A DNA stretch of 64,000 bases from Octopus bimaculoides (GCF_001194135.2 NC_068994.1:45055487-45119486); one strand, 5' to 3'; counted from the stretch's first letter, positions 1 through 64,000 are shown. Translations and numbers: made by a program. The notes: generated by a model from the sequence alone, not told the origin.

Positions 1-295
1 TACTTATAGAAACTTGGCAGTTGGCACAGGATGTCATAGCTGTGGTGTAAATTAGATAATTTAGGTAACTAACATTCAAGTTATCTAATGACAACAGATG
101 CTGCTCTGACCTCATGGGTCAAATCAGAGCAAGGCTTGAAAATGAGGAAGATGCTTTAATGGAATATTCTGAGCAACCAAATTCACTTCCGTTGTGCAAA
201 TGTTTGCCTGTATACAATTGTGAATGCTGGTATATAAAAGTTTATTTTGCAGAAGTCTTTAGATGAGTGCTACACTAGAGTGTTACATACAATAC

Positions 296-517
296 TTAAC
301 CCTTTTGATGCCAAACTGTCTGAGACTGTATTTGGCTCTAAGATACAAGTTTACTGTTTTGAAGTGATGTAAATTAAAAACTTCCTTCAACATTTCATGC
401 TAATTTATGTTCCAAACAACTTAATGACAGTTGTTTTACAAAATTCTTAATTATTTTCAAAATTATGTGAATCAAAGGCTGTGTATTTCAACAAAAATTT
501 AGTAGTAAAAGGGTTGA
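296..517. mobile_element. ~220-bp TTAA-type non-autonomous element, family 2; other copies at 21175-21394, ~6890-7060 and ~55640-55760
   Basis: Ends ttaacccttttga...taaaagggttga. The interior recurs in inverted orientation at the other sites. Confidence 0.5.
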
Positions 518-986
518 CATTAAACAAGAATATGTACATAAGCACTAAGTATCTGTTATAGGTGACACCAGGGTTGAATGAGAGAACAGTAGTGAGTATG
601 AAAGACAGGCTGGAGTCACTGAGAGCTCCCAAGCTAGCAAGATGTAAGAGGGACTAACTAACCTGGCTTGAGGTACCATTGTAGTATTTGTCTGAGGATA
701 CTGCAGTTTGTTTTGACTGTTATAACCTTGATTTCATCATCATCATCATTGATTAACATCTACTTTCCATGCTGGCACAGAACTGGCCAGACTCCAATTT
801 GTCTGTTGTGGCATGGTTTCTATGGCTGGATTCCCTTCCTAACAGTTTATTTAGAGACTTTTTTTTCAATTATGTAAGACTAACATTTATAGCGGGTGGT
901 AAGAAAGTAATTAATTAATTACCAACAACAGTATATTACGAGTACAATTCAAAGTTTTTTATTGATTTGTTTCTTTTTATTTTTAG

Positions 987-1030
987 CCCGCGGAGAGGAC
1001 GATGATGGCTGGACTACAGTTCGATACTAG
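987..1030 (+). CDS. EIF3A: Probable terminal coding exon of eukaryotic translation initiation factor 3 subunit A; upstream exons lie outside the window
   Basis: Strong acceptor tttctttttatttttAG (985-986), then (x)RGEDDDGWTTVRY-stop. This matches the recalled eIF3a C-terminus (human ...DEDGWTTVRR*). Only 14 codons are visible. Confidence 0.7.
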
Positions 1031-1423
1031 TGTTTGCTGCCAGCACTGATATTAGCTCATTAATGATATAACAAATAGGGATTTATCATCCCCAACACCG
1101 CTGCCATATTATTATTATTACTACTACAGCCCTTTAACAGAAGNNNNNNNNNNNNNNNNNNNNNNNNNNNNNNNNNNNNNNNNNNNNNNNNNNNNNNNNN
1201 NNNNNNNNNNNNNNNNNNNNNNNNNNNNNNNNNNNNNNNNNNNNNNNNNNNNNNNNNNNNTCTCCCCAACTTCCTGTATAAGGAGGTAAAACATCAAGGA
1301 CAATGCCCAGTCTATTTGACGGTCACTTTGGCCTGTCAACAACCTGCTGTATACCTTCTCTACCTCCTCCTATCAGCTGAATATTAACCCTGCTTCTCTC
1401 AGATTGCCAGGTTTCCCAAATAC

Positions 1424-1468
1424 AATAAATATAATAATAAATAAATAAATTCATTTTTTTTTTTTTTA
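1424..1468 (+). terminator. Likely polyadenylation signal cluster for the eIF3a-like gene
   Basis: Several overlapping AATAAA hexamers from 1424, followed by a T-rich tract, ~400 nt after the stop codon. Confidence 0.45.
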
Positions 1469-2519
1469 AATATATTTAAATATATCGTTCGATTGTGCTA
1501 ATTACCAAATGACAAGACTTTTCTGGTTATAACATATATATACATGCGCACACAAACACGTAAACATGTATCACAGGCGCACACATACGTATATTTGGGG
1601 CTCTTGTATTTTCTGTTACCCTTTGATTTTAAATGTGTTTAAATGTATAAACAATTCAATAAAACTGAAACTTTGGAAAAATTTAATTTATTTTATGAGA
1701 GTGATTCTAAAAGTGAATGCTTTATGCATCTCTTTATTACATTTCACTCAATTTGACATGACAGTAATTGAAACAAATTGTAACCAAACTCTTCATGTAC
1801 TATTTTATATTTGATGATTATCAAAATTTAGCTTTTTGAAGTTCCTTAGCATCCTTGCTTGTCAACATATCTCTTAATCGTTATTTAGTAGCTCCCCTAC
1901 ACATACAAGTAGTTCATATTTGAAACAACAGGTGATACAGATGTACTGGGAGGAACTGGGGTATGAGCCATTTTGATATTGCTGATTTGGCACTCTGTTT
2001 ATGCATGAATGAATGAAGAGGAAAGGTGTTTGTCAGTCAGGTTCAGATAACAAAATGTAATGTCAATTTATTTGTATGTATTTGGTTCCAAAACGTCAGC
2101 GTTCAAACAGCAACACCTGAACATCTCATTCCAAAGAAACGAGTGTTACACAGCACTGTCACCTCCAGCAATTCCAGTGTTGTACATAATTATCACCTCC
2201 AGCAATTTCAGTAAATTTAGGCACTCAATTTACACCAGTACACTAGCTGACTTCAGAAGTTCATCAACACCTCACCCTATCATATTTCTATCCACTCTTA
2301 CATCACTTTACAGGTCCCAGCTGTTATTGTCATGGTCGTTCCACACCAGCATTCACTAAGAATGATATCTGCTTGGCTGTGCAGCTTCTGAAATCCAGCC
2401 TGATCTATTCCTTTCTGTGTTCTCTCAACTACGACCTTACTCATTACAGGGTGTAGTGTTATTTCTTCAAGTGACTCCCTTTGGCAATTTGGTGTTAATC
2501 CCTTTTTTTTCACTTGTCT

Positions 2520-2850
2520 GGTATTCACATGCCTAAGGAGAATACTTAACATCAATTGGCTGCAAAGGGTCCAAAATGACACAATTGAGATGACAAAGGG
2601 CATGAATAGAATAAATGATGAAATCAGATGCTGGAACTGGATTGGACATGTTCTCAGACAAGATTGAAGAAGTGATTGTATAGTGGTGCTAAAATGACAG
2701 CCTGAGAGTAAGAGATTAGCAGGGTGCCCTAAAACCACATGGTGAAGGACCATTGACAAAGAAGGGTGGAGAAGCTAGATTTGATAACATAACAGCTGGT
2801 TAGAATGATCACGTTGCAGCCTTATGTGCCCCAGGGCACATAAAGAACTG
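2520..2850 (+). mobile_element. RTE-clade LINE 3' fragment
   Basis: CLRRILNINW..V.ND..WNWIGHVLRQ..G.PKTTW, with stop codons. Confidence 0.7.
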
Positions 2851-3099
2851 ACCAACCAGCATTCACACCAGCTCCAAAATTCTACTCATAAGTACATTCA
2901 TTCATTTGAAATTAACTTGTAATATTTTCATCCCTCCTGTATTGTATTGAGCTCAATGTGGCATTTATTTAGTTTCAGTGGGTGAACTGCTATTGGTAAC
3001 ACGTATGTTGTTTTACTTTGGTAGGAGAAACTCTTGATTGTTAGATTCAAAGTAATTCTGAACAAGATTGTTGGCCTTAGTTTCAAAAATCCATTTTCC

Positions 3100-3400
3100 A
3101 TCTGCTTTTATCTTTGTTGTCCCTTTCCCTGTGTTCAGCTTGGCTGTTCAAAAATGGTTGATACAGAGCCATGACTATTTCCTAAATTCCATTGATGTTC
3201 TTAAACAGCTTGAACTTGTCACTGGTGAAACACCAACTATAATCATTATTCCTTTCAACATCTCACTCATAGCTTAGGTACCCAATAAATTTAATACATT
3301 ATATGTATGTGTCAACAACAATGACAAGATGTCTCCATGAATGGACCAGCAAAATCTACTTGAGCTCTTCACCATTGCTGAACTATAGTCTTTTTTACAA
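3100..3400 (-). mobile_element. Possible highly degenerate Gypsy-type integrase remnant
   Basis: W*RAQVDFAGPFM followed, after a frameshift, by HLVIVVDTY resembles the integrase core start. Confidence 0.4.
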
Positions 3401-4149
3401 TTTGTCTTGTCGTATTCAATACAGATAATGCTTTCCAAAGATTTACACAAAGACTAATACCATTCTGGAGAAAATATTTACAAGATTTTTTTCTTCTTGG
3501 GTTAATGAAGTTGGTACAAATAATAGACCATTTCATTGAGAAGTCTATCTCTAATTTTACTTTCCATTTTGCAGAGAGAATGAGTGTTTCAGTAAATAGA
3601 TGCTCATGTCTTCAAATTCATGACTGTTACATTCTTGGCAATATCTATTTGTTTTAAGATACCCTTTAATGCATGAGGGTTTTCAGTGAACTCTTTTACT
3701 ATAGTGAAAGCCTTGTGGGACATCACTTAAGTTAGTAAATTGTGTGTGTGTATATATGTCCACAGGGGCTTATAAGCATTTTATATCTACCAAATTCCAC
3801 TCAACATTTGATCAACTCTGCCTGTTTCAAACTAATGCTACAAACATTTCTTAAATTAAGGATAAGACTTGAAGGGAGAATGCAATTAATTGAATATCAA
3901 CAACAGAACATATTCTGATAATTTTTATTGATCATGAATGGATGAAATGGAACAAAAAAAGTCATAACAAAACATTGTTCATAGATTTATCACATGGGAT
4001 TCTTTTTGGTGAGGTTATAGAATTCATGGTTTACCAAAACTATCGGGAGCATAAGCAAAATATATTGACTAAACCTTGGGAATTGAAACCATATTTGCAG
4101 GCTCTGTTCAAAGGAAATTTAGTTGTCTTACAATACACAACTCAGGATC

Positions 4150-5242
4150 CTAAAATGTAACCCACCAGGTATTTTGTTGTCGGGACATTTTTACTTGATT
4201 TGAAGGTTTTTTGATATGCTAAATCCAAAAATGGAATCCATTTTTTAACATCATGTCTAGATTTCAAGATAGCCAAACCCTGCAATCATTAGTGAGTGAT
4301 ATGCATGAACTTCGATTTTTCTCCTTGAGCAATAAAACTGGATACACCAAAAATCCATGGATGTTATGTATATGGGACAGCAGAGCCAGGAAAAAAAAAA
4401 AAACGTTGGGTGATCAAAGAATGGTCACAATGAACCATAATTCCAGGGTCTTTTAATGTGGTTGAACAGCCTCTAGTGCAACTGGGGAAAAAAATCATCC
4501 TGTCTCCACTCCATATCAAACTTGGCATTATGAAGCAGCTTGTTAAAGCTCTGGATAAAAATGAACCATGCTGTCACTCAATCAGCAACACATTTCCTGG
4601 TTTGAGTAGTGAACAGATAAAAGCTGGAGTATTTTACGGGCCTCAAATCAGAAAACTGATAAAAGATAGTAACTTTGTAAATTCAATGAATTGCATAGAA
4701 GCATGGAATTCATTTGTAATAATTGTCAACATGCTGGAGAACTTTCAAAAGTTGGGAGTGAATATGAGCGTACTCTCTACAGTTGCCTTGTGACAAGTTA
4801 CAAGTAGGGTGAGCATTTCCATTAGGACATAAAATCTACAAAGGGGTATCAAGGCAGATGGGGCTTGCATATAATGGCTGGAACTTGGCTCATGAACTTC
4901 CTGAGGTTCATCACTCGAAAAATTTCATTCAAATACAAATTCTTGTGGAATTAGGCAATAACAATGATGTAATTTGTTTATTAGTTTTTCAGTAGAATTT
5001 TAAGAAAACATTCTGGTTGTGAAGAAAAACCAATTTCTCTGTGTGTATTATGCCTGGTTCCTTATATGCTGTTTTATCGAAAAAAAAAACCCCACGAAAT
5101 TCTATGGATCCAATATCTTAAAATGTTGACATGGTAATAAATGGATATCATTTTCAGATTGTGTGTCAAAAAATCTTCTTGGCCTGTGTAATTATTGGAT
5201 GATGCACCACATTTAAATCATGATGACATTCTGTTGTTTGTG
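4150..5242 (+). mobile_element. Decayed Chapaev3-like (CMC superfamily) DNA transposon, internally deleted
   Basis: Fragments TGYTKNPWMLCIWDSRAR, PLHIKLGIMKQLVKALDK, IKAGVFYGPQIRKLIKD and GEHFH*DI resemble Chapaev3 transposases. Subterminal inverted repeats at ~4209-4247 and ~5139-5176. Confidence 0.65.
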
Positions 5243-5923
5243 CTACTCCATTGACTTCAGTAAAGATTTTTTCACATTGGTAATTAAAAGGCCACAAATT
5301 GAGAAGACAGGGAAAAAGGCACAAACTGCATGACATCATAATTGGATTAAATCCCAAATGAAAAGAAAACGTTTAGCTGATTCAATCAATTTCAATATAT
5401 TACTGGCCCTTGTTTTATTTAAATCTCTTGAAGGAATGATGGACAATGACAACCCTCAAGAGGATTTTAGAGTCAAGCTGTGCATAGGAACAAAGCTAAA
5501 GTTTCTTTCATCTTTGTGTTCTAAGCAGCCTCCCACTGCAATCCGTAGAAAGTGGAATGAAACCATAAAGATTTTGAATTTTGTGTTCTAAAACTAAATT
5601 AAGGAAGGGTTGGGGGAAAAGAGTACAAATTGTAGAGTACATTGGATAGAATGAACTTCATTGCATTCCAGGTACCTTTTCTACTGATTCCTTCCTTCCT
5701 TTCTTCCCCTACTCTCTGGAAGGATGAAAGACAAAGTGATTTCAGGGAGAGATTTGAATTTGGATCATGAAAGGATATAACAAAATACTTGGAGGCACTT
5801 TTACCATTTTTATATTCCAATACAAAAGCCCTACAAAAAATGTTGAGAAGAGGTGGATCCAAATGTAAGACAGAAGTCTATATACAGATAGAAAATGGAG
5901 GGGGGGGGGCTCCCTGTGAAATA

Positions 5924-6162
5924 TCACATTTTTCTCTTTTTCCGTTTGGGTGAACAAACATCTTTAGGAGCAGGCTTTATGTTACCCTCATCATCACTAT
6001 CATCATCGTCGTCATTGCTGTTATCGGAAGAGGGACTGTCTTCAGCAGAGTTACCTTCATCTAGCAGATCTGTATCTGTGGCCTTTGCAAGCCAAGCATT
6101 CTTTTTTTCCATGTCAACCAGCTTCATCACACTAACCATGGAACGACCAGCTTTCCTGGCAG
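5924..6162 (-). CDS. RPP30: RPP30 exon 11, terminal exon with acidic tail and basic NLS-like end
   Basis: Acceptor cccttacatAG, then AARKAGRSMVSVMK...DDDDDSDDEG...SPKRKKRKM-stop. Overlaps ORF 5924..6139. Confidence 0.92.
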
Positions 6163-7232
6163 CTATGTAAGGGTTGAGAAGTAGGATAAAACAATAAATA
6201 AGAGAAGAAGAAAAAAAAAAAAAAATTTAAACAATACAATTCTAACCCTAACCCTATGTTTCTGAGAAGAGGAATTTACATATTAATATTAATCCTTTAA
6301 CATTCAGATTTCTGTCAATTGCAATGCTTATTTATTCACATTGATAAAATTAGTCATACATTAGCTTGTAGCTTTGAGATTTCAACGCCGTGATCGTTTA
6401 TTTTTATAATATTTCAGGGTAAATTTGAGAGGCTGGAACTGGCCAGTTTGAAGATAAAACAGGTAGATTATTTTGGATGGATAAGGCCAGTTTAAATGCT
6501 AAAGGGTTAATGCAGTGTAGTCACCTACAGTTTCCAAGTTCAATCCCAGGCAAGGTGAGTCACAAGACACCTGAAAAAGGCTGATGCATACAACAGCTGA
6601 GGCACAGTGAAAGTAACAATTAAGATGAGAACAGGCACCATATGAAAACATTGTCAGGAATCCTGGACATACTTTTGCAGTTGACTGGAAGCATACAACA
6701 CTGCTTGTATTGTAGCGAGGTGAAGGAAAAGAAAAGTGGTAATCCAGTAACCTATGGGATAAAAACTGTGACTTAGATGCTTCACAGATTTGACTGCCTT
6801 CTAGCTTGTGATCATCTGGTTGTTTCTATATTTCGACAAAATATATTAGGGTGTGATTTGAGGAAAATTTGGCTGATATTTCTGTAGTCTTCTTAAAACC
6901 CTTTTGTTACTGTATTTCTGGTGAAATGCATTGATTTTGAAAATAACAAAGAATTTAGTAAAATAACTTTGTCATTTTTAAGTTGGTGTTTGGAACTAGG
7001 AACTAGATTCACATGAAATTTTGATGGAAGGTTTTAATTTAAATCATTTTAAAATAGGACATTTGTAACATACACCCAGAGATGGTCTTGGGCAGGTTGT
7101 GGTAAGAAGCTTGCTTCTCAACAACATGGTACCAGGTTCAGTCCCACTATGTGGCACCTTGGGCCACATAGCCTCAGGCCGACCAAAGCCTTGTGAGTGG
7201 ATTTGGGAGACGGAAACTGAAAGAAGCTCATC

Positions 7233-7264
<32 letters not shown>

Positions 7265-10200
7265 TTTTGTATCTGTGTTTGTCCCCCCACCATTGTTTGA
7301 CAACCAATGTTGGTGTGTTTATGTCCCTCTGTAACTTAGCAGTTTGGCAAAAGAAACCAATAGAATAAGTACCAGGTTTACAAAGAATAAATCCTGGAGT
7401 CGGTTTCTTTGACTAGAAGTTTCTTTAAGGTGATGCCCCAACACGGCCACAGTTAAATGACTGAAACAAGTAAAAGAATGAAAGAATAGTGCCAGTTGGA
7501 GTAAACAATACAAAACAAAACCAAAGACAAAGTGTGACTCACCTGCATGTGATAGGACTGACTGGCAATTAGTTGTGAGGGCAGCACGAACTTTGACTTC
7601 TGATAAACCAAGCATTAAACCTCTGGTAGCAAGAATGAGAGTCAAGGAAAAAATGGTGGGCACCTAGACAATAACACTGGTTACATTGCATGATATACTA
7701 AACAGTGCTTTGGCGTCTGTGTGTGTGTGTGTGTGATGGGCTGGAGGGGACGGGTGGTAGTATTCAAACCAAATGTAGCTATGCCAAAATAGCAAAGAGA
7801 GGGAGAGAGTAAAAGAGGGGTAGTGAAAGTCTGATAATGTTAATGCAAAATAGAATACATATTAGTATCACTGTCTTAATGTCTACATTTCCATGCTTAT
7901 GAAATTCTCAAGTTTCTTGGCATGAGGTATCAAGACAAGGAAACACACACACCACTGTTGTTGTTGTTGGCACTCCGTCGCTTACGACGTCGAAGGTTCC
8001 AGTTGATCCGATCAACGGAACAGCCTGCTCATGAAATTAACGTGCAAGTGGCTGAGCACTCCACAGACATGTGTACCCTTAACGTAGTTCTCGGGGGGGA
8101 TATTCAGCATGACACAGTGTGACAAGGCTGACCCTTTGAATTACAGGCACAACAGAAACAGGAAGTAAGAGTGAGAGAAAGTTGTGGTGAAAGAGTACAG
8201 CAGGGTTCGCCACCATCCCCTGCCGGAGCCTCGTGGAGCTTTAGGTGTTTTTCACTCAATAAACATTCACAACGCCCGGTCTGGGAATCGAAACCGCGAT
8301 CGTATGACCGCGAGTCCGCTGCCCTAACCACTGGGCCATTGTGCCTCCACTACACACGCACACACACGTACATACAAACAAACAAACAAACAAATGCATA
8401 TATATATATCAGCAGTAGCAAGGTGTGCAGCTGTGCAGTGGGGCTAGACCCTAGACAACATAGTTGGGAAGCAAGCTTTTAATTAAAGCTGAGACTTCCC
8501 TCTGTCGTTATACTTAACTTCAAAACACAGAACACTGAGTAGAGACATAGGGATACCTCAAGTTTGAATAAATGAATAAGCTCTACTATATGTATTCAGT
8601 ACTTACACACTTCATTTGGAAATTGAGAGAGAGAGAGAGTGATGGGTTGGGAGTTCAGCAGTTATTAAGAGTATCTCTCTGTTATAAAGGATACAGTACT
8701 CTCACATCATAGGGTCCTCGTAAGTCTAAGGTCTAAAGTAAAAGAAAAGGAAAGTAAAAACAAAAATATATACAAGACATTTCAACAAAAAGAAAGACTG
8801 CTGAAGTTTCTATAAATAGATATACAGCACTTTGGGTCATAGTAGTTGTTTAACCACAGGTTGGATTTGATACAGGAGACCTATGATCACAAACCTTGCA
8901 GCCTTGACCATTTCATCTTGTATTTGCACATAATATATCTACAGACTTGTCATCCACTGTTCCTTTCTATTTTTTTAAGGTGGTAGGTTATGATTTCAGT
9001 GATGAACTGGTGTCCCATTCAAGGGGGAATCTGGGTTAAACTTTAGCCTTACGATCCCTGGGGTTTGTGACAAACCTGAGACCTAAGAAAGGTATGATTT
9101 TTCAAAGATATTTGGTTGATATTTTTAGCATATTGAGTAGCCACATAGAGGCTCTTTCGATGGCAAATGTCAGCTATTTGTAACAGTTATAGTGTTGTTG
9201 ATGATATCAGAAGCACATGGCTAAATGGTTAAAAATGTTGGCCTCACAATCATAAGGTTGTGGGTTCAATTCCCAGACCAGGAGAAATATTTTGTCCTTG
9301 AGCAAGGCCTTTCCTTTCATGTTACTCGAATCTACTCAGTTGAAAATAAGTACCAGCTTAGTGTTAATGTTGCCCTTTCTCTCTCTCATCAGCTATCACA
9401 TCAATGCTTCACAGAGTTAAAGGCTGAAAGAGCCTAGAGGGTATACATGACTACTTGTGACTACACAAGCAGCTAAAAATATTAGTGAAGCATGGTACAT
9501 GCTAACAGGTCATACTCACTGGCAAGTGATGGCTACATATTTGTTTCATGTTGGTGATGAGGAGGAGGAGGAGGATAATTTAGTTGCTGATGGTGATATT
9601 CAATATTGTGAAATGTTGACAACACAGGCAACAAAAACATAGAAAAAAAAACAAGCCTGGTATGGAGATTTAGAATTACAATTGTGTGTATGGGTGTGTG
9701 CACATGCATACATGCATATATATATAATCAAACTAAAACATAGGCTAAACAATCATATATTAATTAATATCGATTTATTACCAGGAAGCTAGCACATTTA
9801 AAGAATCCGAGAGAATCAGAAAAAATATCTGAGATCTCAGGAGATTAAAGTATATGTTTATATATAATGTTGACCACTAAAGTGGACATTTAATGTGCTA
9901 GAAATAGACCACGTGTCTACTAAGACCTAAATTGTTCTCAAAACAAAATTCAGTGGAATACCAAAGCGTATGTGGGCAACAGTGAAAATTACAGAAATAA
10001 AACATGTTTAATAATGTTTTATTTCTGTAATTTTCACTGTCTTGCCCGCATATACTTTGGTATTCCGCTGAATTTCGTTTTGAGAACAATTTAGGTCTTA
10101 GTAGACACGTGGTCTATTTCTAGCACATTAAATGTCCACTTTAGTGGTCAACGTTATATACAAAAACATATATNNNNNNNNNNNNNNNNNNNNNNNNNNN

Positions 10201-10451
10201 NNNNNNNNNNNNNNNNNNNNNNNNNNNNNNNNNNNNNNNNNNNNNNNNNNNNNNNNTATATATATATATATATATAAAAGATAATAAGAGTGAAAAAACT
10301 ACAGAAGGCTTGTGTTACATGGTTAAAGTATATATTTAAATTATGTCAGAAAAATGTTAGAAAAACGTTAGAAAGATGTTATAAAATCTTTTTGGTATAT
10401 AAACATTGTATTTTGAGAAATAACCGGTTTCGTGTTGTCTTTTCAAATTTC

Positions 10452-10488
<37 letters not shown>

Positions 10489-13400
10489 GATGTATGTGTG
10501 TGTGACTTCAGAACAGAAAAATATGTAAACAAGAAAAAAGAAAGAGACAGAGATGCTATGATGGCTTCATAGCTTGTCGTTGCTATGACAACTGGTAAAC
10601 AAATAACAAATAAATACTCACATTCTCACAGCCACTGCTTAAAATGATATTCTGAAAGAAGAAAATAAAATAAGATTGTCTGAGAAGTTATCAGATATCA
10701 GAATGTGTGTGTGTGTGTGTGTACATGCACATTTGTGTCTGAGTAAATGTTTGCATTCTGCACTGATTTTAAAATTTTTTGCTGAGTTTCTGGACAGTGA
10801 CAATCAACGACCATCACTTTCCACAGCTCAGCAAATGCTGAAGATGAGTGAAATGAAAAGGTTCCCTACTTGGAAAAACAAGTTATGAGTTATCAACAGG
10901 AGGGGCATGCATCCAACAACGCTTCAATTGTACATATTTTTATAACCCATACTAGTTAAGAAAAAAATGGCATAAAATGAACAAATGAATGAAATATTAC
11001 TACTGTGATGACATCGACAACATCAATGTTACTGTCATCATCATCAGCATCATTTAATGTGCGTTTTTCATGCTGGCATGGGTTGACTGGTTTGACAGGA
11101 TCCAATGAACCACAGAACTGCATCAAGCCCCAGTATGAGCTTTGGCATGTTTTTTCTGCAGTTGGATACCATTCCTAGTGCTAGTAGTGATGATGATGAT
11201 GATGATGATGATGATTGTGATAAGGATTTTCGAGCGAGATCGTTGCCAGTGCCCCTGGACTGGCTCTTGTGTGGGTGGCACATAAAGTACACCATTTCGA
11301 GCGTGGCTGTTGCCAGTACCGCCTGACTGGCCTTCGTAGGATTTTCGAGCGAGATCGTTGCCAGTGCCCCTGGACTGGCTCCTGTGCAGGTGGCACATAA
11401 AATACACCATTTGAGCATGGCCGTTGCCAGTACCGCCTGACTGGCCTTCGTGCCGGTGGCACATAAAAAGCACCCACTACACTCTCTGAGTGGTTGGCGC
11501 TAGGAAGGGCATCCAGCTGTAGAAACTCTGCCAAATCAGATTGGAGCCTGGTGTAGCCATCTGGTTTCACCAGGCATTAGTCAAATCGTCCAACCCATGC
11601 TAGCATCGAAAGCGGACGTTAAACGATGATGATGACATACATAGAAACCAATTTACAACTTACTTTTCCTTTACCAACTTCAATCAGAGTCTGGACGTTT
11701 GTGATGATGTTTCTCCGGGCCTCCTGGTCCCTAATCATGGGCCCATACTGAATCTCAAAATGTACACCACGTTCATAAGCCTGTTTGTTGCACAATAAAA
11801 GAAGGAAGGAAGGAAGGATGTGAATGATGCAGTTAATTAAACAATAGCATATAAATAAATGAATGCAAGCATGGTTGTGTGATCAAAGGTTTATTCTGCA
11901 ATCATTTGCTTTTGGGTTCAATCCCAATGCACAGCACCATGGGCAAGTGTCTTTTACAATAGCCTTAACAGTAACAAACGATGATTGATGTCACATCTCA
12001 AAAGACAACCACTAGATAACATTGACAAGTGTATTAATTTGATTTACCATCCATATTTATATATAAGATACTACAATTACCCGTCATTTTTGATGGCATG
12101 GGGGTCAGCTAGTTTAAATTACTGTAATTATTAAGCTGGTAGATGATAGAAAACTTGATACAGTGGCAGAAAGAATGCTTTGTATATATAGTGGCATTCG
12201 TTTACATTCTGAGTTCAAATTCCACTAAGTGGAACAATAAAATACAGTGCTAATCAAGTGTTAGAATCATCACAATCAACTACAGCCTCCTACAAAATTT
12301 ACTGGCCTTGTATCAATGTAAAAAAAAAAAAAAAAAGGTCTAACTTCTGTCATACACATGTGTATATGTGATCACATGATCACATCATCAAAATCTTGAA
12401 GCTATGCGATAATGTTCGTTTAATTCAAAGTAATGTGAATAAATAAGCATGACATTTGGCAGAATAATCTGAATGTTGAAGGAATGAAGGAACTACAACA
12501 AGGAAAAAACAAATGCAGAGATAGAAGAGGATGCGTAGGAGACATGTCAAACTGTGTCATATAGTATTAGTCCACTTACTGCGTGTAATGATGGGTACTT
12601 CAAATTAAAAGGAAGAAGCTTGGATAAATCCAGTGAGATGATGTCAACTTCCAATGTTTGACAGGCCGTCTGTGAAACAGCAAAAAAAAAAAAAAAATGT
12701 AAATGACATGGTTATACATAAAATTACAAACTATTCTACATATTTTTCTTCCAATTTNNNNNNNNNNNNNNNNNNNNNNNNNNNNNNNNNNNNNNNNNNN
12801 NNNNNNNNNNNNNNNNNNNNNNNNNNNNNNNNNNNNNNNNNNNNNNNNNNNNNNNNNNNNNNNNNNNNNNNNNNNNNNNNNNNNNNNNNNNNNNNNNNNN
12901 NNNNNNNNNNNNNNNNNNNNNNNNNNNNNNNNNNNNNNNNNNNNNNNNNNNNNNNNNNNNNNNNNNNNNNNNNNNNNNNNNNNNNNNGTGTGTGTACTTA
13001 CATATAAGAGACCAAAGTGTATGTATGCTGCCATATGTATATAAAAAGGAATACAAAAAATGGGAGAAAAACACAAAACATCTAGACAGATGATACAAAA
13101 AAGAGACAATAAAAAACACGGATGGGTCATTCGAAGTTTTCTTTCCTCAGTCGAGTTCCAGATTATCTTTGCAATTGCAGCTGGTTATACTCGAGATTGC
13201 TCCAATCTGGCCAGCCCCAAGGAAAAACTAAGCTAAGAGCATTAGATTCCTTGGAAGAAAGCAGTGAATGTAGACGAAAACAAGGACGGGAAAAAAACGG
13301 AGAAATGTTACACAAATACAAATGTAAATAACAAGATATAAAAACAGGTGTCTTTCGACTAAGGACGAATTATATTAAGCTGGCGTGTGTGAAAGTGAAG

Positions 13401-14963
13401 CCTTACGGCAGGGACATAAGAGATAACAGGCATGGGGAGGAATATAGATGTTGCACGGATGGTAGTCGAACCAAGAAAGAAAGGTCAGGCTTGGCCAAAC
13501 ACCAGATGCGTACGGTATTTGAGGACATGTATAATCTTTGTTTTAGAAAATAATAATGGCAGGCCCTCAGCTTACTCAAAAATGAAGAGACATGCTGTTA
13601 TTATGGTTATAAAGGCTGAGCATAGTAATTTAGAAATATCTCGATTTTTAAAAGTTGCCAGATCTTTCATCTACAAAGTTTGTGAGGAGCTTAAGACAGA
13701 AGATGGAAATGTATCACCAGTATCAAAGCATAGAAAGCATTCTAAATGCTCTGAAATCATCAGAACACCTGAATTTATCCAACAAGTTCAACAAACCGTT
13801 GATTACAATCCCAGAAAGTCCATGAGGTCAATTGCAAAAGATCTCCATATGTCAGAAGGAATGGTCAGAAATGTTATCCATGAATACATCAGATATATGA
13901 TGAGGATATATATGAGGATATATGATGAGGAAAGGTCAATTTGTCAGGAAAAGCAAAAGGAACTCACTACATCATATCTAAAAGGCTCTTCAACAAACTG
14001 AAAAATTCAGCTGAAGAAGATATGATTTGGTTTTTCTAAAACAAGAAAAATTTCAACCAAGATCAAAAAATTAACAGAAGAAATGACAGATGGTTATGTG
14101 CAGACCCTTCTGAAGTTCCAAGTGTTATGCATACAAAATTTCCTGCAACTGTCATGGTTTTAGGGGTTGTCAGCAATGAAGGACATGTGATGCCTCCTTA
14201 CTTCTTTCTACAAGGCCTTAGGGTTAACTCTACCACCTACATTGAGGTCCTGGAAATAATTGTTAAGCCCTGGATAGGCAGTGTATGCAATGGAAGGCCA
14301 TATGACTCTAGTAACACAGGAATGGATGGCTGAAAATGTTCATGATCACACAACCCCCAACATTACATGCATCATTTATTTAATAACAGTTTGACTCAGC
14401 TCCATGCAACTTAATGTTTGATAGGCTCATAGAACTATACTTGTGGGAGGGCTGAGGGAACCCAACAAAGCTGCATAGAACTGAGTCGAAATGTTATTAA
14501 GTAATGTGCGCACGCACACACACACACGTTAACCATTTAACGTTTAAACCAGCCAAATCCAGCCCAAATATTCTCTCTGTTTTATGTTTGAAGCAGTCAG
14601 ATCCAGCTTCTCAAACTGACCCTAGAAAGTAATTCTAAAAATAAACAATCACATCATTGAAATCTTGAAGCTTGGAGATAATGAATGATTAATTCAAAGC
14701 AATGTGAATGAATAAACATTACATTTGAGAGAGTAAGATTACCACTAAAGGGTTAATCGACTGTAAATTTACATAAATCACTCAAGGGCCGAGAAATTTC
14801 ATGCATTGCATTTATCAAACTAATGTTATACATACATATCATTAACAATACATGTACATACACAAGTACACATTAACAACATACATTATTAATAACACGC
14901 ACATACACACATATATAAATAATATATAAACACAGTATCAATGGCACGCACACATTATTAACA

Positions 14964-14994
<31 letters not shown>

Positions 14995-17900
14995 CATTCC
15001 AAGAAATGAGAGAAAAATCAAAAAACAAATAATGTCACTAAAGAATTGCAAATGAGTGTTATGTCAAGTCGGAGCTCAGATGCATATGACATGGCAGAGC
15101 TGTTTATGACATCATAACTATGTATAAGAACAACAGAAGCAACAGCAGCAACAACAACAACAATAACAAGAACAGCAACAACAAACTAACACCAACAAAA
15201 ACAGGCCAAATCTCTTTTCTCTTTAGCAATAATTGTTTCCCTTTCCTGCTGTTGCCCTGCTGTTCTTCTTGTAGTGAAAACTGTTCAGTCAAAAGATTTT
15301 TTCCAGCACGTGCCCTGCACTTTCTTTCTCCCTCCCTCGCATGCACACGTGCATACACACACACACACGCACTCACGCACACACACACATATATTCTCTC
15401 ACTCTCTTCCTTCTTTGATAATCTAATGGAGAACTTTCTTACCTGGAGTATTGCACAGGTAGACACAACTTCTTTCACCTCCCCACACAAGTCCCAGCAG
15501 TGTGACGACAACAACAACAACAACAACAACAACAACTACAACTACGACAGCTACAGCAAAAATAAGGACAGCGAAGACAACGAACTGGAGATTCGATTAT
15601 CGGCAATCTGTGCAGGAATCTTGCTTCTACTTACAATCTTCTTAACCACTGTCGTCTACGTGTCGAATATGTTCAACAATGCGGGGCTGGCTCTGTGGGA
15701 GGGCTGGGGAAACCCAACAACAAAGACAAAACGAGAGAAGGCTCGATGCTGGTGCGATGTCATAGCTCGGGCCTTGCTGGCTCCCAAGACGGAGAAGGTG
15801 ACACCAAGAGAAAGTTCAAACCCTGTGAGTTGTGGCGAAAATGACGTGAGTGACAGCAGAAGCAGCAACAGTAAGGTAGAACGATCTCTTATTATCAGAA
15901 AGCAAAATGATAAATTACTGACGAAGAAGAAATATCAAGAATTAAGGATTGTCATTGACTTTCGGTGAGATTCTGCTGAGATTTTTTTCCTTCTCTATTT
16001 TAACCTCCCATCAAATATTTTAAGTGTAGCACCACTGTTTGCATTTAGTATGTTCTTCCGTCTGCCCACACGCATTTAGGTCATAATGTTGCATTCCATG
16101 AAACCCCAGGTCAGCATTGACCAAACAGATCTGTAACCGAAAAACATTCAAGGGATACGCATACTTTCTTTTCCCCCCTCTGTAATAGGGTATCCTGGAC
16201 AACAACATTATCCAATTTGTTCTTATGTTAAGATGGTAAGGTCTGATTTGAGGGAGATTTACCTGTGATTTTTTTTAGAAAATGGAACAACTGTATTCAG
16301 TATGTTCTTCCATCTTTCTGAATACATTTAGGTCATAATGTTTGTATTCTATGAAACCCCAGGTCAGCAGTAAGCAAGCACATCTACGACCGAAAACATT
16401 TAAGGGATGTACTTTCTTTTCGCCCTCTGTACTAGAGTATCCTGGACAACAGCATTATCCAATTTGTCCTTATTTTAAGATAGTAGGGTCTGATTTGAGG
16501 GAGATTTAGCTGTAATTTTTTGCAAATGGAGTAACTGCATAGAACAGGCATGGGTAACCTTTTTCAAGAAGTGAGCTGCATGAGACATGGCTCATCATCA
16601 GATGAACCACATCATCATCATCATCGTTTAACGTCCGCTTTGACTGAGGACTGGCAAGCCAGAAGGCTGCACCAGGCTCCAATCTGATCTGGCAGTTTCT
16701 ACAGCTGGATGCCCTACTACTAAGAAAACTGAAAGAACTATTTTGTAAGGCATTGCCATTTAGAAATCCGCCGCAAGCTGCGCATGAAAAGCATAGAGAC
16801 TTCACTTATTACAGTCTATCTTGGCATTAAAGTTTAGTCCCCAAGTCATTGCTGATCCAGTGGACCTGATCAACATTATTCCAGCTGAGCCCATTCTGTC
16901 CAGGTCTAAATTATTCAATGTGCTCTTCCTTCTTTCTAAGATAGTAAGGTGTGATTTGAAAGAAATTTGGCAACGGGTTCTGTCAGGTGGGCAGAGGTTT
17001 CAGTAGTGTAATAATTTGCATGTAGGTCAATGTTTTAATTCTTTGACTTCAAGTTAGCTCCGAATAAGCAAGATTAAAAGCATTCCAACAATGGCCATTT
17101 CATCTTTATATCAGGCAGTATAGCAAGGACTATGTTATCCAATGTATCCCTTTTTAAAACAAAAAATTGTACAATATGATAAGAGACATTTGGCCATTAT
17201 TTTTAGCGAGTCTTGCAATTTCAAACAGGCTCCATGATTGCTTCATAAAGGTCTGCTTTGATCAAAGGGGTTCCAACTCAGACCAGTTCATTTATTTTTA
17301 ATAACCACAATATATCTAAGATTACAATATTGGACATGTACTTCTATTTTCTAAGATAGTAGGATTAATTTGAGGGAGATTTGGATCCAAGCAGCTCAAG
17401 TGACCATCCCATACTGCTGTCTTCTATCTATTCTAATGTTTCACATATTCCATAGTTTTTCCATATAACAATATTGCTTATTTTGTTGTTGTGGTTTGTT
17501 CTTTTATAAAGGAGAATGTTTTACGATGAAAGTAAACAAACATTTGTTCTTTTTTAGAAGTGTTGAGATGTATTGTAAGAAACAGAATTAAATTTATTTC
17601 TCAAACGCGTGATAATGCTATAAATAGCGTGATCAGGATAAATTATCCATATAATGCAGAAAAATACGTTACCGGCCAGCCGGCCAATTTTTCTGCATTA
17701 TATGGATAATTTATCCTGACCACGCTATTTATAGCATTATCACGCGTTTGAGAATGTTTTGTTACAGACATCAGAATGGTACTTGTATAAGATCTCAGTT
17801 CTGACTGAGCATATCTATGATGAAAATCATTACGACCTTGAGCATTTTTCTCTCAAAACACTTAAACTCTGTCGTACATGCACACTGATATTGCACATCC

Positions 17901-20900
17901 AGCAAAGCATACTAGCTTCATTTCTTTCAAGTCTTCACATGTCCTCTGCAATCACAGCCCAGGTTTCACTGCTGTATAGCATGACTGTTTGCACACAGGC
18001 ATCATACAATCTTCTTTTCACTCTGAGAAGNNNNNNNNNNNNNNNNNNNNNNNNNNNNNNNNNNNNNNNNNNNNNNNNNNNNNNNNNNNNNNNNNNNNNN
18101 NNNNNNNNNNNNNNNNNNNNNTATATATATATATATATATATATGTATATAGGTGCAGGCATGGCTGTGTGGTACCTTCGACAAGTGTCTTCTACTATAG
18201 CCTCGGGCTGACCAAAGCCTTGTCAGTGGATTTGGTAGACGGAAGCTGAAAGAAGCATGTCATGTATATATGTATGTGTGTGTGTGTGTGTGTGTATATA
18301 TGTTTGTGTGTCTGTGTTTGTCCCCCTACTATTGCTTGACAACCAACGTTGGTGTGTCTATGCCCCCGTAACATAGCGGTTCGGCCAAAGAGACCGATAG
18401 AATAAGTACTAAGCTTACAAAGAATAAGTCCTGGGGTCAGTTTGTTCGACTAAAGATGGTGCTCCAGCATGGCTGCAGTCAAATGACTGTAACAAATAAA
18501 AGAATGAAAGAAAGAATACAAACACCCACACACATACAAATCTGTGATTGTGAATGTGTATGTGTGAGTGCGTTTAGGTTAATGCCTCATAAAATTGGTG
18601 ATGCCGTTGAAGTAGAGTAATGTAGTAGTTCAACAAACACACATTGATAAATTAAATACCAAACTTTAAAATAATCACTGGGGTGACTATACTTGGCTAA
18701 ACCCTTGAGGGCAGTGCTTCATCGTGACCGTGTTCCAGTAAGTGGTAAAGGACGAAACGAACACCATACTTAATTAAATTTATTTCTGTAATTGTAATTG
18801 CAAACAATTAAGTTATGCTATTTACAAACATGCTTGACATGGTTGTGTCTTTGGTTACACCCCGATTCCCACTGAACCTTTACATCTGTATTTATATTTA
18901 TACGTGGAGGCGCAATGGCCCAGTGGTTAGGGCAGTGGACTCGCGGTCATAGGATCACGGTTTCGATTCCCAGACAGGGCGTTGTGAGTGTTTATTGAGC
19001 GAAAACACTTAAAAGCTCCACGAGGCTCCGGTAGGGGATGGTGGCGAACCCTGCTGTACTCTTTCACCACAACTTTCTCTCATTCTTACTTCCTGTTTCT
19101 GTTGTGCCTGTAATTCAAAGGGTCAGCCTTGTCACACACTATGTCACGCTGAATATCCCCGAGAACTACGTTAAGGATACACGTGTCTGTGGAGTGCTCA
19201 GCCACTTGCACGTTAATTTCACGAGCAGGCTGTTCCGTTGATCGGATCANNNNNNNNNNNNNNNNNNNNNNNNNNNNNNNNNNNNNNNNNNNNNNNNNNN
19301 NNNNNNNNNNNNNNNNNNNNNNNNNNNNNNNNNNNNNNNNNNNNNNNNNNNNNNNNNNNNNNNNNNNNNNNNNNNNNNNNNNNNNNNNNNNNNNNNNNNN
19401 NNNNNNNNNNNNNNNNNNNNNNNNNNNNNNNNNNNNNNNNNNNNNNNNNNNNNNNNNNNNNNNNNNNNNNNNNNNNNNNNNNNNNNNNNNNNNNNNNNNN
19501 NNNNNNNNNNNNNNNNNNNNNNNNNNNNNNNNNNNNNNNNNNNNNNNNNNNNNNNNNNNNNNNNNNNNNNNNNNNNNNNNNNNNNNNNNNNNNNNNNNNN
19601 NNNNNNNNNNNNNNNNNNNNNNNNNNNNNNNNNNNNNNNNNNNNNNNCACCACCACCACCACCACTACTACTACCTGTTTACTTTTTACTTTATTTAAAT
19701 TACTTCCTTTAATGTTATGCAAAAGATGGATGGATAGGTAAGAATGTACTACTGTATAAGTATATAGATTTGGTGCATCTCCAGTTTCTGTCTGATAAAA
19801 TAACAATTAGAAATAGCAGCCAAATCTTCAAATCATATGGAAAAAAAAAAGGAAGGAAAGGGAGGGAGAATACACTGGATGAATGTACCCTGAAGTTACC
19901 ATATTTAAATAAAAACAAGATCATAGGTCTGTCTAATTTGGGTTGCCCTAGGGTTAAGCAATACCTGGTATAAAACCTGCAAGAAATAGCAGCCAATGCT
20001 TTTCAAATGGCTACCTTTCCTACCATTTTGAAAAGGGGAGAGACATATTGGATGTCATTCTAGATATGGACTGTTCAAGAATGGGATGGATTGGCCTGGA
20101 GATAAACAACAACTAGAATAAACAGACAATTGTCAAGGAATTAGAGAAGAAATTCCAAATATGGAAGCAAAGCCTGAAATCACGAGGCCTCAAAACAAGG
20201 CTTCAAATAGGGCACATTCAGGAAGAAAAGATTTTAGTGCATTAAAGCTTATGGGAAGCCTAACTTTTCATATAAGACCCAGGGTGATTTTTTTAAAGAC
20301 ATTTCTTTTAAAAGTGCATCTTATGTGTCATTAAGTACAGTATGCTATGGGTGCACAAGAGGTTCAGTAGAATCACAGGTAAGCTGACAGAGAAAGATTT
20401 TGTAGGTGCCAGGTAAAGAAGAGTAATTAGTAGTTAGCACTAGAAACACCCATGTAATAAAATACTTCAAATGTTCCACAGGTATCCTAGAAGAAATCGA
20501 TAGCTTCTGTTACCAAGGTAACTTAATTAGCAGTGAAGGAGGGTATTCTGAAAGCAAAATTACTCAAAGTAAGAACAGAACGAGGAAAAAAATCAGGGAG
20601 CTTTTACCTCTGCAGGTAACACGAGGATATTTGTCAAGTGAAAGGCGGATTGTCATAAAAATGAAAATGCCACAGCCATCACTCGCAAGCAAGTATGATT
20701 TAGTAATTGTTTTAGGTTTTTAGATTTGGTAATTTGCTTTTGCTAATTGTTTTAGGTTCCTAACTACAGTTAGCAGGTTAGATGTCCTATCATGGCCATC
20801 TCTTATGTGTTTAAACGTACACTGTATTTATATAAATAATATATAGTTTACTACTAGTTTTTTTCTTCATGCTAGACCAGTGGTAGCAAAAACAGATCCA

Positions 20901-23185
20901 GTTACTTCAAGCTAATAAGGTGATTGACAATGTCACCTCCATTTAACAGTGCATGCCAGAACTAACCTCTATCTTTGGATAAACACTTCAATCTCTTTTT
21001 CTCTAATAATCTAATCTTAATCTTTCGAAAACATTATAGTTGTGTCCCATTCCCCAAAAAGGCAACCTCTCTGACTCTGCTACCAAGACCTATTGCTCAC
21101 ACTTTCAAAATCTCGATGGTGTTGGGGATACTCATTAACAACTACTATCTTCAACACTTTGAATCTTTCATCCTCAACCATATTTCTGTTGAAATACTTT
21201 GCCACTGTTTCTCAATTAAGTTTGAGAATAATGAAGGATTTAGTAAAATAACTTAGTCATTACTAAACTGGTGTTTAGACTGCAAATTAACATGAAATTT
21301 CAATGAAAGGTTGTAGGTTAGAACACTTTAAAACACTAAGGTTGTATCACAGAATAAGGAGCAGTTTCAGGTGGGTCAATATCAAAAAGGTTAATGATCA
21401 CAGGTTGCAGACTTTTATCTTGCAGCCCGCTTGATACTTTCTTGAAATGGGTTTATTCAAACAAACATTTAAAAAATGTTATCAAAAATTAAAGATTGTA
21501 ATGAAAAGTAAAAAAGAAAGATACTACTGTTACAAGTTTATAATTTTAAACAAATGCAAAGTATGCAAAATTCTTGATTCTGTAATTTGATTATTTGACT
21601 ATTAGTGTATAAAGTATACAAGTGGCCCTCAAAGAACTTTCTGCGATTAAAGTGGCCCACAGTGTAATTCGAGTTGACCAGGCCGGTTTTAAGCTCTTGC
21701 CCAAAGTACCACACAGTGGAACTGAACCCAAAACCACATGGTTGAGAAACAATGATCTTAAGCCATACAGCCATAATCAACTACACATTAAAAAAAAACA
21801 CTACAGCACTCCCACAGAACATGAAGAGCACACTACTACAAACCTGAAAGTGGCTACAAATACCAGGGCTCACCAGTACTTATGAATCATTCCTGGCAAT
21901 CTTACATCCTCTTCACAGAAAAGGATGTATCATAAAGACTGATCATCCTCTTTGGAGCCAGATAATACTTCAGCTTTCAACAAATTTTCTGTAAAAATCT
22001 TATTCATCACTCATAATTGGAACACCGCTCCCACATCTAGGACAGTGCAGCACTACAATACACAGAGACAACATCAAAACAAAGAGCCCTCTGGCCAATG
22101 ACATGATGTCGCTAGCTAACACACTCCAATTTCTAGTCCAGTTTCCTCCCTCTGCCATTTCTTCTATCACTACTACAGTGGCGCTACTCCTCAAAGCCAG
22201 TTACTAGAGTCACCTCCCTTTATGTCCTCTTGACTCACTTCTCTCCCTTTTTGTAACCCACACTGTATCTAACCACACCCCAGTCCAGGCACTGTGCTAA
22301 CCACTACACTTAGTCCTTTCTTCCCCAGAACATCAATCCGCTCGAGTTCAGTCCTTACTTGTACTTTTTTTAAAGTTTATCTGGCAACCATCAACTTGTT
22401 TCATAGTAACATTAACCTGGAATGAGATCACTGTGCGTGTCTGACAATTTGACACAGTTGACTGGGCTAACGATTCTGCCAGCCTGCCACCTCAATACTG
22501 CAAAATATATTAGCAATAGTACAACAACAATGGCAACAGTAACAACAACAACGACAAAATTAATAATTGCTTCTAACACAGACATAAGGCTTGAAAGTTG
22601 GGGAAGGTTTGACAGATACTTTGGCCCTGGAAGGAGAAACGGCAAAGTTGATCTGAGCAGGAGCTGAGATTGGAACATAAATTGCCAGAACATATGCCAC
22701 AAGGCATTTTGTCTGATACTCTAGTGATTCTGCCAAGTCACCATCCTAGTGACAACAGTAGGAACAATGACGACAATACTAACAACAACAACAACGTTAT
22801 CAATCATCATCATCATTTTAACATCTTCATTTCCATGCTTGTATGGGTTGAATGGAGTTTATTGAGGCCAATTTTCTATGGCGGGATGCCTTTCCTGTTG
22901 CCAACAATCACTTGTTTCTAAGAGAGATGATATTTCCCTATGGACAGACATACAGACATATTTATGCAGAATATTGGAAATAACTAATACAGCTTGTAAG
23001 ACAGTGACACTCACTAGTACCACAAAGAAACAAACACAATCACACACACACAAATATATATATATATATATAGGTGCAGGCATAGCTGTGAGGTAAGAAG
23101 CTTGCTTCCCAACACATGGTTCTGGGTTCAGTGCAACAAGTGTCTTGTGAGTAGATTTGGTAGATGGAAACTGAAAGAAGCTCAT

Positions 23186-23232
<47 letters not shown>

Positions 23233-26200
23233 GTAAAATATAGGGTAGTGAGTTTTTTTAGAGATTTCACTACCAATGGCCTAGCATGTGTAAAAAGTCA
23301 ATAGACAACATATTTTCAATATAAAATAGTGTACATTTAAACACAAGAGAAAACTGCCTTCAGCAGGCAGTTTTNNNNNNNNNNNNNNNNNNNNNNNNNN
23401 NNNNNNNNNNNNNNNNNNNNNNNNNNNNNNNNNNNNNNNNNNNNNNNNNNNNNNNNNNNNNNNNNNNNNNNNNNNNNNNNNNNNNNNNNNNGAGAAATCT
23501 TCAAAAGGAATGAAAAATAAAAACTTTTACCATATTTTAATTTGGTCGGACCTAGGTTTCAAAATTTTTTAGCAAATAAAATAATTTGCTAGGCGAAATT
23601 TCTCATCACGCCAAAACACTAACATATAATTAAGAGACGAATAACATGTGACTCGTCGTTATATGTTAGTGTTATGGTGCAATCACTGATGAGAAATTCT
23701 GCCTAGCAAATTATTTTATTTGCTAAAAAATTTTGAAACCTAGGTCTGACCGGATTAAAATAACAAGGTAAAAGTTTTTATTTTTCATTCCTTTTGAAGG
23801 TTGCTCTTAAATGTGGTTTTGGCCGTTTTGACTACTTCTCCTAGCATGTAAAAACTGCCTGTTGAAGGCAGTTTTCTCTTGTGTTTAAATGTACACAGCC
23901 CGGAACTACAGCAAAAGACACTTGCCCAAGGTGCCACACACTGGGACTGAAACTCAAATGGTTGGGGAGCAAACTTCTAAAACCACACAGCCATGCTTAA
24001 TAACAAAAACAATGATGACAACAACAACGAAATGATAAGTCATTATCTACTACTACTACTACTACTACTGCTACTACTACTACTACTACTGCTACTACTA
24101 CTACTACTACTACTACTACCACTACCACTACATAATCATGACAACAGCAGTCAGTGTTTGCTCTATTTGTTCTATTTCTTGTTTTTCCCTTCAAGAGACA
24201 TCTGCATAGTCAACGCAAACCGAGAGAAGGGGAGAGTTTGTTGGTGGGCTGACATAGACAGAGACAAATTGTGGAAAACAACAGCATCAACAACAACATC
24301 GATGATGATGATGATGGTCGGTGCCAACCACCACAATGGTCAACTGAGTAACGCCTGCAGTCTACGCTACATCCAATACACGCATCTGTCCCTCTTGCAG
24401 AAGGTGTATGACTACCTGCAACAGTTGCTTCAAATTGTGGGAGACGGATGCACAATCTGTGGCACTGATGAACAGGTCATCGTCAAGGTAAGAACAATGG
24501 TGCACACACACACACACACACACAAAGAGATGCACCAAAATCTATGGAGAGAATAACAGAGGGAACAGTTTGGGAGTAGGAGTAATGGAAACAGGGAGAG
24601 AGGAAAGGGAAGGGGTCCAAAGTGTAATGGTGAAGGGGTAGGTTGGGTTGATAGACCTAGGGGTATATATGCATGTGTGTGTGAGGAGGTTATATCAGTC
24701 TAAAATCTGGTGATGTTGTTTGTGTCATATCCCTTTATGACCTGTAAATTAGTGGTGCAACAAATAGAGATCAATAAAAATATCTGTAGTCAATTAAATC
24801 AACTAAAGTATTTGACTGGAAAGATGGAAAGCAAAGTAGGCTTTGATTGGTTTTGAACTCAAAGCATAAAGTTACACCAATAAATATTGCAAAGCATTTT
24901 GTCCATCACCCTAACAATTCTGCCAGTGTACTACCAATATGTACCATATTTACTCATAGGTCGCACCCCTAATTTAGTGTTAAATCTTGGTACAAATTTT
25001 TTTCCTACCACAACTTTGCTCCATGTATAAGCCACATACCAGGTTTTTAAGTTAAAATCATATAAAATATTGCAACTTATACATGACCAAATACAATATT
25101 AGTAAAAAAAATGTTTTGTCGCAAAAGATGAACTTAATAGTGATAAACACTATAACCTTTGTATTGTATTGGTGCATAATTAATGACTTTTTTTTTAATT
25201 GTAAATAAAACCTGTAAATTAAATTATGAAATTGTCATTAATTATGCACCAACCCAATAGTTTTTCCCATGATATTATTTCAGATTCTGATGGTAAAAGA
25301 TGCCATAGATTTATGGCTCAGATGCCAAAGAGATGAAATGTTGGACGAAAATGAAACTGATGAGGAAAGAGATACTAAGGAAGCTGAAGACGTAAAGGGT
25401 TCAACAGATATCGACAGTCTGGTGGCCGAGGGCAAGAAAGGCTCTAGCATGACCATAAGTAACAGCAGCAGTAGTAGCAACAAATATGCAGTTTGTCTCA
25501 ACACCTTAATAGTGGACAGAGATGGCATGCTTGGTGCTGGCAGGAACTGCTCCAAGAGCCAGCTGCTCGATGCTGTCCAAGAAGGGGACAGTACCAGAGC
25601 CATGACTGAGAGGACAATGGGGAGCATGACATGAGCCTACATACTTGAACAATGGGTGTTTAATGGAGCAAGAATCTCCATCAAATTTGACTGTTGGACA
25701 TCACAGTGATACACACACCTCAGTCCTCTCTCGTTTACCCAGAAAATAAAAACAATCATCACTGAAAAAGGATCTTAGAGTTTTAGAATCAGGAAATAAA
25801 GAATAAGTTAAACCTTGTTTGTTTTAGAATTACTTGGTGTACCACAACCACAAAATGACCACCACCACCACACTACATAATTATATTAGTTGAAGGCACA
25901 TGGCTTAATGGTTAGGGTATTCAGCTCACAACTGTATGGTCAGGAGTTTGATACTCAGCATTGCATTGTGTCCTTGAGCAAGACACTTTATTTCATGTTG
26001 TTTCAATCCACTCAACTGGCAAAAACGAGTAGTGCCTGTATTTCAAACCGGCAGCCTTGTCACATTCTGTATCACATTGAAAATCCCTGAGAACTTTGTT
26101 AGGGATATGCTTAGCCTCTTGCATCTTAATTTCACAAGCAGGCTGTTCTGTTGATTGGATCAACTGGAACCCTTGTCGTCATATTAGTCCTCACTACCAC

Positions 26201-29200
26201 ACTAAATAGTCACATTACCCAAACTACATCACTCATCCTCACAACTACACTACAAGTACTATGTCTGCACTACTTACCACATTACACCAAACATCCCATA
26301 CAGCCCTACACTTGTCCTCAGGGGTGCTGAAAAGTTCTTGGCTTTGGGTAAAACAAAATACAGGAGGATCAGTTAATTATGATTTTATTCAACATATTCC
26401 CCTCTCAGATTGCAGCAGTCCTTCAGTTTTTCTAAGCCCTGTGAAAGAACTTGGAAGGTTGGACCTCCAACCAGGCCTTTCACGATACCCTTAAAGCCAA
26501 GAACTTTTCAGCACCCTCTCATATACATGTACTCAGAGCAACATTATACACCCTAGACATTACTACAACTCTGTATTCCACACATCCTCATTACCATACC
26601 ATGCCATCAAACCTACACTCCAATCAGCCAATCAATCACACCATTTCAAAGTCAGCAACAAGGACCAGGATTAGACTAAATCCTTGAGACTTTTTAAGAT
26701 ATAGAAGCTACAATTACTTGCAAATATTTCCTTAGTTAATGAAATAACGGTAGCAGCTGCCATAGAAGCTGCAGTAGTCACTGCTGCTGCAGCCGCTGTT
26801 GCCAATGCCACTACCACTTTAAAAACTTTGGGTGTCTTAAGCCAATAAGGTTGCCTTTATGTGGTCTCTTAATTTGCTAAAAACAGCAGCTAAGTTTCCC
26901 TTAAATCTCACCCTGCTGTCTTATGAAAAGGTCAGATTGGATGATGTAGTCTTCGATACACTATGGGAAAAAGATGGAATGAAAGAATGGTAGAATGTCT
27001 GATCCAGAGCTGAGATGGGGTGAAACAACAACTGCTCTCTTTCACTCTGTCTGTCTGTCTGTCTCTCACTCTCTCTCTCAATACACATACAAAATTAGAT
27101 AAAGTAGAATACAAAGGATTAGCACACATGAAAAAGGTCCTTGTCACTTGGTTGCACAGCCAGTATGTCATAGGCTTGGATGTCTGCAGAATGCTGTAAG
27201 AACACAAAAACAATAAAGAGCATGGTTAATGAAATTGCAACATGGCAGCACAGAAGATAGAGAAGAGATATGTGAAGCAATGCAAATGGCACACAGACAG
27301 GTACTAACTAACGCAAAAGACCTTTATTTTATCATCACTGTGTCTTACTTAACTCCAATGCAGCTCTGATTGATTAGATCTATAATCAAACATGTTCCAA
27401 TCATAACTATTCCATCCATTTGTGAGATATTCTTGCTTTAACTCCACTACCCAAAGTTTCTTATTAAAGGGATAGGATGTGCTCTGAGAGAAATTTGGCC
27501 GCTGTTTCTAGCTTGTCAAGCAATCACCTAGAGGATGATTCTTCAGTGGCTCTTGTCATTGTGTCAAGTGTTTTTTGTTAGTTAACTTCCATAGTCAGTG
27601 GGGCTATGATATGAAGATAGCAATCACAACATAGCTGAACATATATTAACCCATCTCATCAAGGGAGAGCAAACTTTACTTAGTTTGTGGATAAAGATTT
27701 AGTTGTTATTTTCAACAGATCAAGTGATGACATAAAAGCTAATCCCTTAATGGGGTAGGGGTCCTCAAACAGGTTGGTATTAAATGGGTTAACATACTCT
27801 CACAACAAAAAACATGTAAACAAATTACTCACCAAATTATGAACCTGCTCTGCCTTGGAGAATATTAAAGTCAAACGAGAGAGCTGCTTCAGTTTAGAAC
27901 CAGTATCCTGCAGCATAACATTGTACAACATAATATAATTTGTGTAGAAGAGGTACAATATTATATATATACTGTGGTGTGAAAGTACAATATTATAAGT
28001 AGTAGGTGATCGATAAGGCCCCAAGATACCTGGCACTTTGCTGTATTCAAGAAGACCCATCCTTCATAGCAGAAGTGTTAAGGTCACTTGTGACCCTGGT
28101 GAAGAGGATTATCCTGTGGGAGTTGTGTGCCAGTGCCACATAAAAGTGTTTGTTCAGTGGCATGTTAAAAGCACCCAGCACACAGCACACACTGTAAACT
28201 GGTTGGCATCAGGAAGAGCATCCAGCTGTAGAAATCAAGCCAAATCAGACTGGAACTGGTGCGGCTCTCCAGCTTGCCAGCTCTGGTCAAACTGTCCAAC
28301 CCATACCAGCATGGAAAACAGACATTAAAGGATGACAACGATGATATATACATACATACACACACATGTATATTTATTCCACATACATTTTCTATACCAT
28401 ATTTTTATAGGCAATAGCCTTGTTGGGCATATCAGTTCAAAGACTGACCCAACAGACCAATGAACCATAGATTGTGTGAAGGCCAAATTCACACACACAC
28501 AATGACGACCACCACCACCACTGCCACCACCGTCATCATCATTTAATGTTCGATTTTCATGCTGGCATGGGTTTAACAGTTTGAATGGAACTGGTGAGCC
28601 AGAGGCCTGTACCAAGCTCCAATGTCTGCTTAGCCATGGTTAATAATGATTATTTATTCACATTGCTTTGAATGAATCAGGCCTTATTTCGTAGCTTCAA
28701 ACACAACTGAAAACAATACCTCTGCCTTCACTAAGATGGAGGTAAAAATTGACAAAGCTGGAATAAATACGGCCTTTTGACCAAACAGACAGGAATGATG
28801 GGTAACGCCTGAAAGAAATCATGAATGGATATAGAAAGAAAAACAGCAAGAGAGGAGATAGATGTTGACCAGCAAGCTAAGTGTCCAGTGGCAAAAGGCA
28901 GAAAGATGGGAAAATTAGTCACGGGTCACGTGTGGACAATAGATAGAAGGGAAGGAGGATGAAAGAGAGGGAAAGAGAGAGCAGTAGAGAGAACAGGGAA
29001 GGAAGGAAGTGAGAAAATCTACAATTATGAGTGAGATGACGAGAGAGAGGAAGAGAGGAAGTTGGGATGGTAGAAAAGGAATATGCGAAGTTCTCAGTCT
29101 TATCATTAAAGGCATGAAACTGTGTATTAGTATTTCGGTTGATAACTGATGAAGAATTAGGGTCCCTCTGTTTCTGTCCTATGTGTACATTTTTGTAGTA

Positions 29201-31720
29201 TTTAATGCACTTTTCATTTACTGAGTAACTGAACCCCACACATCCCAGCTTTATATATATATATATATAAAACAAATAATAAATGAGTATATGCATATAT
29301 ACGTACAGGTATGTGCATACTTACGTCTACCTGTATATATAGGTGCATATCTGGGTACAGGACATTGCAAACAAAACGTAGACAAGAAAATAATAATAAC
29401 CAGAGTACAGAACACACACAGGCCACATAGAGAACATTTTCCTTCATCAGCTACCCCCATTCTAACACAGGCGATATATATATATGATGGGCTTCTTTCA
29501 GTTTCTGTCAGCCAAATCCACTCACAAGGCTTAGCCTGGAAATATAGTACAGGACACTTGCCCAAAGTGCTGTGCAATGGAACTGAATCCAAGACCACAT
29601 GGTTAGGAAGCAAGCTTCTTAACCACATGTATATATTTGATATTATACCCCCTCTCCCCCCTGTATGTTATACTTACAGTGAGCTGCACACTACTGTGTA
29701 GTCTTAAATTATGTTCCGGTAAAAGAATGTCATGGGGATCTTTTAACTGTTTCTTCTGAAAATATAAAACATGTATATATATATAATATTAGGGATAAAA
29801 TCCAAAATTACAGGTAAAAACTCACTTATACACTCTTCATCCGCCTCCCCATATACACACACAACACCAAGTCCCCACCATAACCTAGTCACCTACCTGG
29901 TTTTCACCTTTTCCTTTCGTCTTGCCAGTAGGTGGTGGAAGTACTATGTTGTTGATTGCGACCTGTCTGTAGCCCACTGCAATTGAAGAGAGAGACATAG
30001 ATTAGTGACACTCACCGTCACCATCATGTAATGTCAAGACAAAAAAACACAAGGTCTCACACACACACACATACATACACATATATACAATGGGATTCTT
30101 TCAGTTTCCACCTATCAAATCCACTCATAAGGCTTTGGTTTGCTCAGGGCTTAGAAAAAGGCAACTGTCCATGCTGCCCCACACAATGGGACTGAATCCA
30201 GAACCATGCTTCCAGTTTATGGTGGCACACACAGTGAACAAATAGTCGTAGCCATCTTTGACTGATCTTCTCACTAACTTTCAGCAGGTCTCCAAAAAAG
30301 GCATTCATTTTTCATATGTTGCTGTCATTTCACATTTAGGGCCATTCATAGCATTCTTGGGAAAATTAAGCTTTAATCGATTCAATCAGAACACCAGAAT
30401 CAAGACACACTGACTGAATTACAAAGCAAAACTATTTCATATTGGACACTTGCCCAAGATACTATGCAGTGGGACTGAACATGGAACCATGTGGTTGGGA
30501 AACAAGCTTATTCCCAGACAGCCGTCAAATTTTCATACGAGTCTTATTTGTTTGTATTAAATATTGTGACATTGTTTCGTTTCTATACTTCCTTTTTCTC
30601 ATGTTATTTTTTACACGTGTTGCTATTTTCACATGCTTGGTTAAAACCTGCTATAGTCAAGTGATAAATAAATTTTGTTGCTTTGCAACTTTTTTTCTTA
30701 CACTGCACAGTTTTTTTCTAGAATGTGCAGTTTTGTGAGAAATTGTTTTCTTCTTATCTGACTAGTTCAGGCTTTGCTGGGGCATGACCATTTCCATAGT
30801 GTGACACTTATTTTAATGACCTAGGAAAGACAAATGACAAAGTAGATTTGGGACAAATTTAGCAGTCAGAATATACAGTAATGAAAACCAAGTAACAAGG
30901 CATTTTGTCTGATGTTCTGCCGATTATGCAACCCACTCTCAGGCATTAGACAGATCTTGCATTCAGATTACTCTGTCAAGTGTAATACTTGTTTATTCAC
31001 ATGGCTTTGAATTAATCATGTATGGGTGTATTTAGATTAACATATCAAAATTTGATATTATATATTCATGCATTTGTGTAAAGATGTGTAAATGTGTATT
31101 CATGTCTTGTTACGTGTGTGTATGTGACTTTGTAAGAGTGTGTATTTTGGTGTATACCTGTGAGCTTTTCTGTGTATACACATGTGTGTGTATGTGTGTA
31201 GATGTGAGAGGCTGGACCTGGCCAGTTTGAACATAAAACAGGAAGAGTATTTGGACTGGATATGGCTTTAGCTACTTGAAAACACAATAGAGTTCTGACG
31301 CCTCTCAATTGAAGCTGGATGACTCGTAATAATAATAGTTACTAACTTACACCTCATCAAATTATGATCATAGTCCACCAGTGAGATATGCACTTCATCT
31401 TGAGAAACACTAATGTAATGGCTTCCCCCACTGGCTTATCTTAGCTTGGTTTGGCTATGGTGATAACAATGGTGGTAATGGTGATAAAGATAAAACTAGT
31501 GGTGGTGGTTGTGAGGATGGTGGCACGTAAAAGCACCCACTACACTCTCGGAGTGGTTGGCGTTAGGAAGGGCATCCAGCTGTAGAAATTCTGCCAAATC
31601 AGTTTGGAGCCTGGTGTTGCCATCCGGTTTCATCAGTCCTCAGTCAAATAGTCCAACCCATGCTAGCATGGAAAGCGGACGTTAAATGATGATGATGATG
31701 ATGTAGTGATCCAAATGAAG

Positions 31721-31767
<47 letters not shown>

Positions 31768-32712
31768 TTATTTTTAATAGCTTCATCAGAGGAGAAAGAA
31801 CAATACCTAAATCAGCCCTGGTCAAGTAAACTGACGGATGAAAGGCATTCCAGCTTTGATTACACTATCCCGTCTCATACCATCCCATCCAGTCTTTATA
31901 GACATGGTTGTTTGTCTCAGTCTTACCAGTGTCCTTCAATTTGTTTAAAGATGGTCCCAGTTCAATTTCTGAGAGATTTCGAAGCTATTTTGAGCTGGTA
32001 GAGCATCTATATAGCAGCTCCATATAGTTATGATGATGGGGGAGGAGGAGGAGGAGGAGGGAATGCAATTAGGATCTATTTCTGCAATTAGAATTGATGA
32101 TGGTCATCGTCATGATGACAATGGCAGCAATGATGAATGATGATGGTGGTGGTGGTGGAGGTGGTGGTGGTGGTGATGGTGGTGGTGGTGCTAGTGGTTA
32201 TGATGAGGATGGTGGTGGTGGTGGTGGTGGTGGTTATGATGATGATGGTGGTGGTTATGGTGGTGACTATGATGATGATGATGGTGGTGGTAGTGATACT
32301 GGTGATGATGATGATGATGATGATAACGTTGGTGATGATGCAAAGTAGTAATGAAAAAGATTATGAAAATGGGAGTAGTAATGGTTTCTATTCAATGTCA
32401 GAACAAAATAAAGGATAAATGCATGGAGGGAGGAGTGTGAGGGCAGGGCAGGGCAGAATCTGTTGTGATGGTGGTGGTGGTGGTTGTGTGATGGAGGGGG
32501 ATAAGAACTCTCCACTAACAGAGACAAGGTCACACAAGCCAGTGTCTTTCCACTAAACACTTAACCTCCCCCCCCCCCCNNNNNNNNNNAGTGAGTAGGG
32601 GCTAGTGGAGAAGGCAGAAAAAAAAAATAGGTAAGAATGGAAGCAAAGTGAAAGGAGAAGAGAATGGGAAGAAAAAGAGAGAAAAAAAATGGAGACAGAC
32701 ATGTATTTGTGT

Positions 32713-32751
<39 letters not shown>

Positions 32752-34235
32752 AGAGGGTGTGCTGGAGAGATGGCAGTGATGAGAAAACAAACAATGACAT
32801 GCCATCTCAGTGAGGTAGTGGAGCAACACTTACTCTGACCACTGTTGCAAGAGGGACCTTCTATGCAGTTGCTCAATCTGCTGGAAATAGCAGCCAAATC
32901 ATCACTAAATCAAGAGTCACTGCCTTAAATGAACACAGGTATGTTGGATCATGCAGTCAGTCAGAGATATACAAAATGATGGTGGTCATGGTTGGAACGT
33001 CATTGATCATAGGTACACTTAATCATAACTACTCCTTTATAATAAGAGGGCTATCTGTTCTTCTAAATAAAAAAAAACAAACCTTTCAGTCAAGAATGAC
33101 CATGGGATTGCACCTAGAAAGTTCCCCCTCTGAGGCACAAGTCCAAGCATCAATGCTATCCAAGGGAAAGGCAAAGGCCGATACAGCTTGGCACCAATGA
33201 CATTGCAACTAATTTCTATAGTTGAGTGAATTGGAGCAACATGAAATAAAGTGTCTTGCTCAAGAAAACAACACACAGCTCAGTCAGGAAACCGAATTTA
33301 CTGCCTCATGATTGTGAGTCCGACACTCTAATCACTGAGCCATGCGCCTTCACATATCTGTCCCTCTATCATACTCTCGTGGAGGCGTAATGGCCCAGTT
33401 GTTAGGGCAGCGGACTCACGGTTATAGGATCGCGGGTTCGATTCTCAGACCGGGTGTTGTGAGTGTTTATTGAGCGAAAATGCCTAAAGCTCCACGAGGC
33501 TCCGGCAAGGGATGGTGGCGAACCCTGCTGTACTCTTTCACCACAACTTTCTCTCACTCTTTCTTCCTGTTTCTGTTGTACCTGTAATTCAAAGGGCCAT
33601 TTTGTAAGTCCATGATCAAACAGACCTATGGTGTAAAGTATCTTAGTTGTGACCATTCCATCTTATTTTCAGGCACAGTATATCTAGGACTACATTATCC
33701 TATATACCCTTAACCTTTTCTTTTCCAATTTTTTTATTTGAGATAGAAGGGTGATGATGATGGTGGTGTGATTTGGTTGCTATTTCTAGCAAGCTAGGCA
33801 ATCAAGTGGAGGCTATCTCTTAGTAATGTAAAAGTAAAAAGAAAAGGAGGTGGTGGAGATGATGGTGGTGACAGAGCAGTGATATTGTAGTGGTGGTGAT
33901 GGGGTCGGGTAATGTGTTTGTGTGTGTATGTGTCTGTTTGAGCATGTGTATGCCAATAGTTGTTATATGGTGGTGGTATGTGCATGTATGTGAAGAGTGT
34001 TGATATACCTGAAGGACGAAAGAGAGGAAAACAACAGTGTATCTAGGGCTACATTATCCTATGTGTCCCTACCCCTTTTTTGTGATAGAAGGGTGTGATT
34101 TGGCTGCTATTTCTAGCAAGCTGAGCAATCCAGTGGAGGCTAACTCATAGTAATGTAAAATAGGAAAAGGTAGTGGAGATGGTGGAGGGTGGTGACAGAG
34201 CAGTGATGTGGTAGTGGTGGTGGTGGTGGTGGTGA

Positions 34236-34267
<32 letters not shown>

Positions 34268-34542
34268 AGCATATGTTTGCCAAAAGTTGTTATGCAGTGG
34301 TGGTGTGTGAAGGGTGTTCATATACCTGAAGGATGAAAGGGAGGAAGATGAGGGAGTAGGGGGGTCTGAAGGTGAACTAAGATAACTAACAAACACAGCT
34401 GACCTTGAAATATCCAATAATATGAGAGGTAGAAAGGAGAAAGAGAGAGAGAGAGAGAGAGAGAGTGTGTGTGTGTGTGTGCGCGCGTGTGCATGAGTGT
34501 GCGTTCTTAGTGCCAGCCATGTGTAAGTGTGAAAGTGACTGA

Positions 34543-34573
<31 letters not shown>

Positions 34574-37358
34574 CAAGCAAGCAAGCAGTGCCCTTGTTTT
34601 TGTCCTGGTCCAGGGTCACGATCTACCATGCACCTTCTGTTTGACCAGGGGAGATGGGAGGAGGGTGCAGTAACAGTGAAGAAGGAGTATATATCACTTA
34701 AGAGGAAGCAGACAAGTGGGACATCACCTCACCTCTACAACAACACCATATACTCTTCCTCACTCCTTTTCTTCCCAGTGCATGATGTCACTATGCAGTC
34801 CCTTCCTTCCTTCCTCCCACCCCACCAACTGACAGTGTACATACACGCACTGTCCTCTCCTATACTTCAACAGAAGAATCCCGCTCAGCAAATCAGAACT
34901 ACACACCTCCCTTCGCCTAATTCACCTAATCTACTTCCACCACAGTGGAGGCGCAATGGCCCAGTGGTTAGGGCAGTGGACTTGCGGTCATAGGATAGCG
35001 GTTTCGATTCCCAGACCGGGCGTTGTGAGTGTTTATTGAGCGAAAACACCTAAAGCTCCATGAGGCTCCGGCAGGGGATGGTGGCGAACCCTGTTGTACT
35101 CTTCCATCACAACTTTCTTTCACTCTTACTTCCTGTTTCTGTTGATGTGCCTGTAATTCAAAGGGTCAGCCTTGTCACACTGTGTCACGCTGAATATCCC
35201 CGAGAACTACGTTAAGAGTACACGTGTCTGTGGAGTGCTCAGCCACTTGCACGTTAATTTCNNNNNNNNNNGTACACGTGTCTGTGGAGTGCTCAGCCAC
35301 TTGCACGTTAATTTCATGAGCAGGCTGTTCTGTTGATCGGATCAACTGGAACCCTCGTCGTCGTAAGCGACGGAGTGCCAACAACAACAAACTTCCACCA
35401 CAATATATACCACACCACCCACCACTGGATGTTCCCATCCAGATAATACACACACACACACACACTGACCACATAGTTCTGTACCGTTCCCTGTCCTCAT
35501 ACATTCACCATCACCACTAGTACCATTATATAACCTAGTGTTTCTCAACAAGGATCCATATGGCCCTTAGAAGTCCATATAAGATTTTGCTGTCAAAAAT
35601 TTATCTGCAATAAATTGGTTATTCTTTCGCCACCGCAGTCGTTGTTTAACGTCTGCCTTCCATGCTGGCATTGGTGGGACAGTTTGACAAGAGCTGGCCA
35701 GGTAGAACCCTACACCTGACTTCTGTAACTGTTTTGGCAGGATTTTTACAGCCGGATGCCCTTTCTAACACCAACCACTCAGCAGAGTGGACTCAGTGCA
35801 TTTTTACGTGGCACAAGCACAGGCGAGGTCAGTTTTGGCAAGGTTTTTTACAGCTGGATGTCCTTCCAAATGCTAACCGCTTCACAGTGTGGACTGAGTG
35901 CTTTTAAGTAGCGCCTGCACTGACAGGGTCACCAAGTACTTGCTCTGCTACTGAAAGTGGACAAAACACCCACTCTCCTAATTTTCTTTTTTTTTTTGCC
36001 TTTTACTTGTTTCTGTCATTAGATTGTGGCCATGCTGGGGCATAGCCTTGAAGAATTTTTAATTGGACGTATTGACATCAGAATGTTTTTTTAAAAATTT
36101 TTACTTGTGGCAGTTATTAGAGAGAGAGAGATTGGCTGTATTTAATTGTGCAGAACAGACCATCCTTGAATAAATAAATGAATAAATATATATGGTGTTA
36201 GACTAAATCTGGTCGATGCTAACGTATGGATGTGAGTCTTGGATGATAAGGAGTCATGGAGAAGAGACTCAAAGCTGCAGAAACGGGGTGGGGTGAGGTG
36301 GAAGCCTCGGACCCCCCCCCCCCCCCCNNNNNNNNNNNNNNNNNNNNNNNNNNNNNNNNNNNNNNNNNNNNNNNNNNNNNNNNNNNNNNNNNNNNNNNNN
36401 NNNNNNNNNNNNNNNNNNNNNNNNNNNNNNNNNNNNNNNNNNNNNNNTGATTTTTTTTCACCAGCACGATTTTTACTAAGGAAAAGAAAAAAACTCGGAT
36501 TTTTTTGCGTAGAATCAAGTACCCTGACCTCCTAATATGCTGCAAATCCCTTATTTTGGTTCGGAAAGAGGGGGGGAGCCCTCCACCTTTTTTTCCGAAC
36601 CAAAATAAGGGATTTCCAGCATATTAGGTCGGGGTACTTGATTCCACGCGAAAAATCCAAGTTTTCTTTTTTTTTTCTTTTTACCTTAGTGAAAATCGTG
36701 CGGGTTTACTCAAAAAATTTACCCCACTTTCTTCCTCAAATCATTCACTGCTATCTTAAACTTGGGAGAATATTTGGCAGAGGTAAAGAATACGCGCACC
36801 ACCCGTTTTCGGCGTAACCCTTAACCCTAAGCCCCCAGTGTGCGTATACTTTACCTTCGCCGAATATTTTGGATTCTGTAGCCCTAGGTCCCCGGTACTG
36901 AAATTACTTGAAATTTTCTGCTTCAAAACATACATTATTCATTGATTAAGAAAATAGTCGCTTTTATCTAGTTTTCTTGGTGAAACTTAAATTCCGGCCA
37001 ATTTTCACATGTGCGAAAGATTAAATACTGGGACAGAACTAAGATCCATGTTCATGGAAAGAAAAACAAAACTTGCACATAATCAAGCTATTTTGTCGTC
37101 AAAATTTATCAAGGTTTATCTTCTTTCCATTTAAGGCATAAATCAGTAAATACGACTGGTTCTAGGCGAAACTTTTAGGTCACCATTCAAATTAAACACG
37201 TGCGACGTTATGCTAATTGAACGAGACACAATATTTCACAACTAAGATCAATGTTTATGATAAGAAAATTAAAGCTTACATTTAATTAAACGCCTAATTT
37301 TGTCGTCGACAGGTGTATCTTCTTTCCACGTAACACCCAGATCTGTAAACACTACCAT
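5924..37358 (-). CDS. RPP30: Ribonuclease P/MRP protein subunit p30, complete 11-exon gene, 972 nt CDS, 323 aa
   Basis: Exons (minus): 37358-37280, 29976-29897, 29755-29678, 27907-27833, 27193-27128, 12669-12580, 11780-11664, 10651-10622, 8732-8695, 7622-7543, 6162-5924. All introns are GT-AG and phases are consistent. Spliced peptide includes MVVFTDL..LGYRQVAINN..QLSRLTL..AYDILAVQP..LEVDIISLD..ERGVHFEIQYGPMIRD..KGKNIILSSG..LDLRGPYDV..GLMLGLSE..AALTTNC, colinear with human RPP30. Exon sizes 75/90/117/30/38/80 equal those recalled for the human gene. Confidence 0.95.
6289..6510. mobile_element. ~220-bp TTAA-flanked non-autonomous element, family 1 (piggyBac-like ends); other copies at 14529-14756 (inverted) and 53501-53723, partial copies near 12380, 28630 and 30960
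   Basis: Three copies start TTAA(t/c)c and end ctaaagggTTAA, with a shared interior. Confidence 0.6.
7089..7488 (+). mobile_element. tRNA-derived SINE family B with an internal (TA)n/(TG)n tract; other copies at 18152-18515 (+) and 60035-60620 (-, two adjacent), plus more than ten 5' fragments (e.g. 11865, 21690, 23075, 23900, 29480, 30090, 41310, 41990, 58720, 61470, 62800)
   Basis: Recurrent gtgtggtaagaagcttgcttcccaaccacatggtt..gggttcagtccca..ccttgggcaagtgtctt (CORE-like segment)..gaaactgaaagaagc. Confidence 0.85.
7543..7622 (-). CDS. RPP30: RPP30 exon 10 (GLMLGLSEVKVRAALTTNCQSVLSHA)
   Basis: 80 nt, donor GTGAGT. Matches human GLLFGLSESDAKAAVSTNC. Confidence 0.93.
7623..8694 (-). other. 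U12-type (minor spliceosome) GT-AG intron, RPP30 intron 9
   Basis: 5' splice site GTATCCTTT (8694-8686). Branch motif TTCCTTGAC lies 18 nt before the terminal AG. Confidence 0.88.
7956..8350 (-). mobile_element. Full-length tRNA-derived SINE, family A (~390 bp), inside the U12 intron
   Basis: Head gtggaggc(a/g)caatggcccagtggttagggcagcggactcgcggtc with A/B-box-like motifs and a (CAA)n tail. Near-identical copies occur elsewhere in the window. Confidence 0.9.
8695..8732 (-). CDS. RPP30: RPP30 exon 9 (TLDLRGPYDVRVL), followed by a U12-type donor
   Basis: 38 nt, donor GTATCCTTT. Matches human PLEIRGPYDVANL. Confidence 0.92.
9851..10173. repeat. Fold-back palindrome, ~155-bp arms, ~8-nt loop
   Basis: The arms are reverse complements with only a few substitutions and small indels. 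Confidence 0.92.
10622..10651 (-). CDS. RPP30: RPP30 exon 8, 30-nt micro-exon (NIILSSGCEN)
   Basis: Strong acceptor ttttcttctttcAG, donor GTGAGT. Matches human NVIISSAAE. Confidence 0.92.
11220..11635 (+). mobile_element. Retroposon family C (LINE 3'-end/SINE tail ending in (GAT)n); other copies at 11035-11215 (-), 16615-16712 (-), 28190-28345 (+), 28535-28640 (-), 31520-31705 (+), 35640-35935 (-), 55292-55590 (-), 56535-56793 (+)
   Basis: Shared ggtggcacgtaaaagcacc..ggttggcgttaggaagggcatccagctgtagaaa..catgctagcatggaaagcggacgttaaa(c/t)gatgatgat, with variable 5' truncation. Confidence 0.85.
11664..11780 (-). CDS. RPP30: RPP30 exon 7 (AYERGVHFEIQYGPMIRDQEARRNIITNVQTLIEVGKGK)
   Basis: 117 nt, donor GTAAGT. 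Matches human AIDRGLAFELVYSPAIKD..RR..KGK. Confidence 0.95.
12580..12669 (-). CDS. RPP30: RPP30 exon 6 (TACQTLEVDIISLDLSKLLPFNLKYPSLHA)
   Basis: 90 nt, acceptor tgctgtttcacAG, donor GTAAGT. Matches human IACTHLDVDLVC..KLPF. Confidence 0.93.
13575..14365 (+). mobile_element. Decayed Tc1/mariner transposase, maT (DD37D, Bmmar1-like) type
   Basis: HTH region (RKSMRSIAKDLHMSEGMVRNVIHE), then NRRNDRW, HTKFPATVMVLGVVSNEGHVMPPYFF and YIEVLEIIVKPWI. Frameshifts, stop codons and a deletion affect the catalytic residues. Confidence 0.8.
15746..15824 (+). CDS. Nested gene, candidate exon 1 (MLVRCHSSGLAGSQDGEGDTKRKFKP)
   Basis: CpG-rich segment with two possible donors (after 15797 and 15824), both phase 1 in this frame. 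The 5' boundary is unresolved. Confidence 0.45.
15746..25634 (+). CDS. Unidentified 4-exon gene (~310 aa) nested antisense in RPP30 intron 5
   Basis: Exons 15746-15824 (donor GTGAGT, phase 1), 20482-20692 (ttccacAG...GTATGA, phase 1->2), 24196-24487 (tttttcccttcaAG...GTAAGA, phase 2->0) and 25284-25634 (attatttcAG...stop). Total 933 nt, stop-free after splicing. AATAAA at 25745. The start codon is uncertain because the frame is open from 15566. Confidence 0.65.
17598..17754. repeat. Fold-back palindrome, 68-bp arms, 21-nt GC-rich loop
   Basis: 17598-17665 pairs with 17687-17754, with one mismatch. Confidence 0.95.
17830..18030 (-). mobile_element. RTE-like LINE fragment
   Basis: RVKRRLYDACVQTVMLYSSETWAV..RLERNEASMLCWMCN. 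Confidence 0.75.
18904..19249 (+). mobile_element. SINE family A copy, running into an N-gap
   Basis: Colinear with 7956-8350 in the opposite orientation. Confidence 0.9.
20482..20692 (+). CDS. Nested gene, exon 2 (ILEEIDSFCYQGNLISSEGG...LQVTRGYLSSERRIVIKMKMPQPSLAS)
   Basis: 211-nt stop-free frame in otherwise AT-rich intron. Phases fit both neighbouring exons. Confidence 0.6.
23329..23896. repeat. ~570-bp fold-back element; the left arm is interrupted by an N-gap
   Basis: Outer arms (gtgtacatttaaacacaagagaaaactgcc...) and inner arms (23500-23630 vs 23650-23800) are reverse complements. Confidence 0.9.
24196..24487 (+). CDS. Nested gene, exon 3 (DICIVNANREKGRVCWWADID...LRYIQYTHLSLLQKVYDY...VIVK)
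   Basis: Strong acceptor and GTAAGA donor, protein-like composition. Lies within ORF 23993..24556. Confidence 0.72.
25162..25259. mobile_element. 98-bp mariner-type MITE (MADE1-like architecture)
   Basis: 26-bp TIRs tattgtattggtgcataattaatgac / gtcattaattatgcaccaacccaata around an AT-rich spacer. Confidence 0.8.
25284..25634 (+). CDS. Nested gene, terminal exon (ILMVKDAIDLWLRCQRDEM...GSMT*)
   Basis: Acceptor at 25282-25283, phase 0, in frame with ORF 25269..25634. Downstream AATAAA. Confidence 0.7.
   Translation: MLMVKDAIDLWLRCQRDEMLDENETDEERDTKEAEDVKGSTDIDSLVAEGKKGSSMTISNSSSSSNKYAVCLNTLIVDRDGMLGAGRNCSKSQLLDAVQEGDSTRAMTERTMGSMT
26322..26516. mobile_element. ~195-bp mariner-derived MITE
   Basis: Perfect 24-bp TIRs gggtgctgaaaagttcttggcttt / aaagccaagaacttttcagcaccc. 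The interior shares ttcaacata(t/g)tcccc with the mariner end near 44120. Confidence 0.8.
27128..27193 (-). CDS. RPP30: RPP30 exon 5 (HSADIQAYDILAVQPSDKDLFH)
   Basis: Strong acceptor tgttcttacAG, weaker donor GTGTGC. Matches human LYDVVAVFPKTEKLFH. Confidence 0.9.
27833..27907 (-). CDS. RPP30: RPP30 exon 4 (DTGSKLKQLSRLTLIFSKAEQVHNL)
   Basis: 75 nt, donor GTGAGT. Matches human KILTRLT motif. Confidence 0.9.
29678..29755 (-). CDS. RPP30: RPP30 exon 3 (KKQLKDPHDILLPEHNLRLHSSVQLT)
   Basis: Acceptor ttttatattttcAG, donor GTAAGT, phase 0-0. Divergent in sequence, assigned by position and phase. Confidence 0.75.
29897..29976 (-). CDS. RPP30: RPP30 exon 2 (LGYRQVAINNIVLPPPTGKTKGKGENQ)
   Basis: Acceptor ctcttcaattgcAG, donor GTAGGT. 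Matches human LGYSVVAINH. Confidence 0.88.
32030..32350. repeat. Compound (GGA)/(GGT)/(GAT) trinucleotide tract
   Basis: Direct inspection. One of many microsatellites; (TA)n, (CA)n, (CAT)n, (CTA)n and (GA)n occur throughout. Confidence 0.9.
33379..33597 (+). mobile_element. SINE family A, 5' half
   Basis: Same head and body, ending at aattcaaaggg. Confidence 0.85.
33680..33800 (+). repeat. Abundant short interspersed repeat (ggtgtgatttgagggagatttggctgctatttctagca core), more than 15 diverged copies across the window
   Basis: Core recurs at ~6850, 9100, 16240, 16490, 16945, 17365, 19810, 27485, 32870, 34095, 48530, 50700, 54430 and 63610, in both orientations. Confidence 0.7.
34945..35390 (+). 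mobile_element. SINE family A, full length; the apparent internal duplication straddles an N-gap
   Basis: Head through (CAA)n tail. gtacacgtgtctgtggagtgctc... appears on both sides of the gap, probably an assembly artefact. Confidence 0.9.
36205..36300 (+). mobile_element. Short RTE-like LINE fragment
   Basis: WSMLTYGCESW..EKRLKAAE. Confidence 0.55.
36464..36701. repeat. Fold-back palindrome, ~105-bp arms
   Basis: gcacgatttttactaagg...ttcggaaa pairs with tttccgaa...ccttagtgaaaatcgtgc. Confidence 0.88.
37280..37358 (-). CDS. RPP30: RPP30 exon 1 (MVVFTDLGVTWKEDTPVDDKIRRLIK)
   Basis: ATG at 37358, donor GTAAGC, phase 1. Confidence 0.85.
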
Positions 37359-38025
37359 CTTGAGATGTTTCCTTTATTTGAAAACAGACGAACCCGGTTC
37401 AGAGACAACGCGAGAAGCAAAGAGACGAAACTGACATGAAATCAAAACAAAACAAAAGAGAGGCGATAAATGAAGGGACATAACTCAATAGCCGCTAAAC
37501 GATTTCATCTTTCGACTTCAACAGATCATAACGAATATCTTAAGTCTCTCCCAATGTTACTTCATAGTCTAACAAAAACACGCGCACAAAATATTTTTAT
37601 TCAACGAAGCATGCAGTTAAAGGAATTTTGGGAGAAAGAAAATTTCGAAAATGTCGTTATTAAGACAAAAAAAAAATATATAGGTTACTCAAAAGAAGCG
37701 TCAAAGACATTTACGTCCCCACCCTCACGAACCAGTAAAATCGATTCGGGTGACGTTCAGTTTGGAATATCTGCAGGTCGATGACTGCTAAAAACATGGG
37801 TGGGAGAGAATTTCTGAAGTTGCAGCTCTGGGAAGAAATAATGTTAAAAGTACTTTATTGCGGTCTCTGGGGTGTAAGACGCAATAAAAGTAGCGAGGGG
37901 GGGGAGGGAATTTAGTTGCATTTGGTGGGTCTAGTAGCAAGAGGTAAAACAGCTGGCAGGTTCGGTGTGGTGATGCTTTTATAATGACGTTAGACGTAAC
38001 AATGTATTTGTAGGCTAGTAATACA
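37359..38025. promoter_or_regulatory. CpG-rich RPP30 promoter region, possibly bidirectional
   Basis: Directly upstream of the RPP30 ATG. CpG is visibly more frequent than in the gene body. A short + strand ATG exon candidate follows at 38026-38043. Confidence 0.45.
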
Positions 38026-38559
38026 ATGCCTCGAAGAGAACGTGTAAGCAGTTTGCATATTCAGATGTGCAGAGGCCGTTCTAGGAATGTAAAAAGATTA
38101 ATAAAAAAAAAATCTCGTGAACTCGTGGTTGGCGATCAGCCGGCTTACAAAACAATTACCTGAAGATATTTAATCAAATCATGACAAACACATTTTTCAA
38201 ACGTTAAAAAAAAACCCACATTTTCTCAGTTATTAGAGGGTATTCAAGATTCCTTGTGTTTGGTCCTCAAAACCCAAGAGCTTCCAATATATTTAAATGT
38301 TTATAAAAATTTATCCAATTTAAAAAATAAAATTTTACCACGGGGAAGAGATGACTTGACTAATCATATCAACTTCAATTTTTATCAGGTGATATCTTTC
38401 GGATAAACTTAGTCAAGAAAGATATTTTTGAAGCCCNNNNNNNNNNCCCCCAATGTGAACATGGGATTGAACAAATTGTTTAGGGTGAGACATAACAAGA
38501 GAAGAATAGGATGTATTAAATGTGTTTGTAAAGAGTCCATGTCTCACTTGAGTAAAGGA

Positions 38560-39430
38560 GTTATGTCAGTACACATGCATGGTACACAACAATTTTTGTT
38601 TGCCTTGTGAGGCCATGCTGGGACCAGACATGAGACTGAAGAGACTGGAAGGAATCAGTTGCTGTCTGCAGCCTGAAAGATACTTCATCATCCAAGGAGC
38701 AAGAACGGCTGAGTGTGCTGCCCAGGTAGACAAACTTTTCTACCATTTTCAGTATTCTTCCTTCAACCAAGATAGCTGGTTCCACATATGGATTTCCTGG
38801 TGCAGGCTGGAACATTACAACAATCTTGTCCAGGCTAATGCTGAGTCCAAATGCCTTGCAAGAAGCAGAAATACGATTCATTAGTAGTTGCATGCCGTCC
38901 ACTGTATGAGTGACTAAGTCACAGTCATCTGTATAAAGGTCACAAATAAGATACTGGAAAACTTTTGAATTGGCAGCAAATCAGTGCAGATTAAAGAGAC
39001 AGCCAGAAGATCGATATCTGACATATATTCCCAGAGAGCTAACCTTATCAAAAGCATGAGTAAAAGCAGCAGCAGAGTACAAAGAAAAGAGAGCTGGAGC
39101 AAGAATGTTACCCTGCTTGACACCATTCTCTACAGGAATGGGTCCCGCCATGTCACCACCAACATTGACTCAAGCCTCCATCTCATCATGAAATGATTTA
39201 ATTATAGATACAAAGTGATCTGGACATCCAAGTTTACCAAGTATTTTCCATAGAAAGGCCCTATTTACAGTATCAAAGGCCTTGTTAAATCAATGACTAC
39301 CTGGACAAGATCCATATTCTGCTCATAGCACTTCTCTTGCACCTGTCTTGCTGTGAAAAATCATATCCATTGTCCCTCTACCAGATCAGAAGCCACATTG
39401 AAATTCAGATAGGACATCATTTATGAGTTA
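38560..39430 (-). mobile_element. Decayed RTE/BovB-like reverse transcriptase fragment
   Basis: GVKQGNILAPALFSLY, LYTDDCDLV (YADD-like), FGLSISLDKIVVM, VEKFVYLGSTLSR, TKIVVYHACVL, with stops and frameshifts. Confidence 0.88.
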
Positions 39431-40398
39431 CCCATTCAGTGGGGTAAGAAGAATATTTGCTAGAACCTGCTGATGTTGTTGAAATTCTAATGAAGGAACC
39501 TTGGATCTAGGTTAGAATCTGGTTCTTTCTTTATTGGCAAGAAATCTTGAAATAAAACTAAATAATCACACACACACAAACCGCTGCAGTAACAGACCTT
39601 GGTCAGGTTTATTGATCCCTAAAATAAATACAATCCATGAATCAGCAATATTTGGAATTAATTTTTTGAAGATGCTGAAAAACTTCAGGTGGTCTGGAAA
39701 TGTTGATTCATCCAGAATTGCTGAAGATGATTCGAAATGATTTTCATAAAAAATTGCATAAAAGTTAAATGTAAAAAGAATAACAAACATAAAACAGAAC
39801 TTAAGATAAAATTTTATGTTTACATTGTTTGCATTTTCAAGGAAAAATTATGTTCTTTAAAAATGATGTACTAATTTACATAATTACTCTAAATTAATTA
39901 TTTTTTTGAATCAGTAAATTTTCCCAGTGTCTGTTACAGTGCTTGTGGGTATGCAATATTCCTGGTTTTTCAAAGAATATGGAATATAGGATAAATATTA
40001 GCAAAAGTAATGTAGCCTGTAACATTTACTTATGAAAAGATGTGCCCTTATGAAGAAGTTCAGCTACTTAGGTGAAAACCTGTGGCCTATTACTTGGAAT
40101 ATGCATATGTACACACATACATTGTTTTATACATTGAAAAGGTATAATTACTTATATATAAGTAGATTATATATATATATATATGTATATATATGTATAT
40201 ATATATATATATATATATAATCAAAATAAGCAACAGGATATCAAGTAATGATGCAGTACAACCATTTCAAATGGCTCTATTTAATTGAACAATGCAACAG
40301 GATATCAAGTAATGATGCAGTATGACGATTTCAAGCGGCTCCATTATAAACATATATATATATATATATGTAATAATTACTTTGAAGCATTGTGTAGA

Positions 40399-40770
40399 AT
40401 ATATTGTATAAAGGATTGTGGGTAAGGTCAGAACAATGCAAAGTAAATGCAAGGCAAATCACAAGAAAACAAAAATATGAATTAATGTAGACTTACCTTG
40501 TATTCAATATTTCGAGGTTATGACCCCATTTTCAAAAAAATTAATGAATATTGCCAATGTGTATGTGTGTGAGCGTGTGTGGTGTGGACATGCACGGAAA
40601 AGTGTTGCTATAGCACATGTCCACTCCATACATGCTCATCGACAACATTCGTTAATTTCTTGAAAATGGGGTCATAATCCCGAAATATTGAATACATATA
40701 TTTTTCTTGTGAATTGCCTTGCATTTACATTGCATTGTTCTGGCCTTACCTATGATCCTTTATACTATAT
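40399..40770. repeat. Diverged fold-back palindrome, ~160-190-bp arms
   Basis: tataaaggat..gtaagg.cagaacaatgca..atgaccccattttca..gtggacatg pairs with its reverse complement. The left arm has one short insertion. Confidence 0.8.
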
Positions 40771-41072
40771 ATATGTGTGTGTGTATATATATATATTATC
40801 TTTATCTTATGATATTTACTTTGTATTATATTATACTTATTTATTGTGGTTTTACTCATTAATTTTTCTATATGTGACTGTGGATTTTCATTGATGAGTT
40901 CATGAACCTTGGTTCTTTTCCCTAAAACTATATATTTATATATATTTTATACTGTGAAACTTAATTTAATTTTAATTTTTAATAAATTGATTTTAATTGA
41001 GTTTTTACCTGTAATTTTGAATCTTCTCCCTAATATTATTATTATTATTATATATTATATATATATATATAT

Positions 41073-41103
<31 letters not shown>

Positions 41104-42137
41104 CATATGTATATACACACACACATATATGCATACATAGTTCCATATATACATATTCGCAAACATACATATCAAATATGTTAGTAGTTTAACTACTTTA
41201 AATTTATCATAAGTTTCCTGATACATGCTGTATTAGGCATAACTCTTCATTAATACACACACACACACACACATACACATTTCAAGAAATGTTTATGTAC
41301 AAAAACAAATGTGTCTACCCAATTCACTCACAAGGCACTGGTCAGCCCCAGGCTATAGTAGAAGACACTTGCCAATGGTGCTGCACAATTGAACTGAACC
41401 TCAAACCACAGGGCTGCAAAGCAAGCTTCTTAACCACACAGCCATCCCTGCAACCTGTTCTATCAATGGCAGCTAAGTTCTAATTTGTCAGAAATTTAAA
41501 TAGCAATTGGCAATCTAATTAATTCTTCTCTGAATGTAGGAAGAACAAGATGTTTTTACATCAGTTTAAAACTCCACAATGACAGGATTAAATTATAGTT
41601 TAACTACTTAATTAGGTTTCCGAATACATGCTGTTTTGTGCATAAATTAAATGTTTATTAATGATTTAATCATGTCACTGACAAATGCACATTATACCAA
41701 TTCATCGAATTATTACAGTTGTAATATCATCATCATCATCATCATCATAATGATCGTCACCACCACCACTGTCATCATCACCCAATTTAACATCTGCTTT
41801 TCCATGTTTGCATTGAAAAACAGATCATATTTGTTAAAGCTGACTTTCTATGTTCAGATCCCCTTCCTGTTGCCAACCCTCGTGTTTTTCCAAGTAAGAT
41901 AATATTTCCTCCTGTCAAGACATAAGTGTGTGCACATGCACACATGCATACACACACACACACACAAACACATTTATATATACAAATACAATGGCCTTCT
42001 TTTTACTTTTTATCTATCAAATCCACTCACAAGGCTTTGGTTGGCCAGGGGAAGACATTTGCCAAAGGTGCCACACAGTAGGAGTGGAAATGAAACAACA
42101 TGGTTGGGAAGCAGCTTCTTAATCACATAGCCATGCT

Positions 42138-42172
<35 letters not shown>

Positions 42173-42307
42173 NNNNNNNNNNNNNNNNNNNNNNNNNNNN
42201 NNNNNNNNNNNNNNNNNNNNNNNNNNNNNNNNNNNNNNNNNNNNNNNNNNNNNNNNNNNNNNNNNNNNNNNNNNNNNNNNNNNNNNNNNNNNNNNNNNNN
42301 TTTATAT

Positions 42308-42692
42308 GTGGAGGCGCAATGGCCCAGTGGTTAGGGCAGCGGACTTGCGGTCATAGGATCGCGGTTTCGATTCCCAGACCGGGTGTTGTGAGTGTTTATT
42401 GAGCGAAAACACCTAAAGCTCCACGAGGCTCCGGCAGGGGATGGTGGCGAACCCTGCTGTACTCTTTCACCACAACTTTCTCTCACTCTTACTTCCTGTT
42501 TCTGTTGTGCCTGAAATTCAAAGGGTCAGCCTTGTCACACTGTGTCACGCTGAATATCCCCGAGAACTACGTTAAGGGCACACGTGTCTGTGGATTGCTC
42601 AGCCATTTGCACGTTAATTTCACAAAGCAGGCTGTTCCGTTGATCAGATCAACTGGAACTCTCGACATCGTAAGCGATGGAGTACCAACAAA
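42308..42692 (+). mobile_element. SINE family A, full length
   Basis: Colinear with the other copies. Confidence 0.9.
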
Positions 42693-43244
42693 AATCATCT
42701 TTATTTACAGAGTGGCCTGGGTACTATGTAGGTGGCACCAGCACTGGCAAGGTTTGCTTTGGCACAGTTTTTACAGCTGGATGCCCTTCGAAACACCAAT
42801 CACTTTACATGTTTACATACATACATAAACACATACATATTTGCAGAATACCTAGCATTGTCCAGGCTGAAAAGTAACTATAAATGTCCCAGAATTGTTC
42901 TTAATGATGGCATATTCAGTTTAATAAAACATTATTGCATTTCTTTTGAAAGATTATTTTTCATGTAACAAATGAAATTGTTTTTCTATACTTTTGTGGC
43001 AGTCCAGTGTTTAATGCATTGTGATACTGGTAGATGTTCAGAATTGATGTTTTATTTCTTAATTCAATTCCAAAATGGATATATTTCTAACCCAAGTATA
43101 TCATATATAAATACTGGATAAAGTAAATGCAAATGCTATTTTATTTCATTTGAAACGGTCATGTAAATCACCCATGAAAATAAAGTCATTTTTTTAACAT
43201 GTCAAAACTGGTATGCTCAGAGGAAACTCACATGTCCTAATATT

Positions 43245-43415
43245 AGTTTCAAATTTTGGCACAAGGCCAGCAATTTCAGGGAGAATGCAAGTCAATTACG
43301 TTCCTCCTAGTGCTTAGCTGGTACTTATTTTATCGGCCCCCAAAAGTGTGAAAAGCAGAGTCGACTCTTGAGGAATTAGAACTCAGAACATGAAGACAGT
43401 TGAAATGCCGCTAAG
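43245..43415 (-). mobile_element. Diverged SINE family D (Nin-domain-like core); related pieces at ~12130-12250, 22590-22745, 24760-24935, 30810-30940 and 62105-62200
   Basis: Recurrent ttctgagttc.aattcc...gtcgact.tgc.tttca..c.tt.gggg.cgataaaataagtaccag core. The family name is assigned from recall. Confidence 0.55.
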
Positions 43416-43967
43416 AAGATTTTCATGACTATTCATATTTTAGAAGAGAGAGCAGGAGTGATTGAGTGGAACTGAAAAGAAATGAAAATAGTGAAGTATC
43501 AGGATGGACTTTTAAGGTGTGAGGTAAGTGGGAAATGTAGGAAATAGAGGGACAGAGAAGCCAGGAGTGAGTGGAAGAGTAGGGGATGTCTGATAGTGTA
43601 GAGCAGCAGAATAGTAATGATGATTCACTAGACAGGAGAAAGATGAAAGAGAGATGACATGTTGTTGGGTAAATTGCATGAACGGCTGGGGAAGAGAGAG
43701 GCAAGTAAAGTGTATGAGGAGGGGGTGACATATGGTAGTGGTTGAGGTGAGATAATTTGGTGGCATAGTGGGGCATAGTGATCAAGGAAAGTGTGGGTGA
43801 AGGGAACAGTATTAATGGATGAAGGATGGGCTTGTGAGTGAAATCCTTCTGGGTTGTAAGAAAAATGATTCCTAGGAAGAACTGCAGCTAGGAAAGTGAT
43901 AGGTAGTGGTGGTGGTGATGGGTGTTGTGACGATGAAGGAGAGGCCCAGTTATGCATATACATACAC

Positions 43968-44009
<42 letters not shown>

Positions 44010-44050
44010 TATATATTTACATAGACACATTATATATACAGGCATATATA

Positions 44051-45050
44051 TACGAGGGGTGTATGAAAAGTTTTGAGCCTCACAAAAACAAAACATAGTA
44101 CAAGACTTCTGATGATTTATTTTTCAACATAGTCCCCCTCGATGGCTGAACACTTTCTCCAGTGGTGCTGAAGCACCATTATCTTGGTGTAGAGGAACTC
44201 TTTTGTTTGAGACTCCAAGAAACTTCCTACAGCGTCTGACATCATTGTCACTGGCAAAATGGCAACGAGCCAAGACTAGAGGGGGCTAAGTCTGGCGAAT
44301 AAGGCAGATGGGGAACAAGTTCGTATCCACAATCATGAATTATTGCCATGGCAACCACTGAGGTATGGGCTGGAGTATTGTGATGAAAAAGGACTCCTCT
44401 GGTGAGCATTCCTGGCCTTTTTTCTGATTGCTTCTCAAAGGGGTTTCAGTAGCCGAGAATAATACAGCCCTGTCATGGTGTGACCCTTTTCAAGGTAATT
44501 GATCAGCAAAACACCTTGAGAATCCAAAAAAACTGACGCCATGACCTTGCCAGCTGAAGGAATGACTCTGGCCTTCTTTGGGGTGGGAGAAGATGTGTGC
44601 TTCCACTGCTTTGATTGTTCTTTGGTTTCAGGCTGGTAGTGATGAACTCAACTTTTGTCCGTAGTAATGAAATGGGCAAGAAAATTCTCTTCATCGGCTT
44701 CAAACAGTTCCAGATTGCTCGTGGACAAAGTGGTGTGTTTCTGTTCAGGAGTCAAAAGGCAAGGGACCCACTTTGCAGAAACCTTTGGGAACCCAAGTTC
44801 TTTTGTCACAATGTTGTCTGCTCTTTCAGTTGAGATACCCAGTGTCTTGGCTGTCTGACGACATGATATTCGACGATCTTGCATTATCATACCAAGAGCA
44901 AGGTCAATGTTGTCTTTGGTTGTTGCAGTTGGAGGTCTCCCTGGTGTGGGATTATCTTCCACACTCTCCCTGCCATGCTCGAATTCATTTACCCAGTGTT
45001 TGACTGTTGCATATGAAGGAGCATTGTCTGTTAAGGTTCTCACCATATCT
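44051..45050 (-). mobile_element. Decayed mariner (DD34D) element, 5'-truncated, one TIR retained
   Basis: KWVPCLL, FITTDKS, SAGKVMASVFLD, LFHHNTPAH and YSPDLAPS motifs on the minus strand. TIR TA-CGAGGGGTGTATGAAAAGTT at 44051 resembles Hsmar2/irritans-type ends. Confidence 0.88.
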
Positions 45051-45328
45051 TCATCGCCAGTGTAGCAAATGGGAGAAGATTTGTCTGTAGAATTTTTGGA
45101 TGTCTATGTTTATCAAGAGCTGGGCTCTTTAGTCATCAGTAGAACCACGTGTGTAATGTGTAATTTTGTCTGAGTGCACTATGTTCCTAATGGTCAGTGA
45201 TGCTCTTTCCTCGGTCACAGCTGGGTAGCCATCACACATACAGGCAAGCATATATATCTGTGAGTGTAAACATACGTATACATTCATATACACACATACA
45301 TGTGAATGTACATACATATGTACATAAA

Positions 45329-45382
<54 letters not shown>

Positions 45383-45867
45383 TATACGTACATACACACA
45401 CATATATATATATATATGAATATACGTACATACATATACACATGTATACGAATATGCGTACATACGTATGTATAAGTGTTTTTTTAAGGTATCAATCTAA
45501 AGGTTATTTTCAGTGTCGCACATGTACATTATATCTGATACTGCTCACAGACACATACAGATGGAACATTTCGCCGCGATATCTCAATAACTGGTTGTTT
45601 CGTACCATTCTAACGTCTCCTCTTCCTTTTCCTCATCCGCTTCCAGTTATACTCATTGCTACCACGTCTATTTTAACTACTCCTCCTACTACTGCTACCA
45701 CCACGGATATCAACACTACCAACGTAACCACTACGTTTCACTTTACTACTGCCACTACTACCACCATCACTATCACCACTGGAGTGACTACCACCATTGT
45801 CTTTACTACTACCACCACTACTAATACAATCTCAGCAGCTGCTGCTGCTGCTGAAGCTGAATAGTAG

Positions 45868-45900
45868 TGACGTCACCAATCTCGCCCGTCCGCTTGCGAA
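45868..45900 (+). promoter_or_regulatory. Palindromic CRE (GTGACGTCAC) overlapping CCAAT, followed by a GC-rich tract
   Basis: Perfect TGACGTCA at 45869-45876, ~490 nt upstream of the 46366 ATG. Confidence 0.4.
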
Positions 45901-46365
45901 AGAAGGGCTTCCCCTTTTTATCAGAACTGTATCTTTGGACTGGGAGGCGACAGTTGATATATCACATCAGTCTATCTATCTATATACATATAGATAGATA
46001 GCTATTTAAACATCTATATGTAATATATATATATACACATCTAAATATATATATATACACATATAGATAGATAGCTATTTAAATATCTATATGTAATATA
46101 TACATATTTATATATATATATATATATAGACACATAAATTCAGTGGGCACATACACACACACACTTACAATAGCGAGGAGAAATATTGGCATGTGTGTGT
46201 GTGTGTGAGTGTGTGTGTGTATATTTATATATATATATATATCTATCTCTCTATATATACTTATATAGAGATACAGAGCTATATATATATATCTATATCT
46301 ATTATACACTTATATATACAAAGACGGAAAGAACAGAAAAAGAGACACACACACACACCAAAAAA

Positions 46366-46446
46366 ATGTTGTCGCAGAACTTTGCTGCGGTGGAGAGCAG
46401 TATGGAAACTTGCAGTGTTGTGGACGAACGGAACGAACAGAAGAGA
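46366..46446 (+). CDS. Probable first coding exon of an unidentified gene (MLSQNFAAVESSMETCSVVDERNEQKR)
   Basis: aaaATG start, GC/CpG-rich 81 nt inside (TA)n sequence, consensus donor GTAAGT, phase 0. Downstream exons are unresolved. Confidence 0.5.
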
Positions 46447-46685
46447 GTAAGTATTATCAACTATCTATGAAATATATATATAATAATCCTATGTGGCATA
46501 TATATATATGGTTGTATATATATATATACAGCACATCAAATACATATTGATATATTTGGATATTTAGTCACCAATATATATATATATATAAGTATATATC
46601 TAGGTGACAACCTTGTGTAATCTAATTCTTTCACCATACAATATATGTCTTTTACTCTATCCTTCTAAATATCTACTTATGTATG

Positions 46686-46731
<46 letters not shown>

Positions 46732-46974
46732 TTTTACTGCAAAAGGGAATACCGAACATGTATGTAGCAAGAGTTATTTGTAATGGTCCTGTAATAAACC
46801 AATCCATTCTTTAACTTAAGCATCGTATCAGTAGAGAAGGATATATGTATATATACATACATACATATACACCCGTTCACCCACCCATTTGTCCTTGTTT
46901 TACTTCAACACGATCGTTTTCGTCCGCTTACATATAGAGATGGGTGTATAAAATATCTTGTACAAGAAAGCTAC

Positions 46975-47019
<45 letters not shown>

Positions 47020-47070
47020 CCAGGCCTAATACTGTGTACCTAACCACATACAAGTGTGTGTGTGTCGCAT

Positions 47071-47110
<40 letters not shown>

Positions 47111-49300
47111 TTTATCTTATGATATATATATATATATATATATGAGAGAAAGAAAGAGACCAGATATGTAGATAGATATGTGCATTATACCTGTAGTTGT
47201 AACAAATGTTGAAACAGAATGTTAAAAACTGCCTAACAAATGTACACAACTATATATATACATATATATATATTTATTTTCTCTTAGTTAATAATTAACT
47301 CGGGCAAAATAAATTGGTTAATAGATACCAGGGTAGCAAAGATCACAAAATGACTGTGGTGTAACTCCTGTTTATGAGGTAGAAACTCCTTGTTATTTTG
47401 GGTACTTGAGTAAATATATAAATTTAGTAAATTTATATATATATGTATAACCTAGCCTGTCTTTATCCTAGCTTATTCTACTGTGATTCTTGTTTTTTAA
47501 AGTGTTCGGTCAGTTTTTCTGAAGGTAGTATAAAGAAATGAAAAAAAGCTGTGTGTAAGTGTCTATATAGACTAAAATAGTGTACAAACTGTTGTAATTG
47601 TTAGTGGTTGCTCTTGTTTCACACAAGACTATGCACTAATTTACATACGTGCACCCATATTCCTCTCTGAGTATGAAATGTGTGAATTTGGGTGGTTGGT
47701 CGTGTTAAAATTATGGTAGCGAACACTTTTCTTGGACACGATAAACCGGAACATGTATGGAAGCTTGTATGCCTGTGGGTTGTGTTGTATGTATAAATAC
47801 ATACATATATATATAAATGTAGAAGTTTGTCAGAGGGTGTATATATATATATATGTATATATCTCAAATAGTACATCCCTTTCTGTTCTGGACTGCTTAG
47901 TCACCAGAGTACTGGAATTAGTAATTTTACATGGTGGTCGCTCCCTCAAGACGCACCATTGTGTGTCTATAAACCAGTCAGGTTTTTTTTTATTGCCTTG
48001 TCAGGTTTTTTTTTATTGCCTTGTCAGGTTTTTTTTTATTGCCTTACTAATTGATATAGTCATTCGTCCTTTCTACTCTAGCCTTTTGACCATCTTCTAT
48101 CTTGTCCTAACACGGATTTCCGTATCTCGGCTGAGATTCCTTGTGTGTATGTATGTATGTGAATAACCTCTGCCATGATTGATTTTTTTTTTACTGAGTA
48201 TATATGTAGCTGTGTATACATGCTTCCTTATATTTCCTTAATAGATATGAAACGGCTTGACCGCTTTCGTGTATGTATGTATACACACGAATATGGCATT
48301 GTATATTGCATGTGTGAATTTGATCAAGCGATTTTGGGTTGAATCTCGTATATAATACCCGTGTTCTGTCATGTCTATGCGTCACTTAAAATCTGCAATA
48401 AATGTGTGTATATCTGGACACACCTTTCTGCTTATTTCTGTAATGTAAAGCATACACCACGGCTATCAATTACATACGTTTCGAACCAACGAAGAAACCA
48501 CGGTCGCTCAGCGTGTTAGTTAACCGAAATAACAGCTAAATCTCCTTCAAATAATACCCCACCGTCTTAAAAAGAACAAAAGACAAAAAAAATAAAAGGA
48601 CACTTGGTTGATGTGATCCTCGTTGGACTGTCTCTAAAAAAAGACAGAACCACACAGTTTGAATTCCGTTGATCGTGTTTCAATCCCGAAGCGAATAATA
48701 TTCATATCTTCAATCCTCGCCGAACGAAAATGGTTGTTGTATGACATGGCTATCCACTAATGTCTGTACATCGATTGCCGTGAGTTGTGTGTATGTGTGT
48801 GTGTGTGGTTTTGGGCCATTGAACCGTAAGTCCGAGCACACACACACTTAGATCCTGGACATTTAAGTGTGGTGTGTAATGTGTATCTGTGAGTAATCAA
48901 TAAAAGGCAATCAAGACTAGTGTCCAACTGTTACGCATAAACTTGACCACTTTTATCAGTTTTACGTTTTGCATGTATGAACATGTATACATACACATAC
49001 ACAAAACATATACCCAGTTATGTATAAATAAATAAATAAATTACCCCTATCTTGTATAAACCTATGTGCTTCAAAACCTGTCTCCCCTCTACGCAACTGT
49101 GTATATATTTACACATATACGTTTTAATTATATATTTAAGAATGGAGGATTTTTTTTCAGACGTCATCAGATTAGTTTGTTGTTTATCTGCGCTGATAAG
49201 ATTTTTTTTATGTAATACAACCATGCACAAAATTTTCCATACTTTTAGTTTTTAATGCTTTTTCTCGAATTTCTTGAACACCTACACAAATGATTTTTTT

Positions 49301-49363
<63 letters not shown>

Positions 49364-50456
49364 CATACATATATACATACATCAGCATCTTTGTAATACC
49401 TTTCTTTGATATATATATTATTGGTGTCCCATCGATACCGTTCTTTTTTTGGCCTCACACAAGTGCTGCCATGAAATGAGGGGCTCGTTTGTTATAAAGA
49501 AGTATTCAGAAGTGTTCCCCCTTTTTGTGGCCACGATATTATACTCCCGCTTTTATTCCGTACCTCATCACACAATACTACCTACTCACCAATTTTACGA
49601 ATACATACATATATATATATATATACACACACATATATCATANNNNNNNNNNNNNNNNNNNNNNNNNNNNNNNNNNNNNNNNNNNNNNNNNNNNNNNNNN
49701 NNNNNNNNNNNNNNNNNNNNNNNNNNNNNNNNNNNNATATATATTATAATGTGTTTGCCTTCGCTATTATGAAATAATATTCTCTCTATTCTTTACATGT
49801 TTTCCATACGGAAGTGTAAGTTTCAATTCCGGTTAAAAGGTTAGATGATGATTAGCACGAAGAAGTGTGACTATTCATCGGTAGATATCGATGAAGCAGT
49901 TGGTAAAGGACTGATTGAGATGCTTCAGTGTCTGCTTCAAATCCATCTCCTTACCCACTTAGTCCTAAGATTAAACTAATCTTTATCCATTTCGGCATTT
50001 TATTTTATTGTTGGTAGTAGCCGATGTCTGATAAACGAAGTACCAGTTATATACTGCTGAAATGATTTCATTTGGTTATACTCACTAATTAAGTATCTAA
50101 GTAGTTGAGATTGTTACAAAAAAAGACAAAACCTTAAGCCGGCGACTATTTCATTCGTATCCTGATCGCAGACCTATTTCTCCCAAATGAGTTCTTATTC
50201 TATACCGTAGTCCTTACCTTTTATGTTTTCTTATTGGGTTTTTAAAAAAAATAAATGCTGATAAAATACCAGAAGCGTCTTAAAACGAGACGAGATCTCC
50301 GCCCCATTGTGTATGCTCAATGAAAAGCTTCGCACGGACAGCTTTGTCTTGTAGAATGGGAAGTTAAGACTTGTGGCTTTGTGAAATCTTTTTCGCATGA
50401 ATATACTATTACGAGTTGTACACTTTCAGTCTCTACATATTGTGCATCGAACACTC

Positions 50457-50506
<50 letters not shown>

Positions 50507-52869
50507 CACACAAGCACAGAGAAGACATTTACGTTTGAATAAAGGCATTTTGATATTTGTCTCGTTCATGTAAGGAGTTGTTGCTTAGGCCCAGATCAAC
50601 TCTGAGGAGCATACTTATACTTAAGGACCTTCTAACCATCACCATTCCATTTTGTATATCAGAAACTGTACAGTCTACTCTGCTTTTATTGAAAGCGTCA
50701 GTTAGGAATTTGAAGGCGATTTGGTTGCTGTTTCTAGCCTGTTGAGTGATTGCATAGAAACTTTTTTTTTAGTTGGTTGCTTGACCAGCAAGAAAAGTTG
50801 TCCAACTATCCTTTTCTTTGAATAATGTTGACCTAGATATATACTGTACTAGGAAAAAAGGGGAAAAAAAAAGATTGTATAAATACTATTTGGTCCACTG
50901 GATTAAGCTGACCTAGGTTTAAATAGGAATGAAATTTCCACTTAGTGTTTAATGTTTATTTGCATTGAAGGTGGATCACCTTGCATTGATAGTCGCACTG
51001 GTATGAGGTGTGATGTAAAGGGGGGGGGGCGCATAAGTACTGGGTGACAAATGTGTCCTGTGCTGAGTGTGCAGTAGAAGTTCCAGGAAGAGAAGGTGGT
51101 GAGATACCAAAAGCCTCTTTGATGAAGTGACACAGGATTAAGGCAAGTAGTGATATTGTTAATGCAGGCCCATTCAACTTGTTTCAGTGTAGGAAAGCAA
51201 ATGTTTTGAAATAATGGTTATAATTTTTGGATTGTGAACTTCAATTTCCAGAGATAAACATTTTTTTTTTTCAATATTCACATCAAACATTTCAACACTT
51301 GGTGACAATAATTGGAGATGAAAGCAGTGTTGTAAATATCTTATTAGCTATTGGCAAAATAAATCATCAATACCATTTGTAAAGCTGTGTTGCTTTGAGT
51401 AGCAAATATTTTAGCAAAAGATTTCACTTATTGATGGGATGAAATACTTAAATGATTGCTGTTAACGAGATCATATATTTTTACATTAACCTCATCTCTT
51501 TAGAGGTGTAATTTTTTTTTAATATTCACATTTGGTTTGCTCTCTCTCAGTCATTGTGTAATTATTATTACTTGATGTGTACACTGACATTATTCGAATT
51601 AGAAACCTTTATTTCTAATCTATTTGCAATAATGCTTTTATCTATTGGACACACGCACACAAAGTTAACAAACCATATCTACTGGATATTTGTTTGAAAC
51701 CTGTTGAAATGTTGAAATGCAGTCTTATTACACAAATGTATAATGTTATGTATACATACATATATTTTAAAGGTTTGAAACACATGAATCCAAGGGAATA
51801 CTGACCTAATCTTCTTTCTTGTGCCATGCTTACAGGTCATGGATCTTACAGATCGTGGACCTCCATGCCAAAGCTTGAAGATGTATTTTTTGGAGGGGAA
51901 TGGTACCATAGTAATTTCTCATTGCCTTCTGTTGGTTTATTTACAGTTTACACCATTCATCTGCTGCTCTATCCAGTTTATCCTTGGCACACAGGATCTA
52001 TTTAACTTATAGGCAGGAGAACTGGTTCACATGATGTCAGGGCATTTCCACACATAGATGGGCCTGTGTGACACATCTGGAGGCCATTCCTCCTTTGAGT
52101 CTTGTTTTGCCTTACCTACAGGACCATCTTCTGCTATTTGATCCACAACTGGGGCCCTTTATATACTACCATCACAGGACTGAGTGAAACTGGTAGTAGT
52201 GGTGACTAGGAGGTAACATTAAACTACTGGATGTAGTTTAATGTCTTTTCTAGGATTTTCTATCTTCAGATAACCAATCCTTTAACTGTTCTTTTAAAGA
52301 GGTACTCGTATAGTCATATCGTAACTCTAACCATGCAAGGGAAATGACTTTTTAGGTCTTTCTGAGAGACCTTGTTACATTCTGTAGTCTAAAAAGTATC
52401 TTTTTTGGTCAATGTCCTTCTCAGATTATCCTGGTTCTATGTAGCTTTATTGCCCCTTCCCTTTAAAAAGATCCAGGTATTGCTGTTTTTCTTAAGTTGT
52501 CAAGAGGTCTGTTTTTTCTTTTTAATGGTTAAGCAGAAATCTAATATGAATACTTACAACAGCCTGAACTCTGTAAACAGTACTCAAAACACCAAGTGGC
52601 TTTGTTAAACTGGCATTGTAGTGAGATAACTTTTTAAAGACATTCTTATTGAAAGCCATTTGACATGACTCAACATTTAGTTTAGATCCTTGTAAAACTA
52701 AACCCACACCCGTCTTTTCTTGCTGTCTTAACACTTCAGACTAATGAAATGCTCATCAGTTCTTTTAATGCTTACAGTACTGGGTGGAGTTGAACTGGCA
52801 GCACTTGTTGCTGTTGGGTGGATGGATTTCATTTATTTATTCTTTTAGTTGGTAATATTAGTGTCAATG

Positions 52870-53100
52870 ACCTTTGCAGATCCTGCCAGACTGGCAAGTT
52901 TGTTGTGTTTGATAGTCAGTTTAGACATCCACAGAGAGGGAATTCCAAATTGTTGCAGTTCTGGCACTGAAGGAACAGGTGCATTTTGCTAACAGAGTTG
53001 ACAAGAGAAGTGATGAGTGCACATTGGTGTGGTGGGTAGGCAGCCATTTTACTAGCTAACTCATGAATGACCCTTCTTCTTAGCAGCCAGTCATTAAAAG
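52870..53100 (-). mobile_element. Highly degenerate LINE ORF2 C-terminus (CR1/L2-like)
   Basis: SFSARTATIWNSL motif resembles the ..RT..WNSLP end of LINE RT proteins. Confidence 0.35.
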
Positions 53101-56100
53101 ATTTTACTCTGACTACAGTGTCTAGTTTAACACTTAGCTGGACCTTGAGTGTGTTTAGCAGAGTTCACTCTGTTGCAAATATTCAGATTTAGTGAAGAAA
53201 CTTCATAACTATGAGCTAACAGTTGTTTTGATGAGTGAATTTTTGTCAAACAGCTTGAGCTTTTGAGATAGTTTAAGGTGTATGACAACAAAGCTGTCCT
53301 AGTTGTTGGTAATATTCCATTGTGGATTTTATTTGAGCTTTGTAGAGTCAACAACTGATCGGGGCTGAAAGATTTTTTGTCTATTGAGCTGTTGAGAGGA
53401 AATGTAGTTTTGGGCAATTGTGTGTATAAGAGAATGTCATGGATTGCAACATGCCACATTTGTGACAACTCCAAGGGCTTTGTGTTGGGTTATTTGATAT
53501 TTAACCAGTTAGCATTCAGATTGCTCTTTCAGACGTAATGCTTAATTATTCACATTATCTTGACTTAATCATGCAATATCTTATAAGCGTTGAGATTTCA
53601 GTGTTGTGATGGCTTAGTTTTAGAATATAGGGTAAATACGAGAGGCTAGATCTGGCACCTTTGAATGTAAAACAGGTAGAATATTTGGACTTGATATGGT
53701 TGGTTTAAGTGCTAAAGGGTTAAGTGTCTTGGTTAGGAGCACAGTAGATATGAGTTACTTGGTTTGTTCTATATTCTATCAACTAAGCTGTTCTCTCTCT
53801 CATACATATTTGCACACAAATGAGCACTAATGTTAGATTTTAATGTGCTAAAGTAATTGACTCTTGTGAGTAGAGATTGTGATGCATATCAATAGCTGAC
53901 TTGGCCACTAATTCTGTACCAAGTTTTCACATATGTAACTGAAGGGATATCTGTGAATATCAATTGACAATAATCTCCATAGTGTCCACTAGGGAGCACA
54001 GATCTGTTTAGATGCTAATGTGAAACCATGGTGTAGAATAGTTGCTTAGTTTAATCTAAACATAATTTTACGTCTGCTCTAAGATGATACAAGTAACTGA
54101 GGTGCTTGTGTTCCAAGTGAAATGAATCTAAGAAGTGTGAGATGTAGTGAATGAAGGTTTTCTTTTTTTCTCTGCCAGTTTGCCTGCTGGTCAGTCTGTC
54201 TCTAGCTATTGTTTCTATTATTACTGCTACCAATAACACCACTGTTGCTTTCAATTTTTAGCTCTTATAGCCTGAGTGTTGCACCTAGTTAGTTGTTTGA
54301 TCAACTCTCTGCATACTACTGGCCTGCTTGACCAGATCAGACAAGACTTGAGTTTCACAGCTATCACTATTGCTACTCTATCGTCTCCACTGCCAACAAC
54401 CGCAGCAGAGGGCAGTTCTATGTGGTTAGTCAGGCTGTTAGAAATAGCAGCAAAATCTTTAAATTACACCCTACTGTCTTATATGAAATGAAACGGGATA
54501 GTCATGGCTATTAAAAATGATAGCAGGAATGTCTTTATAAGTTTTCTCTACCAGAGCAGATATGGGATTAAACAACTCTGTAACAGCAACCTTATGATGT
54601 CGGGTGTTCAGACATCAGCTGTGCACTGATAATTGATCAAAGTGAACTGATCTTGTATCCAAAATGTTACATATGCGGCTAGCTCTTTTCTCATTGTCTC
54701 ATAACTCTTAAAGTAGAAATGGATGCTAAGAATAAGAAAATGCAAACAGGATGAAGTTCTTTCATTTGGTTTACTTGTTTAGAGTAAAGCATACTCTTGA
54801 GACTATAATGTGCATATAGTCTGTAGGTTTTGTATAGTATATTTGTGTGTATATATGAGTAAGGACTTTTTCCATGCTAGCATGAGTTGGTTGGGGAGTT
54901 ATTTGAGGCAGGATGCTCTTCCCGTCACCAACTTTTACCTATTTTATAACAGTGGGGTATTTTTATTTGAAAGCACAAAGCAATCGGTTATAATGTTGAG
55001 AAAGAATGTAAACATTATCACTGATTTGTTCAAGTGGCAAACATGGGTGTCCACATTTGTGCATATATACACACATATGTATATTTATGTATGAGTTTCC
55101 TATACTTTCCATCTACCAAATTTACTCTCAAAGTATTGGTTGGCCTTAGGCTATAGTTGAAAAGTTATAATTATTGAAAAGAAATTATACGTTTAAACTA
55201 CAGTAGGCTTACAATACCCCAATATATATGTGTAGAAAATGTCCATTAGCACTCTTGTTATCATATTTTTGTTAAGATACACTGTCTTTCATCATCTAAT
55301 GTCTGCCTTCCATGCTGGCATGGATTGGATGGTTTGACAGGAGCTGGCCAGGCAGAAGACTGCACCAGACTTTTGTGTCTGTTTTGGCATAGTTTTTATG
55401 GCTGGATGTTCTTCCTAACACCAACCACCATGCAGAGAGAACTGAGTGCTTTTTCTGTGGCACTAGCACAGGTGAGGTTAGTTTTGGCATGGTTTTTACA
55501 GCTGGATGCCCTTCCAAATACCAGCCACTTTACAGTGTGGACTGGTTGTTTTTTATGTGGTACCTGCACTTGGGTAACCAAGTAACTTACAAGACAAAGA
55601 ACCTTGGACAAAGGACATTGGAGGATGTGTTTGTTTTAATTAATTTTTGAAAATAATGAAGAATTTAGTTGAAAAGCTTTGTCATTATTAAGCAGGTGTT
55701 GGGAATGTAAATCAACATGAAATTTTGATGGTTTTATTTTAGGTCATTTTAAAAGACAAACTAGGGTTTAAAAAATTATACAATTCAGTACAAAAAACAA
55801 ACTTTCATTTATGCAACAAATACAAAAAAAAAAGGGTACTGCTTCTGTTAGATTTTTGCTTTTGTAGAAGCATCAAATGGTTGTTGACTGCTTCTTTTTC
55901 TTATGAACCTCTAATTCTTCCCTATAACATTTTTGTGTTACCATTATAGATATATATATTTTTTTAATATTTTGTTAAAAATTGGATAGGATAATTTTCT
56001 GAAAGTTTTTAGAAAGCTGCTTGCTTTCAAAACCAGGTTTGGAGAAGTGTCTGTTGTCATGCTTGCAGTTTTAACTCTAAGGTCTTGATAGATGAGGGTC

Positions 56101-59100
56101 TTATTATCAGCCTATAGTAAATCTGATTATCGCATCTTTTTCAAATCCCATTTTCTTTGCCATTTTTACTAGATAGTTGCTGATCCTGACTGTTCCATCT
56201 TAATTTTGGACACAGTTTTTTGTCAAAACTGCCATGAAACATATATTTAGCTAATGTTATTTTCTCACTTGCATGGTATTTTTTCAGATATCCTCAATCA
56301 ATTACTGTTTGCCATCAGTCATGATAACTGACTTTCCAAGATAGTGTACCTTGTATTTGAAGATAATTCCCTGATTCATAGTCTGTCATGGTATAGTTGT
56401 TTGGTGGGATGAATGAAAACAGCTTGAGTAGGGATGCACATTTGAAGTGAGTCTAGATTTGAAGGATGACCAAGAGTAGTATCTAAAAGTAGATGTACTT
56501 TGGCCTCAAAATACTTTGGACTGAAACATTGGACTGAATCCTGTGCAGGTGGCACGTAACAAACACCATTTGAGCGTGGCCGTTGCCAGTACCGCTGGAT
56601 TGGTCCTTGTGCCGGTGGCACGTAAAAAGCACCCACTACACTCTCGGAGTGGTTGGCGTTAGGAAGGGCATCCAGCCGTAGAAACTCTGCCAGATCAGAT
56701 TGGAGTCTGGTGTAGCCATCTGGTTTGCCAGTCCCCAGTCAAATCATCCAACCCATGCTAACATGGAAAGCGGATGTTAAATGATGATGATGATATATAG
56801 TATGTGCATGTATACAAATTCACCTGTTTGTGTGTATTAAATTGAATACACACACATAGGGAAAAGTTGATACCAAGTAGAATTTGTATTGAAAAGTTTG
56901 GTACATAATTCAATACCTCTTCCTGTTATATACATACACATCCCTTCAAGGTACATTGTTGTTGAATTTAACTGGTGTTAACCCACGATCAGTTATCCCA
57001 TCATGTAACTGTTGTACAGGGTGGCTCAAAAGTAGGTTAACATTTATTCAACCATCTCTTTTGCATTCGTATATTAACAGTTTAGATCTTAATTATAAAA
57101 AAAATATGAAACCGTTATTGTATGCTAATTTAGTTAGTTTTGTCAAGCTCCCTTTTCAGTTTGTAAGGTAGAAATTTAAATGTAATAAAATGTTTTTAAA
57201 AGAAATTCAAAGTGCCTACATAATAGCAGTGGATCAGGTGCTGGAGGGTTTCATTCAGAAAACCCGCTTCGAGAGCAGCCTTGATCATATCTGCTTAAGT
57301 AGACACTTGTGGGTTTGATGTTGGCTAATTGCTAGCTACTTCTAGTTGTGGTCATATACCTTGTCTTTATTGAAAGGCGTAAAGTACTTAAAATTTGTTC
57401 TTTGTTGTAAAGACTTCTGAGTTTCTTAAAGGATATTTGGCTCAAGATTTTGTGCAGATTAATAGACTATAGAAATTCTTACAAAGATATTATGGTTGGT
57501 TTGCTATAGGCTTGGGAATAAAATTTGCACCTCCATGAAAAACAGTACTCTAGAGGTGAGTATCGGGCTAAAGTGTGTGTGTATACATGTACATATTCCT
57601 GTGTTATTGGAGAAATGGATTTTTTAAAATAGCTTTGATTTGCATTGTAAATAGACTCTTGTAGTTGCTAATCTAGTTTGTACCACCACAAATGCTACTG
57701 TTATGCTTATATTGTTACTACTACTACAGCTTGTACTCTTATTGTTGTACTATTGGTACTGATTCTACTATTGATACCACTGCCACTAGTACTACTACTT
57801 TTGGTGCTCTTACTGTCACTACTACTACTGTTTAGTGCATTCAACAGCTTGCTTTCCCTGCCATAAAAGTACCTCACTGCCTCCACCATATGTTAATTGT
57901 TAAACATATTTTAAGCATGGAGCATTAAAAAGTTAATTCGAAATATGTAGGAAGAGGTGTGGGGAAACAATAATTGTCAATATTTATCATTTCTCCAATG
58001 GAAGTACAAGACAGTTTCGGCCATGACTTGTTTGGTCTTATTCTGATCTTTTCAATGAAGCATAGCCTTTATTATACTCGAAGTACTGACCAATGAATTT
58101 ATTGGTGCAAAAGTTGAAACATTTGTGAGTATATAGGAAAACCAGATTGCTTAAAAATGAAATAATTCAGAAGTTTGATAAAGTCTTCTATCTGATCACA
58201 TTTTCCTAATTTCTTTTGTCAGCAAAGTTAATTTATATTAATCTATTCCATATTGCTGTTGATTTGTTTTTTTGTTTGCTTTCGTTCAAGTGAATTTATA
58301 ACTGGAGTGACAAGTGACACTGAAGCAGAGACTAATATGCTGTCTTGCTTTTACTTAGTGACACACTTACATACAAACACTTACTACCATCCTTGTCACT
58401 ATCTACTTGACTTTCTATCCAATTTCTTCCCCTATTTAAAAAAAAAAAAAGCTTCAAAGAAAAATTAGGAAATTCTTTCTATCATCAAACTTCAAGGAGC
58501 AAATTACTGTCTTTTTAGCAGTGGGATGTGGTTGCTGTATTGATTGTTTGTGGCTATAAAGAACCGATAGTGATTCTTTTCAATTTTCAAATCCTGCTGG
58601 ATTTGACTTACTCTTTCAACTGTCTGAAATAAATATCTAATATACCAGGACTATTAAAATCCCTACCAGTATTAAAAAAGGGTTGTCATATGCTGTTTGT
58701 GAATTTTTAAATATATAGGTGTAGGTATGAGTGTGTGGTTATGAAGTTTGCTTCCCAGTCATATGGTCTTGGGTTCAGACCCACTGCGTGACACCTTGGG
58801 CAAGTGTCTTATATTATAGCCATGGGCCAACCAAATCCTTGCGAGTGGTTTTGGTAGATGTCTGTGAATGTTCTGTGTATGTTTTGGTTTCTTGATTACT
58901 TGTGGTGTGAACACTGTAGAAGTGTTGCAAATAAATTCTTCTCTTTTGTGTATGACAGACATCATCAAGGTAGATTGTTTAGCCCAAGTCAGTCAAGTAG
59001 AACTATCATAAAAAGGGCTCTATCTGTGACTGTCCTATATTTTTGTATACCTAGCACTACATTGTCGATTATGTTCTTCCTTATAAGAATATGGGGTGTA

Positions 59101-62100
59101 ATTTGAAGATTTAGTTGTTACTTCTAGGAGGCTGAGCTCCTCTAGTCTTCTTTTGTTGGCTTGACGGGAGGTATGGTAGTGGTCTGTGTTGTTTCTTGTT
59201 GGTTGATTTAAGATTGGAATTGTCTAGGAGATGTTGAGAGGATGTAACTGACATTATTTGCATGTGAGGTATGTTCTATAACATTTTGTTGACTGTATAT
59301 ACTGCACTAAGAATATTGATGATTGATAGGCTTGAATTTTATGAATCTTAAGTTGGATTCTTGGTATAAGTGGTTCCACAGAGCATTCCAAAATATGAAA
59401 GTTTTTTAAATTATTTTTTTTAGTTCATTGACGCATTTGAGCAATTACTTGCCATATTGTGTTAGGTGTGTAGAGCAGAAACTGTCTGAAATACTCACCT
59501 TTTCACTAAGCATATAATTTCCTCCAACTCCAATAAAATGTTTGAATAACCAATAAACACACTCCACAGATTTATATCTGCTATATGAGAGACATGACTT
59601 TGAGTTTAATCCTTATTAATAAATGAATGATTTAAAAAAAAAAAAAATTCATATTAATCCTTTGTGTTTAGTTTGAAACAGTAGCATACCAAAGAACTAA
59701 TAAAGAAATATGAAAAATCCTTAATAAAAAAGATTAAATTTGAATAGATGTGCTTTTTAAGATGTTTGAAAGAAAAGCTGTTCCCTTTTTACACAGATGT
59801 TTCTAATTAAAAAAAAAATTTGCTTCTAATTAAAGAGAATGTGTTATCATTTTTGTTGTCCACTTTTCCATACATGCATGGATTGGAAGGAATTTGCTGA
59901 GGCAGATTTTCTATGACTTGATGCTTTTCCTCTCACTTACCCTCACCTATTTCCAGGTAAGGTTTACAACTATCACATGAAAGGAACACTTGTGCATATG
60001 TGTGTGTACATGAACACATATGCACATACAGACACAATGGGCTTCTTTCAGTTTCTGCCTACCAGGTCCATTCATAAAATGTCAGTCATCCCGTGGCTAT
60101 AGCAGAAGACTTCTCCAAGGTGCCATGCTGTGGGGATGAACCTGAAACCATGTGGTTGGGAAGCAAGCTTCTTAACCACATAGCCATGCTTAAATGCATG
60201 TGTATGTATGCATATATATATTTTTTTCTTTTACTCTTTTACGTGTTTCAGTCATTTGAATGTGGCCATGCTGGAGCACTGCCTTTTGAGGGTTTTTTTT
60301 TGTTTGAAGAAATTAACCCCAGGACTTATTCTTGTAAGCCTAGAACTTATTCTATTGGTCTCTTGCCGGACCACTAAGTTACAAGGATGTAAACATTCCA
60401 ACATTGGTTGTCAAGTGATGATGGGGTGGGGACACACAGACAAGCATAAATATATACATACATACATATATATATATAATGGGCTTCTTTCAGTTTCCCT
60501 CTACCAAATCCACTCACAAGGCTTTGGTTGGCCTAAGGCTATAGTAGAAGATACTTGCCCACGGTGCTACACAACGGGGCTGAATCTGGAACTCAATGGT
60601 TGGGAAGCAAGCTTCTTCCCACCTATCCATGTCTCTGCTTGTATATGAATTACTTTTAATTAGAAATTTCATCTGATATCAGTTAATTAGGATAAGTCCT
60701 TGTGTATTTTTAGTGGAGCGATATGTATGAAAGACTGATTAGTTCTCAGCTTAATTCCCATTTTTTGTTCTGCCGGTCACTTTGCGTACATTTTGGTTTC
60801 TATAAATGAATTCCTTATCACTTTTATTGATCTCGCTTCATGATATTTTAGTACTTTGTGTGTGTGTGTGTAGATTTATATTTGTTGAGGCAAGATTGCT
60901 CAACAAACAAAATATTGGACTTCAATCAGCTTTTGTTTCACTGGTTTAAATCCACTGCAGGCTTTTTACTGTTATCTCTGAGAGGCATGATACTTTATTT
61001 TTTTTTATCGATCCACTTCATTTAGTTGTTGCGGTTTAAACACTTATCAGTATTGAGTAAAGTTAGTTGTTGTAAATTGGTATTCCACCACCGCCAGGGA
61101 AGTATGTCTTCTCATCTGTTTAATGCCAGAGAATGTATTTGAAGTTAGTTACACATTGGCATCTGTAGATGCTTGGTGGATAGTTAAATGCTTTGTAGCT
61201 GGTTTGTATATCTAATGTGATCTCTGATATCATTGACATTGTTTTAATTTCCACTTTTCTATGCTTGCATGGATTGGATGGAGTTTACTAAGACGGATTT
61301 TTCTGTTTCCTGGATGCCATTCCTGTTGCCATCCTGTACCTGTTTCGAAGCAAGGTAATATTTCCCCATGGTCAGACATGTTTTCACAGAATATTAGAAA
61401 TTAATGACATTCATTTACAACAATCACGTGATGTCAAAACTAGGATACCCACACATACGCTTATACACACAATCCACTTGTGAGGCTTTGGTCAGTCCAG
61501 GGCTATAGTAGAAGACCCTTGTCAAGGTGTCACACAGTGAAACTGGACCCTAAACCATGTGACTGGGAAGTAAACTTTTTGTCCACAAAGCTAGGTCTTT
61601 ATCTTGCTGCTACTGTATAAGTCTGAGAGATTTAGAAATGCAATATTTCTAATATTCTATTTACTTGTCAGAAACTGTCCCTTAACAGTAAATGCCTCTA
61701 TGGCATTTTACTTTATGTATGGATGCAAATACTGACAGTTTAGATGCCATACATTGGCAGTTAACCTTCTGTATGGTACAAATAACTGGCTGTTGGGATG
61801 CCAAAAAGTGAGTACTCTAATTTCACCCATGGTTGATTTTAAAAATCTTGATCTGACCTCTCTAACTTTCCATTGGTTTTGTCCACTGTCAGCATGCACA
61901 TGTCTAAATCAACTTATTCATCTCTCTTTATTTGTTGATTCCATTACAGTTCAGATATGAAGCTCCCTGTTTTGTGTTCTTGTAATTTATAGTGTTTTTG
62001 GTACAAGGTATTGGTACAAATATTGACACAGAAAAGAAGTTAGCAACAGGATAGATTTAAAAACATTTTTTTACATCAGTATCAAAAATGCTATAATTAT

Positions 62101-63717
62101 GAAGGTATTATAATGGTCGCAGTGGTTGTGTGCTATCTTCTGAGTTCCAATCTTGCAAATGGTTGAATTTACCTTTTATCACTCATGAGTTTATATAACT
62201 ATCAGACACCTATTTGGCCATGTGCAAATTTATGGCCTCATGCCATTGTAAGAAATTCTCAAGCAAAATCTATGGCAACAGAATTTCTGATTAGAAACAA
62301 AAAAAAAATCCTTGTGGAATTTACTTTCTGTTATACAAATCACACTGAAATGGACTCTGACTTTCTGTACTGGGGCCAATTAAATAGTTATACCCTTCCC
62401 TCCAAATTTGTGGTCTTGTGTCATTATTGATATATAATTAAAAAAAAAACAAAGCAAAAAAAAACAGGTTTCGGATCAATGAGAAAGCAAACATATTTGC
62501 AAATAATACCCAAAGATGCTGTGTATTGTCTAAAAGGTTGTAGATTTGTCATCTTTTGGTCTCGCACACACATATAAAGCTATAGAAGTATCCTGATATG
62601 ATATAATATTTGCCACGTAAAGTTTTTTTTTTTCACATTTATGTAAATTTTAATCCAATTTTTTATCTTTAGTTTTTGAAGAGATAGACATAAGTTGATG
62701 TATTTATAAATTTTGTTAATTATTTTGGTGAAAATAAAGTTAGAAAAAAAAAATATATATATATGCGTGTGTGTATGTATATGTATACATGTATAATGAC
62801 TTTGGGTTTCTGCCTACCAAATCCTCTCACTAGGCTTTGGTTGGCTTGGAGCAAGACACTAGCAGAAAGTGTCATGCAGTGGGACTGAACCAGAAACCAT
62901 GTGGTTGGGAAACAAATTTTTTTACTTTAAGAGATTATGACCATGAACCGTGTCCTCATTACATTTGCAACTACACACTTGGATTCAATCTGGATTCAAT
63001 TCTGTTTTGTCAAGACAAAACCACCTGAATCCAGAAGTAAACCTGCACATTGATTTGCAAAGTAAAAAAAAAAAAAAACCCAAAAAACTCCATGTTTTGA
63101 TAGTTATGAATGAGAAGCAGGAACAAAGTCATTGAATTTTATTTACAGTTGGGATTGATTTCACTGTTTAAACTTTTCTTTCAAATTGCTCAATTTATAT
63201 TTACATTATTTTATGTGCCGACTGAAAAGCTTACTGTTTGAATTCAGTTTGTTCACTCACAGCACTTATTGTATTAGATTTGAATTAAATATAAATTAGC
63301 TATTAGCGTATTGATTTTTTTTTTTTTCCCATCTTCAAATGTGATATTTTTGTTGAGAGTGTAAGAATTTATAATTCCCTAGGGATTTAGGGGTACAGAG
63401 TAGGTTTGGGAACCACTGATGTCGAAGCACTGTCCAGTTCCAATCTTCCAATTAAAACATGTTTGGATTTATTACCTTGATGTTTAGTCCCAGGTAAGTC
63501 CTGATACAGACCAAAACTATTCAAGCCTCAACTATCTTGTCTTTTTCAAGAATAGTGTACTCCAGGCTACATTATCCAATATATCAATGTTTTTTTTTAA
63601 AATGGAAGGAAAGTGATTTGAGGGAGATTTGGACTGCTGTTTCTTGTATTAGCTTGAGCAACCACATAAGGAATCTGTTGTGGGAGTCTGTGATAAAAGT
63701 AGTATCTTCGAATGGTT

Positions 63718-64000
63718 GGTCGTGACAATGTTGGACATGTCAATGATATTGTCACAGTTGACAGTGACAGTTGGACAAGTCAAGAACGTTACTGTCACAG
63801 TTGACAGTGACATTTGGACAAGTCAAGACCGTTACTGTCATAGTTGACAGTGACAGTCGAGAACGTTGCTGTCACCGTCGATAGTGACAGTGTCGGACAA
63901 GTCGAGAACGTTGCTGTCACCGTCGATAGTGACAGTGTCGGACAAGTCGAGAACGTTGCTGTCACCGTCGATAGTGACAGTGTCGGACAAGTCGAGAACG
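63718..64000. repeat. Tandem minisatellite, 45-bp unit GTCGAGAACGTTGCTGTCACCGTCGATAGTGACAGTGTCGGACAA; continues beyond the window
   Basis: Three identical 45-bp units (63856-63990), preceded by diverged units of 40, 43 and 34 bp. Confidence 0.95.

What the first reader, a model, noticed from the sequence alone, without database searches (positions are those of the whole stretch)
15566..25750. Unidentified multi-exon gene nested antisense inside RPP30 intron 5
Seen: four + strand segments with AG/GT boundaries whose phases chain (1, 2, 0) into a stop-free ~310-aa product, followed by AATAAA. All lie within the 14.5-kb intron 5 (12670-27127) of minus-strand RPP30. Exon 2 is invisible in the ORF track. 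The core (DICIVNANREKGRVCWWADID..LRYIQYTHLSLLQKVYDY..ILMVKDAIDLWLRCQ) looks globular, but I cannot assign it to a family. A near-IQ motif (LQVTRGYLSSERR) may be chance. Inference: a lineage-restricted or unannotated gene embedded in a housekeeping gene, which could explain why this intron is much longer than the others and could imply transcriptional interference or sense-antisense dsRNA.
Basis: partly seen in the sequence, partly recalled or inferred. Interest (0 to 1): 0.8.

Follow-up and report, generated by a model that had tools for sequence, protein, structure and literature searches.

The report
Unannotated two-exon gene inside octopus RPP30 intron
Two of the four proposed exons form a real, previously unannotated small protein-coding gene on the strand opposite RPP30 inside its longest intron, while the two upstream "exons" are a chance chain, one of them a dead retrotransposon fragment.

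Summary
The four + strand segments exist and chain stop-free as described. Chaining alone proves little: the 11 kb upstream of exon 3 holds 2,662 open AG..GT segments and over 400,000 two-segment chains into exon 3.

Exons 3 (24196-24487) and 4 (25284-25634) are supported by other genomes.
- A closely related genome (L001) keeps 25242-25741 at about 95% identity with no indels. The adjacent intron shows 24% mismatches plus indels.
- A distant genome (L002) holds both exons in order, with donor and acceptor at the same phase-0 positions.
- A 51-residue core spans the junction. Its differences fall 15/7/30 by codon position, with pN 0.18 and pS 0.94. That is purifying selection on a protein.

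Exon 2 matches the C-terminal part of a LINE ORF2 and is frameshifted against its upstream piece.

The core has no Pfam, PDB or annotated-protein relative. The host gene is RPP30 on the minus strand.

Function, the 5' end, expression and conservation of the nesting remain untested. This is an ordinary lineage-restricted nested gene.

The parts
24196..24487 (+). It has a strong acceptor (ttcttgtttttcccttcaag|A) and donor (AAG|GTAAGA). The C-terminal 40 codons (24368-24487) are the first part of the conserved core. The N-terminal part is low-complexity, including an (ATG)5 run, and is not conserved.
   Evidence: Homolog in L002 at 10127-10246 with the donor at the same phase-0 position.
24302..24316 (+). 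Five in-frame ATG codons, candidate start codons. The last has A at -3 and G at +4. Starting at the first ATG gives a 178-aa two-exon CDS.
   Evidence: The L002 homolog has its ATG in the same exon (L002 10001). Start-codon use is inferred, not shown.
24488..25283 (+). Intron (GT..AG, phase 0) between the two supported exons. It is 796 bp here and about 3.7 kb in L002.
   Evidence: There is no assembly gap inside it.
25284..25634 (+). The first 11 codons (ILMVKDAIDLW) complete the conserved core.
   Evidence: 95.4% identity to L001 with no indels, against 24% mismatch plus indels in the adjacent intron. dN 0.035 and dS 0.10. The acceptor and first codons are conserved in L002 at 13942.
25635..25830 (+). 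Probable 3' UTR. AATAAA at 25745-25750 is present in the window only. AATAAA at 25795-25800 is conserved in L001.
   Evidence: 25635-25741 shows 4.8% mismatch to L001. Signals located. The transcript end is inferred.
20482..20692 (+). Probably not an exon.
   Evidence: A tblastn probe recalled from memory hits 20487-20612 together with the collinear piece 20348-20404 in another frame (E 1.3e-4). Smith-Waterman score 70 against 26.7 +/- 4.2 for shuffles, with 0 of 5000 reaching it. No homolog in L002.
15566..15824 (+). It sits in a patch that keeps its CpGs (15501-16000, o/e 0.84 against a window median of 0.27).
15120..15968 (+). Its stop codon lies inside a donor-like TCG|GTGAGA (15964/15965), which would join exon 3 in frame through a split CGA codon.
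   Evidence: No Pfam, PDB or exact-match support. Speculative.
27125..27205 (-). Host gene RPP30: the exon immediately upstream of the host intron, in RPP30's direction.
   Evidence: (PDB 6ahr_I, E 3.3e-7).
12583..12666 (-). Host gene RPP30: the exon immediately downstream of the host intron.

Best explanation
Window 24196-25830 (+) holds the last two exons of a real, unannotated, taxonomically restricted protein-coding gene. It is nested on the strand opposite RPP30, inside RPP30's 14.5-kb intron.

The minimal product is about 178 aa, using the ATG cluster at 24302-24316. It has a roughly 51-residue conserved module, YIQYTHLSLLQKVYDYLQQLLQIVGDGCTICGTDEQVIVK|ILMVKDAIDLW, which the conserved phase-0 intron splits. 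A fast-evolving acidic and Ser-rich tail follows.

Exon 2 is a dead LINE ORF2 fragment that stays open because it is read in the element's old frame. The true 5' exon or exons are unknown. The strong, apparently conserved acceptor at 24195/24196 suggests that at least one exists.

Shown: conservation, splice-site positions, coding-type substitution pattern, host gene and strand.

Inferred: the protein acts through its conserved amphipathic-helix module as a protein-binding or oligomerisation unit, with lineage-specific low-complexity tails. The nesting itself is probably incidental rather than regulatory. My confidence in this functional part is about 0.3.
For: 1. Orthologous comparison with a close relative (L001, collinear with window 25049-26169). 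The block 25242-25741 is about 95% identical without indels. The CDS shows 4.6% mismatch against 24% plus 20 gap columns in the intron just upstream (Fisher p = 1e-12). The stop codon and acceptor are conserved.

2. Exhaustive HMMER search of 1.84 billion representatives. The only true hits are P0001 (exon 4) and P0002 (exon 3).

3. P0002's contig (L002) carries both exons on one strand, in order. The donor ...IVK|GTAAGT and the acceptor ...TTCCAG|GTTTTGATGGTGAAAGATGCC sit at the same codon positions as in the window. Reciprocal tblastn gives E = 1e-13 to 5e-15 for exon 3 and about 1e-3 for the exon 4 start.

4. Across the 51-codon core, nucleotide identity is 66%. Differences fall 15/7/30 at codon positions 1/2/3, with pN 0.18 and pS 0.94 (Fisher p = 1.5e-15).

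5. Within exon 4, window against L001, dN/dS is about 0.34.

6. There is one copy of the core in the window and one in L002, and no nucleotide repeat overlaps exons 3 or 4.

7. Host gene: the flanking minus-strand exons match human RPP30 residues 96-143, and further exons are collinear.

8. Against exons 1-2.
Against: - No transcript evidence of any kind was available. Both related ORFs come from unspliced genomic-type contigs.
- Only three genomes are in hand, and the identity of the two other organisms is unknown.
- dN/dS below 1 in exon 4 against the close relative is only marginal (p 0.02-0.10). The 3' UTR-like stretch is as conserved as the CDS, so part of the constraint could act at the RNA or DNA level.
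- Outside the 51-residue core the octopus and L002 proteins do not align.
- The start codon and 5' exons are undefined.
- The AlphaFold model is unusable (mean pLDDT 36.5), so the proposed helix-mediated binding role rests on sequence pattern alone.
- The LINE assignment of exon 2 relies on a probe recalled from memory. Its strong hits to two other relics in the window (E 6e-10 and 2e-6) are the only validation.
Confidence: 0.75

Rival explanations
1. Exon 1 supplies the start, and the LINE-derived exon 2 has been exonised.
For: AG/GT borders and compatible phases exist. The exon 1 donor CCT|GTGAGT is good. The exon 1 region retains CpGs like an unmethylated 5' end (o/e 0.84 against a median of 0.27). 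Exon 3 has a strong acceptor that needs some upstream exon.
Against: Over 400,000 equivalent chains exist. Exon 2 is a frameshifted LINE relic with a weak polypyrimidine tract. Exons 1-2 have no homolog in any database or in L002. Only 26 codons of exon 1 follow the first ATG. The three exon groups lie on different contigs of the scaffold.
Confidence: 0.08
2. The gene has a different 5' coding exon in the same neighbourhood. The 282-aa ORF 15120-15968, or its non-repetitive C-terminal 130-180 codons with a TM-like segment, splices from the donor at 15964/15965 directly to exon 3. That would give a membrane-anchored protein of roughly 350-490 aa.
For: The ORF's stop codon lies inside TCG|GTGAGA, and the resulting phase (2 bases left over) is exactly what exon 3 needs (split codon CGA). 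It is the longest ORF in the intron. The local CpG patch supports it. The hydrophobic stretch LSAICAGILLLLTIFLTTVVYV is visible.
Against: This was found post hoc. The first 150 codons run through microsatellites. There are no Pfam, PDB or exact-match hits and no homolog in the 10 kb upstream in L002. About two non-repetitive ORFs of this length are expected per window by my own rough estimate. It lies on a different contig from exon 3.
Confidence: 0.15
3. The conserved block is a non-coding functional element, with the ORF incidental. Candidates are an exon of an antisense lncRNA or an intronic regulatory or structural element of RPP30.
For: The 3' UTR-like part is as conserved as the ORF (4.8% against 4.6% mismatch). 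dS in exon 4 (0.10) is lower than the flanking intron divergence. The opposite strand is also open (25280-25627). dN/dS against the close relative is only marginally below 1.
Against: The core shows a 15/7/30 codon-position pattern, with pS saturated while 67% of residues are kept, across a conserved intron in a distant genome. This is not expected for non-coding constraint. There is no unusual RNA folding (z = -0.35) and no Rfam family. The antisense ORF shares third codon positions with the + frame, so it is a shadow of it.
Confidence: 0.07
4. Exons 3-4 are a relic or a domesticated piece of a transposable-element gene.
For: The intron is full of TEs: mariner-like ORFs, LINE relics, SINEs and a MITE-like hairpin. 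Database coverage of cephalopod TEs appears thin, since even the LINE in exon 2 found nothing at E <= 1e-3.
Against: There are only two relatives among 1.84 billion representatives and a single copy per locus. The orthologous copy is far more conserved than its flanks, unlike a decaying relic. It has a spliceosomal intron at a conserved position with very different lengths. It scores at background against the LINE probe.
Confidence: 0.04

Closest known systems
Nested intronic genes on the opposite strand of a host gene. Textbook examples recalled from memory: OMG/EVI2A/EVI2B in an NF1 intron, F8A1 in F8 intron 22, and the pupal cuticle gene in the Drosophila Gart intron.
   Same: A small gene of few exons lies inside one long intron of a housekeeping host gene, on the other strand.
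   Different: Expression, an own promoter and conservation of the nesting are untested here. The 5' end is undefined, so full containment within the intron is shown only for the two supported exons.
Taxonomically restricted (orphan) genes of cephalopods, described in cephalopod genome papers (recalled from memory; the titles listed were not read).
   Same: No Pfam, PDB or annotated relative. The only relatives are unnamed ORFs from two other assemblies. A short conserved module carries divergent low-complexity tails.
   Different: This gene appears not to be annotated at all in the protein collections searched. The taxonomic span is unknown because the source organisms of L001 and L002 are not given.
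C-terminal region of ORF2 of RTE-like non-LTR retrotransposons of marine invertebrates.
   Same: Collinear matches to the ...WVHKxCSG... and ...VDxFCYLGxxxS...FRxLxPL... segments. Similar relics lie at 18027-17845 and 38764-38522.
   Different: Heavily decayed and frameshifted. The RT domain is not seen, and the upstream side runs into gap 19250-19647. The probe was recalled from memory, not taken from a curated library.

Membership tests
Nested antisense intronic protein-coding gene | Exons lie inside a single intron of the host gene | tested here: met
   Exons 3-4 and the 3' UTR (24196-25830) lie between RPP30 exons 12583-12666 and 27125-27205. This depends on the scaffold order across four gaps. 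The 5' exon or exons are unknown.
Nested antisense intronic protein-coding gene | Opposite strand to the host | tested here: met
   RPP30 exons read on the minus strand. The conserved coding frame is on the plus strand.
Nested antisense intronic protein-coding gene | Coding sequence under purifying selection | tested here: met
   Core: pN 0.18 against pS 0.94, codon-position differences 15/7/30, p = 1.5e-15. Exon 4 against the close relative: dN/dS about 0.34, marginal.
Nested antisense intronic protein-coding gene | Independent transcription and splicing | not testable with these tools
   No RNA-seq is available. Exact-match look-ups of window ORFs found no contigs.
Nested antisense intronic protein-coding gene | Nesting conserved in other species | tested here: inconclusive
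   No RPP30 exon is seen in the 17.9 kb of L002. L002's intron is about 4.6 times longer and the contig ends 2.5 kb after the last ORF.
   tblastn hits at 20487-20612 and 20348-20404, E 1.3e-4. None of 5000 shuffles reach the score. The probe was recalled from memory.
   Three-frame translation of 19648-20100 shows no clear RT motif. A 398-N gap lies immediately upstream.
IQ calmodulin-binding motif | [FILV]Qxxx[RK]Gxxx[RK] spacing | tested here: not met
   In LQVTRGYLSSERR the R-G pair sits one residue too early. There is no Pfam IQ hit at E <= 10. The segment lies in the LINE relic.
Any described protein family (Pfam-A, PDB) for the conserved core | Significant profile or sequence match | tested here: not met
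   No Pfam hit. The PDB profile search gave only chance hits at E >= 0.24 in the non-conserved tail.
RNase P/MRP subunit p30 (host gene) | Sequence match to RPP30 across collinear exons | tested here: met
   PDB 6ahr_I residues 96-143, E 3.3e-7. Six collinear minus-strand hits (human sequence recalled from memory).

The most novel reading that the evidence does not exclude
The 51-residue module defines a new cephalopod-specific protein family that is old enough to have saturated synonymous sites. Its antisense nesting in RPP30 would be conserved and functionally relevant. Overlapping sense and antisense transcripts would form dsRNA that couples the two genes or feeds the extensive coleoid A-to-I editing machinery. 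That would also explain why synonymous sites and the 3' UTR of exon 4 are about as conserved as the protein.
Probability: 0.08. Interest if true: 0.55.

Novelty: new member of a known kind. Interest (0 to 1): 0.3.

Why it matters
If confirmed by transcripts, this adds one missing gene to octopus annotations and a new short conserved protein module with no described relatives.

It also shows that splice-site and frame chaining alone cannot define exons in a repeat-rich intron. Half of the proposed model was a retrotransposon relic.

It does not by itself bear on RPP30 function. The regulatory ideas (transcriptional interference, dsRNA) remain untested.

Tried and rejected
**Searches that gave nothing**
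- Pfam on the full chain and on each part: nothing.
- Word-indexed protein search with exons 1+2: nothing.
- The same search with the spliced L002 protein: nothing, not even its own ORFs. That search was probably swamped by K-rich words and was wasted.
- Exact-match look-ups of the window ORFs 25269-25634, 23993-24556 and 15120-15968: not on record.
- Cluster look-ups: single-member clusters with no names.
- Profile search against PDB: chance hits only.
- Rfam on 12000-28000: no family.
- RNA folding of exon 4 plus UTR: z = -0.35.
- tblastx of the exon 2 region against the window: no second copy of that LINE.
- BLASTP of exon 2 against the CR1-like ORF at 38561-38902: no alignment.
- Paper search for the two sample accessions: nothing.

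**Steps that failed or did not apply**
- AlphaFold2 on the 178-aa product with a 3-row alignment: mean pLDDT 36.5, so no fold search was run.
- The bacterial promoter and terminator scan is not applicable to this genome.

**Hits rejected as spurious**
- P0003, a 1,456-aa bacterial repeat protein with a composition-driven match.
- The HopBF1 hits at E about 0.3, which fall in L002's non-conserved tail.
Full report
**Observation**

The window is AT-rich eukaryotic DNA with 12 assembly gaps. The four + strand segments (15566-15824, 20482-20692, 24196-24487, 25284-25634) have AG before and GT after. They chain in phases 1, 2, 0 into a stop-free product that ends at TGA 25632-25634, with AATAAA at 25745.

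The three gaps named by the scan program lie in the proposed introns 1 and 2, so no reading frame crosses a gap. Exon 1, exon 2 and exons 3+4 do sit on three separate contigs of the scaffold. Exons 3 and 4, their intron and the next RPP30 exon share one gap-free contig (23492-32579).

**Host gene**

The minus-strand exons ending at 27125 and starting at 12666 translate to ...AYDILAVQPSDKDLFH / ACQTLEVDIISLDLSKLLPFNLKYPSLH. These match human RPP30 residues 96-143 in PDB 6ahr_I (E 3.3e-7). A tblastn probe with human RPP30, recalled from memory, gives six collinear minus-strand hits. The implied introns are about 2.7, 14.5, 0.8, 2.9 and 1.1 kb. The finding therefore lies in the longest RPP30 intron seen, on the opposite strand.

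**Is the chain more than chance?**

For exons 1-2 it is not.
- The 11 kb upstream of exon 3 contains 2,662 distinct open AG..GT segments of 60-400 nt.
- 888 open segment-and-phase combinations feed exon 3 in frame.
- 408,310 two-segment chains exist.

**Exons 3 and 4 are real**

A word-indexed search with exons 3+4 found one protein, P0001 (121 aa, 90% identical). It lies on a 1.2-kb Logan contig, L001. L001 is collinear genomic DNA for window 25049-26169.

| Segment (window vs L001) | Mismatch | Gap columns |
|---|---|---|
| Intron 25060-25241 | 24% | 20 |
| CDS 25284-25634 | 4.6% | 0 |
| 3' UTR-like 25635-25741 | 4.8% | 2 |
| 25742-25860 | 20% | 35 |
| 25861-26169 | 15% | 7 |

The acceptor and the stop codon are identical in both. 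dN is 0.035 and dS is 0.10. This is suggestive but only marginally significant (p 0.02-0.10).

The exhaustive HMMER search of 1.84 billion representatives with the 310-aa chain returned only three proteins:
- P0001;
- P0002, 93 aa, matching the end of exon 3;
- P0003, a spurious bacterial repeat protein.

P0002 lies on a 152-kb ENA contig, fetched as L002. L002 carries the exon 3 homolog at 10127-10246, followed by GTAAGT right after the ...IVK codon. At 13942 it carries TTTTTTCCAG|GTTTTGATGGTGAAAGATGCC, the homolog of the exon 4 acceptor and first codons. Both splice sites sit at the same phase-0 codon boundary as in the window. The intron is 3.7 kb there against 0.8 kb here.

The 51 residues across the junction are 67% identical (34 of 51), and the 153 nucleotides that encode them are 66% identical:

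    window: YIQYTHLSLLQKVYDYLQQLLQIVGDGCTICGTDEQVIVK|ILMVKDAIDLW
    L002:   YIHYTDHILLQRVYNYLQELLQLVGDGCKIIETEHQIIVK|VLMVKDAIGLW

Differences fall 15/7/30 at codon positions 1/2/3. pN is 0.18 and pS is 0.94 (Fisher p = 1.5e-15). Reciprocal tblastn confirms one copy per locus.

This is the signature of a spliced protein-coding sequence under purifying selection. Outside the core the two proteins do not align. L002's terminal exon is much longer: 263 aa and Lys-rich, followed in another frame by a 252-aa Cys-rich ORF.

**Exon 2 is a retrotransposon relic**

I recognised ILEEIDSFCYQGNLISSEGG...KKIRELLPL as the region downstream of the reverse-transcriptase domain of a common marine-invertebrate RTE-like LINE. 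A probe written from memory validates itself by hitting two other relics in the window: 18027-17845 (E 6e-10) and 38764-38522 (E 2e-6).

It also hits the collinear WVHKRFSRITGKL piece at 20348-20404, which lies in a different frame and outside the proposed exon (joint E 1.3e-4).

The Smith-Waterman score is 70 against 26.7 +/- 4.2 for shuffles, with 0 of 5000 reaching it. Exons 1, 3 and 4 score at background. So exon 2 is open because it is an old ORF fragment. The near-IQ motif lies in it, has the wrong spacing and gets no Pfam hit.

**Exon 1**

No homolog was found anywhere.

Two observations keep the neighbourhood interesting.
- 15501-16000 retains CpGs (o/e 0.84 against a window median of 0.27), and no repeat was detected in it within the window. 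Other CpG-retaining patches in this intron coincide with the mariner-like ORFs, a LINE relic, SINE copies or the hairpin repeat.
- The longest ORF in the intron (15120-15968, another frame, with a TM-like stretch) ends with its stop inside TCG|GTGAGA. That phase would join exon 3 in frame.

This alternative 5' exon is a post hoc lead with no homology support.

**Start codon**

Exon 3 has a strong acceptor. Its first bases (AAG|xGACATC) resemble those of L002, so an upstream exon is likely. In-frame ATGs at 24302-24316 would give a 178-aa protein. L002 has its ATG in the same exon.

**What it is and how it may work**

The gene is an unannotated, lineage-restricted nested gene. The conserved module has the hydrophobic spacing of an amphipathic helix (LLQKVYDYLQQLLQIV), then GDGC and a second hydrophobic segment.

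My best guess is that it is a protein-binding or oligomerisation module carrying fast-evolving charged tails. My confidence in that is about 0.3. It is an inference only:
- Pfam and PDB give nothing;
- the AlphaFold model is unusable (mean pLDDT 36.5);
- the RNA shows no special folding (z = -0.35);
- no Rfam family matches.

**Limits**

- There is no transcript evidence.
- Only three genomes are available, and two are of unknown identity.
- Conservation of the nesting could not be tested.
- One of three protein searches was wasted.

Noticed in passing
The first half runs through (AAC)n and (CA)n repeats. The last ~140 aa are non-repetitive with a TM-like stretch. Its stop sits inside a GTGAGA donor that is in phase with exon 3. 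The local CpG o/e is 0.84 against a window median of 0.27.
   Followed up: partly
window 17845-18027 (-), abutting gap 18031-18121: A LINE ORF2 C-terminal relic (LRVKRRLYDACVQTVMLYSSETWAV...), E 6e-10 to the recalled RTE-like probe. A second relic of a related element lies at 38522-38764 (-).
   Followed up: partly
window 23500-23795, with 23329-23374 / 23851-23896: A near-perfect long hairpin (MITE-like palindrome) beside gap 23375-23491. A further 46-bp inverted pair (97.8% identity) lies outside it. The gap probably hides repeat sequence.
   Followed up: no
window 13432-14001 and 14127-14333 (+); 44648-45046 (-): ORFs that look like mariner/Tc1-type transposase, judged by eye only with no family search. 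The first pair lies inside the same RPP30 intron and retains CpGs, which suggests a young insertion.
   Followed up: no
window 18897-19249, 42301-42651, 34945-35261, 8004-8350: A SINE-like repeat family at 93-94% identity. One copy is cut by gap 19250-19647. Older copies lie at 26029-26183, just downstream of exon 4, and are shared with L001.
   Followed up: no
window 36500-38500 and 45250-50750: Large CpG-rich zones (o/e 0.9-1.5) in an otherwise CpG-depleted window. The first may mark the 5' end of RPP30, the second possibly another gene's 5' end or intergenic DNA.
   Followed up: no
L002 13942-14730 and 14678-15436 (+): In the distant relative the terminal exon continues as a 263-aa Lys-rich ORF. 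A 252-aa ORF rich in CxC repeats overlaps it in another frame. Neither has a Pfam hit. It is unclear whether they form one protein.
   Followed up: partly
window 25280-25627 (-): A 115-aa ORF antisense to exon 4. Its third codon positions coincide with those of the + frame, so it is most likely a shadow ORF of the + strand CDS.
   Followed up: yes
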